Assembly (NCBI GenBank): GCA_039820645.1
Contig: JBCBPQ010000003.1
Coordinates: 54,913 to 118,912 of the forward strand
From: Cyanobacteria bacterium J06633_8
GTDB taxonomy: Bacteria; Cyanobacteriota; Cyanobacteriia; Cyanobacteriales; Nostocaceae
Length of the DNA: 64,000 bases
Reading direction: 5' to 3'
Positions 1 to 64,000 of this stretch are shown here, piece after piece (within the stretch, counting starts at the first letter, position 1; each line of letters begins with the position of its first letter). A model generated the notes under the pieces. That model was given only the letters and a program-made list of their open reading frames with translations. It was not told the DNA's origin and made no database searches. The translations under genes and the position numbers were made by a program.

Positions 1-1
1 T

Positions 2-340
2 GAGATTTTTAATTAATTTATCTCGGATTGGACGAAATTCTTCAGAATAAAACCATTTTTGCAAATTAATCCTCAAATCATCTGCATTTTTCTCACATTT
101 CACAACTGTTTCAGGAGTGATTTCATAATGTTCTCTCTCTGAACTTGAACTACGTCGTCTTCCACCTAAATCGCAATAGATATCTTGCCATTGTTTGTAC
201 TTAACATTAATTGGAACACCAGGTAATTTAGCATCTTTTTGAATATTAGATATTAAACCTTCTTCACCAATTTGAAGAGTGACAGGAAATCCTTGATTAA
301 AATCACCATCACCTATTTTTAAAACTACTCGCTTACCCAT
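2..340 (-). CDS. N-terminal part of a large multidomain protein with a CHAT-protease-type N-terminus; the gene continues past the left edge
   Basis: I hand-translated the minus strand from the ATG at 340-338. It stays open to the window edge: MGKRVVLKIGDGDFNQGFPVTLQIGEEG..KLPGVP..KQWQDIYCDLG..LQKWFYSEEFRPIRDKL. I recall this pattern at the start of large cyanobacterial CHAT-domain proteins. The catalytic domain would lie outside the window. It is missing from the ORF track because it is truncated. Confidence 0.5.
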   Translation of the reverse strand, partial: MGKRVVLKIGDGDFNQGFPVTLQIGEEGLISNIQKDAKLPGVPINVKYKQWQDIYCDLGGRRRSSSSEREHYEITPETVVKCEKNADDLRINLQKWFYSEEFRPIRDKLIKNL

Positions 341-367
341 TTATCAATCCTATTCAAGTTACTTCAG

Positions 368-1120
368 TTAAACAATAAATTCTTGGATTACGTTTATATT
401 TTCTAGACTTATTTTGATACTAAATTTTTTTCCAGAAGTCGCGGTTATTCTACGTTGAATGTAATAACTATTAGTCTTAGCTTCTGCTTCTATAACTTTT
501 CCTTCTACATCAATTACAGGTTCCCCAGATGCTTCTAAAACAGTAAACTTTAAACCTTCTGGTAAAAATACTTCACCCCCAGATGGATAGACTTGTATAA
601 GCACCTTAATTGTTTGATTTGCTTCTCTACTTAAAGCAATCAATAAGATTACAGTTTGCTTTCCAACATCAGTTTCAAAATTAATTACTTTACCACGCTT
701 AATATCACTTCTAACTACAACTAACTTCGCTCCAAAAGCCCTTTCTAATACATCCACAGTCTTCCAAGCAGAAGCGTTAATTGTCCCTTGCAACCAATTA
801 TTTAAATTGACTAAACTTTCCTCGGGTACATCTGACTCAATAGCAGTTGTGGTTTCAGAAAAAATTATTTCTTGACTTAAATCAGATGACTTTCTCGCAA
901 TAAACTTTGTGAATCGCTTATTTTCTCTAAAAGCAACAAAAATAATCCCAGCAATAAAGCTAAAACCCACTAAAAAACCTGGAGGATTACCCTTAGTTAA
1001 TATCAGCAACAACAGCAAACCAATAAAAACTTGAACAGTTTGCTGGAATAGAGAAATCAACCCGTCTCTAGCTTCCTCATATAAACTAATTTCGTTACGG
1101 TTGACCCGAGCCATTTCCAA
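368..1120 (-). CDS. Membrane-anchored protein with a DUF1822-like C-terminal domain
   Basis: 250-aa ORF with two N-terminal hydrophobic helices (VQVFIGLLLLLIL, FLVGFSFIAGIIFVAF). The C-terminus (NNWLQ..AW..IKRGKVI..VILLIAL..IKVLIQVYPSGGEVFLPEGLKFTVLEASGE..YIQRR..GKKFSIKISL) matches the C-terminal pattern I recall for cyanobacterial DUF1822. It lies 27 nt upstream of the CHAT-type gene and 4 nt downstream of the previous gene. Confidence 0.6.
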   Translation of the reverse strand: MEMARVNRNEISLYEEARDGLISLFQQTVQVFIGLLLLLILTKGNPPGFLVGFSFIAGIIFVAFRENKRFTKFIARKSSDLSQEIIFSETTTAIESDVPEESLVNLNNWLQGTINASAWKTVDVLERAFGAKLVVVRSDIKRGKVINFETDVGKQTVILLIALSREANQTIKVLIQVYPSGGEVFLPEGLKFTVLEASGEPVIDVEGKVIEAEAKTNSYYIQRRITATSGKKFSIKISLENINVIQEFIV

Positions 1121-1124
1121 TACC

Positions 1125-1550
1125 TCAATTATTATTTATTAAGTTTGGTAATTCTTGCCAGAAACGAATTAATAGTCTACCTGCAATCACTATCCAAAGT
1201 AAAAAGTCAGATATGACAATAATAAAACATGCATAACGCAATACACCTAGTGCATTTTCTTGAAGACAAGTATCAAAACTCGAAAAATTCTTTCCTATAA
1301 TTAACTTTCCAAGCAAACCAGGAATCTTACATAAAAGTGCAAGTGCGATCGCATCTTGTATTGTCAGATAAAAAATTCTCCACCACTCACCCAATAGACG
1401 TTGACCCAATACATCTATAGGTTCTAGTACCTGGTCTAAAAACTTCTCTATTCCTCTAGCCACTTTTGTCTTTGGCTGAAGAATTTGTGGATTACTCACC
1501 CCTGTACTTGCTGAGGTCTGGGATGTACCAGCATTGTGCGATTGTTTCAT
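1125..1550 (-). CDS. Small integral membrane protein, unknown function
   Basis: 141-aa ORF with 2-3 hydrophobic segments (IFYLTIQDAIALALLCKIPGLL, ACFIIVISDFLLWIVIAG). It is the first gene of a tightly spaced three-gene minus-strand unit. Confidence 0.5.
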   Translation of the reverse strand: MKQSHNAGTSQTSASTGVSNPQILQPKTKVARGIEKFLDQVLEPIDVLGQRLLGEWWRIFYLTIQDAIALALLCKIPGLLGKLIIGKNFSSFDTCLQENALGVLRYACFIIVISDFLLWIVIAGRLLIRFWQELPNLINNN

Positions 1551-1895
1551 TTTACTCTTGCGTAATCAAATTATATTCCTGCCTAATTTAGATATAAATA
1601 TTACCATCTATCAAGAGAATATATGCAATAAATACTTTTTAATTACAAGCCAAAGATGATAGATACAAATAATGTTCGGGTAAATGTTCTTGATAATACA
1701 AAAAAAATAATTATTAGTAAGCTTCGGAACTCAAATTGCTTATCAATATGGTTTTATACTTTGCTCCCTATTCCCAAATCTGGCGTTCGTTCCTTCTCTT
1801 AAAAATATTTAATTAGTATACTTGTCACTTAAGAGCCAATATTATTGAATCTGTAACCTATAAACTATTTTCATCAATCAGGGAGAAAATCTACT

Positions 1896-2498
1896 ATGAC
1901 AGCACAGAAAATTTTGATGATTGTTGGAGACTATGTAGAAGATTATGAAGTGATGGTTCCCTTCCAAGCTTTACAAATGGTTGGACATACCGTTGATGCT
2001 GTATGTCCCGACAAAAACACTGGTGACAAAGTCAAAACAGCTATCCATGATTTTGAAGGAGATCAAACTTACAGCGAAAAACCCGGTCATAATTTTACTT
2101 TAAATGCTGATTTTGCCACAGTAAACGAAAAAAACTATCATGCCCTAGTTATTCCTGGAGGTAGGGCACCGGAATATATCCGTTTAAATCAAAGAGTATT
2201 AGAAATAACTGGGTATTTTGCTCGAACAAATAAACCTATTGCTGCAATCTGTCATGGTTTACAAGTTTTAGCCGCTGCTAATGTCTTGCATGGTAAAACC
2301 TGTACTGCATACCCTGCCTGTAGCCCGGATGTAATTAGCGCTGGCGGCAAATACGTAGAAGTAAGTGCATCGGAAGTAGTAGTTGATGGTAACTTAGTAA
2401 CTGCTCCTGCTTGGCCAGCCCATCCTTATTGGTTAGCGGAATTTCTGAAAGTACTTGGTACTAAAATAGAGCATCCCATAATGATTCCAACCCTATAA
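1896..2498 (+). CDS. DJ-1/PfpI family protein (type 1 glutamine amidotransferase-like, PfpI-type protease/deglycase)
   Basis: 200 aa with the nucleophile elbow [10 protein letters not shown] and the [11 protein letters not shown] motif. GGAG lies upstream of the ATG. Confidence 0.85.
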
Positions 2499-2534
2499 AT
2501 AAATCAATCAATGGATTCGATTAGATATTGTTAA

Positions 2535-2569
2535 TTTGCCAGTATTTAATACGGGAGCATACTGGCAAA
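2535..2569 (+). terminator. Stem-loop downstream of the DJ-1/PfpI gene (weak terminator candidate)
   Basis: Perfect 11-bp stem TTTGCCAGTAT / ATACTGGCAAA with a 13-nt loop, 37 nt after the stop. There is no clear U-tract. Confidence 0.3.
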
Positions 2570-3022
2570 TTGACTCACTCACTTATAAAATTCCCTAAGC
2601 CAATATCTTCTCAAGGGAAAGTAAAAAAAGTTTACTAATAAAAAATTTTAACAACCCTATATTGATATTTTTTATTTTATAAATACAGATTATCCTTTAA
2701 GTCAAGACTGTAAATATACAGTTGAACTAAACTACATAAAACTAACTTTTTTTGATGACTATTACCATGCTTAAAATTTATAATTCTACAAAGCCAAAAT
2801 ACTCAATGTGGCGTAGACTAAGATGATGGGTGATTTACCGAATGCTTTTTACGACAGCCGACAGGACTTTTCCTTCTAAAGTTTCACTTCTTCTAAAGCG
2901 CAAACTATGGTCAACTATAGTGTATTAATAAGCCGTCGTAAAAAATATAAATAAAGTTGCTCCCGTTGAATCTTAGTGACAACAAAACCCATTTATTATA
3001 GTTGAGAAATAATACTGACTTG

Positions 3023-4393
3023 ATGACAGGCAAAAACGCGAGACAGAATGCATTTCTGCGGCTAGTGTCTGGTAAAGAATCAGAAACACCATCGGTTCGT
3101 CAACGCTACTCGCTAATTCCAACCTCAGAGGCAGTAATTGGACGGGATCCTCACTGTCAAGTTGTATTGGATGCATTAAAGTATCGCATGGTATCTCGCC
3201 GTCATGCGGTAATTCGCCCTTTAACCTTATCTCCCGATGGTGAAATCAGTTGGGTACTTTGCGATTTAAATAGTGCTAACGGTACTTATCTTAATGGGAA
3301 ACGCTTGCAGGAATGTCAGCAAGTTTTTCGTGGCGATCGCATCACTTTAGGTTACGATGGACCTCAATTAATCTTTAGCTGCGAAACAGTCGAACAAAGA
3401 ACCACATTTTCTGGCGATACACCCCTTGCTGGCACAACGAATTCCCACAAATATTCCAAGTCAGCAGATTCAGTTAGCTTTACTCAATTATTTCCTATAG
3501 TTTCCACAGGCAAAGACTTAACTAGTAAAGCCTATTTAATACCTGGAATTTTAACAGTTATATTTGTAGTACTAATGTTTGCTACGGTAGGAAAACCGCA
3601 AGCAAATCAAGTTATAGTCGCTGTTTATATTGCTTTTGCTGCTTACTATTTTATTTATCAGCTATGTGGAAAGCATAAACCTTGGTGGGTTTTAATGACT
3701 GTAGCTTTATCTACAGCTTTAATTTTAGTTAGCCCCATTCTGGATTTATTTATTTTTGTATTTCGTGAAATTCTACCCGGTAGATTGCCTACGGCACAAG
3801 AACCAATAACTTTTACAGAATTGCTAGTACGGATGTTTTTCGGTGCTGGCTTAATGGAAGAACTACTTAAAATATTGCCAGTTATAGGTATATATCTTAT
3901 CGGTTTAAAACTATCTTCACCTTGGAAAGAGCGGGTTGGAGTTTGGGAACCACTAGACGGCATCCTACTTGGTGCGGCTTCTGCTGTAGGTTTTACATTA
4001 TTGGAAACTCTAGGTCAGTATGTGCCAGAAGCTACTCAAAGTGCTGCTATTCAATCGGGAACGGAAACAGGACAATTAGTCGGTTTACAGCTACTAATTC
4101 CTCGAATATTAGGTTCTGTGGCAGGGCATATGGCTTACAGTGGATACCTCGGATATTTCATCGGTTTAGCCGTACTTAAACCAAAATTAGGGAGACAAAT
4201 TTTATTAGTTGGCTATCTTAGCGCTTCAGCACTTCATGCCTTATGGAATACAACTGGTGCTAATAACGCTCTACTCTTAGTTCTTGTAGGTGTATTATCT
4301 TATGCTTTTTTAATGGCTGCAATTCTTAAAGCACGAGCTCTTTCACCCAATCGCGAGCAGAATTTTGCCACACGCTTTTTCGGTAACAAGTAA
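3023..4393 (+). CDS. FHA domain fused to a PrsW-family intramembrane protease
   Basis: The N-terminus carries FHA motifs (VIGRDPHCQVVL, SRRHAVI, CDLNSANGTYLNGKRL). It is followed by about 7 hydrophobic helices with protease-type motifs: EELLK, HMAYSGYLGY and HALWN. The track starts at TTG 3002; the in-frame ATG at 3023 is preferred. Confidence 0.8.
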   Translation: MTGKNARQNAFLRLVSGKESETPSVRQRYSLIPTSEAVIGRDPHCQVVLDALKYRMVSRRHAVIRPLTLSPDGEISWVLCDLNSANGTYLNGKRLQECQQVFRGDRITLGYDGPQLIFSCETVEQRTTFSGDTPLAGTTNSHKYSKSADSVSFTQLFPIVSTGKDLTSKAYLIPGILTVIFVVLMFATVGKPQANQVIVAVYIAFAAYYFIYQLCGKHKPWWVLMTVALSTALILVSPILDLFIFVFREILPGRLPTAQEPITFTELLVRMFFGAGLMEELLKILPVIGIYLIGLKLSSPWKERVGVWEPLDGILLGAASAVGFTLLETLGQYVPEATQSAAIQSGTETGQLVGLQLLIPRILGSVAGHMAYSGYLGYFIGLAVLKPKLGRQILLVGYLSASALHALWNTTGANNALLLVLVGVLSYAFLMAAILKARALSPNREQNFATRFFGNK

Positions 4394-4468
4394 TTAGTTG
4401 TTAGTTGTTAGTTGTTAGTTGTTAGTTGTTAGTTATTAGTAATTAGTTGTTAGTTATTCGTCAATTTT
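4392..4468. repeat. STRR heptanucleotide tandem repeat (TTAGTTG and variants)
   Basis: About 10 contiguous 7-nt units starting right after the FHA-PrsW stop. Confidence 0.85.
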
Positions 4469-5092
4469 ATTTACAATTATTTGTTTATCCGATAAAAGTA
4501 GCTACTAGTTATTTGTCATATTTTGCTTCTGTTGTTCGTAATTTTTTAGTTGCTGCTCTTCAATAAAATTTGCTATTTATAGTTTTTACCTATCGATTTA
4601 TTAACTGGCTCCCCTCGAACTTTTTGAATATTAGTTTTATCACCCACCTGTAAATTATGGTCAATCCATTTTAAATCAATCTTATTCTTTACTCGGATAT
4701 AGAATCAGTTCTTTTTTCATAGTTAGTAATAGCCTTTAAGGAACCTTTTCCTTCAAAACCTGCAATACAAACTAGTTATTCATTAAGCAATATTAAGCAA
4801 TACTTAAAAAACAATAATTTATATATACCAGCGATTTGCAGCGATTAAACAATATCTTTACTGATACTGTATTAGACAAAATTTGTCTTTATAGCTTTAT
4901 CAAAAAGCATATTGTTTTAATATGTCTTTTGATAGATGAGACTGGAGAATTAACTATTTTATCCTTTATATATAATGGGAAAATCTAACCCAAAGAAAGA
5001 AAAATCCTGAAAATAGTATAGCCCCAGTCATAGAGAACACAACGACGGTGATATTTCCACTGCTATTAGAGTAGATAATGGCGAAAAAATAA

Positions 5093-5749
5093 TTACTCTT
5101 CTGACTGAAAACTATCTAACTGGTTTAGTGCATGATAAGCAACCGCTAAACCTGCTTTTGCTTGCTCAATTTCTGATAAAGCTCCCCACTCATGGTTGTT
5201 GTTGCGATCTAAATTAGCCAAAGTTGATTCAACCCTTTTAGATTCCCCACTTCTGGTTGCGTAAGCTAACGGACGAGCTAAAACCATAATGTCGTCAACT
5301 TCTAAACTCGGTAATACAGCTTTGACACATTCAATCAGTTGCTCAGTCATCGACTGTTTTTCATTGAAAATTTCTGCTGCTTTTTGAGCAATCAAGTTTA
5401 TCCAAGATGACGGCATACTATTAGAAAATTCTTTCTGTAAATTCTTTTGAAGTTTAACCTCAACTGCTAAATTTGTATTACAATTGTCGTGCGGTAAAGT
5501 TTCAACTTTAGACCAAAGTGCATCTAACTGATTGTAGAAGCTTTCACTACGGGTGCTTATTTCTTCCTCTAGCAAATCTTGCATAAGAAATTGTTCTTCA
5601 GTTTGATTAAAGTAAGCTTGTGTATCCTCATCTCCAGGATTCCAAGGGTAGCTATTGTCTTCCGGCTCCAATAAAGTTGCAAGTAAATCCAATTCGACTT
5701 GAGAAAGTGAATTGTTAAAATTTGTTGAACCTTTGATTTTGTCAGCCAT
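5093..5749 (-). CDS. Conserved acidic hypothetical protein, last gene of the PP2C/CHAT operon
   Basis: The ORF is open to 5818, but the ATG at 5749 (MADKIKGST..) is preceded by GGAG. The protein is acidic and helical, with no motif I recognise. Confidence 0.6.
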   Translation of the reverse strand: MADKIKGSTNFNNSLSQVELDLLATLLEPEDNSYPWNPGDEDTQAYFNQTEEQFLMQDLLEEEISTRSESFYNQLDALWSKVETLPHDNCNTNLAVEVKLQKNLQKEFSNSMPSSWINLIAQKAAEIFNEKQSMTEQLIECVKAVLPSLEVDDIMVLARPLAYATRSGESKRVESTLANLDRNNNHEWGALSEIEQAKAGLAVAYHALNQLDSFQSEE

Positions 5750-5929
5750 GTGTTGTCTCCTTTTGTGTTTGGGTTTAGGATATTGACAGCTACAGAACCT
5801 AGTCTTTGATTTCCGCAAACTGAAACTTTATTTTATCCAGTAAAAAGCTTTTGATTTTGAGTAACTGTGTAGGCTCTATGTTAATACTCAAAGCAGTAAT
5901 AACACCAAAAAACATAAATTTCTAATCTG

Positions 5930-7495
5930 CTAATTTTCTATACGAAATTCCCAGGTTTGACTTTTAGTGCTGCCAAACTTTAGATGCATTCCCGATTCTA
6001 AAGGTACTTCCCGTCGGTAAATTTGCTCCCAACCGCCAGAGCGTAAAACCCAAGTTGTACCGTAGGTAGATAAATCTTGTAAATAATAAGTTTGTACTTG
6101 AATATCGCCATTGAGATTATTACGACGTAGAATTTCAGCGTGACGCTTTGAAACCGAAGGTTCTCTGATTACAATATCATTTTCTTTTATGCGACCAATG
6201 CGAGTCACCCCCGGTTTGAGTAAATAACTTCTACCTCCTACTTGTAGCGAACGTAGAGAAACATTTGCACTACCAGGAATAAAAGTTGTTGGTATTTCTG
6301 TAGCACCTTCCTCAAAGCTTTTAAGTAATTCCCCATCAAAGTGAGGGTGTAGGTAAAGAACAGGTAAAGTCCAAGCTGGTTGGTTGAAATGATAAATAGT
6401 TAGTAATCTTTTTCTACCTTCGGCGACGGCTTCATCAATGGGTTTGCGGCTGCGTAAAGCCAAAGCAAAAGTTTGAATAAAGCTGTGACTTTCTTCATCA
6501 GTAATTTCGTCGCGCATTCCCAGAACCGCTGGAACACCTTGGCGTATAAGAACTTCAGCCAAGCTGCTATGGGCAATAGCTTTATTTTTATCCGAGAAAG
6601 GTTGTGCTCCCCAACAAGCATTAAAAACTGCTAGTTTTACATTACTGCGCGTTAAAGCTTGAGCTAATTCCATGCCGTTAAAGGTCATATCCTTTTGTAA
6701 AAATAGAAACCCCCCATCAGGTCCTGGCAAGCCATGACCGGCATAGAAGAAAACATTATAAGCTTTGGTTTCTAGCTCTGAAATTAGCTTTTGTGGAGTT
6801 GGTTTTACCAGTGTCTTTACTAAGCAAGGAGCGTATCCGGCAGAATTATTACCTACAGAATTTCCTCCAGATAGAGTTTGTTGAAGAATGCTTGCTTCTG
6901 CTTCTAGCTGGAGATTTTCATCTTCTCCTAAAACCAATAAGATATTTAGAGCCCGATCACTTTGTGAAGAAGACAAGGGTTCAACTTGAGAAGTAGTACG
7001 GCTAAATAATAAATGTTGGGAAAGCGACATTGCCGGTTGTCCGGGTTCGCGCTGCATAATTTCCCAAGGAAGGGCAATTAAATCTGGTTCGCGGATTTCC
7101 AGTCGAAAACGTAAGCGTGTATGCTGGCCCATAGCGATTCCACGACTTCGTTCCAAACTGCCGAGAATTTCTCCTTGAAATACCCAACGCCATAAACTAA
7201 CTCCCATATATTGCATCAAACGACTGCTGTAACTGGTTTTTTTGCCAGAAGTGGGTGATAGAGAATTTAATTGGAGGGGTATAGAGTTTTCGGACTTATT
7301 TTGTGGCGATATGTCTAAGCGAGAATGTCCGGCAAACATTTGTTGCCATTCTTGCCAAGCTTGATTTAGTTCTTCTGACCACAAGCAATCATGTAGAACA
7401 TAACCACTGGGATAGGGGGCATTCACCACCCAAATGGCGAAATTGTCAGTGCCAGTGTGAACGAGACGGGCGATCGCCAGGTTAAGGGATGGCAT
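5930..7495 (-). CDS. CHAT-domain (caspase-like, clan CD) protease with a C-terminal FHA domain
   Basis: His/Cys dyad context FFYAGHG ... LAVFNACWG. The C-terminus has FHA motifs: TRIGRIKENDIVI, SKRHAEI and LQDLSTYGTTWV. Confidence 0.8.
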   Translation of the reverse strand: MPSLNLAIARLVHTGTDNFAIWVVNAPYPSGYVLHDCLWSEELNQAWQEWQQMFAGHSRLDISPQNKSENSIPLQLNSLSPTSGKKTSYSSRLMQYMGVSLWRWVFQGEILGSLERSRGIAMGQHTRLRFRLEIREPDLIALPWEIMQREPGQPAMSLSQHLLFSRTTSQVEPLSSSQSDRALNILLVLGEDENLQLEAEASILQQTLSGGNSVGNNSAGYAPCLVKTLVKPTPQKLISELETKAYNVFFYAGHGLPGPDGGFLFLQKDMTFNGMELAQALTRSNVKLAVFNACWGAQPFSDKNKAIAHSSLAEVLIRQGVPAVLGMRDEITDEESHSFIQTFALALRSRKPIDEAVAEGRKRLLTIYHFNQPAWTLPVLYLHPHFDGELLKSFEEGATEIPTTFIPGSANVSLRSLQVGGRSYLLKPGVTRIGRIKENDIVIREPSVSKRHAEILRRNNLNGDIQVQTYYLQDLSTYGTTWVLRSGGWEQIYRREVPLESGMHLKFGSTKSQTWEFRIEN

Positions 7496-7613
7496 GGATT
7501 CTGTAAACTTAAAGGTAAAATGAAATAACTACATAGCTAAATTTTTTCAGGCAAAATGTTTGCCTAGAATTTTTTTTCAGGCGATGACCTGGATTATTTC
7601 AGTTTCTTATAGT

Positions 7614-10040
7614 TTATCGAGTTTTGGAATCAGTGCTGTTACCCCTTGGGGGTAATATAGTAGAGTCTCTTAGATTCTCAGGTTTTGATGGAATTAACTG
7701 CTGGCTAGGGGTTTTATAATCTTCTACCGGTACTGAAGTTGAGGAATCTTCAATCTCTGGAGCTAAGGTATCTGCCTTTTGACATTGATTTGTTTTATTT
7801 GCTGGATTGGAAATTGAGACATTAGACGGTGTAAGTTGGGAGCTATTAAGCCATACTTGTTCCCCTGGTTTGAGCAGTGTTCTGCTGCTGGTAGTGGCAG
7901 TCGCAGAATTTATCGCCGCCTCAACATCTCCAACTGAGCATACCTTAATCTGTAACCAGTAATCTTGTGATGATGAAATCTGCTGTTTTTGCACAACTTG
8001 TAACAAACTAGCAGGTGGTGCAAAAATTGGTAATGGTTGTTGAGCAGATGAATCATTATCCGCAGGGGGCAAAGTACTTTTACTAAGATTTAATTTTGCT
8101 TTAGCACTAATTAACCAGCCTTTGTCAATTTGAGCAAGTCTCTGAGAATTAGTCTCAAAAGTCGGTTCTGGTATTTTTGGGGGTCTATTTTGCGTTTGCG
8201 CGACTTCTTTTGGTTCGGAATTGCTGCGGATTATACCTTGTCTCCACCAGTATCCTAAAGCACCTCCAGCGATACCAAGTAAACCAACAATTCCCAATAT
8301 TAAGGGCAAATTAAAGCCTTGAATATTAGCTTTTTTAGTAATTACTTGAGTTTTTTGATTGGGGAGATTTTGTGTTAACGGAGCTAAATGTGAAGAATCT
8401 GTCACAGAAATTGAGGAAATATCAGCAAGACTTGTTTCTAATGCTGATTTTGGCTCAGAATATTTAGTCTGGCAATGTATGGAAGCGATTGTCACATTGT
8501 CATGACCGTTTTGATTGTTAGCAATTTCTAACAATTGCTTAGTAACGCTTACTACATCACTATTATTTTTAAGTAGCGGTAATATTTCGGTTTCCCAGTA
8601 TTGTTCGACACGGTCAAAATCACTTAGGCCATCCGAACATAGTAGAAAAACGCAGTCTTCATCAAGGATGAATCGCTGTGCTGTAGGGTGTAAAGCACTA
8701 CTCGCATTCATTCCCAATGCTTGTACTAAAGAACCAGAAGCAGGTTGTGCTACTGCATCTCGATAAACTGCATAGCCTAGCCGTACTTCTCGCGAAGCAA
8801 CATCATCGTCAAGAGTGACTTGATGGCAATTGTTTGGCGTAATTAGGTAAGCTCTGCTATCCCCGACATGAGAAATATACATTTCATGTCCTAGAGGTAA
8901 TGCCATTGCCACAGTTGTTCCCATGCGTTGCCGTCCTTGACGATTTTCACTATCGTTAAGCTGGCTAATTTTATCGTTAGCAATAGCAGCAGCTCGTTCT
9001 AAATCAGCGAGCAATACAGCAGGATGAATACGATCCTCTGGCAAAGAGGCTAATTGGGTTAGAGACTGTTGAATCGTCTCAATTGCCGTTTTAGAAGCGA
9101 CATCTCCCCCTTCATGTCCACCAATACCGTCACAAACAATAGTCAACGCTGACTTTGATGGTGGTTTAGAAATAGTAGTACCGCTTTGGGGATAACAAGA
9201 ATCTTCATTACGTTGACGGGATGGACCAGTATCTGTAATTGCAAATACCTTAATGTCAATTTTGCTAGATTTGCTCAAACTAGTTAATCCGTTATCTAAA
9301 ACGGCAATCAACTGTTCGCTTGAATGTATTTCCTCTTCTACTAATAAACGACAAACTTCGCCCATGAAATTGCGAATCGTCGATTGCGTTTTTGGAAGTA
9401 ACTCTTGCTGCCAAAATTTTCCGAGAGCCAATAAACTTGGTTTTGTTTCGCGATCAGAACTCAATTCTAATAAACGTACTATTGAACCTTCAGCTCGAAT
9501 TAAATTTTTTGCCAGTAAACTAGAAGCAACACCAACACTGGCAAAAGGCTGCCATAATTGAGCTATTTGCCATAGCCAATGAAGTTGTCGCAAAGAGTTT
9601 GTGTCTTCCCAAGCACCTGTTAATTCTCCACATAGCTGCACCTTTGTTGGTGATTCATTGAGAACAAGCGGCGGCTTTTCTAAAAGTAGTATTTCTTCAG
9701 AAGTATTCCCGGTGTTGAGAGAGAGTATTCCATAAACTTGAGGAATGTGTAATCTATAGGGAATTAATCTTAGATAAGATTTTATGTCATCTAACTTTTG
9801 TTGTTCTGGTATTTGTGGCAAAATACCTGGTTTTGTGTCTAATAAAACATTATGCTCGACAATTAAATAACGCTCTTGTAACAATTCCCCTGAATTACCC
9901 ACAATCGAATTATCCGCCACAGCCCAAAGATAACGTTTGGGTAGGGGTGTGGAGCATCGCTGGCAAAACTTGTGGGTAAGGGGGTTAGCAGCTTGACAAA
10001 GTTCGTTTGGACAGTAGAGCGTTGCCGCGTCATTTTCCAT
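7614..10040 (-). CDS. Membrane PP2C (PPM) Ser/Thr phosphatase with an N-terminal zinc ribbon and a kinase-like, apparently inactive domain
   Basis: Zn-ribbon YCPNELCQ..FCQRCSTPL. PP2C motifs RQRNEDS, VCDGIGGHEGGDVAS, HVGDSRAYL, LLCSDGLSD and NGHDNVT. One TM helix (LPLILGIVGLLGIAGGALGYWW) is followed by a 220-aa Ser/Pro/Gln-rich tail. Confidence 0.85.
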   Translation of the reverse strand: MENDAATLYCPNELCQAANPLTHKFCQRCSTPLPKRYLWAVADNSIVGNSGELLQERYLIVEHNVLLDTKPGILPQIPEQQKLDDIKSYLRLIPYRLHIPQVYGILSLNTGNTSEEILLLEKPPLVLNESPTKVQLCGELTGAWEDTNSLRQLHWLWQIAQLWQPFASVGVASSLLAKNLIRAEGSIVRLLELSSDRETKPSLLALGKFWQQELLPKTQSTIRNFMGEVCRLLVEEEIHSSEQLIAVLDNGLTSLSKSSKIDIKVFAITDTGPSRQRNEDSCYPQSGTTISKPPSKSALTIVCDGIGGHEGGDVASKTAIETIQQSLTQLASLPEDRIHPAVLLADLERAAAIANDKISQLNDSENRQGRQRMGTTVAMALPLGHEMYISHVGDSRAYLITPNNCHQVTLDDDVASREVRLGYAVYRDAVAQPASGSLVQALGMNASSALHPTAQRFILDEDCVFLLCSDGLSDFDRVEQYWETEILPLLKNNSDVVSVTKQLLEIANNQNGHDNVTIASIHCQTKYSEPKSALETSLADISSISVTDSSHLAPLTQNLPNQKTQVITKKANIQGFNLPLILGIVGLLGIAGGALGYWWRQGIIRSNSEPKEVAQTQNRPPKIPEPTFETNSQRLAQIDKGWLISAKAKLNLSKSTLPPADNDSSAQQPLPIFAPPASLLQVVQKQQISSSQDYWLQIKVCSVGDVEAAINSATATTSSRTLLKPGEQVWLNSSQLTPSNVSISNPANKTNQCQKADTLAPEIEDSSTSVPVEDYKTPSQQLIPSKPENLRDSTILPPRGNSTDSKTR

Positions 10041-10743
10041 AGGTTCACACCGAGAAGGCGATTCATGTTCATTTTTGTGTATTCATAGAGAACGGTTATA
10101 CAACCGTTCGCGTTCATATAAAACGATATATTCCATTTTGACTCGGGATTTTACAACAGACATTTTTAGTCGCTAGTATTTTGAAAGCAAAATCTAGCCT
10201 GTCAATTAGTCATAATACGTCTTTTAGAGAAAGTATATAAAAAATTACCATCTTCGGGATGATGTTCATACTACTTGTTATGGTATTTTTTAGGGCAAAT
10301 ACAATCTTGGAAAGAGTCTTGCCATATACAAAGATTGAATATTATTTCTTTATCTGTTTTTTATATATATCTAATTTGTAAATCATTAGACGACGACAAT
10401 TTAAGTATTTATATTTTTGGAGTCATTTAATTTACTGTGCATTGTAAGTAATTAAACCGTAATTTTCAAGCAAAGAAGTTAGCTTTACTTCATATGTCCT
10501 ACTATTCCACTAGATTAAAATATATATAGCCAGATTAAGACGATAAACCAGTAGAATCATTCAGCAGTTTTCTTGTTTCAATTGCAGTCGGATGTTGACT
10601 TGATTGTCTAGAGAAAGAATAACCTCCAACCAGCCTGATATAAATAAATCCATAAATAAAAAAGCCAACAGCAAATTGTCTTTTAGTAGTTGCGAACTAA
10701 TTTCCTAATGGTGAATGTAAAGTTATTGTTAAGACCGATAAAT

Positions 10744-10776
10744 CATAAGAGGTGAATAAATTACTCACCTCTTATG
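10744..10776 (-). terminator. Stem-loop downstream of ndhM
   Basis: 12-bp perfect stem CATAAGAGGTGA / TCACCTCTTATG with a 9-nt loop, about 60 nt after the ndhM stop. An A/T-rich tail follows on the transcribed strand. Confidence 0.5.
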
Positions 10777-10833
10777 AGGGTCTTAGCTATCTTTATAAAT
10801 TTTTAACTATTTGTACTTATAAAGAACAGCTAT

Positions 10834-11190
10834 TTAATTGCTTTCGGACTCTACAACTTGGGGAAGTCCCATACTATAGTTGTTGACTCGTGCGGATATG
10901 TTGTAGCTAATGGAGCCAAGTTGTAAAAGCGAACGCACGAAATGCTCTAAATCCGAGCCGATACGACGCAAATTATAGTCTGTAAGGTCTTCACCACTGT
11001 TAGCTTCCACTAACTCGTCAAATTTACGATACACAAGCTGTAGAGTATCTTCGCTCCAAATAAATTCATTATCTGGATCGATATCTAAGGTCAACACCTG
11101 ATTGCTAGGAACCAATTCGCCATCCTCAACTTCTGCCGCAAAAATACGGATATGGCGGGTTGTTGATTTGAGCAGCATCTGGTTATCCAT
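10834..11190 (-). CDS. ndhM: NAD(P)H-quinone oxidoreductase subunit M
   Basis: [65 protein letters not shown]...RV.NYSMGLP is the NdhM signature as I recall it. The real start may be the second Met, at 11178. Confidence 0.85.
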
Positions 11191-12049
11191 AGGAGGCTTT
11201 TGTTCTCCAAACGTTAATTAACACTCCAATTATTGTAGACTCTAAATTCGCTCCTGTTGAAACCTTAATATGAAATGATTTAGCTCGGAGTCTTGCAAGC
11301 GAGCTATCATCAAAGATTTTTCATAAATGATGGACAAACCTTTCCCCTAATTTTTCATTTAATAGCTGAATGCAGCAGTCTTTTTATCAATTGGGGAACC
11401 ACTAATTTACCATTGCGGTCAGTCTGGTAAGCTTGAATCGGTACTGTACCATAATGCTTGTAAGGAAATTGAAATAACCCTTACTTGTCATATTCAGAAG
11501 AAATAATTTAGGTAATGTGCTGTCTTTATACATTAAAGCTAACTTCATACTTAAAAATTTTGGTCTCAATACCTAATTATGTTTTTTTAATGAATAAAAC
11601 CTACATCTAGTAATTTTACGGAATTGCTAAACAGCAAGCTTAGGCTATAGTCTAATAAAATCAATTCAGCGTTTTTACCTACGTAGTATTACTTCGGTTT
11701 TAGTTAAAAGCAAAACTGTTATTGACGTGGAGATAAGTTTGATGTAAAAACCTTTAAAAAGCTCTAGCAAGTTCTTACAGAAACTTCATTGTATAGAAGT
11801 TTAAAAACTGAATAATAGTTTATGGTTTGCTAGAACTGTAAGGAGTGCATGAATATAAAATTATAGATTCAGTTAGTCTACCGATAAACCAATATGAGGG
11901 AGAGTGAAATGCAATACCGATAGAAATGGATGATTTTTCTTCTTGCAAAGTCAGACACTACTTTCGATTTCAAACAAAATATAAAGAACTTTTGCTTGAG
12001 ATAAAACTCCTCACCCCCATGACCACCGAGTAAAGGAACCGTAATAACT

Positions 12050-12331
12050 ATGAACTCGAAAGCATTACCACGTCAGGTAAACAATCCAGAAGTAGGCGTT
12101 TATGAGTGCGAAATCAATCTCAAATTCCGACTGATTGAGGAAAAAAGTTTATTGCGCGATCGCGAACAATTACTACACGTTCTCTTAGATGCTTTGGCAG
12201 AAGGTTCTGACGACTTTCTAGAGATGTTGCAGCAGGTTGTAAAGGTTCACCAGACAACAGAGCTAAAAGCCTCACCGCAAATGCGTCGTCAGCTAATGCG
12301 GTTGCGTAACTCTAACGAAATGAACCAATAA
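12050..12331 (+). CDS. Small conserved hypothetical protein (93 aa)
   Basis: Clean ORF with coding-like composition (VYECEINLKFRLIEEKSLLRDREQLLHVLLDAL..). I cannot name the family with confidence. Confidence 0.55.
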   Translation: MNSKALPRQVNNPEVGVYECEINLKFRLIEEKSLLRDREQLLHVLLDALAEGSDDFLEMLQQVVKVHQTTELKASPQMRRQLMRLRNSNEMNQ

Positions 12332-13410
12332 CTAACACTGCTCGATCGAGTAATGGTTGATTGTGTAGCTTTTAAAGAGATCTGCCTGGTAAATTATTAA
12401 GTTTAAATCCAAAACTTAATTTTTTTTCCACAACAAGTTAAATGGTGTTACTAAGCGCGAACCTGTTCTCAAAGCTGGGTTTTGCCTTATGTTATCGAAA
12501 CGTCACATTCATAGTGCGTCTACCCAGCATCTACGCATTTTATGACGGGGTTGCGTCTACAGTAACCAAACGTTGGTGAAATTATTAAATGAAAGAATTT
12601 GGGTGCCTACTAACTAGCAATTGCTCTTGTACAAACGAGCCGGTTGCAGTCTACGAAAAATTTGGACATACCAGGGAAGAAAATATTTATAATTGCACGA
12701 CTATTGCAGTAGTATTTGTACCCTCCTTTACAAAGGCAAACAAAGACTGAAGGGCTTTTCACTACCTAAATTACCTCAAAAAGCATCTCACCATCGCAAT
12801 CCTTTTTAATTTGTTCATGACTTCAGATATCCGCAGCTATTTTTATGTGTTCCCCTATTATGTGTGCTTGCAGTAAGAATTATGAACTTGTGTGGGATGA
12901 GTCTGGAAGACTAAGTACTCTTCCCATGCATAATTCTATGAATATTTTCACGAATTCATGTTTTGGATACTATGCCTATGAACAAACTATACTGAGTAAA
13001 GAATAATTCGATTGAATAACTTGAGTTTATGCTTATAGACTTTAAGAGTTTTAAATAACTACTACTAATGTTTTTGCCATCTCAATCGGATTCTTTCCCT
13101 GATAATTAGATACTTAATAATCACCTATCTTTTCATACCTGTAAATACGAAATATTACTTAATTATATGTATTTGATCGAGTAAGAAAGTTGTCCGATTT
13201 AACAAACATAGGGATTTATTCCGAATACTTTTTGGGAAAAATATCCGGCAGCACTTTTTTAATACAAGGATTCGCAAATACGAGAAAAAGGTGTTGAGAA
13301 ATTAAAGCGGCGTTGCTAAACCTTCTTGGTATTATATTTTACGGGAGTATAAATAGATAGCAAACCCTAAATAATCTCAATCCCAGTCAATAATTTTCTT
13401 GGGAGTTCGT

Positions 13411-14106
13411 TCAGTTAGCTAAACCGTGCTCCAAAGCAAATCGAACTAGTTCAGTACGGCTATTGGTTCCGGTTTTGCTAAACAAGCGACTGACGTATTT
13501 TTCCACGTTACGAACGCTTGTATCTAAGCGACGAGCAATTTCTTTGTTCATTAATCCTTCGGCAACCAGATTTAAAACGCTTTGTTCTCTGGGAGTCAAG
13601 TCAATATTGAAGGGTGCGCTTGTTTGAGTAATAGCATTTTTTTGAGTTAGCAACGCTTCGATTCGAGCCATTTGGGATGCTAATTCAGCTAAATCTGGTG
13701 TTTCTCCTTCCTCAACAGTCGAACTAGTCTTGGCAGCCCGACGAGCAAGCAAGTTTTCTACAATCGCCACTAACTCATCAGGATCGAAAGGTTTAGGTAG
13801 ATAGGCATCAACTCCGGCTTGGTAACCTTGGATGCGATCGCCAGTCATTCCTTTTGCAGTTAAAAATATGACTGGTAATGTTTTAAAACGAGTATCATCC
13901 CGGAGCCGCTTGAGAAATTCATACCCATCCACTTGAGGCATCATAATATCGGATATAACGAGATCGGGTATATTTTGCTGCATCCATTCCCAAGCATCAT
14001 TGGCGTTACTGGCAACTTGAACGTTAAAATTACTAGCTTCTAAGTAATCTTTTACGGCTTCGCGCAATCCGGGTTCATCATCTACCAGTAACAGTTGTGC
14101 TGTCAT
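13411..14106 (-). CDS. Response regulator, NarL/LuxR type (ycf29/Rre1-like)
   Basis: REC domain (LLLVDDEPGLREAV, DLVISDIMMPQVDGY, VIFLTAKG, KPFDPDEL) plus a C-terminal LuxR HTH (LTPREQSVLNLVAEGLMNKEIARRL..SVRNVEKYVSRLF.K). The start is taken at MTAQLLLVDDE. Confidence 0.85.
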   Translation of the reverse strand: MTAQLLLVDDEPGLREAVKDYLEASNFNVQVASNANDAWEWMQQNIPDLVISDIMMPQVDGYEFLKRLRDDTRFKTLPVIFLTAKGMTGDRIQGYQAGVDAYLPKPFDPDELVAIVENLLARRAAKTSSTVEEGETPDLAELASQMARIEALLTQKNAITQTSAPFNIDLTPREQSVLNLVAEGLMNKEIARRLDTSVRNVEKYVSRLFSKTGTNSRTELVRFALEHGLAN

Positions 14107-14167
14107 ATCAATCTTCCTGTATTGTACATTTTCCAATTTAGCTAAATATGGTGACAGTTTGAAGAAA

Positions 14168-14367
14168 GGAGTGGAAGCAATACTCCTCGGTTAAGCCTTC
14201 TTAAACTCGTTTTCAGATCCCCCGAGATGGAGCCTTAAATGCCCTTGCTGGCTTTTTGAGGTTTCCTCCCTTGTAGTAAGTGGCGTGGCTTATTTCCCTC
14301 CTTTATAAGGAGGGCTAGGGAGGATCTGGTTTTAACTGCTAAGTGCCCTTTCCAATTTCTCCACTCC
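14168..14367. repeat. MITE-like composite of small dispersed hairpin repeats
   Basis: Bounded by the 8-bp inverted repeat GGAGTGGA (14168-14175) / TCCACTCC (14360-14367). Inside are a copy of GCCACTTACTACAAGGGAGGAAACCTC (reverse orientation; a second copy is at 50078-50117) and CCCTCCTTTATAAGGAGGGCTAGGGAGG (related to the array at 35595-35738). Confidence 0.45.
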
Positions 14368-14390
14368 AAACTCCCTAAATATTTGCTGTC

Positions 14391-15359
14391 TCAGAGCCAC
14401 TCAATCTTCTTAGCTTGAGGAGGTAATTTTGCTTTCTGCTGTCCTAAATAACGCGCTCTAGCTGTAAACAAGCCAATTGGTGTGTTCGCTAAGTCTAAGA
14501 AGCTCGCTTTACCTAGTAATGCTTTTAAAGTTGTTTTAGGCACTTCTTTAACCAACCAACGTAAGAGGCGATAATAACACTCATACTGGCCAATTTCGCG
14601 CATCAATTCTATATTGTGCAGTTCGTGGAGATAGCTATTAGAACGTCCATAACGTTGCCACTGACTTTTTAATTCTTTTAATGTGCTTCTGTGGCGATGC
14701 TCAACAATCGCTTCGGGAGCAAATTCCAAACTGCCAATTTCCAGTTGCAAAATTCGCCAACATATGTCGGCATCGCCTCCGGTTGTTAAATATGGACGAA
14801 ATAATCCTGCTTTTTCTAGCGTCAAACGACGAATTGCTAAGTTGGCAGTTTGTCCGTAAGCACAAAATTTATTAGCTAATGTATGTTTTTGCGATAATGT
14901 TTCTTGCCTATCAGCATACTTTTCTAAAAAATTACTACTTGGCAAAGCTTTTATCTCACCGGCAACTATAACTATATTTGTATTGATAAAAGGTTTAACT
15001 AATTCTTCCAACCACTCGGGCAAGGGACGACAATCAGCATCGGTAAAAACAATTATTTCGCCCACAGCTTCGCGAATACCAGTATTGCGTGCAGCATAAG
15101 AACTTTGAATTTCGTTTTCGCTCAAAGCGCGAATTTTAATTGGGCAATTTTCTAAAGCTAGCTTTAATAATTCAGAAGTACCATCGCTACTGTTATTGTC
15201 TACTAACAAATACTCTACCCTATCTTTTGGGTAGGTTTGAGCCAATAGACAGTTAATTAATTCTGGTAAATCTGCCGTACCGTTATAAATAGGAACCACT
15301 ACCGATACCTGTGGTTTAAAGGTATTGGTAGCGGTTGTCTGAGATGAATCGTGATTCAT
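14391..15359 (-). CDS. Glycosyltransferase family 2
   Basis: VSVVVPIYNG..LLAQTYP..EYLLVDNNSSDGT..FTDADC are typical GT-A/GT2 motifs. Confidence 0.8.
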   Translation of the reverse strand: MNHDSSQTTATNTFKPQVSVVVPIYNGTADLPELINCLLAQTYPKDRVEYLLVDNNSSDGTSELLKLALENCPIKIRALSENEIQSSYAARNTGIREAVGEIIVFTDADCRPLPEWLEELVKPFINTNIVIVAGEIKALPSSNFLEKYADRQETLSQKHTLANKFCAYGQTANLAIRRLTLEKAGLFRPYLTTGGDADICWRILQLEIGSLEFAPEAIVEHRHRSTLKELKSQWQRYGRSNSYLHELHNIELMREIGQYECYYRLLRWLVKEVPKTTLKALLGKASFLDLANTPIGLFTARARYLGQQKAKLPPQAKKIEWL

Positions 15360-15630
15360 GAATTCGAGATTATTGACTAGGAATTGATAGTTATTAGTGA
15401 AAAACTACTAACTACTCTGATTTCAGTATTCCCAATCCAAAATCATTATCAATAATTTCTAAAAAATAAGAAACAATGAAAACTCAAAATTCTCATAAAA
15501 TAGCGATTGAGGATACAACCACTAATTAAAATCTTTACCATGGAAAAAAGTAATGGGCGTTGGTAAGCCGGTTGAAATACATATCCTACGCCACTACCAC
15601 CGATTAACCGCGCCTTGCTAGAACAACTAT

Positions 15631-16959
15631 TTAACGTCTGGGAAACTGTAGAGGTTGGCGAGAAAATTGATTTTGCCCAGGAGATGCAAAGTAGTTATTT
15701 GATAAAATTGACAATGCACGGGAATAGTGGGGATCTTTATTTGTTCCTAATAATCTTGGATTGGAAGCAAGTTGACGTTGTTGAGATGCTGTCAAATCCA
15801 TTTCTATATCAGGTGTAATTCCCTTTTTATTGATATCAGTTCCCTTCGGAGTATAGTAATGAGCAATAGTAATGGCAACACCAGAGCCATCTGCTAGTTC
15901 ATGAACTGATTGTACTAATGCTTTTCCGAAGGTTTTGGAGCCAATTACGGTTGCTCGCTTGTTATCTTTGAGCGCGCCTGTAAGGATTTCACTGGCACTA
16001 GCAGAGTTTCCATCTACTAATACTACCAACGGACGATTTGTCAACGCCGTGCTATTGGCTTTTGTTAATTCACTTCCACCTTTACGATCTTCCGTGCGAA
16101 CTATTGCGCCTTCATCAAGCCACATCCGAGCTATTTCAATGCTTGCATTTAACAAACCACCGGGATTTCCTCGCAAGTCTAAGACGAAACCGTCAACATT
16201 ACTTGCATTCAATTTACTAATAGCTCGTTGCATTTGTTCTGCTGCATGAGCGCTAAATTCTCGCAAGCGTATATAGCCAACTTTGCGATTACCTTCTGTT
16301 TTCAGGGTGTAACGCACGGTTGGGACTTCAATAGTCGCCCGTGTCAGCTTGACATCAAATGCTCTTTGGGTTAATCTCCCCAACCGCAAATTAATGGAGG
16401 TACCCACTTTTCCTCGAATTAGCTTTGAGGCATCCTCTATTTTCATATTTTTAGTGGATTTACCGTCAATAGCTAAAATCACATCGCCTTCTTTTATTCC
16501 TGCTTTCAGTGCAGGAGAATTTTCTAATGCTTCAACAACCGTTAAAAGCTGCGTTCTTTGATTTATTTCCATACGAATACCAATTCCCGAAACTTCTCCA
16601 GAAGTTTGGGAAGTAAGAGCTTGATATTCTCTGGGGTTCATAAAACGAGTGTATGGATCCCCCAATCTTTTCAAAGCTTGACGAACCGCAGTATAAGCTT
16701 GCTCCCGAGAAGTATAATTTTTGCTTAATAAAGTTTTTCTTGCAGTTTGCCAGTTCTGGTTGTTAAAAGATCCGTCTACATATTCGCGATTTACTAATTG
16801 CCATACTTGGTCAACAATCGCTTTAGGACTATCCTGTAGAGCAGCTTGTACTTCACGACACCAAACTGGACCAAATACAGATATTGCTGCTGTTGTGGTT
16901 ATCGCTCCACCAATAAAAGCCGATCGCAGCCGCGAGTGACGTTTCGCTGATTGTTTCAT
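15631..16959 (-). CDS. Carboxyl-terminal processing protease (S41 family, Ctp)
   Basis: PDZ region (GIGI..GD.ILAIDG) and S41 core (LDLRGNPGG, VLVDGNSASASEI, GSKTFGKA). The start is taken at MKQSAKRH (16959), ahead of a signal-anchor-like segment. Confidence 0.85.
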   Translation of the reverse strand: MKQSAKRHSRLRSAFIGGAITTTAAISVFGPVWCREVQAALQDSPKAIVDQVWQLVNREYVDGSFNNQNWQTARKTLLSKNYTSREQAYTAVRQALKRLGDPYTRFMNPREYQALTSQTSGEVSGIGIRMEINQRTQLLTVVEALENSPALKAGIKEGDVILAIDGKSTKNMKIEDASKLIRGKVGTSINLRLGRLTQRAFDVKLTRATIEVPTVRYTLKTEGNRKVGYIRLREFSAHAAEQMQRAISKLNASNVDGFVLDLRGNPGGLLNASIEIARMWLDEGAIVRTEDRKGGSELTKANSTALTNRPLVVLVDGNSASASEILTGALKDNKRATVIGSKTFGKALVQSVHELADGSGVAITIAHYYTPKGTDINKKGITPDIEMDLTASQQRQLASNPRLLGTNKDPHYSRALSILSNNYFASPGQNQFSRQPLQFPRR

Positions 16960-17282
16960 GTATATTTGCACTTTGGAATGGTGTTTTTGACAGTTTAGCA
17001 ATTAGATTATCCAGAAACTGATAAGTTTTGCTTGCTGGAAATCTTAATTTATTGCTTAATGAATCAAATTTTTCTTAAAACACGCTTATAAAGCTATGAT
17101 TAATGGCTTCTTAAGTTAGTCAATTGCCTCTGCAAGCTTAATTGATTATTATGCCACTTTAATCAGTGTCATACTGGCAGCCAATTTTACTTTATTTAAC
17201 AGAGCCGATGGCTTAGCTATATTAGTTACATTAATTTTGAACTTAACCCAAGCTACTATTAACCATTTTATTCAGATTTCCC

Positions 17283-17993
17283 ATGAATCGTAAAGTAAAG
17301 AATAAGCAATTTTTGAGAGTAAAAAGGCAGCATCAAAAATGGTGCCGTTTTTTACGAAGATTTACGATTGGTGTTAGCATATTCACTGCTATCTGGTTAT
17401 TTTTTACTACTATAACTGTCTTTTTTGCATCTTCCAAGCCTGTAGATGCTTTTTTTGTTCTAGGTGGAAGTATCAAACGAGAGATGTACGTTGCCGAATT
17501 AGCACAAAAATACCCTCAGACTCCGATTTTAATTTCCAGTGGTTCGGAAGACCCTTGTATTTGGCTAATCTTTCAACGAGAAACCGCACCTACAGAAAAG
17601 GTTTGGTTAGAAAAATGTGCTAATTCTACTTTTGATAATTTTTACTATAGTATTCCAATTTTACAGCAATGGGGTGTGCGTAAAGTAAAGTTAATTACCT
17701 CTACAACACATTTACCAAGAGCAAAATTAATGGCACAAATACTTTTTGGTTCTCATCGAATGTGGGTAGAACCTGACATAATTGAAGAAAAAGGAATTCC
17801 TGGAAATCGTGAATATTGGTGGAAAACTGGTTTAGATGTGACTCGCAGCATATTTTGGGCAGGTGTTAGTCAAGTCATGAAACCAACATGTTCTGAAGTT
17901 ATAAAACTTAATCAAGTTAATTTACAAGAATGGAAGAAGCGCGGCTTTAAGTGCGAAAATCAAGGAAATTTGAAAATAGAGAGTAGTAAGTAG
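17283..17993 (+). CDS. YdcF/DUF218-family protein with an N-terminal membrane anchor
   Basis: DAFFVLGGSIKRE..A.LAQKYP..PILISSG resembles the DUF218 core. There is an N-terminal TM helix. Confidence 0.6.
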   Translation: MNRKVKNKQFLRVKRQHQKWCRFLRRFTIGVSIFTAIWLFFTTITVFFASSKPVDAFFVLGGSIKREMYVAELAQKYPQTPILISSGSEDPCIWLIFQRETAPTEKVWLEKCANSTFDNFYYSIPILQQWGVRKVKLITSTTHLPRAKLMAQILFGSHRMWVEPDIIEEKGIPGNREYWWKTGLDVTRSIFWAGVSQVMKPTCSEVIKLNQVNLQEWKKRGFKCENQGNLKIESSK

Positions 17994-18033
17994 TGAGTTA
18001 ATGGTTGGAATTTATAAATTAAATTATTTACTG

Positions 18034-18069
18034 TTAACTGATAACTGATAATTGATAACTGATAATTGA
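18034..18069. repeat. STRR heptamer repeat (CTGATAA/TTGATAA) overlapping the 3' end of recJ
   Basis: Five contiguous 7-nt units. They encode ..ISIISYQLSVIS and the stop. Confidence 0.8.
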
Positions 18070-20382
18070 AATAGGTACTTTATAAAAATAGTTTTTTTGA
18101 AATTGTTCTTCGCGTACTGCTGCTGTAAATTTATTTATTGCAGGTTCTAACTCAAAGGTGGTATTTGTATTATCTTTCTGACCGAATACTAAATGATTGT
18201 CTTGTGAGTGGATTGTAAATCCTAATGTTTTTAAAGCTTGAAAACCTATATGTAATGTTTGGCTAGTAATAGATAGTTTTTCTAAAAGTTGTATTCGAGT
18301 TGCAGTTTGATTTGTGCGACACAAATATTTGGCTATTCCCACAAGTTCTAACCATGTTTTTTCTGGTGGTTTAGGATTTGGTTTTGTCCATGCTAATGCT
18401 AGCGGCTGCTGTTTGTAAAATGAACGCCTCAACCATATTCGCAAATCATCCCAGCGAGTCGGACATTCTTTAAGGATAAGGGGAGAGTCCGATAATAATG
18501 GATAATTATTTGGAGGTGTATTCCGCCAATCTAAAATTGATGACAAACCTTGAGAAACTGCATTAATGGCGTTTTCGGCAACCCTTACTGCTATAAGTCT
18601 AATTTCGTAACGTCTTTTAAAAGTGTTGTAATCTAATTCGACTATACAATCGCATTTTTGTGGTGGTAATTCGTCTTTATAATGTCCCCACCAGATACCA
18701 GGAAAACTATTTCTACTAGAATCGTCACGGATACCAAATTCGGTTTTGATATACTGAATTTTTTTCCCTCGCGCATCTTGCTGATTGCGATGCCAAGTAT
18801 TTTCAAACCAACAATTTTTTATCAACAGTTTAGGTACTGGATTACCCATACCGCAGGGTTCAAGTAATTTTAATTCTAGAAATAATTCTTTACCGAGGTC
18901 GGCAACAGTTACGATTAAGTCTGCTTCAACTACAGGTTTTGGTATGCTACCTCCAGTAATTTGTCGTAACCTTTGGTTTATTGCTTCTGTAAATAAAGGA
19001 ATATTTTCCACAGGCATACTTAAACCTGCGGCAAAAGGATGTCCTCCGAAACGATGTAGTAAATGCTCTTGAGCCTTGACTAATTTATATAAATCAACTG
19101 AGTTAACCGAACGTGCCGAACCTCTTGCTAGGGGATGGGTAAATGCTCCTTGTTCCCTTGTCTCCTTTTCCTCTTTTATTTCGGTACTTAACAAAATCGT
19201 CGGTCTTCCCGTATCTTGGGCTACTTGTCCTGCCACTAATCCCAGAACGCCTACTGCCCATTGAGGGTCTGCAAGGACTATAACGCTGGTAGTTGACAAG
19301 TCCATTTGTGAAAGCTTCTGAGTGACGTGACGGGCTACGTCTTTTTGCAGGGATTTACGACGGGTGTTTGCGAGTTCGGTGACTTCTGCTAGTTCGCAAA
19401 CGCGCTTTTGGTTGCTGCTGGTTAGTAGTTCTACACAAAAGCTTGCGTCTCCTTGAATGCGGCTGACAGCATTAATTCGAGGTCCCAAACCAAAAGAAAT
19501 ATCTGTAGGGCGATCGCCGTTTTTCTGGCACAATTCTAACAGCCTTCCAACTCCAGGTCTTCTTCTTGCTGCTGGCGGTTTTTTGAAATCTTGTTGCAGT
19601 TGTTGAATTCCTACTTGTGCTAAATATCGACAATCTCCACTCAGCTGTACTAAGTCGGCTATTAATCCCACTGCGACTAAATCTACTAAGTCTTCTAATG
19701 GCTGTTGCGGTATCTGTGGAAAACTTAGATAAAGGGCTTCGATGAGTTTGTAAGCTACAGCTACGCCGGAAAGATGAAATAGCTGATGGGAATCGGGTAA
19801 GCTTCGGGGGTTAATAAGTGCTGTGACGGGGGGACGTTCGGGTAGTAATGTATGGTGGTCGGTAATAATAATATCTATGTCTAGATTCTTTGCATAAATA
19901 ATTTCATCTATGTTTGTGCTGCCAGTATCGCAAGTAACGATTAGCTGATATCCTTGCTGCTTAAGTTTTTCGATACCGAGAATATTTAATCCGTGGGATT
20001 CTGTTAAACGATTGGGTATGTAATAAGTTAATTGCGTATTCTTAGCAAAAAATTGTCCCAATCCATCCCACAATACTGCTGTAGAAGTAATGCCGTCAGC
20101 GTCGAAGTCTCCCCAAATCGCTACTTTTTCGTTGTTGTTTCGCGCTTGCTGCAATCTTTCTACTGCTAATTGCATTTCTTGCCCAAATTCAAAGGGACTT
20201 GCTGGTTGATAATTTTGGGGATTAATATAATTTTCTAATTGAGCTTTATCTCTAATTTCTCGCTGCCATAATAATTGGGCTGCAAAGTTTCCTTTTGATG
20301 CAGTCAGATATTTTTTTACAAGTTCTAAGAACCATTTTGGAGGCTCTTCTGTTGGTTTAATAATCCACTGTTGCTCGGACAT
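18034..20382 (-). CDS. recJ: Single-stranded-DNA-specific exonuclease RecJ
   Basis: DHH motifs WGDFDADGITS, VTCDTGS and IITDHH, plus the DHHA1 region GGHPFAAG. The last 12 codons are encoded by an STRR array. Confidence 0.85.
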   Translation of the reverse strand: MSEQQWIIKPTEEPPKWFLELVKKYLTASKGNFAAQLLWQREIRDKAQLENYINPQNYQPASPFEFGQEMQLAVERLQQARNNNEKVAIWGDFDADGITSTAVLWDGLGQFFAKNTQLTYYIPNRLTESHGLNILGIEKLKQQGYQLIVTCDTGSTNIDEIIYAKNLDIDIIITDHHTLLPERPPVTALINPRSLPDSHQLFHLSGVAVAYKLIEALYLSFPQIPQQPLEDLVDLVAVGLIADLVQLSGDCRYLAQVGIQQLQQDFKKPPAARRRPGVGRLLELCQKNGDRPTDISFGLGPRINAVSRIQGDASFCVELLTSSNQKRVCELAEVTELANTRRKSLQKDVARHVTQKLSQMDLSTTSVIVLADPQWAVGVLGLVAGQVAQDTGRPTILLSTEIKEEKETREQGAFTHPLARGSARSVNSVDLYKLVKAQEHLLHRFGGHPFAAGLSMPVENIPLFTEAINQRLRQITGGSIPKPVVEADLIVTVADLGKELFLELKLLEPCGMGNPVPKLLIKNCWFENTWHRNQQDARGKKIQYIKTEFGIRDDSSRNSFPGIWWGHYKDELPPQKCDCIVELDYNTFKRRYEIRLIAVRVAENAINAVSQGLSSILDWRNTPPNNYPLLSDSPLILKECPTRWDDLRIWLRRSFYKQQPLALAWTKPNPKPPEKTWLELVGIAKYLCRTNQTATRIQLLEKLSITSQTLHIGFQALKTLGFTIHSQDNHLVFGQKDNTNTTFELEPAINKFTAAVREEQFQKNYFYKVPISIISYQLSVIS

Positions 20383-20392
20383 ACAATTTGGG

Positions 20393-20417
20393 ATTTTAGA
20401 TTTTAGATTTTAGATTG
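20393..20417. repeat. STRR heptamer repeat (ATTTTAG)
   Basis: 3.5 contiguous units just upstream of the recJ start. Confidence 0.7.
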
Positions 20418-20617
20418 TTAATTATGAAATTTTATACGTTTTGATTTACCGTACTTTTAACTTATATCAAATTAAAATATCTCATTTAAAACTTGCAAGA
20501 TTATCACAAATTATCGAAAGTTGGGTGATGCTATAAAAATTTTGACTATATTTCTCAAAGCCTTACATACTGCATTGTGATTCTCTGGCGGCATAAAATA
20601 ATTAATAAGTTAGCAAC

Positions 20618-21457
20618 TTAAAGAGGAACTTCTTCAATGTTAGCTAAGTTGAGTAAAGTGTTATTAACTCCGAGTAAATCCTGAGACGATGATTTTTCTT
20701 CGAGATTAGCAGAAACTCTTTGACAGCGAGAAGCATACTGACAATCAATACAGGTTTTATTACCTTCGGGGACTTGAGGTAATTGCTCTCCTCGTTGATA
20801 GGCTTGCAGCCATTTAGTTAATTTCTTTAAATGACGATCTAGTTTTTTTTTGGTTTGTTGATGCTGGGAAGAACTATAGCTGAATTTTATATTGTGTGGT
20901 TTGCTTTCCGATTGCACAAACCAATAAGTCATGGAAATATTTTCTGGCTGGTAGTTGCTAGATTCGGCTAGTACGTACATATAAAGACGTGTCTGCCAAT
21001 TATATTGCAGCTTACGTTTTGAAGGTGGTTGGCGATAAGTTTTCCAGTCAAGAATCTGCGCTTTTTCTTTATCTGCAATTAATAAATCGTAAATAGCTGT
21101 AAGTAAATAGTCTTGTATTTGTAGAGTGCGGTAATGTTCGCTTTCTCGGAAAGTTTCGCTATTGTCAGCGGGGGTTAAAATATCTGGTGCGATGCTGGCA
21201 AAAGTATTCATCCAGCTTTGCAATTGACTATCGGTTTGCAAAAAGCTACTAATTTTCAAACCCATTTCTTGCTGCTGCATCAGTAAGTGAAAGCGACTTC
21301 CTAGCAACTGCTTTTCCTCATGCTTTGGATCCAGAGGAGGACGAAGTTGTTCTAAATAAGTATGTTGAAATTTACGGGGACAACTTTCTAATAAGTTAAG
21401 CTGTCCTTGAGAAAGTCTTATTAATTGACTTTGCGGAAAATTTGGTATGGATATCAT
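20618..21457 (-). CDS. PD-(D/E)XK nuclease, Cas4/AddB-like with a 4-Cys cluster
   Basis: One N-terminal Cys (LLESCPRKF), a nuclease core (IYDLLIADKEKAQILDWKT), and a C-terminal CIDCQYASRC (C-X2-C-X5-C). The start is taken at MISIPNF (21457), because the upstream 10 codons lie in a repeat element. Confidence 0.7.
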   Translation of the reverse strand: MISIPNFPQSQLIRLSQGQLNLLESCPRKFQHTYLEQLRPPLDPKHEEKQLLGSRFHLLMQQQEMGLKISSFLQTDSQLQSWMNTFASIAPDILTPADNSETFRESEHYRTLQIQDYLLTAIYDLLIADKEKAQILDWKTYRQPPSKRKLQYNWQTRLYMYVLAESSNYQPENISMTYWFVQSESKPHNIKFSYSSSQHQQTKKKLDRHLKKLTKWLQAYQRGEQLPQVPEGNKTCIDCQYASRCQRVSANLEEKSSSQDLLGVNNTLLNLANIEEVPL

Positions 21458-21464
21458 CAGGGGT

Positions 21465-21502
21465 TTAGGAGTGTAGAGACGTAGCACTGCTACGTCTTAG
21501 AG
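21465..21502. repeat. Dispersed hairpin repeat (TTAGGAGTGTAGAGACGTAGCACTGCTACGTCT family)
   Basis: 9-bp stem AGACGTAGC / GCTACGTCT. Two tandem copies of the same unit are at 35451-35528. Confidence 0.75.
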
Positions 21503-21540
21503 TTAGGAGTTAAGAATTAATAATTACCTATTTTATAATC

Positions 21541-21587
21541 AATGCCCAATCCCCAATGCCCAATGCTCAATGCCCTATGCCCAATTC
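21541..21587. repeat. STRR heptamer repeat (AATGCCC and variants)
   Basis: About 6.5 contiguous units. Confidence 0.8.
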
Positions 21588-21685
21588 CGAATTCTATAAA
21601 AAATAAAAAGGCAAAAGGTAAAAGAATAAAGTTTCCCTCTACTCTTTTTCCTTTTTCCTTTAAAAGTACGTTTCGTACCTGATGC

Positions 21686-21892
21686 TTATTTCATATTAGC
21701 TCGCGCATCTCGGACTGCGGCAAAGAAAAATAAGGCTGTGAGTGGAATACTAATTCCTAAAATAATTGAGGTGTTCTGCATTCCTAAATCTGGTTGTCCC
21801 GACGAAATTTCAAAAACACAACCAACTGCTGCGATTGCAGCTACACAAGAACCAAGTAAAAACAAACCGCTAAGCGGTGTCATCGTGTTCAT
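21686..21892 (-). CDS. Small two-helix membrane protein, unknown function
   Basis: 68 aa with two hydrophobic helices. It starts 12 nt after the def stop, so it is probably co-transcribed. Confidence 0.45.
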   Translation of the reverse strand: MNTMTPLSGLFLLGSCVAAIAAVGCVFEISSGQPDLGMQNTSIILGISIPLTALFFFAAVRDARANMK

Positions 21893-21904
21893 AAGTATTT
21901 CCCC

Positions 21905-22483
21905 CTATACTATTGATTTTACAGCTTGATGGGAAAAACCATTCTTTGATAGTTCTTGGGTTAGTGCTAAAGCGTTTTCGACTCTATCTACGAATACAAC
22001 ACCGTTAAGATGATCCATCTCGTGTTGGATGCAACGTCCGAGTAAACCTCCTGCTTTCAAGGTTTGAGGACGACCATTTTCATCTTTATAAGCAACTTCT
22101 ACTATTTCGGGACGTTTAACATCGAGGTAAACACCGGGAATGCTCAAACACCCTTCTTGTTCTACGCAGGTGTCACCAAAGGATTTTTTTATGGTGGGAT
22201 TAATTAAAATTAACGGCGGATTGGCTGGATTATCTGGTTCAATATCTATAACGATAAGTTGCTTGTGAATTCCCACTTGGGGTGCTGCTAAACCAATACC
22301 GTCGCTGCTGTACATGGTTTGTAGCATTTCCCGTGCCAATTGACGAATTTCTTCGTCTACTTTTGATATACGTTTGGCAGGTTGTCTTAGAACCTTATCC
22401 CCCAAGTAATGAAGTTGCAAGGGCGGATTTTTTAACTTTTTCTTTTCAACAGCGATCGCAGAGGGCATAGTCTTATAACTCAC
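21905..22483 (-). CDS. def: Peptide deformylase
   Basis: Motifs GIGLAAPQVG, EGCLSIPG and QHEMDHLNG. Confidence 0.9.
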   Translation of the reverse strand: MSYKTMPSAIAVEKKKLKNPPLQLHYLGDKVLRQPAKRISKVDEEIRQLAREMLQTMYSSDGIGLAAPQVGIHKQLIVIDIEPDNPANPPLILINPTIKKSFGDTCVEQEGCLSIPGVYLDVKRPEIVEVAYKDENGRPQTLKAGGLLGRCIQHEMDHLNGVVFVDRVENALALTQELSKNGFSHQAVKSIV

Positions 22484-22610
22484 AAATATATAGGTGAAAT
22501 AATTCCGCTTTATTTATCTTAGCAACCAGGTGCATGGGGGAGGTAGGAAGAGAGGAAGTTTTGATTGCCGTTAGTTCTTTGGTATCAATTGTTTTACTAA
22601 TTGAATAACT

Positions 22611-23126
22611 TTACACGATTGATGCATCAGTCATAAATTCACCGGATTCGGCTTTCATTAGTTTTCTTTTATTAGCTTGAGAGGAAGATTCTAGGGATTT
22701 TAGTTGCTGTAATGCGTAACTTTTCTCTTCCGGTGATAAATCATCATTATTTTCAATAGTTTTTTGAATTTGAGCAAAAAGTGCTTTTACTCTGGGTGAA
22801 GTTTCTTCTCGCGAACCTTCTAATTCATTAACAAAGTTTGCTACATCACCGCTAGTTTTTGCGAAAACTCCTTCTTGATAATTATCATCACCGATGGAAA
22901 TTCCTACAGCATCTCCCTGGGGAGTAATCTTGATTTCGTTCTCTTCAGACATAATATCTCCTATGTGTTGATAAGTTTGTAGGTATAAACTTGGCTTTTC
23001 AACGGCAATTTTTAATGCAAAATTTAAAATTGATTCTAGATTCTCAATTTGAGCATTTTTATTATTTAGCTCAATGAATAAACAAATCAATAAAGCGACT
23101 AAAAGATAAACCAATAAATCTCTCAT
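22611..23126 (-). CDS. Hypothetical protein with an N-terminal hydrophobic segment
   Basis: 171-aa ORF with coding-like composition and no recognisable motif. The start is uncertain. Confidence 0.45.
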   Translation of the reverse strand: MRDLLVYLLVALLICLFIELNNKNAQIENLESILNFALKIAVEKPSLYLQTYQHIGDIMSEENEIKITPQGDAVGISIGDDNYQEGVFAKTSGDVANFVNELEGSREETSPRVKALFAQIQKTIENNDDLSPEEKSYALQQLKSLESSSQANKRKLMKAESGEFMTDASIV

Positions 23127-23263
23127 AGCCGTATATTCTAATTAAAAGTTAGGAGTCACGCAAATTAGCTCTTTAGCTCAATTTATTGGTTAAGCTTTCC
23201 AATTATGGCTACAGCTATACATATTAGAACTTATTTATAAAGTCAAGGTTAAGACTTCCTGTT

Positions 23264-23294
23264 ACCAATTACCAATTATCAATTACCAATTACA
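23264..23294. repeat. STRR heptamer repeat (ACCAATT)
   Basis: About 4 contiguous units. Confidence 0.7.
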
Positions 23295-23302
23295 TCTCAA
23301 AT

Positions 23303-23390
23303 AAACCCGGTTTCTAGTCGTGAAAGTATTATTATCCGCGTCTTAAATCAGAAAGAAACCGGGTTTCTGCAACTGGTGCAAGATGTGAAA
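23303..23390. repeat. GAAACCCGGTTTC-type palindromic element, copy 1
   Basis: AAACCCGGTTTCT (23303-15) and AGAAACCGGGTTTCT (23354-68) are separated by about 40 nt, followed by the tail GTGCAAGATGTGAA. The same architecture occurs at 41312-41401, and an inverted copy at 42816-42879. Confidence 0.7.
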
Positions 23391-23397
23391 TTACCTT

Positions 23398-24771
23398 TTA
23401 ACCAAAATTTGAAACTTTTAGTAGAGGATTCATCGATTGCTTAAATTCATCATCTTTGAAAGTTGCTTCCCAATTTGCTGGTAGACGATGGGGGTTTGGG
23501 TCTTCTGGAGTTGGTACCCGTAAAAATATATAATCGCAATTGATGGGATATAGCAGAGTTTGTGGAGTTATGTTCCAATCTTCTACATATGCTCCGGTGA
23601 GATTAGCGTTCCTTAAATCCGCTTTGTCTAATTGCGATCGCACTAGTTTTGCTCTGGATAAATCGGCATTTCGCAAGTTGGTTTGATTTAAATTGGCTCC
23701 AACAAAACTGGCATCTTTGAGGTTTGCCCCTTGTAAATTGATTCCCCGCAAGTTCCAACCATCAAATATTTTATTTTGTAAATTTTTATTGACAACTAGC
23801 TCGCGCATTTGGGCATTTTCTAAATAAGTTGTATTTACTGCTGCTAAATGAACCTCTTTGATTTCAAACCAGTTGGTACGTTTGACTTTGGCTTTGGTAA
23901 AATTAGCGCTCTTAAGTTTGGCTTGGGTAAAGTCAGCATCTGTTAAATCGGCATTGCGAAAACTAGTACCGTATCTAGTAGTTAAAGAAATCGCAATTTT
24001 ACGAACGAAATTCTGCTTTTTATCTTCAGAAATAGCGCTAATGCCAATAAAAGCAGACAAGATTACTAACATTAGCGAAACAATACCGGCAACGATTCCC
24101 GCCACCGGGTTTACCATCATCGCATAAACCGATACAGCACCAGCCACTATTCCGGCTACCATCACTGCTATCATTACAGCGAAAACTCCCGCGATGGCTC
24201 CGGTAATAGCTGCTGAAATTGTTACACATACCGCTCCTACCGCAGTCACAATTACAGCTACAGTTCCCATAGTCACAACTGCGACTATCGGTGCAATTTC
24301 CGTAGCTTCTGAAGTTGTCGCTAATCCACTCCAGAAGACGGCTACAAAACCAGCCCATGAGACTGCTGCGACTATGGCTAAGGCAATAGTTACCGCTAAA
24401 AAAACGCAAGCAGATAATACCCCTTTGCGAATGCTTAGGAGAAAGTATATGAAAAGAATAATTAAACAAGAAGCGCCGACATAAACATTGGAGCGCGCAC
24501 TATCAACTAAAATAAATCCGACTAAAGAGCCACCAATAGCCGACATCAAACCCGATATCCCACACAGCAGTAGGGAAAAGAAAATTAGAATAATTGCCCA
24601 ACGGCGTTGCAAACCTGATTTCGTATGGCTGAAATTTGCATCTCTAAGAATAGCATTAGTGAAGTCGGTACCGCGAATGTCAGAATTGGAAAAATCTACA
24701 CCAGTCAAATCTTGCCCTTTAAATGATTTCCCTCTAAGTTTTGCACGACGGTATTCTTGAGCCATCATCAA
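23398..24771 (-). CDS. Pentapeptide-repeat protein with a central polytopic membrane region
   Basis: Pentapeptide runs sit at both ends (DLTGVDFSNSDIRGTDFTNAILRDANFS; ANLQGANLKDASFVGANLNQTNLRNADLSRAKL..). The middle is a roughly 200-aa Gly/Ala/Val/Ile-rich hydrophobic block. Confidence 0.8.
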   Translation of the reverse strand: MMMAQEYRRAKLRGKSFKGQDLTGVDFSNSDIRGTDFTNAILRDANFSHTKSGLQRRWAIILIFFSLLLCGISGLMSAIGGSLVGFILVDSARSNVYVGASCLIILFIYFLLSIRKGVLSACVFLAVTIALAIVAAVSWAGFVAVFWSGLATTSEATEIAPIVAVVTMGTVAVIVTAVGAVCVTISAAITGAIAGVFAVMIAVMVAGIVAGAVSVYAMMVNPVAGIVAGIVSLMLVILSAFIGISAISEDKKQNFVRKIAISLTTRYGTSFRNADLTDADFTQAKLKSANFTKAKVKRTNWFEIKEVHLAAVNTTYLENAQMRELVVNKNLQNKIFDGWNLRGINLQGANLKDASFVGANLNQTNLRNADLSRAKLVRSQLDKADLRNANLTGAYVEDWNITPQTLLYPINCDYIFLRVPTPEDPNPHRLPANWEATFKDDEFKQSMNPLLKVSNFG

Positions 24772-25253
24772 TTACACGCCAAATGTAGGACGTATTTTTA
24801 ACTAAATATGAATTATATATCCGCTCTCGTTTGAAGTCTAAATTTCAAGCTTTCGATAAACCTGAATTTTTATACTTCACAAGCAGACGAACTTATTTAA
24901 CTTATTCGCTTAGAATCCTACCACAGCAATTTATGAGTAATCTTATATTTAAATGTAACAGGAAGCTAGATTGCTCGCAGAAATACTTATATAGCAAGGG
25001 TTAAGCTCATATTAAAAATCTGTATTATTAAGTATTCAGATGTTCGCTGCAATAGATATTTCTGTAGAATCCCTAATTTTGAAATATAAGCAAGGCTAAT
25101 AGCTTCCAAAACATTTTTTGAGGAGTACGTCGGTAAGCAAAGCTGCTAACCTACACCTATCTTTAAACAGGTGTAGGTAGATGATAATAGCAATAAGTAA
25201 TTCTATTTTCGGATTAATTATTTCTTAGAAACAGAAATATTCCATAGAATAAA

Positions 25254-26924
25254 TTACTGCGAAACTCTTACTATGTAAGGAGAAGGAATTGCTTGGGCTT
25301 GCCCTGCATTAACCAATGCTTGATAAACAAAAGCAGCAACTTCTGCTCTAGTTGCTTGGCGGGTAGGATTTAATTGTGCAGCAGTAGGATAGTTAACTAC
25401 AAGTTGTCTTGCGGTGGCTGCTGCAACTGATGGTTGTGCCCAATTAGGAATTTGCCCAGCATCTGTGTAAACTGAAAGAATATTTGGGTTATTTGTAGTT
25501 AAACCCAAACCGTTAGCCAAAGCAACTAAAACCTGTACTCTAGGAATTTCTAATTGTGGTCTGAAAGTATTGTTAGGATATCCAGCAAGGAAAGGACTTT
25601 TGGTTGCTGTTTGAATGGCACTGTAAGCCCAAAAATTTCTGCTGACATCGCTGAAATTAGTTGCTTGCTTTTGAGGTTGAGGAGCAAAAGCTTTGTTGAT
25701 GATGGCAGCGAATTGAGCGCGGGTAACTGCTTCGTCTGGTTTAAAAGTTCCATCGGGGAAGCCAGCAATTACACCTTTAGAAGCTAAAGCTTCGATATAG
25801 GTTTTTGCCCAATAATTTGGTGCTACATCACTAAAAGCTGTTGCACCCCCTGGTATTGGCTCAACTGTTGCTGCAACAAATTCAACTTGCCCTTGAATCT
25901 TATTTTCGTCAATATCGTTACCAATTGCTAGAAGCTGAGATGTAGTGGCATTATGTACGTCGTAACGTTTGTTGTTACGAATTAAATTACCACCTGCTTC
26001 TGATGAGGTACCTAAATTTGGTTGAGCCTGAGAAATTGCGACGATACCATCGCGTGTATTGTTTTGGATGACGTTTTTACGCAATATAGGTTGTGCTGAA
26101 TTGGAGATAAAAAGCCCGTCTACATTTTGTAAAATTTGGTTTTCAACTATTAAAGGTGTGGATGTGCCACCAATAGCTAAACCAAATCCAGTATCTTGAA
26201 ATAAGTTACCGCGAATCTCTCCTTTAGCTGATTTAGCCACAGAAACGCCATTACCGGTATTTTTAATAAAGATATTACCGGCAATCATCGGATTACCAGT
26301 ACCAGTAACAAAAACCCCTTCTCGTTTGCTGTTGGTAAAAGTACTATTTATAATTTTGGGATTTGTTGATTCTACCCATATTCCCGTACCTCGAGATTCT
26401 GGATTTGTTACCGTCACACCAGAAATTACAGAGTCTTTTCCACCAAGAATAGTAATATTTTGACCTGCAAATGTACGGCTTGCATATCTACCGCTTCCTG
26501 TAATTAAGGTTGCTTGTCCTTTTCCTGCTTCATCTCCACGTAAAGTTACTCCTTCTTTAACTCTAAGTGGGAATTTTTCTCCTGTTTCTTGGCTGTAGCT
26601 ACCGGGTGCAAGCTGAATAACGGTACCGGATTGGGCTTGTTGAAGAGCGAAATCAATGGTTTTAAATGCAGCAGCTTCGGTGGTACCACCACCATTCGTA
26701 TCTGTACCAGTTTGTGGGTTTACGTAAATTATGCTGCTAGCTACGGGAGTTTGCGCTAATTGAATTGGAGCGCGACTGTACTTGTTAATGTTCGCTTTTG
26801 ACTCTTCGGTTTGTAGCAACATCGAGCTGCTAGTAACTACCAGTAAAGTCGCAATGGAGAAAGGTAATTTTAATTTAGTAGAGAAATTATGTCTACAAGG
26901 AATGGGAAAGCCCTTATATTTCAT
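25254..26924 (-). CDS. Secreted right-handed beta-helix protein with three C-terminal SLH domains
   Basis: Has a signal-like N-terminus. Repeated G..I.N..F.N.G.G. beta-helix turns follow. The SLH motifs are FSDV..NYWA..YIEALA..GVIAGFPDGTFKPD..VTRAQFA, present three times. Confidence 0.8.
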   Translation of the reverse strand: MKYKGFPIPCRHNFSTKLKLPFSIATLLVVTSSSMLLQTEESKANINKYSRAPIQLAQTPVASSIIYVNPQTGTDTNGGGTTEAAAFKTIDFALQQAQSGTVIQLAPGSYSQETGEKFPLRVKEGVTLRGDEAGKGQATLITGSGRYASRTFAGQNITILGGKDSVISGVTVTNPESRGTGIWVESTNPKIINSTFTNSKREGVFVTGTGNPMIAGNIFIKNTGNGVSVAKSAKGEIRGNLFQDTGFGLAIGGTSTPLIVENQILQNVDGLFISNSAQPILRKNVIQNNTRDGIVAISQAQPNLGTSSEAGGNLIRNNKRYDVHNATTSQLLAIGNDIDENKIQGQVEFVAATVEPIPGGATAFSDVAPNYWAKTYIEALASKGVIAGFPDGTFKPDEAVTRAQFAAIINKAFAPQPQKQATNFSDVSRNFWAYSAIQTATKSPFLAGYPNNTFRPQLEIPRVQVLVALANGLGLTTNNPNILSVYTDAGQIPNWAQPSVAAATARQLVVNYPTAAQLNPTRQATRAEVAAFVYQALVNAGQAQAIPSPYIVRVSQ

Positions 26925-27271
26925 CTTTAATTTGCGCGTATGATGTAAGTGCCAAGGAGGTTAGCCGAGTGGCTTTAAACCCATGCAAAACTATACCTGA
27001 TGAACAGCATATAATCAGCATAGTTCCAATACTCAATGAAATTATTTTTCTCGGTATCGGATTCAAATTTTAAGTAAAAATACTTTTCAATACTTTTGCA
27101 ACTAGTATTGTTTACGTTTTGGTTTTTATCAAGCTTTTATTTGTTACTTAATATTAAGAAAATCAATATAAATTATCTGAATGTTATTAAGCTTTGTTTA
27201 CTTTTTGGTTAAAAGCTTAAGGATAATAATTATAAGATTAATTTAGTAACATAAGTTACCTTTGTATCAAC

Positions 27272-28987
27272 TCAACAAGGCAATTGAACATAAAAATTTG
27301 TGCCTTTCCCAACAACTGAATCAAACCAGATTTGGCCACCATGTAACTCTACACATTTTTTGACAATAGCTAATCCTAAACCAGTTCCCCTAATCGTGCC
27401 TGCATTACTACCTCGTTGAAAACTTTCAAATAGCTTTTGATTATCTTGTTTGTGAATGCCAATTCCTTTATCTGTTACCTGGAATAATACAACGCCATCG
27501 CTATAGGCTAAATTTAAATTGACTTCTCCGCCATTTGGAGAATACTTGATTGCATTAGAGAGTAGGTTGGTCAGAATTTGTCGTAATATATTCGAGTCTA
27601 AAGTCGCTTCTAAATAAGAGCATTCATGAATAAAATTAATAGTATGATTGGTATCGATAACAAGTTTATAATTTTCTACTAATTCCTCTATAAATGATAT
27701 TAAGTCTAACTGGCTAGGATGCACTTCCAGCTTTCCTGATTGAGCTTTATTGACAAGCAACATATTGTCTACTAAATGCATCAGGTATTTACCAGAAGTT
27801 TCAATATGTTCCAAGCAGCGCATTTGACGGTTACTATCTAGGTTGCCATGATATTTTTTGAGTAATTGCACACCCAAAATGATATTTGTTAAAGGTGTTC
27901 TATATTCGTGAGATACTGTATTTACAACGTTTGATTTGAGCAGATTAATTTTTTTCTCTTTTTCTAATGCTTTACGAACCTCTAAATCAAGTTGCCCAAC
28001 AGTACTAATATTATGAATTGTCACTAACCATTGATTATGCTCTTGTTGTCGTTCAATTAATTGCACGACTACTTCTAAAATGTTATCGGGATAATACTGA
28101 ATAATAAGCTTGTGAATTTTCTTTTCTTCAGCGTTATCAATCAAATCTTCTATACAGTTTTCGGCAATTTTGATTAATCTATTGTTACAATCTACTTCTG
28201 CAATAAGATTTAAATATTTTTTAGCATTGTGATTAGCTAATATAATTTCATATTTGCTATCAAGCAATAATATACCTTGGTTTATACTACTAACTATTTT
28301 TTCTAGAGTATTGGGTTCGTAGGCTTGTTTTGTTAAAAGTAGCGAATAAAAATTATCGGAATAAAAACTATAATTAATTTGCTTTGTGAATTCGTGAAAA
28401 TTTAAAATATTAGTATTATTTGCTTCCAGGCAACTTGTTGATTTTTGTCGATATTTGCCTTGTAATAACTCAATTTTATACTGAATATTCTCCAATTTTC
28501 GTTTGACAAAATCAATTTTTTGACTATTATCTTTGATAATGTTACCTGTCTCTTGATTATCTGCTAAACTTCGCGATTCACTAAGAGTAATTTCTTTACC
28601 TATACCGCAAATAATTTTATCTTCACTTTTATTTATTCTCCAGGAAATCCAGCGAAAGCTGCCGTCGTTGTGAAGATAGCGCGCTTTCAATTCTATAACT
28701 TGATTTTGAACCAATTCAGACAAAGCTTTGGAAATTGCTTCTCTATCTTCTGGGTGAACAATTGCCAACATCGGTTTCGATATCAAATCTGATTCATCCC
28801 ACCCCAACAAACTTTTCCAGCGATTGCTATTCAACTGTTGATAGCAACCATCTTCTGTAACCATGCACCACAAATCAGAAATCAATTGCAAAAATTGTTG
28901 CAATGGCTTTTCTTCTTGTTTTATATCTGTAGCTCTTAAATCTAAAGATTTTGAGTTTTTCATCAAATGCTTCCTAGCTAGCCTCAA
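27272..28987 (-). CDS. PAS-domain sensor histidine kinase (no adjacent regulator)
   Basis: PAS-like N-terminus. H-box SHEYRTPL, N-box LLSNAIKYSP, and G-boxes DKGIGI / GTGLGLAIV. Confidence 0.8.
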   Translation of the reverse strand: MRLARKHLMKNSKSLDLRATDIKQEEKPLQQFLQLISDLWCMVTEDGCYQQLNSNRWKSLLGWDESDLISKPMLAIVHPEDREAISKALSELVQNQVIELKARYLHNDGSFRWISWRINKSEDKIICGIGKEITLSESRSLADNQETGNIIKDNSQKIDFVKRKLENIQYKIELLQGKYRQKSTSCLEANNTNILNFHEFTKQINYSFYSDNFYSLLLTKQAYEPNTLEKIVSSINQGILLLDSKYEIILANHNAKKYLNLIAEVDCNNRLIKIAENCIEDLIDNAEEKKIHKLIIQYYPDNILEVVVQLIERQQEHNQWLVTIHNISTVGQLDLEVRKALEKEKKINLLKSNVVNTVSHEYRTPLTNIILGVQLLKKYHGNLDSNRQMRCLEHIETSGKYLMHLVDNMLLVNKAQSGKLEVHPSQLDLISFIEELVENYKLVIDTNHTINFIHECSYLEATLDSNILRQILTNLLSNAIKYSPNGGEVNLNLAYSDGVVLFQVTDKGIGIHKQDNQKLFESFQRGSNAGTIRGTGLGLAIVKKCVELHGGQIWFDSVVGKGTNFYVQLPC

Positions 28988-29223
28988 TGATGCAAAATTG
29001 ACTAATATATTTCAGAAATATTACTTAAAGACTTTCAACTTTGAAAATTAGTTTAAATAATTAGACGATAAATTATATTAATTATTTTAAACAAGAAATG
29101 TAGATTATTGTGAACTATTGTAAATAAATTTGAATTTACTCCTAGACCGACGCAGTGTTAAAGGTCTTCGGTGTAGCATAGAAAGTATTTTTGGACGATC
29201 TATTTTAATCTTTAATCTTAGTT

Positions 29224-29436
29224 ATGGGCGAAGCAAAGCGGCGTAAAGCTTCACTAGGAAATGATTACGGTCAATCCCCTCGGATTTTACCTTGGGTTCC
29301 GATAACTAAAAAGCAAGCAGAACAGTTTGTTAGTTGGACTACTCGGGGTGCCTGGATTGGCATATATCTCATGATTGCTCTTTGGGTAACAGTTCGTTTT
29401 ATCGGTCCAGCTTTTGGTTGGTGGCAAGTAGCCTAA
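29224..29436 (+). CDS. Small conserved cyanobacterial membrane protein (DUF2839-like)
   Basis: MGEAKRRK..LPWVPITK.QAEQFV.WTTRGAWIGI...WVTVRFIGPAFGWW matches what I recall of that family. It has one TM helix. Confidence 0.6.
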   Translation: MGEAKRRKASLGNDYGQSPRILPWVPITKKQAEQFVSWTTRGAWIGIYLMIALWVTVRFIGPAFGWWQVA

Positions 29437-29478
29437 ACCCTGTAAAACAGAGTTGTTGTTGTCAATGCCGATGAAAAT

Positions 29479-29510
29479 CGTATTGCAAATATCGGCAATA
29501 CGGTTTTTTT
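29479..29510 (+). terminator. Rho-independent terminator
   Basis: 8-bp stem CGTATTGC / GCAATACG with an 8-nt loop, followed by GTTTTTTT. It lies 43 nt after the stop of 29224-29436. Confidence 0.65.
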
Positions 29511-30546
29511 AATATTTATATTTTTTCTAAGTAGCTCGGCGTTAAAAAACCAAGATATGTCCGCAGCGAGTGAAACGTAGTAACTTAGGCAATCGCAGGA
29601 GTTTCAAACTTATTTACCTTTTGTTACATTGTTGAGTTTATTTGTGCCTACTTACTTATAAAAATAGATATTACTAATCCAACTATTTATTTATCTAATG
29701 AATAGTGATAAATTACTTTTACTCATCGGAATTATTTCTCAGTAAATATGAAGTAAATCACCTATATGGATATTATTTTTTCGGGAAAATCGTAACTCAA
29801 TATACATTTTTATAAAGATTTAAATATGATTTTGCCGAATTGGCACACTAGACTTGGATTATCTAGTTATCCTTAAGTTTTAATTACAACGTAACTTTGA
29901 ATTAAATCTAAAACTTGAATCGGTAACAGCTAATAACTTGCACCATAATCAATGAGAAGTATTCGTCGGTTGTTCTTCAAGGCTAAGCCTGTTCGGTATT
30001 TCCTAGGTCAAAATTATCGGACATAGCAAAATATTGAAGAGGTTTAGCTATACAACTTCAAAGAATTTAGTAACTTAAGTTTTCTCTAAAGGGGCAACTT
30101 AAATCAATCTACTAAAGTCAAAGTAACAAGAATTTCTTGATTACTGGTAGCAAAAAATGAAGTAAAAAGTCGATTTAACAATAAATCTCTGTATTTATAG
30201 CAGTTAAAAGACGATAACCATATTATTTGCTGATTTTTGATGGTTGACTTCTAGCAAATATGAGTTAATGTGAGAGCGGATTTATATTGTCAGTATCTAC
30301 CCTGACCTCGACAATATAGATTAAGAAGTAAAATTTAACAAATCGTGTCGGAAATTTTTATATCGTAAAGTGAATATTATGATACGACACGAATTGTCTA
30401 GTTAAACTACCATTTCCAAGGTAGCCATTTTTTCGGTTTTATCGTTTGTGGATATTTGTAATGTTCAGTTTACAATACCATTTGATGAGAAAATCTAAAA
30501 AAAATATAAAAGAGATTAAAATGATTGTGGTGTTTGGAGGATAAAA

Positions 30547-30894
30547 GTGTTTCTGAGATTAGCGCAACAACACCGACAGTTCGTTCAAGACTTAGTAATG
30601 AACTTACAAGCCTTGGCGATAGTTCTAGAAAAACGTGGGTATCCTGCGTCTTGCTATACCTGCGGCGACCAAATGAATAGTGCTTCGTTTATGGTTAGTT
30701 TGGGTGAAAATCACTTGATTAGATTTTTAGTATCTGATTACGGTATTACTTGGACTGAAATGCGCGACGATCGCGAATTAATGAAGTTGGAAGGCGCTGA
30801 AGCAGTCAACCAGCTACAGGAACTTGCGAATATAGTTAAGCATCCACCAATTGAAGCTTGTACTAATGCTAAAGCTCTCGCTAAGCGATGTTAA
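30547..30894 (+). CDS. Conserved cyanobacterial hypothetical protein (DUF1815-like)
   Basis: GTG start preceded by GGAGGA. The sequence QHRQFVQDLVMNLQALA..LE.RGY.ASCYTCG.QMNSASFMVSLG.NHLIRFLVSDYGI.WTEMRD is one I recall as widely conserved in cyanobacteria. Confidence 0.6.
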   Translation: MFLRLAQQHRQFVQDLVMNLQALAIVLEKRGYPASCYTCGDQMNSASFMVSLGENHLIRFLVSDYGITWTEMRDDRELMKLEGAEAVNQLQELANIVKHPPIEACTNAKALAKRC

Positions 30895-31962
30895 GTAAGC
30901 CAAAATCAAGGTAGCTTACATTTTCGGTAATGCTGTGATTGACTTGCCTTCTTCCCAAAGGAACTTAGTAATGTTTCAAGTTCATAGTAAATTAGACGAA
31001 CTACTAATTAGACATTGCTCTAAACCCGCATCGGACATTAGATAATCTAGATAATCTTTTGTCGCTTAGATTAAGAAGGCTGCGAAATTTTTACCTGCTT
31101 CTCCATCAAATTCTGGGAAATTTTGCCCGAGTATAAGGAGAAATCCCACGGCATAGACTGACATCGATTAGTTAGCGACTTTGTAAAACCATGCAATACC
31201 ATCTTGTTTTTGACTAAAGTAAAGTTAACGCTTTTGATGTAGGTAATGTAATTGAGGCAACAAATGAAAATAACCAAAGCATAAAGTATGTAAATCTGTG
31301 CTTGTGTATAACTGTAAGAAAAGTGGCTTATTTATTAATTGCAGATAGTAAGATGTATAGTTTAGTTCTACCTATGTAAATAGTTGCCTACTATATAAAT
31401 AGTTGCTTATTTTGGTCTGCAATTATTAAAACGGTAAGATTGATAAAGCCTAGGAGCGTTCGCGAGCCTCTCACCTTAAATGCTAACAGCACATTATTAA
31501 CAATGTAGCGCCGCATGTTTTTATCCGAATAATTACAGAAAAAACTGGTCATATAAAGAAAGCCGTGTTAAAGATGGCTGGGTTGTGTCACTGGATTTAC
31601 CCAAAAACATTGTATTCTAAAATACTATTTAAATCAAACGTTATCAGGGAATATTTTGATTTTTATCTTTCCTTCGTCTTTTGTAAAATTGTCTAAGACT
31701 CGTATCAATAATATTTGCGCGGCAAAACATCAAATATGTTAAGACATATTTCATTTTCAGACTTTGCGAAAAGCTTGAAGCGAGATAAGCCACCATGCTT
31801 TAATTTAAATTCTGTAAAAAGTAGTAAATAAATCCGACATATTACAATAATTGTCAAATACTGCGATCGCTAAAAGCAGCCATAAGCTAAACTCAATATT
31901 GTTCAAAATTATCCCAAGCAAAATTTATTAGTTTATACCCGCATCTGCGAAGAAAGTTTAAG

Positions 31963-32460
31963 ATGTCCGAAGAAAAATCACAGCAACCGCAATTACCACC
32001 GACTGGTGCTATAGATAATCAATATTTACACGCATCTGAAAGTTGGTTTAAATATCCCGTGAGGGTTCAACCGCATCATACAGATTATGCTGGTGTTGTT
32101 TGGCATGGTAGATATATAGCTTGGATGGAGGAAGCAAGAGTAGAGTGCTTGCGTTCGATTGGGATTGAATTTGTCGATTTAGTCGCTTTAGGCTGCGATT
32201 TACCCGTGGTAGAAATGTCAATACGCTATCATAAATCGCTTCAGTTGGGTATGGCAGCTGTTATTAAGACTCGCATGGAAGAAGTCACGGGTGTTCGCAT
32301 TAATTGGGATTATGCGATTCAATCCCCTAATGGGGAAGATTTATACGTCAGCGCCAAAGTTACTTTAGTAGCCAAGGATATGGAGAAAGGTAAAATCATG
32401 CGGCAGTTACCTCCTAGAGTGAAAGAGGTTTTTGCAAGACTTACCGCATCGAAAAACTAA
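31963..32460 (+). CDS. Hotdog-fold acyl-CoA thioesterase (4HBT/YbgC type; possibly DHNA-CoA thioesterase of phylloquinone synthesis)
   Basis: YPVRV.PHHTDYAGVVWHG.YIAWMEEARVE.LRS.G is the 4HBT catalytic-Asp context. The functional subtype is inferred. Confidence 0.7.
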   Translation: MSEEKSQQPQLPPTGAIDNQYLHASESWFKYPVRVQPHHTDYAGVVWHGRYIAWMEEARVECLRSIGIEFVDLVALGCDLPVVEMSIRYHKSLQLGMAAVIKTRMEEVTGVRINWDYAIQSPNGEDLYVSAKVTLVAKDMEKGKIMRQLPPRVKEVFARLTASKN

Positions 32461-32463
32461 ATA

Positions 32464-32503
32464 ATTGGGAATTAGGAATTGGGCATGGGGCATTGGGCAT
32501 GGG
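32464..32503. repeat. STRR heptamer repeat (GGGAATT/GGGCATT type)
   Basis: Contiguous 7-nt variants between the convergent thioesterase and dxr genes. Confidence 0.7.
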
Positions 32504-32558
32504 AAGTTAGAAAATTCGGATTGTTCCTTCATCCCCTTGTCTCCCATTCCCCATCTCC

Positions 32559-33755
32559 TTACCGCATCGAAACTACTGTTGGTGCATTTTGCAAATTATT
32601 GGCAACCTTTATTACTTCTTCTCTTGCCCATTTATCGGCTGTTAAAATGTCATCTAAGTTGGGATTTGAATTATTTTGTGCTTTATGACTCTCGCAGACT
32701 GTTTCGATGCAGCGAGGAATATCTAAAAAGTGAATTTTTTCTGATAAAAATAAGGCTACAGCTTGCTCGTTGGCTGCGTTTAAAACTGCTGGCATTGAGC
32801 CACCGGCTTTTCCGACAGCATAAGCCAGTTTCATACAAGGATACTTTTGATGATTGGGTTCTCGGAATGTTAATGAGCCAGCTTTGACTAAATCTAATCG
32901 TTCCCAGTCGGTATAAATACGCTCTGGATAAGATAAAGCATACAGCAGAGGTAGCCGCATATCAGCCCAACCCAACTGAGCTAAAACTGAAGTGTCTTGC
33001 AATTCAATTAATGAATGAATGATGCTTTGGGGATGAATAACAATTTCAATATCGTCATAATCTAATCCAAACAGGAAGTGCGCTTCAATTACTTCCAAAC
33101 CTTTATTCATTAAAGTTGCCGAATCTACTGTAATTTTACGTCCCATTGACCAATTAGGATGTTTAAGAGCATCGGCTACCGTCACATCAGCTAATTTTGC
33201 TACATCCCAATCGCGGAAAGCACCACCAGAGGCTGTAAGTATAATCTTGCGTAAAGCTCCTTCAGGAATACCTTGCAGACATTGAAAAATTGCAGAATGT
33301 TCTGAATCTGCGGGTAGCAGTTTAACTTGATGTTTTTCTATTAAAGGTAAAACTACTGGTGCCCCAGCAATTAAAGTTTCTTTATTGGCTAAAGCAATAT
33401 CTTTACCTGCTTTGATAGCGGCAATAGTAGGCAATAACCCAGCACAACCAACAATACCGGTAACTACAGTTTCAGCTTCTGCATAACGAGCAACTTCAAT
33501 AACACCATCTTCTCCCGTCAGTAAAGTTGGTTGATGCTGTAGGTCTTTGATTGCCTCTTTAAGTTGTGATAATTTACTTTCATCGGAAATTGCGACTATA
33601 CTCGGTTGAAACTGTCGAATCTGAGATGCTAACAATTCTACGTTGCGCCCTGCTGCTAATCCCACAATCCTAAACTGTTCGGGACATTGAGCAACAATAT
33701 CTAAAGTTTGAGTTCCTATAGAACCAGTAGAACCAATAAGAGTAATAGCTTTCAC
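32559..33755 (-). CDS. dxr: 1-deoxy-D-xylulose-5-phosphate reductoisomerase
   Basis: [23 protein letters not shown](T)[12 protein letters not shown] and [20 protein letters not shown]. Confidence 0.92.
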
Positions 33756-34141
33756 AATTTTTATTAATCATTAACAGACAACCCTACTATAGATTGTCTG
33801 GTGCTAGAAAAGTAGGCATAAAAAGTTAGGAGTTAACAGGAACGGAGTTTTTATAATTGATTGCTAATTACCAATCTTCAGTTTTTCAAGGAACAATTCC
33901 TTTATGTTTAGAATAAGCTGAAGTGCAGTCGTCATTTTACAACATCAAAATGTCTTCTCCTATACTCTATCTGGGAATTGATAATATTCTTGTACTAATA
34001 AAAAAAGTTAAACTATCACGGCTTTTGTAATCTCGGAAAATTGTGTTAATTTATCTTCATCTCAAATTAGGCAGCGATGGGATTTGTTGGTGAAAGTATT
34101 AATAAAACAATAGAATATAGTCGCATTTTATACTCTAATTT

Positions 34142-35434
34142 ATGACGAAAGTTGAGTTACAGAATAAGAAGAAGAAAGATTCAAAGACAAACGAATTATT
34201 ATTTCCTGCTGTAATCTGGTTCGGCAGTCGCTTGTTTATTTGGTTTGTATTGTTAGGGATTGCGCCTTTATTACAAGCACCCCCAGGAGGTATTAAAGCT
34301 ACATTTGGGTTGGAAGTATTTAATGCTTGGGATAGCGGACAGTATCAAAATATAATTAGCAACGGATATGAGTTTATTAATGATGGGAAAATGCATAATG
34401 TGGCATTTTTTCCATTATTCCCTCTAATCGTCAAGCTTTTAATGAGTTTAGGCTTTTCTTTTGAGATTGCGGGATTATTAGTCAATAATTTGGCGTTTTT
34501 AGGGGCTATTTACTGCGTATATTTTTGGGTAAAGTCATTTCTTGGCGAGAATGAAGCGCGATGGGCTACTGCTGTATTAGCTTGGTGTCCTACATCAATG
34601 TTTGCAGGGGTAATTTATACCGAAGGTTTGTATTTATTTTTAAGTGTTGCTGCGATGCAGGCTTTTGACAAAAGTCGATATGGCTTGACTGCTCTTTTTG
34701 GTGCCTTAGCAACCGCAACTAGACCTACAGGGTTAGCATTAATACCGGCTTTGATAATTTCATGTTGGAAACAACGCAAACCCCGGATTGCTTATATTTC
34801 CAGTTTAGCTACGGCAGGGGGAGTACTTTTATTTAGTCTTTACTGTGCAGTTAAATTCAGCGAGCCATTAGCTTTTATTGAAGCCCAGAAAGGATGGCGT
34901 GAATCTTTGGGGTTTGATTGGCAAAGCTGGTGGAAAATGTTGATGCAAATAACCATTGGTACTGAAAATTGGAAGTACGGAGGAATAAAAGATCTGGTAA
35001 CACCTTTATTATTTGCTTTAATTGTCATCCTTGCTTATTTATTATGGCGCTTCCGTGAAAACATAAGTAGCAAGTTCGGTGAAGCAAAAGTTGACTATGG
35101 TTTTGCGGCTTTAATTTTAATTTGGTGGCTGGTAGCTGGCGACCCTTTAATTAATACTGTATCAGTTATTGGCAGTGCTTATTTAATATGGAAACTACGC
35201 CATGAAATGAGTCCTGTAGCCGCAACCTACGGTTTATGTGGTTTAGCGTTGATTCTAGCTTCTGGAGGTACTTGGTCACTAAGTCGCATCGTTTACGGTA
35301 TTGTTTCAGTTAGCATCGCCTTCGGCATTTTCTTATCCCGTCATCCACGTTGGGGATATTTGACTATGGGTTTCTTTGCGATTTTACTCACAACTTTTTC
35401 CATTAGATTCGCTCAGCATTTGTGGGTGGGTTAA
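34142..35434 (+). CDS. Polytopic GT-C-type glycosyltransferase, PIG-V/mannosyltransferase-2-like (paralog A)
   Basis: About 10 TM helices. WDSGQYQNII.NGYEF......AFFPLFP in the first loop resembles the PIG-V-like family. By eye it is roughly 50 percent identical to 41526-42797. Confidence 0.6.
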   Translation: MTKVELQNKKKKDSKTNELLFPAVIWFGSRLFIWFVLLGIAPLLQAPPGGIKATFGLEVFNAWDSGQYQNIISNGYEFINDGKMHNVAFFPLFPLIVKLLMSLGFSFEIAGLLVNNLAFLGAIYCVYFWVKSFLGENEARWATAVLAWCPTSMFAGVIYTEGLYLFLSVAAMQAFDKSRYGLTALFGALATATRPTGLALIPALIISCWKQRKPRIAYISSLATAGGVLLFSLYCAVKFSEPLAFIEAQKGWRESLGFDWQSWWKMLMQITIGTENWKYGGIKDLVTPLLFALIVILAYLLWRFRENISSKFGEAKVDYGFAALILIWWLVAGDPLINTVSVIGSAYLIWKLRHEMSPVAATYGLCGLALILASGGTWSLSRIVYGIVSVSIAFGIFLSRHPRWGYLTMGFFAILLTTFSIRFAQHLWVG

Positions 35435-35450
35435 GAAAGACAAGGGGAAA

Positions 35451-35556
35451 TTAGGAGTGTACAGACGTAATAATGCTACATCTATACAGTTAGGAGTGTA
35501 GAGACGTAGCAGTGCTACGTCTGTAAAGTTAGGAGTTAGGAATTAGGAATTAGAGG
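35451..35556. repeat. Two tandem copies of the GTAGAGACGTAGC hairpin repeat followed by a TTAGGAG/TTAGGAA STRR
   Basis: TTAGGAGTGTACAGACGTAATAATGCTACATCTATACAG, then TTAGGAGTGTAGAGACGTAGCAGTGCTACGTCTGTAAAG, then heptamers. The same family occurs at 21465-21502. Confidence 0.75.
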
Positions 35557-35594
35557 ATGTTTTAAAAGTCTTCTTGTCGGTAATAAAACATTTT

Positions 35595-35738
35595 ATATCC
35601 CCCTAAATCCCCCTTTAGAAGGGGGACTTTGATTGCAATTTTCTCCCTTTATAAGGGGGAGTTTGATTGCGATTTCCCCCCTTTAGAAGGGGGAGTTTGA
35701 TTGCGATTCCCCCCTTTAGAAGGGGGCTAGGAGGGATT
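35595..35738. repeat. Tandem array (about 4 units, about 33-nt period) of a hairpin repeat
   Basis: The units are CCCCCTTTAGAAGGGGG(A/-)(C/G)TTTGATTGC(A/G)ATTT. Each has a 7-bp self-complementary stem, CCCCCTT / AAGGGGG. The terminal unit, ..GGGGGCTAGGAGGGATT, resembles 14296-14326. Confidence 0.8.
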
Positions 35739-35785
35739 AATAAGTGCAAGATACAACTAAACACTTTTTAAACAACCTCTTAAAT

Positions 35786-35838
35786 TTTAACCTTTAACCT
35801 TTAACCTTTAACCTTTAACCTTTAACCTTTAACCTTTT
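35786..35838. repeat. STRR heptamer repeat (TTTAACC)
   Basis: About 7.5 perfect contiguous units, ending 12 nt before the next start codon. Confidence 0.9.
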
Positions 35839-35850
35839 TCATGAATTCTA

Positions 35851-37227
35851 GTGAAAACAAAAATTATTCATCTGAGTGCTGTTGCAGCAACATTACTGTT
35901 TTTATGTAGCAGTTTGCGGCACTCGCTGTTCCAGTCGGGTGCTTTTGATTTAGGTATTTACGATCAAGTTGTTTACCTAATGAGTCAAGGAAAACCCCCT
36001 GTTCCTTCAACTTTGGGTTTTCATCATATGGGTAATCATGCAGCGTGGGCTGTTTATCCCTTAGCTTTGCTTTACAAAATTTATCCTAGTGCCTATTGGC
36101 TGTTAGGAGTACAAGCTGTTTCTTTAGCTTTGGGTGCCATTCCTACTTATTATCTAAGTAAACAAGCTGGACTGAAAGAAAATCAAGCCTTAACTATGTC
36201 GGCAGTTTATTTGCTGTACCCGCTGATTTTTAACGTTAATTTGTTTGAATTTCACCCGGAAGTGATGGCTATTCCGGTATTTTTAGGAGTAGTTTTAGCA
36301 GCGCGGCTTAACAAGATTTTTTGGTTTTGTACGGGAACTATTTTTATTTTGGGTTGTAAAGCGGTGTTATCTCTAACGGTAGCCGCGATGGGTTTATGGT
36401 TGTTAATTTTTGAAAAACGCCGCTTATGTGGTGTATTTGCCTTAATTGCTGGATGTGGGTGGTTTTTAATTGCTACTCAAGTTATTATCCCCAACTTTAG
36501 TAATAGTGAAGCAGCGGCTGTTGTTCGTTATAGCTATCTGGGTGATTCAGTTTTAGATATTATTGCTAATTTATTTTTAAAACCGGAATTGATATTAGGT
36601 AAAATATTTTCTTTAAAGACTTTAGAGTATTTAGCTTTAGTAATTGCACCAGTAATTTGGGGTTTAAGACCAAAATATCTTGCGCCTTTTATCGGCATTA
36701 TTCCGACATTAGTCATAAATATTCTTTCCGAAAAAACGACGCAACGGGATCTAATTCACCAATATTCTTTACCTATCTTGCCATTTTTAATTTTGGCTGT
36801 AATTTCTAGCTTAGCAGCCAAAAAATCTTGGCTGCGGAATCCAAAAAATATTTTGATATGGGCATTAGTGGGATTTTTGGCATTAGGAAAATATGCTTTT
36901 TTTTGGTCTCGCTATCTTAGAAGTATCGATACTTGGCAAGCAACGCGGCAAGCTATAGTCAAAATTGAAACTAAAGAAGCTGTTTTAACTACTCATAGTA
37001 TTGTTCCTCATTTAACTCATCGTTCAAATATTCAATTTGTAGATGATTTGAGTGGTGGAGTTCCAGATATTAATCAATTTAAATATATTCTGCTAAATGT
37101 GCGTCATCCTGATGGTACTCGCAATCCAGAATTTGCCGCTAATTTAGTCAATCAACTGAAAGACAATCAATTATTTGAATTAGTGCAAGAACGGGATGAG
37201 GTTTATTTATTTGTCAAAAAAAACTAA
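35851..37227 (+). CDS. DUF2079-family polytopic membrane protein (GT-C-like)
   Basis: GTG start. GAFDLGIYDQVVYLMSQGKPP.STLGFHHMGNHAAW..YPLALLY..P matches the DUF2079 N-terminal signature as I recall it. More than 10 TM helices and a soluble C-terminal domain. Confidence 0.65.
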   Translation: MKTKIIHLSAVAATLLFLCSSLRHSLFQSGAFDLGIYDQVVYLMSQGKPPVPSTLGFHHMGNHAAWAVYPLALLYKIYPSAYWLLGVQAVSLALGAIPTYYLSKQAGLKENQALTMSAVYLLYPLIFNVNLFEFHPEVMAIPVFLGVVLAARLNKIFWFCTGTIFILGCKAVLSLTVAAMGLWLLIFEKRRLCGVFALIAGCGWFLIATQVIIPNFSNSEAAAVVRYSYLGDSVLDIIANLFLKPELILGKIFSLKTLEYLALVIAPVIWGLRPKYLAPFIGIIPTLVINILSEKTTQRDLIHQYSLPILPFLILAVISSLAAKKSWLRNPKNILIWALVGFLALGKYAFFWSRYLRSIDTWQATRQAIVKIETKEAVLTTHSIVPHLTHRSNIQFVDDLSGGVPDINQFKYILLNVRHPDGTRNPEFAANLVNQLKDNQLFELVQERDEVYLFVKKN

Positions 37228-37295
37228 TTAATTATAATTCATGATTAATTCAATGAATCCCTTGCTTTTCCTATTTTTTTCTTTGTATTTACCAA

Positions 37296-38813
37296 ATGTT
37301 CAAAACTAAAAACTTTTTTTTCACTCTTTTCAGCATCATTCTTTTTGCTATATTTATTGTTGCGATTAGATTTGAACCAATCACCCAAAGCTTTGAATTA
37401 GATTACGATGAGGGACTCAATTTAATCAAAGCATTGCTTTATTCGCGAGGTTTTTCTTTTTATAGCCAAATATGGAACGATCAACCACCTATTTTCACAG
37501 TTATTTTGTCATCCTGGTTAAATTTATTCGGACAGTCTGTATTCGCAGCACGCCTGTTAACCCTACTTTTTTCATCACTATTAATATGGTGTTTTTATCA
37601 AATAATACGTCAAGACTTAGGCAATATACCTGCTTTATTAGCTACAGTTTTATTATTCACATCTTGGCTTTATATTCGTCTTAGTATTTCCGTAATGATA
37701 GGTCTTCCATCATTATCTTTGGCAATGCTTTCTATTTATCTTATATCACTCTATAAACAAAATAATTTTAAAAGGTATCTAATTTTTTCCGGCATTGCTT
37801 TTGCATTATCCTTACAAACAAAAGCATTTACCATATTCCTGACTCCCTTAATAATTATGTATCTATGGGATTTTGAAATTAATTTATCTCAAACTAAAAA
37901 ATCTCTAAATTTATTTTATTCTCTATTGCAGTGGATGGGTATTCTCTGCTTTACTTATATCACAATTGCATTAATATTTGGACAGTTTTCCCATCAAGAG
38001 CAATTAGTTCAAACTCACTTAAATCAACCTATCAACACTGAAATACAAAATTATAATAATTTATATTATCTAAATTATATGACTGCTCAAGACCGTGACT
38101 ATATATTTTTAGCAGTCATTGGCATATTGACGATTATATATAAAAAAAATAAAAATGGATTATTGCCCATCACCTGGCTTGCGACTTCTCTCTTAATTTT
38201 ATTATTTCATAAACCAATTTGGTACCATCATTATCATTTAATCTCTATTCCTATATGTTGGCTAGGTGCTTATGCCATTGCATCATTACTTGATTTATTA
38301 TCTCAAAATTGGCAAGGTAATCTGAAATCATTTTTTAAATCAATCAATTTATTCAACCTAATAATTATTAGTTTAATTAGCATCATTTTCGTATCCTTAA
38401 TATTTGCAACACCTCCAATTACAAAAGGAGGTCCACCAAAAGATTTGCAACTTTTAAAATTAGTAATCAAATACAAAAAATCTACAAACTGGGTATTTAC
38501 AGACCGTCCTATTTATGCATTTTATGCTAATTTACCCGTTCCCCCAGAAATGGCGGTTATATCATCAAAAAGAATTAATTTTGGAAAATTGACTCATCAA
38601 GAAATGCTAGCAATTCTCAAGCAATATCGTCCCGAACAAATCGTACTTGCAAGAATGGATTTTCACATACTAAATGACCCAGAGATTAGGAATTATGTCA
38701 ATAAGTATTATACAAAAACATACAGTAACAAAAAAGAGTTAAAACAACACGAACACTATATATTATCTAGTTTAATTAGTCAGAATAGGGTAAATTTGAG
38801 CCAAGGTAAATAA
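37296..38813 (+). CDS. ArnT/PMT-like (GT39/GT83-type) GT-C glycosyltransferase
   Basis: YDEGLNLIKALLYSRGF...W.DQPP in the first periplasmic loop, about 11 TM helices, and a soluble C-terminal domain. The gene is visibly more AT-rich (Ile/Leu/Asn/Lys/Phe-rich) than its neighbours. Confidence 0.6.
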   Translation: MFKTKNFFFTLFSIILFAIFIVAIRFEPITQSFELDYDEGLNLIKALLYSRGFSFYSQIWNDQPPIFTVILSSWLNLFGQSVFAARLLTLLFSSLLIWCFYQIIRQDLGNIPALLATVLLFTSWLYIRLSISVMIGLPSLSLAMLSIYLISLYKQNNFKRYLIFSGIAFALSLQTKAFTIFLTPLIIMYLWDFEINLSQTKKSLNLFYSLLQWMGILCFTYITIALIFGQFSHQEQLVQTHLNQPINTEIQNYNNLYYLNYMTAQDRDYIFLAVIGILTIIYKKNKNGLLPITWLATSLLILLFHKPIWYHHYHLISIPICWLGAYAIASLLDLLSQNWQGNLKSFFKSINLFNLIIISLISIIFVSLIFATPPITKGGPPKDLQLLKLVIKYKKSTNWVFTDRPIYAFYANLPVPPEMAVISSKRINFGKLTHQEMLAILKQYRPEQIVLARMDFHILNDPEIRNYVNKYYTKTYSNKKELKQHEHYILSSLISQNRVNLSQGK

Positions 38814-38828
38814 AAAAAAATTGCGCTG

Positions 38829-39602
38829 ATGGAAAAAGATTTTTATCTACAGTATGCATCTGTAGAAGATAAACATTGGTGGTTTGTGGCGCGTCGTCAA
38901 ATTATACAGCAAGTAATTTGTGGATTGAGTTTACCAAAAAATGCTCAAATTTTAGAAGCAGGTTGCGGTACCGGTGGTAACTTACAAATGTTATCCCGCT
39001 ACGGTGCCGTTTCAGCAATGGAATTAGATGAAGTTGCTTGTCACCTAGCAAATCAACGGCAAATAATTCAGGTAAAGCGAGGTCATTTACCAGATAAAAT
39101 TCCTTTCAATTCGTCTTATGACTTGATTTTGATACTAGATGTCATAGAACATCTTGATGATGATTTATCGGCCCTCGAAGCTTTGTATTATAAACTCAAA
39201 CCAGGAGGTTATTTGTTAGTTACGGTACCAGCCTACCAATTTTTATGGAGCGAGCATGATGAAATTAACCATCATAAACGCCGATATCGATTAAAAAATT
39301 TAAAAAATTTAGTCAAAAAAGCAAAATATCAAGTAAGTTACAGTAGTTACTTTAATACTTTACTATTTCCCCTAATTGCAATAGTACGTAGTTTAGCAAA
39401 GCTGTTACCAAAACAAAACAAACATGAACTTAGCAGCGATTTAGTTGTACCATCAAAAACAGTAAATAAATTTTTAAAATGGTTATTCGCCAGCGAACGC
39501 TATTTAATCGATAAATTTTCTCTACCTTTTGGCGTATCTATTTTGTTATTAGCAAGAAAACCCATTCCTATTAATGTAAGGGAATTGGGAATTGGGCATT
39601 AG
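38829..39602 (+). CDS. Class I SAM-dependent methyltransferase
   Basis: Motif I ILEAGCGTGGNL, post-I SAMELD, and LDVIEHLDDD. The C-terminal codons RELGIGH-stop are encoded by an STRR. Confidence 0.8.
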   Translation: MEKDFYLQYASVEDKHWWFVARRQIIQQVICGLSLPKNAQILEAGCGTGGNLQMLSRYGAVSAMELDEVACHLANQRQIIQVKRGHLPDKIPFNSSYDLILILDVIEHLDDDLSALEALYYKLKPGGYLLVTVPAYQFLWSEHDEINHHKRRYRLKNLKNLVKKAKYQVSYSSYFNTLLFPLIAIVRSLAKLLPKQNKHELSSDLVVPSKTVNKFLKWLFASERYLIDKFSLPFGVSILLLARKPIPINVRELGIGH

Positions 39603-39690
39603 TAACTAGTAACTGCTAACTGCGCGCCTGTTAACTTTCATGGTACTTTTAACTGTCATGGTACTGTTCACTGTTAACTGCTAACTGACT
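39578..39690. repeat. STRR-type heptamer repeats (GGGAATT, TAACTAG/TAACTGC variants)
   Basis: Degenerate contiguous 7-nt units spanning the methyltransferase stop and the intergenic gap. Confidence 0.65.
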
Positions 39691-39694
39691 AAAG

Positions 39695-40666
39695 ATGACT
39701 CAACCAATAGTGTCGATAATTATCCCAATTTATAACGAACAGGAAAATATTTCCGAACTTTACCGTCGTTTGGAAGTCGTTATCAAACAGCTAGATGCTG
39801 AGAGACAAAGTGAGACAGAATTAATCTTTGTTGATGATGGTAGTCGGGATAATTCTTTAAATTTAATACGTGAAATTTACAATCGCGATTATCGGGTTAA
39901 TTACATCAGTTTAGCCCGTAACTTTGGTCATCAAATAGCTGTAACGGCAGGTTTAAATCATGTTCGTGGTAAAGTTATAGTCGTAATGGATGCCGATTTA
40001 CAAGACCCCCCAGAACTAATTTTGCCAATGGTAAATAAATGGCAACAAGGCTATCAAGTTGTTTACGCTCAACGTATATCTCGTAAGAAAGAAAGTATCT
40101 TAAAACGGTTTACAGCCTATGCTTTTTATCGTATTTTAAGACGTTTAGCTGATGTAAATATACCTGCCGATACAGGTGATTTCTGCCTAATGGATAGGGA
40201 GGTTGTTGATATTCTCAATGCCATGCCAGAACGCAATCGTTACATACGCGGTTTGCGGGCTTGGGTAGGTTTTCGACAAACAGCGATACCATTTGAAAGA
40301 GACCCCCGTTTTGCTGGTAAAGTAAAGTATTCATTTGCTAAGTCTTGGGCTTTAGCTATTAATGGAATTATTTCTTTTTCAAGAGTTCCTTTGAAACTTG
40401 CTACTTATTTAGGAATGCTTTCAGCAGTGGCTGCTTTATTAATGATATTGTTGGTTTTATATTGGCGTTTATTTGACCCCGCTTCTCCTTTAATTGGCTA
40501 CACTTTGATTACAATTGCACTGTTTTTCTTAGGCTCGGTACAATTATTTTGTATTGGTATTTTAGGCGAATATATTGGTCGTATTTACGAAGAAGTAAAA
40601 GGTCGTCCTATTTATACTGTAAAAGAAATGCGCGGGGTTCTAAATAGGGAAAGAGTTCGCAGTTAA
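39695..40666 (+). CDS. Polyprenyl-phosphate glycosyltransferase, GT2 (ArnC/GtrB/DPM1-like)
   Basis: [33 protein letters not shown] and DADLQDPPE, plus two C-terminal TM helices ending ..[20 protein letters not shown]. This architecture is typical of ArnC/GtrB. Confidence 0.85.
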
Positions 40667-40715
40667 GAATTGCTAATAAGAAGAATAAATAATTAGAAGT
40701 TAGGAGCGAATGACA

Positions 40716-40815
40716 AGTAGTTAACAACTAACAACTAACAAATAACAACTAACAACTAACAACTAACAACTAACAACTAACAAATAACAACTAACAACTA
40801 ACAACTAACAACTAA
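40716..40815. repeat. STRR heptamer repeat (ACAACTA / ACAAATA)
   Basis: About 14 contiguous units. The same heptamer family appears at 45037-45120 and inside gltB. Confidence 0.9.
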
Positions 40816-40822
40816 AATTCAT

Positions 40823-41191
40823 ATGTCTTGGCAAGAATTTTGTTTGCTGCTTTTGTCAGTTTCTGCAAGTGTAACGGGACAGTTATTTTTGAAAATAGGT
40901 GCGGGAAAATTAGGAAGAGTTGATGCAGTTAATGCTTTAAAGCAGATTTTGGGTATTATCGCAACCCCGGAATTATTAATAGGTTTAGCTTGTTATGGCA
41001 TCGGCGCTGTTGTTTATATTCTTTTGCTAACTAGAGTTAATTTAAGTGTTGCAGGTCCATCGGCTTCTCTAGTTTACGTTTTTTCTGTATTAATAGGCTA
41101 TTTTATTTTTAAAGAATCGATTCCTTTGATGCGTTTTGGTGGTTTAAGTTTAATTGTTTGTGGAGTTATATTAGTAGTCTGGCAAAAGTAA
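40823..41191 (+). CDS. Small 4-TM EamA/SMR-like transporter (ArnE/ArnF-like candidate flippase)
   Basis: 122 aa with four hydrophobic helices. Its size and its position directly after the ArnC-like GT2 mirror arnE/arnF. Confidence 0.55.
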   Translation: MSWQEFCLLLLSVSASVTGQLFLKIGAGKLGRVDAVNALKQILGIIATPELLIGLACYGIGAVVYILLLTRVNLSVAGPSASLVYVFSVLIGYFIFKESIPLMRFGGLSLIVCGVILVVWQK

Positions 41192-41311
41192 ACTTTAAAA
41201 TTATTTGTTATTTATTCCTTCTTTGATATTTCTTATCTCGTAGATAGAATTATTTAAATTTAATTAATTAAATAGCAGCTAAACACATATTTTGATTCTC
41301 AACAAGCACAA

Positions 41312-41401
41312 AGAAACCGGGTTTCTCCAAACTTAAAGCATAATTATTTCGTTGAGTGATTTGCAAGAAACCCGGTTTCTCGTCGAAGTGCAAGATATGA
41401 A
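41312..41401. repeat. GAAACCCGGTTTC-type palindromic element, copy 2
   Basis: AGAAACCGGGTTTCT (41312-26), about 40 nt, then AGAAACCCGGTTTCT (41366-80) and the tail CGTCGAAGTGCAAGATATGAA. It is in the same orientation as copy 1. Confidence 0.7.
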
Positions 41402-41525
41402 CAAAGCTTCTTGCTAAACAAAATTCCAAGACTGATATTTATCTGATTTTATAATTTGCGCTCTCTACACAATTATGATTACTTATTTATAAAGCATAAA
41501 TAAAACATGAATCAGTGTTATTTCA

Positions 41526-42797
41526 ATGAGTCAATCGAAAAAGATTTTAAATAATGCCCTAAATAATGGCCTAATTTTTGCTACAGCAATGTGGTTTTTT
41601 AGCCGAATAGCGATCGTTGTTGCAATGTTGTTAATTGCACCTTTACTTCCAGTAGCCGAAAATGCCCAAGCTCCTATTTATGGATGGGATGTTTTCTACG
41701 CATGGGATAGCATTTGGTATCATCGAATTGTAGTTGTTGGCTACGAATTTGTTAATGATGGCAAACAATATTCTGTAGCTTTTTTTCCATTATTACCTTT
41801 ATTGACTCGTGTAATTATGTACTCTGGCTTGCCTTTTCAGGTGGCTGCCACCCTAATAAATAATGCCGCCTTTTTAGGTGCATTAATTGTTTTTTATTCT
41901 TGGGTAAACGAAAGCCACGGTAAAAATGCAGCCCGTTGGAGTACTGCTGTTTTAGCATGGTGTCCTTATTCTCTTTATGGAACTGTAATTTATACTGAAG
42001 GATTGTTTTTATTATTTAGTATTGCTGCCTTGCAAGCTTTCGATAAAAAACAGCATTTATCAGCAGCGGTTTGGGGAATTTTATCTACAGCAACCAGAAT
42101 TACTGGAGTCATGTTGATTCCAGCTTTTTTATATGTTGCTTGGAAACAAGGTAGAAGTTTACAAGCTTATGTATCTGCCTTAGCTGTCGGTACCGGTGCT
42201 TTTCTTTTTAGTCTGTATTGCCTGATAAAATTTGGTGATGCTTTAGCATTTGTTCACGTGCAAAAAGGTTGGCGAGAATCAACCGGATTTGCTCGTGAAG
42301 GTTGGTGGAATATGTTGATGCAAATTGTCCAAAGTTCTCCACTATTATTTGGATTAATTATTGTTAGCGGTTTTTTATTATGGCGCTTTCGTCAACAGTT
42401 AATTGATATTAAGCTACGTAGTTTATTTTATTTTTTGTGGCTACTGTTATGGTTGGGTATAGGTGAACCTTTATGGTTAACACAAGGAAATCCATTTGGA
42501 AAAATTCCTTTAGTTAAGATAGTGATTGTCTTCGGCGGACTTTATTTATTGTGGCGATCGCGAGGTAAAATTCCTTTGGTTGCTTTGGTTTACGGTTTCT
42601 TTTCCTACGGTTTAATTCTAAATACCGGACTTACAGCTTCTGTAGAGCGCTATGCTTATGGAATTGTCTCCCTGTCTTTTGCATTGGGGCTTTGTTGTAA
42701 TCGTTATCGTGCTTGGGGCTATGCCATTACAGCATTTTTCGCAGTTTTATTAGCAAGTTTAGCCGTGCAATTCGCTCACAATCAATGGGTGGCTTAA
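41526..42797 (+). CDS. Polytopic GT-C-type glycosyltransferase, PIG-V-like (paralog B)
   Basis: WDSIWYHRIVVVGYEF......AFFPLLP, plus long collinear similarity to 34142-35434 (for example AVLAWCPYSLYGTVIYTEGLFLLFSIAALQAFDKK versus AVLAWCPTSMFAGVIYTEGLYLFLSVAAMQAFDKS). Confidence 0.6.
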   Translation: MSQSKKILNNALNNGLIFATAMWFFSRIAIVVAMLLIAPLLPVAENAQAPIYGWDVFYAWDSIWYHRIVVVGYEFVNDGKQYSVAFFPLLPLLTRVIMYSGLPFQVAATLINNAAFLGALIVFYSWVNESHGKNAARWSTAVLAWCPYSLYGTVIYTEGLFLLFSIAALQAFDKKQHLSAAVWGILSTATRITGVMLIPAFLYVAWKQGRSLQAYVSALAVGTGAFLFSLYCLIKFGDALAFVHVQKGWRESTGFAREGWWNMLMQIVQSSPLLFGLIIVSGFLLWRFRQQLIDIKLRSLFYFLWLLLWLGIGEPLWLTQGNPFGKIPLVKIVIVFGGLYLLWRSRGKIPLVALVYGFFSYGLILNTGLTASVERYAYGIVSLSFALGLCCNRYRAWGYAITAFFAVLLASLAVQFAHNQWVA

Positions 42798-42815
42798 AAG
42801 TTTAATTAGCCTCCG

Positions 42816-42879
42816 CAAACCCGGTGTCTTATTGATTTCACAACCAGATTAATACTTTCACTAGAAGAAACCGGGTTTG
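42816..42879. repeat. GAAACCCGGTTTC-type palindromic element, copy 3 (inverted, truncated)
   Basis: Its reverse complement, CAAACCCGGTTTCTTCTAGTGAAAGTATTA.., aligns with copy 1 (AAACCCGGTTTCTAGTCGTGAAAGTATTA..). It starts 19 nt after the stop of paralog B. Confidence 0.6.
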
Positions 42880-43778
42880 TTTGTATATTTAGTAAGTCGT
42901 TTTTGTATTGAATTGAGCCTACTTTACTTACCTAGAATAATTTCGCTAGCTTCAAATAATAAATTTTATCCAAAAAAAGAAAGCTATATATCTAGCAATA
43001 ACCATACTATAGAAAACTAGCTTTTATTCTTCTAGTAAAGAAATATATATATGTATTTTGTATTACAAGAACAATAGCCTGAAAATGCTTAAATAAATTT
43101 ATATTTTCATGCAAATCTAGAAAAATATTACTATACACTAGCAACTTCAGTGTTTATACTGTCTGCATATATTTGTGTATTTGTCATTATTAAGATGTTA
43201 TTACTTTGACTTGTTTCTATTTAAAATAAATGTATAAAAATTTTTTTTCAAATAAAAAACTCAGTAGATATTTAATTAGTAAAAAGCTGAAATATATAGT
43301 ACTCATGTATTTGAGATAGTAGTGTAAATAATAGAATCTTTAAATGTAAATTGCTTTGCGAATATCTAGATTTGACGTAAGCCTATCTTCTGACTAGGTG
43401 AAACCAAATTATCCCGAGTCGCGTCTTGTGGAAATGTTCGAGTTACGAAGTAAGCATTGTCAGGAAAAATTTTAACCTTTTTTTAAATGGGAATATTATT
43501 CTCAAAAGGTAAAATAAACCTGAGTAATAGTTAAACTTATACTTGATGTGTCGTGTATCTGCTTATTGCTAGCTGTAAAAATATTTAGTTAATCAAATTT
43601 ACCATTTAGAGTCAAATTAGTCTGTATCTATCCGCCTCCAAAGGCGAATTTCTGTTAACCTGTGTTTAATTTTTCAGGATTACTAGAGATTAACCAGGTA
43701 ACAATGAAATAGAGAAATTGTGTTATAACTTACCGTCATATCCGTGATGGCGGTTTGGTCGTGAAGGAGCCGTGTCTG

Positions 43779-44693
43779 GTGGAAAATAAGAAGTCGTTAG
43801 CTTTACCTCAAGGAATATTAATCGCCCTTACCGCCTTATGTGGTAGTTTCGCGCTCGGATTTATGCTGCCCATCAACAGGGATACTACTAATGTAACTAC
43901 CAAGCAGCAAATAAAAAGTCAAAATATCAAAGCCACATCTGTCTCCCTATCTCGTATAAAAGATTTTCAAGGTGCAATGCTTGCCACTTGGGAACGGGAA
44001 GCCATATCTAAAGGAGTCTTCCATACTGTGCCTAAAAGCTTTCATGGCACAACTATAAAAGAAGCCAAGCTTGCTGCAAATGATAAATTGATCGCTTTAA
44101 CCTTTGATGATGGGCCTTGGCCGGGATATACTGCCCAGATATTAGACATATTGAAAAAAAATAATATCAAAGCAACGTTTTTTGTTGTCGGACAAGTACT
44201 ACAGAACTATCCCGATTTAGGCAAGCGAATAGTAACCGAAGGTCATATTATCGGCAATCATACTTGGAATCATTGGTACCATTTTTTCAACAAACAAGCC
44301 GCAGCAGTAGAAATTGACCGTACTTCAGACTTAATTTATAAAACCACAGGTACTAAAACTACTCTATTTCGTCCCCCTGGTGGAATGCTACATAATGGTT
44401 TGGCCGCTTATGCAAAAAGTAAAGATTATACCGTGGTAATGTGGTCGGCTGATTCAATTGATTATGCTCTTCCTTCACCTCCCACTTTGGTAAATAGAGT
44501 TGTTAGACAAGCTACCCCCGGTGGCATTGTACTGTTGCATGATGGTGGTGGTCCTCGTAAAAACACTGTTGCGGCTCTACCATCGATGATAAGCAAGTTG
44601 AGAAATAAAGGTTATCGTTTTGTGACAATTACAGAATTACTGGAGCATCAAGAAAAACAGAAAAAGACTCTTACAGCACAAAATACGAAATAG
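43779..44693 (+). CDS. Polysaccharide deacetylase (NodB homology domain) with an N-terminal membrane anchor
   Basis: ALTFDDGPW, GHIIGNHTWNH, LFRPPGG and VLLHDGGG. The track start is TTG 43755. The in-frame GTG at 43779 follows AAGGAG with a 9-nt spacer and is preferred. Confidence 0.85.
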   Translation: MENKKSLALPQGILIALTALCGSFALGFMLPINRDTTNVTTKQQIKSQNIKATSVSLSRIKDFQGAMLATWEREAISKGVFHTVPKSFHGTTIKEAKLAANDKLIALTFDDGPWPGYTAQILDILKKNNIKATFFVVGQVLQNYPDLGKRIVTEGHIIGNHTWNHWYHFFNKQAAAVEIDRTSDLIYKTTGTKTTLFRPPGGMLHNGLAAYAKSKDYTVVMWSADSIDYALPSPPTLVNRVVRQATPGGIVLLHDGGGPRKNTVAALPSMISKLRNKGYRFVTITELLEHQEKQKKTLTAQNTK

Positions 44694-44745
44694 TTATTAG
44701 TTATTAGTGTTTAGTGTTTAGTGTTTAGTGTTTAGTTTTTAACAG
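44693..44745. repeat. STRR heptamer repeat (TTATTAG / GTTTAGT)
   Basis: Contiguous 7-nt units starting at the deacetylase stop. Confidence 0.8.
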
Positions 44746-44861
44746 CGATTAATTAAATAATCCCTATTAATTGATTTTTTCACAAATTCAGCAACAAACT
44801 GGCAATAAAGCCACTGCTACAAGATATGCATACTTTAAAACAATTTATGGCTAATAAATAA

Positions 44862-44890
44862 AAGGGTACGGCAATATTCGCCGTACCCTT
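44862..44890. terminator. Bidirectional-type stem-loop between convergent genes
   Basis: Perfect 11-bp stem AAGGGTACGGC / GCCGTACCCTT with a 7-nt loop and A/T-rich flanks on both sides. Confidence 0.55.
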
Positions 44891-44982
44891 ATTAATTTAA
44901 TGTCAGATCGATGCAACTAAATTATGATGTATGGCAATAGCCTCTCCAAGATATCGAAGAGGGGAAGGAATGAAGTTCTAAG

Positions 44983-45120
44983 AGTTATTAATTATCAGTT
45001 ATTAATTATCAGTTATTAATTATCAGTTATTAATTAACAACCAACAACCAACAACTAACAACTAACAACCAACAACCAACAACTAACAACTAACAACCAA
45101 CAACCAACAACTAACAACTA
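44983..45120. repeat. Compound tandem repeat: 14-mer (AGTTATTAATTATC) x3.5, then 12 heptamers arranged as a 28-nt higher-order unit x3
   Basis: The 14-mers run 44983-45036. At 45037-45120, (ACAACCA ACAACCA ACAACTA ACAACTA) occurs three times, ending 1 nt before the gltB stop codon. Confidence 0.9.
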
Positions 45121-45121
45121 G

Positions 45122-48100
45122 CTACAAAACCTTACTCAATTCCTTTTGTTTAGTATTAGCTTGGAGAGAAGCAGCTTCAGAAGGAGGTACTACTTGCCAG
45201 AATTTTGGTAGGAATTCTTGCCAGTTATCCAAAATCATTTTCGCTTTAACCGATTCTGTACGTTCAAAATGAGCGGTTATCAAATCCTTGAGTTGCTTTT
45301 CTCCTGCGTCTGTAACTACTCTTTGAATATTTACGATTTCTGGATTTACTAGTTGGGGGAAGCTACCATCTTCATCTAGAAAATATCCCAATCCACCAGT
45401 CATTCCAGCACCAACATTACGCCCAACTGCACCCAAGACTACGATTACACCACCAGTCATGTATTCGCAACAATGATCCCCGGCTCCTTCAATTACAGCC
45501 GTACCCTTAGAGTTACGCACCGCAAAACGTTCGCCAGCTTTACCTCTAGCAAATAACATTCCACCGGTTGCACCGTAAAGGCAGGTATTGCCAATTATCA
45601 CATTTTGAGATGGATCGTAAGTTGCGATGCTTGGTGGTTTAATTGTAATTTCTCCACCGTTCATTCCCTTACCTACGTAATCATTAGCTTCTCCCAACAA
45701 TGTTAAAGTCATTCCAGGAAGATTGAAAGCACCAAAACTTTGTCCGACGCTGCCAGTAAAGGTAAGGTTGATTTGACCTTTGAAACCGTTATCCCCATAT
45801 TTAGACGCGATAGCTCCAGCAATGCGTGCCCCTATGGTTCGATCTGTATTAACCGCAGTTACTGTTTTATTTATTTGGGAATGTCTGTCAATGGCGTTTT
45901 GAATTTCAACATCCGCTAATAAATCATCATCGAGAACAGTACCGTTGCTGTGAACTACTTCGTGTTGCAACCAGCTACGATTTTCTCTGGTATCGGGTAA
46001 CTTCAACAGGCAATCAAGATTTAATGCTTTTGTCTTGGTTAATTGGGCATCTTCGCGCATTTTCATTAAGTCAGCACGTCCAATTACTTCCGAAAGACTT
46101 GCATAACCAAACTTTGCTAACAGACTGCGTACTTCTTCAGCAATAAAGTAGAAGAAATTAACTACTTTTTCTGGGGTTCCGGGGAAGCGTTTTCGTAATT
46201 CTTCCCTCTGGGAAGCAACACCTACAGGGCAGCTATTTAAATGACATACCCGCGCCATAATACAACCTTCGGCAATCATAGCAATGGAACCAAAACCAAA
46301 TTCTTCGGCTCCCATCATTGCTGCCATTAAAATATCCCAACCAGTCTTTAAACCGCCGTCTACGCGCAAAATCACTCGATCGCGCAGGCTATTTTCCATT
46401 AGAACTCGATGTACTTCACTTAAACCCAGCTCCCAAGGAGAACCGGCGTGCTTAATAGAACTTAGGGGAGATGCTCCCGTTCCACCATCATGACCGGAAA
46501 TCTGGATAATATCGGCATTGGCTTTAGCTACACCAGCAGCAATAGTTCCGATACCGATTTCCGATACCAGTTTCACCGAAACTTGAGCTTTAGGATTAAT
46601 TTGATGTAAATCAAAAATTAACTGTGCCAAGTCTTCAATCGAATAAATATCGTGATGCGGTGGTGGAGAAATTAAAGTCACTCCAGGTTTGGAACGTCTT
46701 AAGCTAGCAATATATTCGCTAACTTTTTTACCCGGTAACTGTCCCCCTTCTCCGGGTTTTGCACCTTGAGCCATCTTAATTTCAATTTGCTTGCCGCTCA
46801 TCAGGTACTGTGGAGTTACACCAAAGCGTCCCGATGCAACTTGCTTGATGGCACTCGAAGCAGTATCGCCGTTACGCAAACCATTTAAATGAGGTAAAGT
46901 TGCTGAATGTCCCGTTTCATTAACATTACTTAAAGTTTTAAAACGTATGGGGTCTTCACCACCTTCACCTGAATTAGACTTTCCGCCAAGACGATTCATG
47001 GCGATCGCCAGGGTTTCATGTGCTTCTCGTGACAATGCTCCTAGTGACATTCCACCAGTACAGAAGCGCTTGACGATTTCGCTTACCGGCTCTACTTCTT
47101 CAATAGAAATAGGCTTTCTGTCGCTTTGAAACTCAATTAAATCCCGTAATGCGGTTATCGGTCTCCCTTGCAAATGCTTTTGATAAACTTCGTAATGGTC
47201 GTAATTTTTACTATCAACAGCTTGGTGGAGTGCTTTCGCCATTTGCGGGCTGTTCATATGGTATTCGCCACCGCGACGATACTGAACAAAACCCAAGTTT
47301 TCTAACTTTTTGGCGTTTAATTCAGGGAAGGCTTTGCAGTGTATCGATAAAACTTCCTGGGCTAATTCTATGAGGCTAATTCCGCCAATCCGGGAAGTAG
47401 TACCTTCAAATCCTAAATCTAACAAATCTCTACCAATACCAATAGCTTCAAAAATTTGCGCTCCTTGGTAACTAGTCAGCAGCGAAATTCCCATTTTAGA
47501 AAGGATTTTCAGTAAACCGTTTTCTACAGCCTTGGCATAATTAGCTAGGGATTTCTCCAAACTTACAGCTGCAATTTTACCCCGCTCCATAAACTGCTGA
47601 GTTTTGGGATCTGACCACCAGCTACGTAAAGTATCCAAAGCCATATAGGGACAAACCGCAGCCGCACCGAATCCAATCAAGCAAGCGAAATGATGGGTAC
47701 TCCAACATTGAGCGGTATTAACCACCAAAGAAGCATTCATTCGCAATCCTTCATGAATTAAATGGTGATGTACTGCACCTACCGCCAATAAAGGAGGAAT
47801 GTAAGTATTTTCTGCATCTATTGCCCCATACTCTTGCCACTCTTGGGAATTCCGATCAACTTTATCGCTCAATACCAAAATCTTCGCACCATTACGCACA
47901 GCTTCCACCGCTTGCTTTTGCAAAGACTCCACAGCAGCTTTTAAACCTTCCCGTCCGCTGCTAATCGGAAATACCGTTGATAATTCAACCGTATCAAAAT
48001 CCGACTTTTGTATTTCTTGTAATTGAGCCTCAGTTAATACCGGCGATTCCAACTTGAAACGGCGAGCATATTCGGGTTTGGGGTCAAGTAAATTACCTCT

Positions 48101-49870
48101 TGCACCTAATTCTACCTTCAACGACATCACCAATTTTTCTCGTAAGGGGTCGATTGGTGGATTTGTTACTTGGGCAAACCGCTGTTTGAAATAGTCATAC
48201 AGTAAATGTGGTTTTCCAGAAAGTACCGCTAGAGGGATATCATCGCCCATACAAAAAGTGGGTTCTTTAGCATCAATTGCCATTGGTTGAATTATCATTT
48301 CCACATCTTCTGTGGTGTAACCAAAAGCCATTTGATTTCGCAACAAAGCTTTTCGATCTATTGAGTTAGCTGGTAGTTGTTGGTTGTTAGTTGTTAGTTG
48401 ATGGTTGTTAGTAGCTGAATGTCCATTTCCATTCGCACCGTTACCATTCGCACCATTTCCATTCCTAACAGTTAACTGCTCACTGTTCAATGATTTCCGA
48501 TGCTGTTGTAACCATTCCCCATAAGGATTAGCTTTAGCAACTCGCTGTTTAATTTGCCAATTTTTGAGAATTTCGTGGTTTTGCAAATCCACGGCAATCA
48601 TTTCTCCAGGACCAAGGCGACCTTTTTCAATAATATCTTCTTCACTGAAATCAACCACACCAGCTTCAGAAGCAACCACAATGTAGTCATCCGATGTTAT
48701 GTAGTAACGGGCAGGTCTCAATCCATTACGGTCTAAAGTTGCACCAACCGTCTTACCGTCGCTAAATACTAAAAGTGCCGGGCCATCCCAAGCTTCCTGT
48801 AATCCGCTGTAGTATTCGTAAAAGTCAACAATCTCAGGATAATTACTTAAAGCTGGTTGATGACGATAAGCTTCCGGAACCATTATCATCAATGCTTCCA
48901 AAGGACTGCGTCCGGAATGCACCTGCAACTCAAATACGTTATCTAAAGTTGCAGAATCGCTGTTACCTATACGCACAAAAGGCTTTAATTCTTCCAAGCG
49001 CTGCTTCCAAACTGGATGATTTAAACTCCCTTGTCTGGCTTTCATCCAGTTGATATTACCTAGTAACGTATTAATTTCTCCATTGTGACCTAACAGCCGC
49101 ATCGGTTGAGCTAAAGGCCATTTAGGCATTGTATTCGTACTAAAACGGCGATGGTAAACAACAAAACTGCTCTTATAAGCAGGATTTGTTAAATCTAAAT
49201 AGAAATCTCCCAATACAGCCGAACGCACCATTCCCTTGTAAACAATTGTCCTGCTTGATAGGGAACAGACATAAAATTCCTCCATCCAGTCGCTGTGTTG
49301 AGAACGAATCGCTTTGACAATTCGACGACGGGTAATATAAAGCTTTCTCTCTAACTCATCTCCACTCAAATCTTCTGACTGGAGAAAAATCTGTTCGATT
49401 TGCGGTTTATTTTCCTTAGCTTGCACTCCCAAAACGCTGTCATCTACAGGAACCACGCGCCATCCCAACACCTTCAAATTCTCAGAAAGCGCAATCTGTT
49501 CCACAATACCCCGTGCAGCATGAGCGGCTTGTTCGTCACGAGGTAAAAACAACATCCCTACAGCGATATTCTTTTCCGTTGCAGTTTCCAAACCCCTATA
49601 CTTCCAATCTTGTTGCAACAATTGCCAAGGGATGGCGCTTAATATTCCCGCACCATCACCAGAATCTCGATCTGCGCTACAACCACCCCTGTGTTCCAAA
49701 CAGGTTAACGCAACCAATCCTTTTGCCAAGATTTCATGACTTTCTTGCTGTTTGCGATGAGCAATGAAACCCACCCCGCAAGCGTCTCTCTCTTCGACTA
49801 ACCACTTTTGCCCTAAAAAAGTATCTGAAAATGCTATGTCGTTATCTTGATTCATCTGCTTGTTATTCAT
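45122..49870 (-). CDS. gltB: Ferredoxin-dependent glutamate synthase (Fd-GOGAT)
   Basis: 1582 aa. Ntn amidotransferase start [14 protein letters not shown]/Fe-S central and synthase domains ([36 protein letters not shown]), and a C-terminal GXGXG beta-helix. There is no NADPH small subunit next door, which fits the Fd type. Confidence 0.95.
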
Positions 49871-50077
49871 AGAATGTCCCCCGATAGCACTAATTTTTTG
49901 GATAAAAACTATTCGCCAAATTTCTCGCCCCCGAAAACTAAGTTACCAAAATGCCGGGAGAAAGATTTTAACTCCTGGGTTGATTTTTTGTACACCCGTG
50001 CTAAACTTATCCCGTTATTTTTTTATGTGTTTATGCTGAATTGAGCGAGTTAATCCTTGTATCGCCCTGCGAGTTGC

Positions 50078-50117
50078 GCCACTTACTACAACGGAGGAAA
50101 CCTCCGCAAGTAGTGGC
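50078..50117. repeat. Dispersed hairpin repeat (GCCACTTACTACAACGGAGGAAACCTCCG..)
   Basis: Inner 6-bp stem CGGAGG / CCTCCG and outer stem GCCACT / AGTGGC. An inverted copy of the first about 25 nt lies at 14262-14295. Confidence 0.6.
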
Positions 50118-50610
50118 TTACCAGTTTCTGACTTTATATCTTGAAGTTACATATTTTCTCAGTCAGCTTGTCTAAAATGGAAGCTTTGCTTACAGATATG
50201 GTTACATATCTCCGACCTGAAACAAAACTTCTATTTAATCATTCACTATTTCAAATACCAAAATTTCGCTAATTAGGTATCTTTTAGCAGCCTATTACAC
50301 TAATTGTCCATTTGCAATTCCAGATTACCGAGTTTGTGTAAATTTTGTCGTATTAAACCCGAATTAAGGGGGCAAATACCACTTACGAATCCGATTAATG
50401 CCTGCTACACCCCGCATAAGTAGCGTTGTATAAAAAACGATAGAACATTTACATTTATATTTTGAAAGCAAGAAATACTAGAAATGTAGGGGCGAAATAA
50501 ACCTATTTATTGATTATTATCTTGCTTTCTTTCTATTGGTATTTATACCCTATCACGTCACCGTTTTTGCAGCATGGCGATAATTATTCCGATGTCAGAT
50601 TCAGCTATTT

Positions 50611-52710
50611 TTGAGTCATCACTTAAATAACATTATGGTCAAAAAGCTTACTTTGGGTCAAAATAAAAACCGCATTGCGATAGATAATAAAAATGGTGTT
50701 TTTGTCAATATAATGGCATTGCCAATCCTGGCAATAATATTCAATTTGACTGCAACTTCTATTACTAGAGCTAAACCGACTTCTTATGAAGTTCCGCAAA
50801 ATACACCGTCGAATCAACCATTACTTATATCGACTTCAAAAAAATCGTTATTTCAAGGCAATCAAATATCTATCAATGGTCGTACCTTGCCAGGGACTTG
50901 GGTACAGCAAAAAGGTAAAAGTCAAAAGGCTCCAGTTATGACTTATATAAGTGATGGTGCCCTTCGACAACTAATAGGTGTAGATTTGTTGAGTAGCAAT
51001 AATCCACAATTGCAACCAATACAGTGGTTTTCTTCCCAATCTAAACCACAAGTGCTAACTGGTTTTTTAGAGCAGGGATATCGTTATTTAGATATTACAA
51101 AATTTGCTCGAAAAGCAAGATGGAAAGTACAAGCAAAAGGCAATACTTTAGTAATTTTTACACCAAAAGCAAAAGTAAAAACCATCAAACAAGATAAATC
51201 CTCATTTGAGCAGCAGCGGTTAGTTATAGATTTAAATCGTCCAACACCTTGGAATTTGACTGCGGGTTCCTTGATTAAAAAGCCAAAACCTAAGCCCAAG
51301 CCAAAAGTACCTCAACTTCCATTTCTACCTCGAAGTGTTGTTATTAACACCGATATTCCCGCGCCCAAACCAAAACCAGAACTGCCAGCAAGAGAATGGA
51401 TAATCACCATTGATGGAGTAGCAGATTCTAATTTAGTTAGGCGTTACACTCCTTCACCATTAATACCAAAACCAATACAGTTAGATAACCCCTTCAACAA
51501 AAAACCTTTACCAATATCAGAAAAATCGACTCCCGAACCGCTAATCAAAAAAGTTGAAGTCGTTAACAATCAAACAGTTATTCGATTAGTAGTTCCTTTC
51601 GGTTTGACTCCCCGTGTCAGCACCTTAGCCAAACCCCATCGTTTAATTGTGGATATTCGTCCAGATGCTTTAGTAGGACGTTCAATTGATTGGGCACCAG
51701 GCTTGCGTTGGAGACAGCAACTCGTCTCCTTGGGCAACGACCGCTTTCCAGTAATATGGTTAGAAGTTAATCCCCGTACTTCCAAGGTCAAAATAAGACC
51801 TGTTGCTACCAACCAAGACAAACAAGAAGGTACTGCACCTCTAATTAAAACAGCGCGAAAATACCTAGCAGCAGCCGCTATCAATGGTGGTTTCTTCAAC
51901 CGAAAAAATCGTTTGCCTCTGGGTGCAATTCGTCGCGATCGTCAATGGTTTTCTGGTCCAATTCTCAATAGAGGCGCAATTGCTTGGAACGATGCCGGTC
52001 AATTTTACATGAACCGCCTTTCTTTACAAGAAAATTTAATTTTTTCCAACAATCAAAAATTACCAATTACTCACTTAAACAGTGGATACGTAAAGCAAGG
52101 AATAGCTAGATACACGCATCTATGGGGACAAAACTATACACCTCTTACTGACAACGAAATTATTGTAGCAGTTGAAAACAATAAAGTTATTCAACAATAT
52201 GCAGGGGCTAAAGCTCGAGTTGGCTTTGCTCCCATTCCTAAAAATGGCTATCTACTGGCTCTACGGGCTGGTGCTGTAAATAACGCTGCTAAATTCCAAA
52301 TTGGAACTCCTTTACGCCTTGTCAGTTCCGCTGTTTCCTCAGAATTTAATCGCTATCCCCATGTATTGGGAGCCGGACCCCTATTATTAAAAGACAATCA
52401 AATTGTTCTTGATGCTCAAGCCGAAAATTTCAGTAAAGCCTTTGCAGAGCAAAAAGCCATCCGTAGCGCCATTTGCACTACTAACAGCGGAAAACTTATA
52501 GTTGCTGCCGTACACGATAGGGCTGGTGGAAAGGGACCAAGCTTAACAGAACATGCTCAATTAATGCAGCAGCTAGGGTGCGTCAACGCTCTTAACTTAG
52601 ACGGTGGTAGTTCCACAAGTCTCTATTTAGGAGGACAACTACTTGACCGTTCCCAGAATACTGCTGCGAGCGTTCATAACGGCATTGGTATTTTCTTACC
52701 GCGTCCGTAA
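50611..52710 (+). CDS. Phosphodiester glycosidase family protein (NAGPA/DUF2233-like) with a Pro/Lys-rich linker
   Basis: The C-terminal domain has AAINGGFF, GAGPLLLKDN, RSAICT and ALNLDGGSSTSL. The start is uncertain: TTG 50611, ATG 50635, or ATG 50713 before a signal-like helix. Confidence 0.7.
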   Translation: MSHHLNNIMVKKLTLGQNKNRIAIDNKNGVFVNIMALPILAIIFNLTATSITRAKPTSYEVPQNTPSNQPLLISTSKKSLFQGNQISINGRTLPGTWVQQKGKSQKAPVMTYISDGALRQLIGVDLLSSNNPQLQPIQWFSSQSKPQVLTGFLEQGYRYLDITKFARKARWKVQAKGNTLVIFTPKAKVKTIKQDKSSFEQQRLVIDLNRPTPWNLTAGSLIKKPKPKPKPKVPQLPFLPRSVVINTDIPAPKPKPELPAREWIITIDGVADSNLVRRYTPSPLIPKPIQLDNPFNKKPLPISEKSTPEPLIKKVEVVNNQTVIRLVVPFGLTPRVSTLAKPHRLIVDIRPDALVGRSIDWAPGLRWRQQLVSLGNDRFPVIWLEVNPRTSKVKIRPVATNQDKQEGTAPLIKTARKYLAAAAINGGFFNRKNRLPLGAIRRDRQWFSGPILNRGAIAWNDAGQFYMNRLSLQENLIFSNNQKLPITHLNSGYVKQGIARYTHLWGQNYTPLTDNEIIVAVENNKVIQQYAGAKARVGFAPIPKNGYLLALRAGAVNNAAKFQIGTPLRLVSSAVSSEFNRYPHVLGAGPLLLKDNQIVLDAQAENFSKAFAEQKAIRSAICTTNSGKLIVAAVHDRAGGKGPSLTEHAQLMQQLGCVNALNLDGGSSTSLYLGGQLLDRSQNTAASVHNGIGIFLPRP

Positions 52711-52714
52711 AGAA

Positions 52715-52861
52715 AGTAGCAAGTAGCGAGTAACGAGTAGGAATGGAAGATTAAGCAGCACAGATAAAAACAAGAAAGTAATTCACTTGCTACTTGCTAC
52801 TCAATCCTTTCAATCCTTAACTCCTAACTCCCAATGCCCAATCACCTATGCCCCATGCCCA
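52715..52861. repeat. Inverted STRR arms (AGTAGCA-type versus CTTGCTA-type) followed by further heptamers
   Basis: AGTAGCAAGTAGCGAGTAACGAGTAGG (52715-41) is complementary to CACTTGCTACTTGCTACTC (52784-802). TCAATCC/TAACTCC/AATGCCC heptamers follow. Confidence 0.7.
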
Positions 52862-53140
52862 TTCTGGATACTTAGTCAAAATTAGTAATTTAATTGACTA
52901 TTAAACTTAAGTATGTTGTAAGGATAAATTACTAATAAGTGAAGAGTTTTTAAAGCTTGTAAAAAGCTAGCTTTATGATTGATGAAGAATTGGTGTAAAC
53001 ATACGATTATTGCTACCTGTTGATTACACCGCAACAGATAGCTTTGGTATGTTTGGCTAAAGTGGACTTAATTGCAGACAATTACGGTTGCAATATCACA
53101 CTACTTTTTTCCAACAATAGTAGAGTACTAGCGGTTTTTT

Positions 53141-53581
53141 ATGTCTTCAAACGAGGGAACTATGGCTCAATTCCAAGAAACAACAGAAGCTAACGCATTT
53201 ACCCTACCCCCAGCAGTGACTCCTGAAGGCGTTGCTGCAACAGAATTACGCCCTTGGGGTTCTTTTACGATTTTGGAAGAAGCACGTGGCTATAAAATCA
53301 AGCGCATTGAAGTTAAACCAGGTCATCGCTTAAGCTTACAAATGCACCATCACCGTAGCGAACACTGGATTGTAGTTTCTGGAACTGCTAAAGTGACTTG
53401 CGGCGAAGAAGAAATTGTATTAAGCAATAATCAGTCTACCTACGTACCACAATGCACCGCCCATCGTCTAGAAAACCCTGGAGTAATTCCTTTGGTATTG
53501 ATTGAAGTCCAAAATGGGGAATACTTAGGAGAAGACGATATTGTCCGTTATCAAGATGATTATGCGCGTGCTGAAAAATAA
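53141..53581 (+). CDS. Stand-alone cupin, type II phosphomannose isomerase (ManC C-terminal domain-like)
   Basis: RPWGSF..L.E...YKIKRIEVKPG.RLSLQMHHHRSEHWIVVSGTA.V......L..NQS.Y.P....HRLENPG. Confidence 0.75.
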   Translation: MSSNEGTMAQFQETTEANAFTLPPAVTPEGVAATELRPWGSFTILEEARGYKIKRIEVKPGHRLSLQMHHHRSEHWIVVSGTAKVTCGEEEIVLSNNQSTYVPQCTAHRLENPGVIPLVLIEVQNGEYLGEDDIVRYQDDYARAEK

Positions 53582-53826
53582 AATTAGGGATATTTTACTT
53601 TTGGTCATAACTTGCATTTAAAAATATATTGTGTTTTGGACAGGCGCACGGAAACTACGACCTTTTAGGTTTATGCTTTCCGTGTGTTATTTTTTAGAAA
53701 TTTATAGAAAAGGTAAATTTCCATAAAAAGGGGTGATATTAAAAAAGCTACCTACCCTCTGTTCGCTTACAACTTCTAACTGCTAATCTAGAATTTAAAA
53801 TCTCAAGTTTTAGATAAAAATCTCAA

Positions 53827-54159
53827 ATGATTCAACTTTCTCAAGCAGCAGCAGATGAGATCGAACGTTTAAAATCGAAGCAGAAAAAACCCAACATTTT
53901 ATTTAGACTAACCGTCAAGCCTGGTGGTTGTTCTGGTTGGTTTTACGATATGTCTTTTAACGACGAACAAACATTAACACAAGGCGATCGCATTTTTACT
54001 TCTAGGGATATCGAAATCGTTTTAGATGCCCAAACCCTAGAGCAGGTTCAAGGGTCAACTATAGAATACTCCGAAGACCTGATGGGTGGAGGTTTTCGCT
54101 TTTATAACCCCCAAGCAAGTGAGGTTTGCGGCTGCGGGAACTCGTTTTCCATTGACTAG
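53827..54159 (+). CDS. Iron-sulfur cluster insertion protein (HesB/IscA/ErpA family)
   Basis: KPGGCSG in the N-terminal half and the C-terminal CGCGNSFS motif. Confidence 0.85.
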   Translation: MIQLSQAAADEIERLKSKQKKPNILFRLTVKPGGCSGWFYDMSFNDEQTLTQGDRIFTSRDIEIVLDAQTLEQVQGSTIEYSEDLMGGGFRFYNPQASEVCGCGNSFSID

Positions 54160-54342
54160 ATTCAGTTACTGGTTTCCGTTTAACATCTGTAAATTTATAA
54201 CTCCTAACTCCTTAAACCCAATTTCCCTAATATTAAAAATTAATAAAATTTTTATCAAAATTTGACATAATCTTTTTAAAAAAGAGATATAATCAGGATT
54301 TGTTAAAACTTAGACAATCAGCAGCTTCACGTGCTGTAACTC

Positions 54343-54720
54343 ATGCCAACAATACAGCAATTAATTCGTAACGAGCGCTCTAAAGCGCGTCAGAAAACCA
54401 AGTCCCCGGCTCTGAAACAATGCCCTCAAAGGCGGGGCGTTTGTACCAGGGTTTATACAACAACACCTAAAAAACCTAATTCGGCTCTGAGAAAAGTAGC
54501 AAGGGTAAGATTAACTTCTGGATTTGAGGTTACGGCTTACATTCCAGGAATTGGTCACAATTTGCAAGAACACTCAGTTGTGATGATTCGTGGCGGTAGG
54601 GTTAAGGACTTACCGGGGGTGAGATATCACATTATTCGTGGAACTTTAGATACTGCCGGAGTCAAAGACCGCAAGCAAGGTCGTTCCAAGTACGGAACAA
54701 AACGTCCGAAGGAATCGTAA
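54343..54720 (+). CDS. rpsL: 30S ribosomal protein S12
   Basis: [10 protein letters not shown]......[35 protein letters not shown]. Confidence 0.97.
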
Positions 54721-54796
54721 TTGTGGCTGTGGTTTGTCGCGTTGTTTTTTAGATTCAATTGCGAGAGTGATTGTATATAATTCAAATTCTAAAAGT

Positions 54797-54934
54797 CTAC
54801 AGCTACCCAAAACGCTTGAATGTGTTTAAAAACTATCCTTATGGGTCGGCTGTAGTTGTTTTCTCGGGCTATCCTTGAAGGTCGGTTGACTCAAGGGAGA
54901 ACAATCCCGGTAAACGAAGAAAATAGCTACAGCT
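54797..54934 (+). promoter_or_regulatory. Candidate structured RNA or leader with two mutually exclusive helices in the rpsL-rpsG spacer
   Basis: Helix A: 54797-54808 (CTACAGCTACCC) pairs with 54843-54855 (GGGTCGGCTGTAG). Helix B: 54848-54863 pairs with 54919-54934 over 16 consecutive bp, including 3 G-U pairs that work only in the plus-sense RNA. Helix B encloses CGGG/CCCG (54865-68 / 54906-09) and CCTTGA/TCAAGG (54873-78 / 54891-96). Confidence 0.4.
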
Positions 54935-55168
54935 CATCTGTGATTGGAAACAGCGCGACAGTTCGGTATGTAAAATACTAGAATCATAAGACGTTTTGGA
55001 TTTCCATTTAAATATCAACGTAAAAATCATGACGCTTGATATCTATAGTTGGAGCGGTTTTTCAACTATTCGGAGCGTTATCTGTATACTGATAAAGTTG
55101 AGAAAGTCCACAGCAACTAAAGTTTTTTGAGCGGTTAGTTCGGGTTTTTGGATTCCTATGGTGAATTT

Positions 55169-55202
55169 TGCTCGCTTAAAATAATTCGCGAGCAGTGTTT
55201 TT
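55169..55202 (+). terminator. Terminator-like stem-loop inside the rpsL-rpsG spacer
   Basis: 7-bp stem TGCTCGC / GCGAGCA with a 12-nt loop, followed by GTGTTTTT. Confidence 0.35.
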
Positions 55203-55354
55203 AACAAATTATGACCGCAATAACCCATCCGCTTTCCGAGTTGCAATGTAAGACGGAAGTTCGCGGGTCATAAAAATAGGGATTCATACTATATAATGCC
55301 CGGAAGTATCAATATCATTTCTCTGTAGTTGCTATATTGAATTAAAGGTTAAGT

Positions 55355-55825
55355 ATGTCTCGTCGTGGTGTAATTCAAAGGCGCGCAGTTCCGCCTGATT
55401 CAGTTTACAACAGTCGGTTGATTAGTATGACAATCCGCCGCATAATGCGTCATGGCAAGAAATCTCTTGCTGCGCGGATAGTTTATGACGCAATGAAAAT
55501 CATTGAAGAAAGAACTGGTGGCGATCCCACAGAAGTATTTGAAAGAGCAATACGCAATCTAACTCCATTGGTGGAAGTTAAAGCCCGAAGAGTCGGTGGT
55601 GCGACTTATCAAGTACCAATGGAAGTACGTTCGGAAAGAGGTACAACCTTAGCGCTACGTTGGTTGGTGCAGTATTCTCGCCAGCGCCCAGGTCGTACAA
55701 TGGCTAGTAAGCTAGCAAACGAGTTGATGGATGCTTCCAACGAGACAGGTAGCGCAATTCGCAAGCGAGAAGAAACACACCGGATGGCAGAAGCAAATAA
55801 AGCCTTTGCACATTATCGTTATTAG
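55355..55825 (+). CDS. rpsG: 30S ribosomal protein S7
   Basis: MSRRG...R...PD.VYNS.L....I.R.M..GKKS.A..IVY.A, ending ..[11 protein letters not shown]. Confidence 0.97.
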
Positions 55826-55974
55826 GTTAAAGACGGATATATTGCTTTGTGGTTAAGGTGCCATATCATCTTTATTGCTATAAAGTCGGACAGTTTTAGG
55901 CTCGTAAGTATTATTCGATTTACATCCGTGTAATATACAAGATATCAAGAGGCAAAAGCCATAGGAGGCTGCTT

Positions 55975-58056
55975 TTGGCACGTACCAACCCGCTAGAAAA
56001 AGTTCGCAATATGGGTATTGCGGCGCATATTGATGCGGGAAAAACTACAACAACAGAAAGAATACTGTTTTACTCCGGCATCATTCACAAAATAGGTGAA
56101 GTTCACGAGGGAACGGCTGTTACCGATTGGATGGCACAAGAACGGGAGCGAGGTATTACTATCACCGCTGCTGCAATTAGTACCAGTTGGAAAGACCATC
56201 AAATTAACATTATCGATACTCCCGGCCATGTGGACTTCACTATTGAAGTTGAACGTTCTATGCGGGTATTGGATGGTGTAATTACGGTTTTATGCTCTGT
56301 GGGCGGCGTGCAGCCTCAGACGGAGACGGTTTGGCGACAAGCAGACCGTTATAAAGTGCCGAGAATCATCTTTGTTAACAAGATGGATCGCACAGGCGCG
56401 AACTTTTATAAGGTTTACGAACAAGTACGCGATCGTCTGCGAGCTAATGCTATTCCCATTCAATTGCCCATCGGTAGCGAAAGCGAGTTTAGCGGCATTA
56501 TTGACTTGGTGAAAATGCGTGCTTTTATTTACAACAACGACCAAGGCACGGATATTCAAGAGCAGGATATTCCGGACGAAATGCAGGAATTGGCTCTTGA
56601 ATATCGTACCAAACTGATTGAAGCAGTAGCGGAAACCTCGGATGAGTTGATGACTAAGTACTTCGAGGGCGAAGAGCTTACCGAAGAAGAGGTAACATTT
56701 GCTTTACGTAAAGGTACAATAGCCGGAACTATGGTGCCGATGCTTTGCGGCTCGGCATTCAAAAATAAAGGCGTACAGCTATTGCTCGATGCGGTGGTTG
56801 ATTATTTGCCATCTCCATTGGAAGTACCTGCAATTCAAGGAACTTTACCAAGTGGTGAAACCGTTGAAAGACAGAGTGACGATGAAGCTCCTTTAGCGGC
56901 TTTAGCTTTTAAGGTAATGGCCGATCCCTACGGTCGTTTGACATTCGTTCGGGTTTATTCTGGCGTGCTGAAGAAAGGCAGTTACGTCTATAACTCTACC
57001 AAAGGGAAAAAAGAACGAATTTCCCGACTGGTAGTGATGAAAGCAGATGACCGACAAGATGTCGAACAATTAGCTGCGGGAGACTTAGGAGCCACTGTAG
57101 GTCTGAAAGACACCTTAACAGGTGATACGCTTTGCGAACAGGATTCTCCCATAATTCTGGAATCGCTTTATATTCCAGAACCAGTAATATCCGTTGCGGT
57201 TGAACCCAAGACTAAAGTGGATATGGAGAAGTTAGGTAGAGCATTGCAGTCACTTTCGGAAGAAGATCCAACCTTCCGAGTTAGCGTTAACCCTGAAACC
57301 AATCAAACAGTGATTGCAGGAATGGGCGAACTACACTTAGAAATTCTGGTAGATAGAATGCTACGAGAATTTAAGGTAGAAGCTAATGTTGGTGCCCCGC
57401 AGGTTGCTTATCGCGAGACAATCCGCAAGCAAGTTAACGGAATTGAAGGTAAATTCATCCGTCAGAGCGGTGGTAAAGGTCAATACGGTCACGTAGTTGT
57501 AAATTTAGAACCCGCAGACGAGGGAAGTGGTTTTGAATTTGTTTCCAAGATTGTCGGCGGTACGATACCAAAAGAGTATATTGCACCGGTCGAGCAGGGA
57601 ATGAAAGAAACCTGTGAATCCGGTATTATAGCTGGGTATCCACTAATTGATGTTAAAGCAACATTAGTCGATGGGTCTTATCATGATGTAGACTCTTCGG
57701 AAATGGCTTTCAAAATTGCCGGTTCAATGGCGATGAAAGAAGCGGTGATGAAAGCTTCACCAGTGCTGTTAGAGCCATTGATGAAAGTTGAGGTAGAAGT
57801 TCCCGAAGAATTTCTTGGGGACGTTATGGGCGACCTCAACTCTCGTCGCGGTCAAATTGAAGGCATGGGGTCCGAACAAGGTTTAGCCAAAGTAACTTCA
57901 AAAGTTCCATTGGCAGAAATGTTTGGTTACGCAACTGACATTCGGTCAAAAACCCAAGGTCGGGGTATTTTCTCGATGCAGTTTAGTAACTACGAAGAAG
58001 TGCCTCGCAACGTGGCTGAGGCAATTATCGCTAAAAACAAGGGAACGCATAGTTAA
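55975..58056 (+). CDS. fusA: Elongation factor G
   Basis: TTG start. [35 protein letters not shown], and full-length EF-G domains. Confidence 0.97.
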
Positions 58057-58074
58057 AAAAGGAAACGAGGATAA

Positions 58075-59304
58075 ATGGCACGCGAAAAATTTGAAAGAAA
58101 TAAACCACACGTTAATATCGGTACTATTGGCCACGTTGACCACGGTAAAACCACGTTGACAGCAGCCATCACCATGACTTTATCTGCCTTGGGTAACGCT
58201 GCGGCGAAGGATTACGCTGATATCGACAACGCACCTGAAGAAAAGGCACGGGGTATTACCATCAACACTGCCCACGTTGAATACGAAACAGGCGATCGCC
58301 ATTACGCTCACGTGGACTGTCCCGGACATGCTGACTATGTGAAAAATATGATCACTGGTGCAGCCCAAATGGACGGCGCTATTCTTGTGGTATCTGCTGC
58401 TGACGGCCCAATGCCCCAAACCCGCGAACACATTCTGTTAGCGAAGCAGGTTGGTGTACCCAGCCTGGTTGTCTTCTTGAACAAGCAAGACATGGTAGAT
58501 GATGATGAATTGTTGGAGTTGGTGGAATTGGAAGTCCGCGAACTTCTTAGCGACTACGACTTTCCTGGCGACGATATTCCCGTAGTTGCTGGTTCTGGTT
58601 TGCAAGCCTTGGAAAAAATGCTTGCCAATCCCAAAACTCAGAAAGGTGAAGACGAGTGGGTAGACAAAATCTACGATTTGATGGAACAGGTAGATGCTTT
58701 CATTCCTACTCCCGAACGTGCCGTAGATAAGCCTTTCTTGATGGCAGTGGAAGATGTATTCTCCATTACAGGTCGCGGTACTGTGGCTACTGGTAGAATC
58801 GAACGCGGAGTAGTTAAAGTTGGCGACCAAGTTGAATTGGTTGGTCTCAGAGATACTCGTCCCACTACCGTAACTGGTATCGAGATGTTCAAGAAGAGTC
58901 TCGATCAAGGTATGGCTGGAGACAATGCTGGAATCCTATTGCGTGGTATGCAGAAAGATGATATCGAGCGTGGCATAGTAATTGCAAAGCCCGGTAGCAT
59001 TACCCCTCACACCGAATTTGAAGGTGAAGTATACGTTTTAACAGATAAAGAAGGCGGTCGTAAGACTCCATTTTTCTCGGGTTACCGCCCTCAGTTCTAC
59101 GTGCGTACTACCGATGTGACTGGTACAATTAAGTCCTTCACTGCTGATGACGGTAGTGCTGCGGAAATGGTAATGCCTGGAGACCGCATCAAAATGAATG
59201 TAGAACTCATCAACGCAATTGCGATTGAGCAGGGAATGCGCTTTGCAATTCGTGAAGGTGGTCGTACCATTGGTGCTGGTGTAGTTTCTAAAATCATCAA
59301 GTAA
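58075..59304 (+). CDS. tuf: Elongation factor Tu
   Basis: [28 protein letters not shown], and full length at 409 aa. Confidence 0.98.
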
Positions 59305-59334
59305 CGGGACGCACCGGCTTTAACTAGAATACGA

Positions 59335-59365
59335 GCAGAGATGGTATTACACCTCTCTGCTTTTT
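59335..59365 (+). terminator. Rho-independent terminator after tuf
   Basis: 7-bp stem GCAGAGA / TCTCTGC with a 12-nt loop, followed by TTTTT. Confidence 0.7.
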
Positions 59366-59503
59366 AACTGTTGGAAATACAAACAGTTCTTTATCCTGTC
59401 AGATTATCAAAGTGCTAAAAAAAATGCGTTTTTGATTTTGACCGATTAAGCAGAATTTCAATCCTCCCTCATACAAACAATCAGAACCAGGAAAACTGAA
59501 CAA

Positions 59504-59821
59504 ATGGCTACTTTACAGCAGCAGAAAATTAGAATTCGCTTAAAAGCTTTTGACCGTCGCTTACTCGATACATCTTGCGAGAAAATAGTTGATACTGCTA
59601 ACCGCACTAACGCAACAGCAATTGGTCCGATACCTTTACCTACTAAGCGTCGTATTTACTGCGTACTCCGTTCTCCTCACGTAGACAAAGATTCACGAGA
59701 ACACTTTGAAACCCGTACCCATCGACGCATTATCGATATTTATCAGCCTTCTTCTAAAACCATTGATGCTTTGATGAAGCTTGATTTACCTTCTGGTGTA
59801 GATATTGAAGTCAAGCTGTAA
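59504..59821 (+). CDS. rpsJ: 30S ribosomal protein S10
   Basis: [15 protein letters not shown]...V.TA.RT.A...GPIPLPT....[23 protein letters not shown]. Confidence 0.97.
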
Positions 59822-59889
59822 TTATTAATTCAAGATTGATTGTCTTTTTTGATAAATGTTCATCGAAAAACAACAATAGTTACTTACTA

Positions 59890-59917
59890 CCCTTGGAAAT
59901 TTTTCTAAGGGCTTTTT
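59890..59917 (+). terminator. Terminator-like stem-loop after rpsJ
   Basis: CCCTTGGAAA / TTTCTAAGGG imperfect stem, followed by CTTTTT. Confidence 0.5.
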
Positions 59918-60030
59918 AGTCGCTGCAAAACGACTTTGAGATAAAATATAAAAAAAATACGGGTTTTTCCACAAAGAAATACTTTTATGCGTAGTACAAG
60001 TAGTAGTACAAACTATATATCACGGTAAAT

Positions 60031-60681
60031 ATGACATCCTCCTCTAGAATTGCAGTTCGCGAGCTACCTTTGTTCCCTTTACCGGATGTGGTACTGTTCC
60101 CCACCAGACCTTTACCCCTACATATTTTTGAATTTCGCTATCGAATTATGATGAACACTATTTTAGATAGCGATCGCAGGTTCGGAGTATTAATGGTTGA
60201 CCCAGCAAAGGGTACTGTAGCTAATGTTGGTTGCTGTGCCGAAGTTATCCATCATCAACGCTTAAAAGATGACCGGATGAAAATGCTAACTTTGGGACAG
60301 CAGAGGTTTCGCGTACTAGAATACGTTCGAGAGAAGCCTTATTTTGTTGGCTTGGTGGAGTGGATTGATGATGAAGAGCCGAGCAAAGATTTACGACACG
60401 AAGCTTCTGAGGTCGAACAGCTCTTACGTGATGTTGTAAGGTTAAGTGCTAAGTTGACCGAACAAAATATAGAACTGCCCCAAGATTTACCAGCTTTGCC
60501 TAAAGAATTATCCTATTGGGTAGCAAGCAACCTTTACCGTGTTGCTCCTGAACAACAGTCATTATTAGAAATGCAGGATACTGCCCTGCGTTTAGAACGA
60601 GAATCAGAAATTTTAACTTCAACTCGCAATCACTTAGCCGCTCGTACAGTTCTTAAAGATACATTAAACCAAAAGTCTTGA
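60031..60681 (+). CDS. LON N-terminal (substrate-binding) domain protein
   Basis: LPLFPLPDVVLFP..PLPLHIFE.RYR.M is the hallmark start of stand-alone Lon N-domain proteins. Confidence 0.75.
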   Translation: MTSSSRIAVRELPLFPLPDVVLFPTRPLPLHIFEFRYRIMMNTILDSDRRFGVLMVDPAKGTVANVGCCAEVIHHQRLKDDRMKMLTLGQQRFRVLEYVREKPYFVGLVEWIDDEEPSKDLRHEASEVEQLLRDVVRLSAKLTEQNIELPQDLPALPKELSYWVASNLYRVAPEQQSLLEMQDTALRLERESEILTSTRNHLAARTVLKDTLNQKS

Positions 60682-61337
60682 ACGGTAATTAATTATTGGT
60701 GATTTTTTTCGCTACTAATTAGATAAACTTTATAGAACTTTGAAGTAATATTCTATGTTCTATAGAAGTTGCTTTTTTATGCAGCAGTTTTTAATATTCT
60801 TACCTATCAACAAAGCTAGCTTAATTTGATAATTTATCAAAGATATCATAACTCAATGGCTTCAATTATATTCCTAAATTGGCAGTTCTAATTTTTTAAC
60901 TTTTTATGAAGTCATATATGTAATTAAAAATTCTCAGTATTTCAGAAAAAATCAATCACCGAATAAATTATTAAGGTTTAAAGCCCCTCTTCTGTCACTC
61001 TCCGAAAAATTTTGTTTTTGTTAGTTTGGCTTAGACTTAAAAATTTAGCGATTAAAAACAGGTGAAACTGTTTATAAAATTAAGCATAATTTACTTTCTA
61101 ATTATCGAACCCTCGCAACTAAAACGCCCAGACGTTGCTATGTCTATAGTTTAGTTTTGTAGGCTTCGGGAAGACTTCGCGCACCATAGAAGAGTGCCAG
61201 TTACGTAAGTCCTGTCCTAGTAACATGCTTGTATTGTAGAATATTCAGTAGGGTTCGGGATTACATGAGACACAGATCCAAATGAATATAAGCATTTTTT
61301 CGTAATTTTTAGCTTTTCGATTACTGTTGATTAACCG

Positions 61338-61508
61338 CTGGATTTATCCGTGAATTGCACCTCAGCATAGAACCCCTAAATGTATTTATGGAGAATCAAT
61401 GATGTAGCTTGCGTCACTAAGTGAATTTTTAAGGTCAGAAGCCCCTGGATTTATCCGTGGATAACAATTCCTATTGTTTGTTGAAGCCCCTAAATTCTAT
61501 TTATGGGG
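61338..61508. repeat. Direct duplication of a bipartite motif (CTGGATTTATCCGTG ... CCCCTAAAT.TATTTATGGGG)
   Basis: The 15-mer is identical at 61338-52 and 61445-59. It is followed after 20-28 nt by a CCCC..GGGG hairpin motif, at 61373-61393 and 61487-61508. Confidence 0.6.
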
Positions 61509-61513
61509 TATTA

Positions 61514-61545
61514 ATTACGAATTACGAATTACGAATTACGAATTA
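61514..61545. repeat. STRR heptamer repeat (ATTACGA)
   Basis: 4.5 perfect contiguous units. Confidence 0.85.
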
Positions 61546-61604
61546 TACTCACCGGAGGCCATATTACGAATACTGAATTTCCTTTGATTCAAGATTGGAA
61601 ATCC

Positions 61605-62462
61605 TTACGGTAAAACATTGTAGCTGCCGAAAATTTTCAGAATTTCCGTGTGATTAGATAATTCATTCAAAGCTGATTGCATTTTATCAGAAGAGACATC
61701 TGCTTCTAGATCCATAAAGAATAAATATTCTCCTAAAGAACGTTTTGTGGGACGTGATTCAATCTTGCTGAGATTAATATTTTTATTAGCAAAAACTTGT
61801 AAAGGTTTAACTAATACACCTGGGAGATTTGCAGGCACGCTAAATGCTAATGAAGTATAAGAAGGGGTATTAGCTAATGTGTTATGTCTAGGACTATCAT
61901 TGTGCTTACTTATAACCCAAAAACGAGTGCAATTTTCCGGATAATCATTAATAGCATTTGCTAATACGGGTAAATTATATAGTTTTGCTGCTCTAAGGGA
62001 TGAAATCGCTGCCGCAGTTTGCATATTTTCTAATTTTTGCAATGCTTCTGTTGTAGAGTTAGTGGGAATTAACCGTGCTTTAGGAAGATATTTCTCCAAC
62101 CATTTTTGACATTGAGCTAATGCTTGTGGATGAGAATAAACAATTTCAATATTGTCTATATTTTTGGAACAAGAGATTAATGCATGAGTAATAGGTACAA
62201 CTAAAGCTAGCTGAATTTGCAAATTATCTAGTTCCCAAAGTGTATCTAAAGTAACAGTAACTCCCCCTTGAATAGAGTTTTCTACAGGCACTACTGCTAA
62301 ATCAGATTGACCTTTTGCTACAGAGTGAAGGGTTTGAAAAATACTTGGGTAAGGGCATAATGAAGCTTCCATTTTTGTAGTTTTCGTAAACCAACTAACA
62401 TAATATAAGGCTGCTTGTTCTGCATAAGTGCCTGATGGTCCTAAATGTGCAATAGATATCAT
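61605..62462 (-). CDS. pheA: Prephenate dehydratase
   Basis: IAHLGP.GTY.E.AA, PVENS..G.V, TRF.V, and the ACT domain ESRP.K....Y.FF.D. The start is taken at MISIAHLGP; an alternative start is at 62474. Confidence 0.85.
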   Translation of the reverse strand: MISIAHLGPSGTYAEQAALYYVSWFTKTTKMEASLCPYPSIFQTLHSVAKGQSDLAVVPVENSIQGGVTVTLDTLWELDNLQIQLALVVPITHALISCSKNIDNIEIVYSHPQALAQCQKWLEKYLPKARLIPTNSTTEALQKLENMQTAAAISSLRAAKLYNLPVLANAINDYPENCTRFWVISKHNDSPRHNTLANTPSYTSLAFSVPANLPGVLVKPLQVFANKNINLSKIESRPTKRSLGEYLFFMDLEADVSSDKMQSALNELSNHTEILKIFGSYNVLP

Positions 62463-62662
62463 TTTAAAAACCATTACTTAGATAATTTTTAACTTATTAT
62501 GACTTAAGATAGCAAACATAATACTTACTTTCTTACTAGAAATAGATATTATAAAGTACCAATAATTTTTATAATTAAGAAGAATATGGGTTTTGTCTAA
62601 TTGTTCAAACCTATATTTATCAACCAAAAATACAATTATCGATAATATATTATCGTTTACCT

Positions 62663-63250
62663 ATGGCTACTAAATTTCAAGCCTGCCAATCAGTAGAAAT
62701 TCCTGTTCCATATCAGCCTATTGCAATTAAGCATTATTTACGACAACCCCAACGTTTGGTTAATGCTTTAGCGGATTCAAGCCGGATTGAACAGATAAGT
62801 CCGGAAATTTTTCGTTTAAAAATGCGTCCTTTAGCTTTCATGTCACTAAGTATTCAACCAATTGTAGACATGAGAGTATGGGCACTGGAGAGTGGAACAA
62901 TTCATTTAGAGTCAGTAAAAACTGAAATTCGTGGCATTGATTATATTGATAAACGTTTTCAACTAGATTTAAAAGGTAACTTATCAAGTTATAAAAAAGA
63001 TGGGAATACTCATCTTAAAGGCATAGCAAATCTAGAAGTACTTGTGGAATTACCCCCACCTTTTTCTTTCACCCCCAAACCAATACTAGAAACTACTGGT
63101 AACGGCTTGCTAAAAAGCGTATTGTTAACAATAAAGCAAAGATTGCTACGTCAACTGCTAGTTGATTATCAACGCTGGGTTCAATCGCAAACTAAAGATA
63201 ATAGCTTTGATTCGGATAACAATAATTTTAAAGTTTTTAGACCCGAATAA
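62663..63250 (+). CDS. DUF1997-family protein (conserved in cyanobacteria and plastid lineages)
   Basis: YLRQPQRLVNAL.D..RIE.......FRLKMRPL.F....IQP.VDM.VW and the C-terminal TGNGLLKSVL..IKQRL...L..DY..W match my recollection of the family. Confidence 0.55.
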   Translation: MATKFQACQSVEIPVPYQPIAIKHYLRQPQRLVNALADSSRIEQISPEIFRLKMRPLAFMSLSIQPIVDMRVWALESGTIHLESVKTEIRGIDYIDKRFQLDLKGNLSSYKKDGNTHLKGIANLEVLVELPPPFSFTPKPILETTGNGLLKSVLLTIKQRLLRQLLVDYQRWVQSQTKDNSFDSDNNNFKVFRPE

Positions 63251-63279
63251 CGTTTTAAGGCAATTATAAAATAATCATT

Positions 63280-63954
63280 TTACTTTCGCTCTATCTGACA
63301 GGGACGGAACGATTTACGATGTAAAGGCGTGATGCCATTATTTTGTATTGCTAATATATGTTTCTTACTACCATAACCTTTGTTTTTTTCTAAGTCGTAG
63401 GTTGAGTATTTATTAGCAAGACGAACGATAAGATCGTCGCGCCAAACTTTAGCAACAATACTAGCAGCAGCGATTGTTAGCGAAAGCGAATCTCCTTTAA
63501 CTATTGTTTGTTGTGGAATTGAAAAATTTTTTATTGCCTGCGAACCATCAATTAAACAAATTGCAGGCTGTACCTTTAATTTCAGAACAGCCCGCTTCAT
63601 TGCTATTAGTGAGGCTTGCAAAATATTAAAAGAGTCTATTTCAGCCGTAGTCGCAAAACCGATTTTCCAGTCAATTGCAATATCAAAAATTTGCTTGGCT
63701 AACTGAGTTCTTCGAGAAGCGGACAGCTTTTTACTGTCTTTTATGTTGGTTGTGAGGAGTTTGGACAAACTATTAATATCTGGTAGAATCACCGCTGCTG
63801 CTACCACAGGACCAAACAAAGCGCCTCTCCCCACTTCATCTACACCTGCAATTAAGCCTTCTGTATTGGCATAGGTAGAAAATTCTAGCCAATTTTGATT
63901 AATGGGGAGTTTTGGCACGTCGGTTGCAGCTATAGCTTGCCCAATTTCTACCAT
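63280..63954 (-). CDS. rnhB: Ribonuclease HII
   Basis: GVDEVGRGALFGPVVAAAV, DSKKLS, IAAASI.AKV.RD and GYGS..H. Confidence 0.9.
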   Translation of the reverse strand: MVEIGQAIAATDVPKLPINQNWLEFSTYANTEGLIAGVDEVGRGALFGPVVAAAVILPDINSLSKLLTTNIKDSKKLSASRRTQLAKQIFDIAIDWKIGFATTAEIDSFNILQASLIAMKRAVLKLKVQPAICLIDGSQAIKNFSIPQQTIVKGDSLSLTIAAASIVAKVWRDDLIVRLANKYSTYDLEKNKGYGSKKHILAIQNNGITPLHRKSFRPCQIERK

Positions 63955-64000
63955 AAAACAGTCAATTTAATTCTAACTAGATGGTGTTTCCACAGAAGAA

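Follow-up and report, generated by a model that had tools for sequence, protein, structure and literature searches.

Several described systems share parts with the four-gene cyanobacterial cluster reported here. In Anabaena PCC 7120, HetF is an Arg-specific CHAT protease that cuts the small regulator PatU3 after an Arg (PMC9457339). Loss of prpJ (all1731) in the same organism is reported to abolish the major heterocyst glycolipid and to give a Fox- phenotype (PMC6161253); the accessible literature also describes PrpJ1 and PrpJ2 as needed for hetR/ntcA regulation, and treats PrpJ1 as a stand-alone phosphatase. PrsW, known from the PrsW-RsiW system of Bacillus subtilis, is a site-1 protease that cuts a single-pass anti-sigma factor (PMC3482391), and an FHA-PrsW fusion was mentioned briefly by Zhang et al. 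2012. In the mycobacterial fhaA-fhaB-pstP-rodA-pbpA-pknA-pknB module and the Pseudomonas T6SS PpkA/PppA/Fha1 module, a membrane PP2C gene stands beside FHA genes, and pThr is written, read and erased at the membrane; PstP is itself phosphorylated by its kinases (PMC3052367).

The locus was found at 3023-10040 of a 64-kb window, the whole stretch of DNA analysed. The ORF listing places an FHA-PrsW gene on the plus strand (from 3023, ATG, or 3002, TTG, to 4393), convergent with three minus-strand genes for a 218-aa acidic protein (5093-5749), a HetF-like CHAT-FHA protease (5930-7495) and a PP2C membrane phosphatase (7614-10040). This arrangement and the FHA, PrsW, CHAT and PP2C assignments of the first-pass annotation were borne out, all Pfam matches exceeding the gathering score, and the catalytic and pThr-binding motifs of the region are all retained across 100-170 orthologues. 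As for the "tight minus-strand operon" proposed there, the three genes are indeed co-directional and no terminator-like site was seen between them on the minus strand, but the spacers of 118 and 180 bp are not tight.

The PP2C gene (7614..10040, minus strand; Pfam PP2C_2 and PP2C) encodes 808 aa. Its catalytic domain, residues 265-525 (8466..9248), was assigned by Pfam, NCBIfam, PDB sequence search and motif conservation; the protein resembles Stp1, PstP and tPphA at 1e-18 in the PDB sequence search, and its metal-binding motifs are conserved in 112-113 of 113 orthologues. An N-terminal C4 zinc ribbon (CPNELCQAANPLTHKFCQRCSTPL, residues 10-33, CxxxxC...CxxC; 9942..10013) is matched by DZR or Zn_Ribbon_1 in 29 of 29 members and aligns to the Zn ribbon of a Hanks kinase with a probability of 94%. 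It is followed by a conserved N-domain (residues ~36-260; 9261..9935) with a mean column identity of 52% among 29 diverse members, for which no fold match was obtained and the AF2 model gave a pLDDT of 44. Residues ~40-260 had been labelled kinase-like, a label that gained no support: a kinase signal was absent in Pfam (29 members), in the PDB profile search and in hhalign against Hanks kinases, and AF2/Foldseek likewise gave nothing. A single transmembrane helix (residues 578-596; 8253..8309) was located by Kyte-Doolittle scan, and after this sole helix comes an S/T/P/Q-rich extracytoplasmic C-terminal region of ~210 aa (7617..8252), poorly conserved in sequence and lacking a family match in Pfam. 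The topology is thus single-pass, N-in/C-out, with the Zn ribbon on the inside. Fourteen residues ahead of the helix lies the juxtamembrane motif N-Q-K-T564-Q-V-I-T (8337..8360), a candidate pThr docking site for FHA. Its Thr is kept in 96% of the 113 orthologues, against 25-50% conservation of the other linker columns, and position +3 is occupied by I/L/V/M in 101 of 112; T564 may be phosphorylated and bound by an FHA domain.

This phosphatase is the orthologue of All1731 (PrpJ/PrpJ1), since BAB73430 clusters with the A. variabilis orthologue. The correspondence is also positional, with the same architecture, 53-60% identity to Nostocaceae members and matching genes on either side (ndhM upstream, CHAT-FHA downstream), and the single helix fits the membrane location given for PrpJ1 in the accessible literature. 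We found in that literature no description, for PrpJ1, of the Zn ribbon, the N-domain, the juxtamembrane Thr motif or the link to two FHA proteases.

FHA-PrsW (3023..4393, plus strand) is a membrane protease of 456 aa from the ATG, with an alternative TTG start at 3002, and matches Pfam FHA (1e-16) and PrsW-protease (1.7e-37). The PrsW-type intramembrane protease domain (3677..4324) spans PF13367 profile positions 1-196 of 196, scoring 129 bits where the cut-off is 23.5, and the motifs EExxK, FxxxE, H and HxxxN are invariant in 102 of 102 orthologues. With at least five hydrophobic helices the protein is polytopic, so that it agrees with B. subtilis PrsW in topology, full-length family match and all four motifs. 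It differs in having no ECF sigma/anti-sigma pair nearby and in carrying an N-terminal cytoplasmic FHA domain (3134..3352; Pfam residues 45-117 of the 463-aa form), in which G-R, S-x-x-H and S-x-N-G-T are conserved in 98 of 98 non-gap rows.

The CHAT-FHA protease (5930..7495, minus strand; 521 aa; Pfam CHAT 4e-20, FHA 1.7e-12) combines a caspase-like CHAT domain (6398..7090; Pfam residues 136-366) with a C-terminal FHA domain (5972..6205; Pfam residues 431-508). The former carries FFYAGHG and FNACWG, with His254 and Cys294 invariant in 168 of 168 orthologues; in the latter G434, S449, H452, S476, G479 and T480 are conserved, and the canonical Asn of the N-G-T motif is replaced by Tyr or Phe. 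The CHAT domain belongs to the HetF type, and its Cys294 is equivalent in position to Cys295 of HetF. The NCBIfam HetF model was matched at 2e-41, but with 142 bits against an equivalog cut-off of 1200, and CHAT-FHA is therefore a HetF paralogue and not HetF. Unlike HetF it has no TPR region and no membrane helix (none was found in the hydrophobic-helix scan), the C-terminal FHA standing instead, and its putative substrate is the product of the adjacent gene, its protease activity being predicted. To TPR-CHAT (Csx29) of type III-E CRISPR the likeness is in CHAT fold class only; the cluster has no CRISPR, Cas7-11, TPR or Csx30-like partner, and PADLOC found no defence signature in it.

The putative substrate of CHAT-FHA is an acidic helical protein of 218 aa (5093..5749, minus strand; pI 4.4, 37 D+E against 16 K+R) with no match in Pfam, NCBIfam or PADLOC and an all-helical AF2 model of mean pLDDT 57. 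Its RPLAYATRS segment (5249..5275, minus strand) includes R159, P160 and R166, all invariant in 145 of 145 orthologues, and residues 164-169 form a low-confidence inter-helix loop in the model. By analogy to HetF/PatU3, where the target is a small regulator cut after Arg, this segment with its two invariant Arg is a candidate cleavage site of CHAT-FHA. No Thr is invariant among the orthologues, so that the acidic protein does not stand out as a ligand for FHA.

The counterparts of the four genes in Anabaena PCC 7120 are alr1728/all1729/all1730/all1731. The locus tags were mapped by consecutive accession numbers, BAB73428-73431 and BAB73433 giving all1729-all1732 and asr1734. The acidic protein is the all1729 orthologue, BAB73428 sharing a 90% cluster with the A. 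variabilis orthologue, whereas CHAT-FHA is assigned to all1730 by the consecutive accession numbers and FHA-PrsW presumably represents alr1728 by consecutive locus numbering. A Fox gene is what alr1728 is reported to be (PMC4005646), which, together with prpJ, puts the phosphatase and PrsW mutants in one phenotype class. In addition, all1729 is among 10 "filament-only core" genes together with hetR, patU3 and hetZ (PMC2821919), so that PatU3 and All1729 fall in the same set. We found no paper mentioning all1730 and none treating the four genes as one unit. The earlier statement that no such system had been described thus holds for the four-gene unit, but not for its members: mutant phenotypes have been published for two of them, and a third appears in a published comparative-genomics list. 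Of the two roles the first-pass annotation had offered, the developmental one gains support from the heterocyst glycolipid and Fox- phenotype of prpJ1/all1731 and from alr1728 as a Fox gene.

Conservation of the gene neighbourhood was counted in lineages defined as 90% clusters. The four genes stand together in 25 of 25 Nostocales lineages, with 66-92% identity; in all those sampled the cluster occupies one fixed chromosomal site next to ndhM, and it is vertically inherited. Adjacency inside Nostocales is nevertheless weak evidence, because the unrelated flanks there (ndhM, an Npun_R1517-family gene and DJ-1) are equally syntenic. Outside Nostocales, CHAT-FHA is adjoined by the acidic gene, its most constant neighbour, in 38 of 46 testable lineages, by PP2C in 26 of 44 and by FHA-PrsW, the least constant member, in 17 of 40; all three partners adjoin it in 14 of 36 (39%) fully testable lineages, and in no fully testable lineage was FHA-PrsW beside CHAT-FHA without the acidic gene. 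The arrangement reappears in the same order and orientation amid unrelated flanking genes in Desertifilum and many metagenome lineages, while in six non-Nostocales lineages, including Gloeothece PCC 7424, CHAT-FHA stands alone amid unrelated genes. The recurrence outside Nostocales supports the proposal of a single pThr-linked module.

The cluster differs from the mycobacterial and T6SS modules in lacking RodA/PBP or T6SS genes, in having its FHA readers fused to proteases and not to scaffolds or secretion parts, and in having no kinase, save in two Nostocaceae genomes that carry a Zn-ribbon Hanks kinase as an insertion between PP2C and CHAT-FHA. The first reading that no competent kinase is encoded nearby was confirmed, as all frames of the 64-kb window are free of a Hanks catalytic-loop motif and no Ser/Thr kinase was detected among 19 proteins scanned.

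We consider it probable that the cluster is a vertically inherited cyanobacterial pThr module with protease outputs, acting to control the envelope or differentiation (in Nostocales, the maturation of heterocysts) and not in defence. The PrpJ1-type PP2C is anchored by one helix, with Zn ribbon, N-domain and catalytic domain in the cytoplasm and a domain of ~210 aa outside. An unlinked Hanks kinase would phosphorylate Thr residues located at the membrane, most plausibly in the conserved K-T-x-V-[I/L] just inside the PP2C helix; the Hanks kinase inserted in two Nostocaceae genomes speaks for such a scheme. The two FHA domains may read these marks, so that the proteases are recruited or activated there; soluble CHAT-FHA would cleave, or be controlled by, the acidic protein, as suggested by the Arg cut of PatU3 by HetF, and FHA-PrsW would make a membrane-proximal cut. 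PP2C would then erase the pThr marks and reset the system. Domain content, intact active sites, conserved adjacency, the orthologies to prpJ1, alr1728 and all1729 and the lack of a linked kinase are observations, whereas the phosphorylation target, the cleavage target and the direction of control are inferred. Points against this reading are the loss of the canonical Asn in the FHA domain of CHAT-FHA, the want of an invariant Thr in the acidic protein, and the incomplete clusters and solitary CHAT-FHA genes outside Nostocales.

The direction might be the reverse, with proteolysis governing phosphatase activity: FHA-PrsW would bind the juxtamembrane Thr once this is phosphorylated and clip the outside domain of PP2C, leading to release or destruction of the phosphatase. 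PP2C shares the topology of an RsiW-like PrsW substrate (zinc-binding inside part, one helix, outside domain), consistent with PrsW being the site-1 protease of a single-pass anti-sigma factor (PMC3482391); the cluster offers no anti-sigma/ECF sigma gene as the usual substrate, and the conserved K-T-x-V-[I/L] motif lies 14 residues from the helix. Yet FHA-PrsW is less constant than its supposed substrate (17/40 against 26/44 non-Nostocales lineages), and the outside domain to be clipped is poorly conserved in sequence, making this order of events unlikely.

Somewhat less likely still is that the genes are neighbours by inheritance only, CHAT-FHA and the acidic protein forming the unit while PP2C and FHA-PrsW, separate representatives of the large set of Ser/Thr signalling proteins in cyanobacteria, belong to different pathways. 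The equally syntenic Nostocales flanks, the fall of PP2C and FHA-PrsW adjacency to 59% and 43% outside that order, and the abundance of FHA and PP2C domains in filamentous cyanobacteria (PMC2176072) agree with such a history; against it, the arrangement is repeated in order and orientation amid unrelated genes in Desertifilum and many metagenome lineages, components of a single signalling chemistry are present in three of the four proteins, and prpJ and alr1728 mutants are both reported as Fox-.

An anti-phage or programmed-cell-death system, in which phospho-signalling releases a caspase-like CHAT effector, was the other branch of the first-pass annotation and is very improbable. Type III-E CRISPR and several conflict systems do use CHAT proteases as effectors, and FHA domains are found sporadically among the conflict systems of multicellular bacteria (PMC7159879). 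Yet PADLOC models matched none of six proteins, the cluster lacks an NTPase, vWA, nuclease or CRISPR partner, the vertically inherited genes keep their fixed site beside ndhM at 66-92% identity across Nostocales with a base composition like that of their surroundings, and the orthologue mutants are reported to show developmental phenotypes. The conserved cluster instead suggests a so-far undescribed pathway of phosphorylation-controlled proteolysis in cell differentiation.

The four ORFs of the cluster were found at the positions assigned in the first-pass annotation, and its FHA, PrsW, CHAT and PP2C domain calls were all supported by Pfam profiles above the curated cut-offs. For conservation analysis, orthologue alignments were drawn from 167 related loci. 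The FHA-PrsW gene (3023-4393, + strand) starts with ATG at 3023, the longest-ORF start being TTG at 21 nt upstream. FHA (PF00498) was detected at residues 45-117 (1e-16; 61.5 bits vs a cut-off of 20.7) and PrsW-protease (PF13367, MEROPS M82) at residues 226-441 (1.7e-37; 129 bits vs 23.5), with the latter profile aligned in full (196/196 positions), and at least five hydrophobic helices were recognized. The PrsW motifs EExxK, FxxxE, H and HxxxN were invariant in the alignment of orthologues (102/102), and G-R, S-x-x-H and S-x-N-G-T of the FHA domain were kept in 98/98 non-gap rows. Outside the catalytic core, T162 in the context T-G-K-D was conserved at 97%. In the paradigm of Bacillus PrsW, the substrate context is an anti-sigma/ECF sigma pair. 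In contrast, no sigma or anti-sigma gene was present among the neighbours of FHA-PrsW in the window and the related loci examined. The FHA-PrsW and acidic-protein genes converge, and the spacer between their stops (4394-5092) is unusually long (699 bp) and AT-rich; within this spacer, no Rfam match, no ORF of more than 50 aa and no convincing terminator were detected.

The CHAT-FHA gene (5930-7495, - strand) encodes a protein of 521 aa, carrying CHAT (PF12770, clan CD cysteine protease; 4e-20, 72.8 bits vs a cut-off of 24) and C-terminal FHA (PF00498; 1.7e-12, 48.0 bits vs 20.7). The CHAT dyad, described as intact in the first-pass annotation, was indeed invariant, with His254 and Cys294 kept in 168/168 orthologues. 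Among the pThr-contacting residues of its FHA, G434 and S449 were conserved in 168/168, H452 in 167/168 and R435 in 153/168; Tyr or Phe is located where the canonical Asn of N-G is expected. T399 in the linker, outside the catalytic core, was also kept in 168/168. The NCBIfam HetF equivalog (NF045509) matched CHAT-FHA with 2e-41, but the score was 142 bits vs a cut-off of 1200, indicating that CHAT-FHA is a HetF paralogue and not HetF. The HetF equivalog includes a membrane helix and a TPR region, whereas CHAT-FHA shares the CHAT part only: the profile was aligned to this part alone, HetF-like proteins of 800-1000 aa align only to residues ~90-395, and no hydrophobic helix was detected in CHAT-FHA. 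HetF cuts PatU3 after Arg117, and this Arg is required for cleavage (PMC9457339).

The PP2C phosphatase of 808 aa (7614-10040, - strand) is composed of a C4 zinc ribbon (residues 10-33), a well-conserved segment of ~225 aa that matched no family, the PP2C domain (residues 265-525), a variable linker, a single membrane helix (578-596), and about 210 residues beyond. The PP2C domain resembles tPphA, Stp1 and PstP (1e-18 to 1e-16 against PDB sequences), and the PPM/PP2C metal-binding motifs RxxNED, DGxGGH, GDSR, SDG and DN were kept in 112-113 of 113 orthologues. The equivalog cut-offs of NCBIfam were missed for both Stp1/IreP (159.7 vs 230) and PRK14559 (251.9 vs 374). The segment after the zinc ribbon had been labelled 'kinase-like', but this label was supported by none of the four approaches employed. 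Pfam search at E up to 10 with 29 diverse members gave no Pkinase, only zinc-ribbon models; a profile of the N-domain (~40-260) detected no kinase among PDB sequences; hhalign of this domain against PknB and two cyanobacterial Hanks kinases gave a probability of 0.1%; and its AF2 model from a 12-row alignment (pLDDT 44) had no Foldseek match. Alignment to a Hanks kinase was obtained for the zinc ribbon only, at the N-terminal end of the kinase and with a probability of 94%. A pseudokinase or kinase fold is thus unsupported, though not disproved, and residues ~40-260 are treated, from sequence, as a conserved domain with a fold of no known match.

In the linker of the phosphatase, where column conservation is 25-50%, the juxtamembrane sequence K-T564-x-V-[I/L] stands out at 14 residues before the helix. 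This position is Thr in 96% of the 113 orthologues (78/80 in Nostocales and 29/32 in others), and the residue at +3 is hydrophobic in most. A preference for pT-x-x-I/L is common among FHA domains. In M. tuberculosis, PstP is described as a target of phosphorylation by PknA and PknB (PMC3052367). As the diagnostic residues are all kept across the orthologues, the PrsW, CHAT and PP2C enzymes appear to be active, and the two FHA domains appear functional.

The acidic protein (5093-5749, - strand; 218 aa, pI 4.4) had no match in Pfam, NCBIfam or PADLOC. Among 145 orthologues, Y34, D153, R159, P160 and R166 were invariant. The AF2 model from 50 Nostocales rows was all helical (pLDDT 57), with R166 in a low-confidence loop, and Foldseek search of this model against PDB gave no match below E=4. 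A conserved Thr as FHA ligand was also considered for this protein and was rejected, no invariant Thr being present in the orthologue alignment. Its Anabaena counterpart all1729 belongs to a 'core set' of ten genes confined to filamentous cyanobacteria, which also includes hetR, patU3 and hetZ (PMC2821919); all1729 was listed without a function.

The three minus-strand genes are co-directional as the first-pass annotation stated, but the operon is not tight, with spacers of 118 and 180 bp. Rfam gave no match within window 1-14000, and the counts of promoter-like and terminator-like sequences were those of shuffled sequence. The view that no kinase is encoded nearby was borne out by the absence of the Hanks-kinase catalytic-loop motif in all frames of the 64-kb window. 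In two of the loci gathered for comparison, from Anabaena minutissima FACHB-250 (L029:8227-9744, +) and Aliinostoc sp. HNIBRCY26 (L042:8278-9759, +), a Ser/Thr kinase of genuine Hanks type (Pkinase 1e-37) is inserted between PP2C and CHAT-FHA, and its N-terminus carries a zinc ribbon similar to the one in the phosphatase. Mobile elements were observed at the same inter-gene position in two other loci: an IS605 OrfB transposase in Heteroscytonema (L057:8567-9931, +), and in Nostoc sp. CMAA1605 (L038:6501-9687) a DUF4351 protein beside a PP2C split into 462 and 281 aa.

The gene order ndhM / PP2C / CHAT-FHA / acidic / FHA-PrsW of the window is identical to that of the A. variabilis-type locus. 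The 90% clusters of this locus type include the PCC 7120 proteins BAB73428 (acidic), BAB73429 (CHAT-FHA), BAB73430 (PP2C) and BAB73431 (NdhM), and also BAB73433, an Npun_R1517-family 'heterocyst differentiation transcriptional regulator'. The consecutive numbers, strands and size classes are consistent with the series alr1728, all1729, all1730, all1731, all1732 and asr1734. The phosphatase is the orthologue of PrpJ1 (All1731), as indicated by its neighbourhood, its architecture and the membership of BAB73430 in the 90% cluster, with the locus tag given by numbering; FHA-PrsW probably corresponds to alr1728, as assigned from consecutive numbering alone. PrpJ1 and alr1728 were identified genetically years ago. 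As described in PMC6161253, all1731 is prpJ, encoding a plasma-membrane PP2C with a role in heterocyst maturation, and its mutant lacks the major heterocyst glycolipid and does not fix N2 in air; alr1728 is cited in PMC4005646 as a FurA-activated 'Fox gene with unknown function', and asr1734 is given there as a negative regulator of heterocyst differentiation. In the literature searched, we found no mention of all1730, no substrate or pathway of PrpJ1 or alr1728, and no paper on the N. punctiforme locus tags of the cluster. The initial statement that no such system had been described holds in that no paper uniting the four genes was found there, but two of the genes were known genetically.

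With respect to the surrounding genes, ndhM (NDH-1 subunit M; 10834-11190, -; Pfam 2e-52) is the gene immediately upstream of the phosphatase gene and has the same orientation, and a 93-aa Npun_R1517-family protein (12050-12331, +; Pfam 6e-41) is encoded two genes upstream of the cluster, being syntenic in every Nostocales locus examined. FHA-PrsW adjoins a DJ-1/PfpI family gene (1896-2498, +; TIGR01382 above cut-off), syntenic in about half of Nostocales loci and followed in Calothrix PCC 7507 and Mastigocladopsis by the nitrate assimilation genes narM-like, narB, nrtP and nirA. The 250-aa ORF at 368-1120 (-) matched only the C-terminal 145 of 370 DUF1822 positions, and together with the preceding 141-aa ORF without match (1125-1550, -) may represent a split or truncated DUF1822 gene. 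The order of genes at 13411-17001 (-), encoding a response regulator with GerE output, a family-2 glycosyltransferase and a PDZ/S41 carboxy-terminal protease, is that of the A. variabilis-type locus, and therefore the whole stretch of ~15 kb is collinear with Anabaena. The largest ORF in the window (1582 aa) is located at 45122-49870 (-).

Relatives of CHAT-FHA were detected in more than 585 species-level genomes. The CHAT-FHA protein of the window shares 88-93% identity with its counterparts in Calothrix and Rivularia and 66-74% with those of other Nostocales; members at 42-60% identity were found in Oscillatoriales, Spirulina, Leptolyngbya-like and some unicellular cyanobacteria. In the Nostocales set of 83 loci, which form 25 lineages at 90% identity, PP2C, CHAT-FHA, the acidic gene and convergent FHA-PrsW were found in this order wherever the contig was long enough. 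This synteny alone is weak evidence, because it extends to ndhM, to the Npun_R1517-family gene and frequently to DJ-1. Since the best 80 loci of the genome scan were of Nostocales only, wider sampling was made with metagenome contigs and single look-ups, yielding 84 loci outside Nostocales in 53 lineages, and counts were restricted to lineages with enough flanking DNA. CHAT-FHA was adjoined by the acidic gene in 38/46, by PP2C in 26/44, by FHA-PrsW in 17/40, and by all three in 14/36 of these lineages; among the fully testable ones, every lineage with FHA-PrsW next to CHAT-FHA also had the acidic gene there. The full cluster is present in Desertifilum with entirely different flanking genes, PP2C, CHAT-FHA and the acidic gene in Neosynechococcus, and CHAT-FHA alone in Gloeothece PCC 7424; ndhM, upstream of the phosphatase in every Nostocales locus, is not so located in Desertifilum or Neosynechococcus. 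These counts and partial clusters indicate that the cluster is modular, with a core of CHAT-FHA and the acidic protein, followed by the phosphatase and then by FHA-PrsW. Alternative partners of lone CHAT-FHA were not supported, the neighbours being unrelated (for instance, LysR, isoamylase, P450 and an NB-ARC/GerE protein). In unicellular Gloeothece, a GerE-NB-ARC (STAND-type) gene (L085:8590-9906, +) is located 95 bp before CHAT-FHA on the same strand, and its product is a possible different partner.

That the cluster recurs outside Nostocales between other flanking genes speaks for a functional link. For PP2C and FHA-PrsW, mere inertia of the neighbourhood is a fair rival explanation of linkage, but it fits poorly with this recurrence and with the Fox phenotype common to prpJ and alr1728. 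Proteolysis acting on PP2C, with PrsW processing the phosphatase, is suggested by analogy to the PrsW substrate RsiW, which likewise has a zinc-binding cytoplasmic part, one helix and an outside domain; we consider such processing unlikely. Nothing supports a defence or abortive-infection system, and this branch of the first-pass annotation was abandoned: six proteins matched no PADLOC-DB 2.0 family at E up to 0.01, the locus is fixed and of ordinary composition, and conflict-system partners are absent from it.

Our preferred reading is a module of pThr signalling that is inherited vertically, has proteases as its outputs and acts in the control of the envelope or of differentiation. Its observed basis consists of the components, which are intact and linked, and of the developmental phenotypes known for two of the orthologues, whereas the mechanism is hypothetical. 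An unlinked kinase would write pThr marks at the membrane; both FHA domains would read these marks and thereby position or license the proteases; CHAT-FHA may act on the acidic protein; and PP2C would erase the marks. We regard as quite improbable a kinase/phosphatase-gated cascade of two proteases for multicellular development, in which PrpJ1 would serve as platform. In such a cascade, a Zn-ribbon Hanks kinase, unlinked or occasionally linked, would phosphorylate the juxtamembrane Thr of PrpJ1, which would then recruit the FHA domains of both CHAT and PrsW proteases; the CHAT protease would destroy filament-specific All1729 by cutting after the invariant Arg, PrsW would cut a target in the membrane, which could be PrpJ1, and both cuts together would determine when the heterocyst envelope matures. 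If true, this would represent a phospho-degron-like logic so far undescribed in bacteria.

The kind of each part was already known, two genes were known by genetics, and the PrsW-FHA fusion was mentioned in passing in 2012 (PMC3482391). What is new is that a single conserved cluster unites these genes with a HetF-like FHA-protease and with a filament-specific protein, and that its pThr readers are fused to proteases. The finding is of interest to cyanobacterial developmental biology: as one cluster, the isolated observations on PrpJ1, alr1728 and all1729 would become a single testable pathway. If the genes do form one cluster, it would also provide a concrete case of proteases with their own pThr reader, so that bacterial Ser/Thr signalling would reach beyond scaffolds and transcription factors and control proteolysis directly. 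A second pair of CHAT protease and substrate would then join HetF-PatU3 among the controls of multicellularity in cyanobacteria.

Follow-up and report, generated by a model that had tools for sequence, protein, structure and literature searches.

The general scheme of three-component periplasmic glycosylation, in which a polyprenyl-phosphate sugar synthase is combined with a small flippase and a GT-C glycosyltransferase at the outer face, is established knowledge (summarised in PMC13390465). GtrB of Synechocystis sp. PCC 6803 (sll0501; PDB 5EKP) makes Und-P-glucose from UDP-glucose (PMC4728340), and no downstream partner of sll0501 in Synechocystis was named in the literature searched. Here, we analysed a window of 64,000 nucleotides (the whole stretch of DNA examined, GCA_039820645.1 JBCBPQ010000003.1:54913-118912) from Cyanobacteria bacterium J06633_8, a Rivularia-like cyanobacterium with an 8.3-Mb genome. 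The original prediction had assigned the general scheme to an island in this window, and the families, folds, and catalytic residues found there fit it; the route had also been called undescribed for cyanobacteria, and our literature search found no description. We regard the island as an addition to the known three-component systems, with unstudied enzyme families.

Gene content of the island

The predicted seven co-directional genes and downstream NodB gene were all found as open reading frames on the + strand, the profile matches agreed with the family proposed for each of the eight, and the repeat arrays said to separate the genes were located in three gaps. The features are as follows (Pfam cut-off for PF04188, PIG-V: 22.4 bits):

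32559..33755, - strand: dxr (Dxr equivalog, 574 bits), left boundary gene of the slot, outside the system
34142..35434, + strand: PigV_A, GT-C glycosyltransferase, PIG-V-like (GT76-like), of the clade that adjoins dxr (PF04188, 40.3 bits)
35451..35837, no strand: repeat block in the PigV_A/DUF2079 gap, holding 39-nt and heptamer repeats along with three to four 34-nt hairpin units
35851..37227, + strand: DUF2079 membrane protein of predicted GT-C fold, with a small C-terminal alpha/beta domain (PF09852, 6.9e-92)
37296..38813, + strand: PMT2, PMT_2-family (ArnT/PMT-like) putative GT-C (PF13231, 1.1e-14)
38829..39602, + strand: class I SAM methyltransferase, cytoplasmic (Methyltransf_23/11/12/25)
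39631-39687: repeat array in the methyltransferase/GT2 gap (position from the repeat search)
39695..40666, + strand: GtrB-like polyprenyl-phosphate hexose synthase, GT2 (Glycos_transf_2, 2.8e-35)
40722..40815, no strand: heptamer repeat array, TAACAAC x13, in the gap between GT2 and the flippase candidate
40823..41191, + strand: 4-TM EamA/TMEM234-type membrane protein, 122 aa (PF10639, 32.5 bits; PF00892, 32.2 bits)
41526..42797, + strand: PigV_B, PIG-V-like GT-C of the GT2-linked clade (PF04188, 24.6 bits)
43755..44693, + strand: membrane-anchored NodB-type deacetylase (Polysacc_deac_1, PF01522, 9.8e-35)
45122..49870, - strand: gltB (1582-aa ORF), right boundary gene of the slot, outside the system

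The genome's sole GtrB-like GT2, both of its PigV copies, its sole PMT2 homologue, and one of its two DUF2079 genes lie in the island, a clustering that exceeds chance. Since the DUF2079/PMT2, PMT2/methyltransferase, and methyltransferase/GT2 gaps measure just 68, 15, and 92 nt, these four genes may be co-transcribed, judging by spacing. The hairpins of the block at 35451-35837 scored as terminator-like, and the RNA contigs of Chlorogloeopsis were interrupted at the PigV_A/DUF2079 junction, matching the position of the block, which is probably a transcript boundary. In that organism, one contig of 6.2-8.1 kb covered DUF2079-DUF2079-PMT2-PigV, apart from the contig carrying dxr and PigV_A.

Protein families and predicted folds

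The GT2 aligned with Synechocystis GtrB at 311 bits and 45% identity, compared to 160 bits for the ArnC sequence in the PDB, and it reached 176 bits against the NCBIfam ArnC equivalog (cut-off 529). A separate ArnC-like paralogue, encoded on contig C368, scored 246 bits with the ArnC model. These results ruled out ArnC as the identity of the island enzyme: of the proposed ArnC/GtrB type, the GtrB part stood and the ArnC part fell, and the description of the island as Arn-like was not upheld. Residues D99-A-D101 (the DXD motif of the GT-A domain), D162, R127, and R205 aligned with their GtrB counterparts and were invariant in 33 relatives; D162 aligned with the catalytic D157 of GtrB, and R127 and R205 with its phosphate-binding R122 and R200. 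Hydropathy peaks at 237-255 and 271-289 marked two C-terminal TM helices, and the alignment with 5EKP continued through both. The best NCBIfam match was PgfS of Streptococcus mutans protein glycosylation (295 bits, below the 500-bit cut-off). A search of the phylum gave an island GT2 subfamily at 61-81% identity to the island enzyme and a second subfamily at 45-52%, which probably holds sll0501. By homology, the product is most likely Und-P-glucose; GlcNAc or another hexose is possible, since the sugar is deduced from a 45%-identical enzyme of the sister subfamily.

The methyltransferase showed no TM segment by hydropathy, and, of the 19 genomes with an orthologue, 7 have its gene directly beside a GtrB-like GT2, two deep-branching lineages included; it is coupled to the GT2. 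The 4-TM gene follows the GT2 in most GT2-bearing Nostocales islands, and a 65%-identical paralogue of its product is encoded in another polysaccharide locus of the genome. Its four hydrophobic segments agreed with the "ArnE-like" label of the original prediction, but membership of that family did not hold, leaving a resemblance: the protein scored 34 and 32 bits against the ArnE and ArnF models (cut-offs 92 and 99), and the island carries one such gene, compared to the two side-by-side subunits of the ArnE/ArnF heterodimer. From weak family matches and gene position, it is a candidate flippase for the lipid-linked sugar. The NodB protein, anchored in the membrane at its N-terminus, gave its best NCBIfam scores with the peptidoglycan GlcNAc deacetylases PdaB (186.7 bits, cut-off 237.4) and PgdA (157 bits, cut-off 400), both below the equivalog cut-offs, so neither identity was accepted.

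PigV_A and PigV_B, the only two PIG-V-like proteins of the genome, are 45% identical, about 430 aa in size, and devoid of a sizeable soluble domain according to the AlphaFold2 model and hydropathy. The PigV_A model (pLDDT 80, pTM 0.81) was compared using Foldseek, and all 22 matches at E<=1e-3 were GT-C enzymes (TM 0.39-0.48), PimE and GPI mannosyltransferase I among them. The predicted structure thus points to a GT-C fold for PigV_A, as originally claimed, and the same fold is expected for PigV_B from their identity. The PF04188 match, though above the Pfam cut-off, spans only profile positions 55-211 of 443, and the PigV proteins had no sequence match among solved structures. For the DUF2079 protein (model pLDDT 74), originally called GT-C-like, the 16 best Foldseek matches (E<=0.006) were all GT-C enzymes with TM 0.35-0.50, headed by ALG12, STT3, DPY19, and PglB at 0.46-0.50, and the model supports a GT-C fold. 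PMT2 is placed as a putative GT-C by its Pfam PMT_2 match, and it gave no match to the ArnT model among the NCBIfam profiles. Its gene is AT-rich (GC 0.296 vs 0.371 for the genome), evolves fast, and is missing from most close Rivularia relatives. The lack of acidic residues in the first loop had been named as grounds for abandoning the prediction; such residues were invariant after TM1 in all four GT-C proteins, namely D64 of the invariant W63-D64 pair in PigV, D33 of DUF2079 in 68/68 sequences (D38 in 67/68), and D36, D38, and E39 of PMT2 in 18/18.

Variation of the slot and use of the donor

The island occupies a slot, dxr...NodB-gltB, that is common to heterocystous cyanobacteria. In most Nostocales loci dxr adjoins a PigV gene, and gltB beside NodB is conserved in relatives. 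NodB marks the right side of the slot in loci with and without a GT2 alike; it is a constant boundary gene, and its functional link to the island is at most a possibility. The 43 loci with both flanks displayed 18 gene orders and 2-6 GT-C-like genes per slot; the GT-C content has been shuffled between lineages, which fits diversification of a cell-surface glycan, and the slot resembles a surface-glycan diversity locus. The synteny expected in Nostocales was found in part: the seven-gene order recurred in Rivularia MS3 and Spirirestis, but among PigV clades only that of PigV_B tracks the GT2. In this clade, 20 of the 22 rows lay within 2.5 kb of a GT2, while 75 of the 100 rows of the A superclade, to which PigV_A belongs, came from loci without one. 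By hand tally, about 26 of the 75 PigV-positive genomes, from at least six families, had PigV-like and GtrB-like genes <=15 kb apart, and a bare PigV->GT2 pair stood amid housekeeping genes in two other cyanobacterial families. The pairing is frequent, not obligate, because GtrB-like genes also occurred without PigV (4 of 30 genomes of the organism's own family) or beside another GT-C type (GT87 plus DedA in Tolypothrix).

We consider it fairly probable that the island is composite, with a GtrB-centred three-component unit and three further GT-C enzymes working at the periplasmic face from lipid-linked donors. Unit 1 (38829-42797) would be a self-contained system of methyltransferase, GT2, 4-TM protein, and PigV_B. 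Within it, the GT2 would make a polyprenyl-phosphate hexose at the cytoplasmic face, the methyltransferase may act on the same side, perhaps on a nucleotide- or lipid-linked sugar, and the 4-TM EamA/SMR-like protein would flip the donor. PigV_B, a small GT-C that lacks a large soluble domain and probably uses the GT2 product, would then pass the sugar to a membrane-anchored acceptor; our best guess is a lipid-anchored surface glycan, either LPS/O-antigen or an Und-PP-linked polysaccharide unit. Unit 2 (34142-38813) would comprise PigV_A, DUF2079, and PMT2, which must be able to take another donor, such as the one that the conserved ArnC-like GT2 at another locus would make, because their orthologues occur in genomes without a GtrB-like gene.

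The original prediction had a single donor from the island GT2 feeding all four GT-C enzymes, which would build or decorate one envelope polymer stepwise. The shared direction of the genes, the 15-92 nt gaps from DUF2079 to GT2, the order kept in Rivularia MS3 (L003) and Spirirestis (L016), and the varied GT-C partners served by cyanobacterial GtrB-like enzymes all favour this idea. However, four Nostocales genomes (Fischerella, Scytonema, HT-58-2, and Cylindrospermum) carry PigV_A/DUF2079/PMT2 islands in the same slot with zero GtrB-like genes genome-wide, and close Rivularia relatives lack PMT2, or PMT2 and DUF2079, but have MTase-GT2-flippase-PigV_B. Together with the confinement of GT2 linkage to the PigV_B clade, these patterns speak against a donor common to up to four transferases, and we hold it to be unlikely. 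PigV_A, DUF2079, and PMT2 are not obligate users of the GT2 donor because they are present in Nostocales lacking a GtrB-like gene; in the J06633_8 genome, the GT2 product could additionally serve them.

Two other explanations concern the acceptor. In protein O-glycosylation, the GT-C enzymes would act on secreted proteins such as pilins or S-layer proteins, in the manner of PMT, TfpW, or streptococcal Pgf. PgfS as the best GT2 profile and the membership of protein O-mannosyltransferases in PMT_2 agree with this; yet the PgfS score is well under its cut-off, no candidate acceptor protein gene was found in or beside the slot in the 43 loci, and, by analogy with PimE and PIG-V, lipid-anchored acceptors would better suit PigV proteins without a sizeable soluble domain, making a protein acceptor improbable. 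A modification of lipid A or core of the Arn/Lgm type would have the GT2 make Und-P-HexNAc, NodB deacetylate it, and a GT-C add the flipped amino sugar to lipid A. The NodB deacetylase superfamily includes ArnD of the Arn pathway, three further Nostocaceae genomes carry the GT2, flippase, and NodB genes one after another in a single direction, and a PMT_2/ArnT-like GT-C is present. Against this, the GT2 is far nearer to glucose-specific GtrB than to ArnC, the anchored NodB best matches peptidoglycan deacetylases and also sits in slots without GT2, and PMT2, unmatched by the ArnT model, is absent from most relatives that have the GT2 unit; we judge this route very improbable.

Relation to known glycosylation systems

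A more speculative view, to which we give little credence, is that the dxr-gltB slot is a serotype-like glycan diversity locus in which the conserved methyltransferase-GtrB pair makes a carrier-bound O-methylated hexose that the PIG-V-like GT-C installs. If so, this locus of heterocystous cyanobacteria would gain and lose cassettes from at least eight GT-C-like families, varying the surface glycan, for example under cyanophage or grazer pressure. O-methylation would occur while the hexose remains on the polyprenyl-phosphate carrier; we know of no precedent for methylating a sugar donor there. It would also give the structurally well-studied cyanobacterial GtrB family its first physiological partner.

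The composite island that we favour shares most with the GtrA/GtrB/Gtr(type) systems of O-antigen glucosylation (Shigella, Salmonella phages) and the CsbB/GtcA/YfhO systems of Gram-positive bacteria. As in these, a GT2 for polyprenyl-phosphate monosaccharides with two C-terminal TM helices, here a clear GtrB-family member, adjoins a small membrane protein (the candidate flippase) and a GT-C with a first-loop Asp. Unlike in these, an EamA/SMR-like 4-TM protein takes the place of GtrA as flippase candidate, a PIG-V-like (GT76-like) enzyme stands in for the Gtr-type or YfhO GT-C, and a methyltransferase and three extra GT-C genes lie alongside; in contrast to phage-borne Gtr, the locus is chromosomal and ancient. 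Compared with Synechocystis GtrB, the GT2 has the same family and architecture and retains the catalytic Asp together with the two Arg that bind phosphate, but is only 45% identical.

With the Arn pathway of lipid A aminoarabinose (ArnC, ArnD, ArnE/F, ArnT), the island shares its overall logic, a weakly ArnE/F-like small protein, a nearby NodB-superfamily enzyme, and a PMT_2/ArnT-like GT-C. However, its GT2 is not of the ArnC type, a true ArnC-like paralogue is encoded at another locus, neither the ArnE/F nor the ArnC scores come near their cut-offs, and the island has no genes for making aminoarabinose. Eukaryotic PIG-V/Gpi18 (GT76) and mycobacterial PimE (GT87) are small GT-C mannosyltransferases acting on glycolipids; to our knowledge, the GPI pathway is absent in bacteria. 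PigV resembles them in scoring above the PF04188 cut-off, in its similar size, and in its predicted all-membrane GT-C fold, and it differs in that the profile match is partial and the donor synthase linked to it resembles GtrB, not a mannose-phosphate-polyprenol synthase.

Gene content, intergenic sequence, and transcript evidence

ORF calling on the window placed seven co-directional ORFs and a downstream NodB-domain gene where the original prediction had located them, and searches with Pfam and NCBIfam confirmed the predicted families.

Genes of the island and its flanks
32559-33755, minus strand: dxr, flank of the island
34142-42797, plus strand: the seven island genes, in the order PigV_A, DUF2079, PMT2, MTase, GT2, small membrane protein, PigV_B
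PigV_A and PigV_B: two PIG-V-like proteins (PF04188, 40.3 and 24.6 bits; cut-off 22.4)
DUF2079: Pfam match spanning the full length (6.9e-92)
PMT2: PMT_2 family (Pfam, 1.1e-14)
MTase: class I SAM methyltransferase (Pfam/NCBIfam)
GT2: GT2 enzyme (family call via Pfam/NCBIfam)
Small membrane protein: 122 aa, TMEM234/EamA-type (Pfam/NCBIfam)
43755-44693: NodB-domain deacetylase, 312-aa ORF (Pfam/NCBIfam)
45122-49870, minus strand: gltB, flank of the island

The two PIG-V-like paralogues are 45% identical to each other. The closest relatives are Rivularia strains (about 90% identity to PCC 7116). The small membrane protein has four hydrophobic segments; its score lies far under the ArnE/ArnF cut-offs, which reduces its earlier description as ArnE-like to a resemblance.

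The intergenic repeat arrays described previously are present. A 390-nt block of hairpins and heptamer repeats separates PigV_A from DUF2079, its hairpin array scoring as terminator-like, and heptamer arrays precede the genes for GT2 and the small membrane protein. Rfam searches of the intergenic gaps returned no RNA element (the single match was a spurious miRNA), and a promoter scan performed no better than on shuffled sequence (48 sites vs 45 expected). The AT-rich gap of 957 nt upstream of NodB (42798-43754) contained no credible ORF, none exceeding 47 aa, and no Rfam match. A palindromic element, GAAACCCGGTTTC, flanks PigV_B (41313-41379 and 42867-42879), with another copy at 23302-23367; its eight matches in the window (0.06 expected) may represent a small mobile or regulatory repeat.

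The window derives from a marine metagenome bin. The sequencing runs found to match it were marine metagenome DNA only, with no RNA run among them, and transcript evidence comes from relatives as unstranded assembled contigs, which are weak evidence. In RNA assemblies of Chlorogloeopsis fritschii, one contig of 6.2-8.1 kb carried DUF2079-DUF2079-PMT2-PigV at a word depth of 35-65, and dxr and PigV_A lay on a separate contig at 240-276. These contigs fit, weakly, a co-transcription of the inner GT-C genes with a boundary after PigV_A, the same junction that bears the terminator-like hairpin array in the window. A metatranscriptome mapped on a relative of 3.8 Mb gave a depth of 12-18 for GT2 and the small membrane protein vs 120 for dxr. 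At locus L104 of the 3.8-Mb Nostocaceae genome, a depth spike of about 1176 (12-58 in adjoining bins) was observed between the flippase gene and NodB (15442-15958), which could reflect an abundant small RNA, repetitive sequence, or sequence from another organism.

Fold and active-site residues of the putative transferases

Sequence searches of solved structures returned no relative of PigV, DUF2079, or PMT2; two of the proteins were therefore modelled and submitted to fold searches. For the PigV_A model (pLDDT 80, pTM 0.81), all 22 Foldseek matches at E<=1e-3 were GT-C enzymes (STT3, PglB, AglB, ALG9, ArnT), with PimE, AftB, and GPI mannosyltransferase I ranking just under this set and TM-scores of about 0.4-0.48. 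The DUF2079 model (pLDDT 74, pTM 0.72), which includes a small C-terminal alpha/beta domain, best matched ALG12, STT3, DPY19, and PglB (TM 0.46-0.50). When the residues directly after TM1 were examined, acidic positions were found in all four GT-C proteins: D64, invariant in the PigV family; D33 (68/68 sequences) and D38 (67/68) in DUF2079; and D36, D38, and E39 in 18/18 PMT2 sequences. Loss of these first-loop acids would have spoken against the GT-C reading of the original prediction, and they are retained.

Horizontal transfer of PMT2 was considered. Its GC content is 0.296 (genome, 0.371), a level as low as this occurring in only 1.4% of windows of 1.5 kb. At third codon positions, however, the gene and its neighbours have equal GC, so the low value points to amino-acid composition more than to foreign origin, and transfer was rejected.

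Among solved structures, GT2 matched Synechocystis GtrB (sll0501, 5EKP) better than ArnC (311 vs 160 bits). It keeps the DAD motif, and D162, R127, and R205 correspond to GtrB D157, R122, and R200, aligning with the catalytic Asp and the phosphate-binding Arg residues, respectively. The earlier ArnC/GtrB-type assignment thus held on the GtrB side and failed on the ArnC side. The demonstrated product of GtrB is Und-P-glucose (PMC4728340). The island enzyme is only 45% identical to Synechocystis GtrB, and the matches listed from 301 genomes of the phylum form two GtrB-like subfamilies, with 61-81% and 45-52% identity to it, sll0501 probably belonging to the latter. Glucose would consequently be the likeliest sugar loaded, though not an established one.

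A search of the source genome found no second GtrB-like gene. On a different contig the genome encodes a distinct ArnC-like GT2, which scores 246 bits against the ArnC model. In other Nostocales (L107 8543-11369 and L108 7137-9827, two compared loci), the ArnC-like gene has a conserved neighbourhood comprising a beta-lactamase-like protein, an NlpC/P60 cell-wall peptidase, an MFS transporter, and MoaC, with no GT-C gene adjoining. The source genome also harbours a second polysaccharide locus (contig C1:77000-90000; L103 5488-17655) with four GT4 genes, two GT2 genes (one short, 237 aa), a GDP-mannose 4,6-dehydratase, a methyltransferase, a paralogue of the island flippase candidate (65% identical), and a 685-aa membrane protein lacking a Pfam match, for which profile comparison found no similarity to PigV or DUF2079.

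Variable slot content and linkage of PigV to the donor synthase

A scan of species-representative genomes yielded 77 loci, all in heterocystous cyanobacteria, and nearly all that reached far enough showed the order dxr, PigV gene, variable genes, NodB, gltB. Between these flanks the content varied widely: 18 gene orders were counted among the 43 loci with both flanks, each slot containing 2-6 GT-C-like genes. Some slots have an additional PMT_2 protein encoded on the opposite strand, and four polytopic proteins without Pfam matches (389, 460, 517, and 825 aa) also occurred. Even close Rivularia relatives, with PigV_A 82-86% identical, lacked PMT2, and some of them DUF2079 as well. Relatives that possess the MTase-GT2-flippase-PigV_B unit include Cylindrospermum stagnale PCC 7417 and Calothrix sp. 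NIES-4101. The slot of the 3.8-Mb Nostocaceae genome still contains five GT-C-like genes, GT2, the small membrane protein, and NodB.

Phylogenetic analysis of 127 PigV-like proteins resolved two clades. PigV_B falls in a clade of 22 sequences (support 96), 20 of which are encoded within 2.5 kb of a GT2 gene; three-quarters of the PigV_A superclade (75 of 100 sequences; support 96) come from loci without GT2. Four Nostocales genomes (Fischerella PCC 9431, HT-58-2, Scytonema NIES-4073, and Cylindrospermum FACHB-282) carry PigV/DUF2079(/PMT2) islands with no GtrB-like gene anywhere, only an ArnC-like one. PigV_A, DUF2079, and PMT2 can therefore do without the island GT2, and their orthologues in these genomes speak against the proposal that one donor feeds up to four GT-C enzymes. 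The island is composite.

PigV-like genes were present in 75 of 301 sampled genomes, including 31 of 38 in the organism's own family and others in many further families. By a hand tally of the matches listed, at least about 26 of the 75, from at least six families, have a PigV-like gene and a GtrB-like gene no more than 15 kb apart, a count inflated by related genomes, against a random-pair expectation below 1%. In two non-heterocystous families, a bare PigV-GT2 pair lies amid unrelated housekeeping genes. Judged from these sequence comparisons, the association is old. It is not obligate: among the matches listed, 4 of 30 genomes of the own family had GT2 but no PigV. The MTase gene is rarer (19/301 genomes) and, among the matches listed, directly adjoins a GtrB-like GT2 gene in seven of the 19, two lineages that branch deeply in the phylum among them; comparison with the PDB returned only generic class I relatives, with no hint of its substrate.

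Other arrangements were also seen. In Tolypothrix tenuis PCC 7101 (L093 9083-12284), genes for a GtrB-like GT2, a DedA/VTT-domain protein, and a GT87-family GT-C stand in a row at a distance of 690 kb from the slot, which gives the same synthase a different three-gene context. At L096 8583-9800, in the genome of a non-heterocystous cyanobacterium, the PigV-like gene and GT2 are separated by an inserted transposase gene of the IS605 OrfB/TnpB type, and several congeners have PigV pseudogenes beside an intact GT2.

Proposed mechanism and relation to known systems

We propose that GT2 places a hexose on undecaprenyl phosphate, the four-TM protein flips this donor, and PigV_B transfers the sugar. 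The MTase, which lacks TM segments and depends on cytoplasmic SAM, would act before export, perhaps on the nucleotide- or lipid-linked sugar. PimE and PIG-V act on glycolipids, and the PigV proteins resemble them in size (about 430 aa) and nearly complete membrane embedding; by this analogy we favour a lipid-anchored acceptor, for instance LPS or a glycan unit linked to Und-PP. PigV_A, DUF2079, and PMT2 would be additional outer-face transferases, perhaps sharing the donor here and elsewhere having to use another, which might come from the orphan ArnC-like synthase.

An Arn/Lgm-like pathway including NodB has a low probability. The NodB gene follows GT2 and the flippase gene directly in some genomes, which keeps this reading alive; it also adjoins the slot with or without GT2, and because the protein best resembles peptidoglycan deacetylases, its link to the system is unproven. 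A heterocyst-specific role was rejected, as other cyanobacterial families, some members having genomes of about 3 Mb, likewise carry PigV-like genes and the PigV-GT2 pair.

Cyanobacterial surface glycans govern phage adsorption, grazing resistance, and sheath and biofilm properties. The data supply concrete gene sets that lend themselves to testing: a GtrB-like synthase and a PIG-V-like GT-C as conserved genomic partners across several families, an MTase repeatedly travelling with the synthase, and a slot whose GT-C content differs even among close relatives. Slot variability and MTase-synthase coupling are the best leads. The system would supply first functions for DUF2079 and for the PIG-V-like proteins of bacteria, two large GT-C families so far uncharacterised. 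The literature searched contained no paper mentioning DUF2079, no functional study of the island genes in cyanobacteria, and no periplasmic lipid-linked-sugar glycosylation route described for this phylum, in agreement with the novelty originally claimed.

The island follows the same logic as the three-component periplasmic glycosylation systems summarised in PMC13390465. It departs from them in several respects: an EamA/SMR-like protein replaces the GtrA-type flippase, the GT-C is PIG-V-like, an MTase is attached, extra GT-C genes are present, and the whole lies in an ancient slot of the chromosome whose content turns over in the manner of cassettes.
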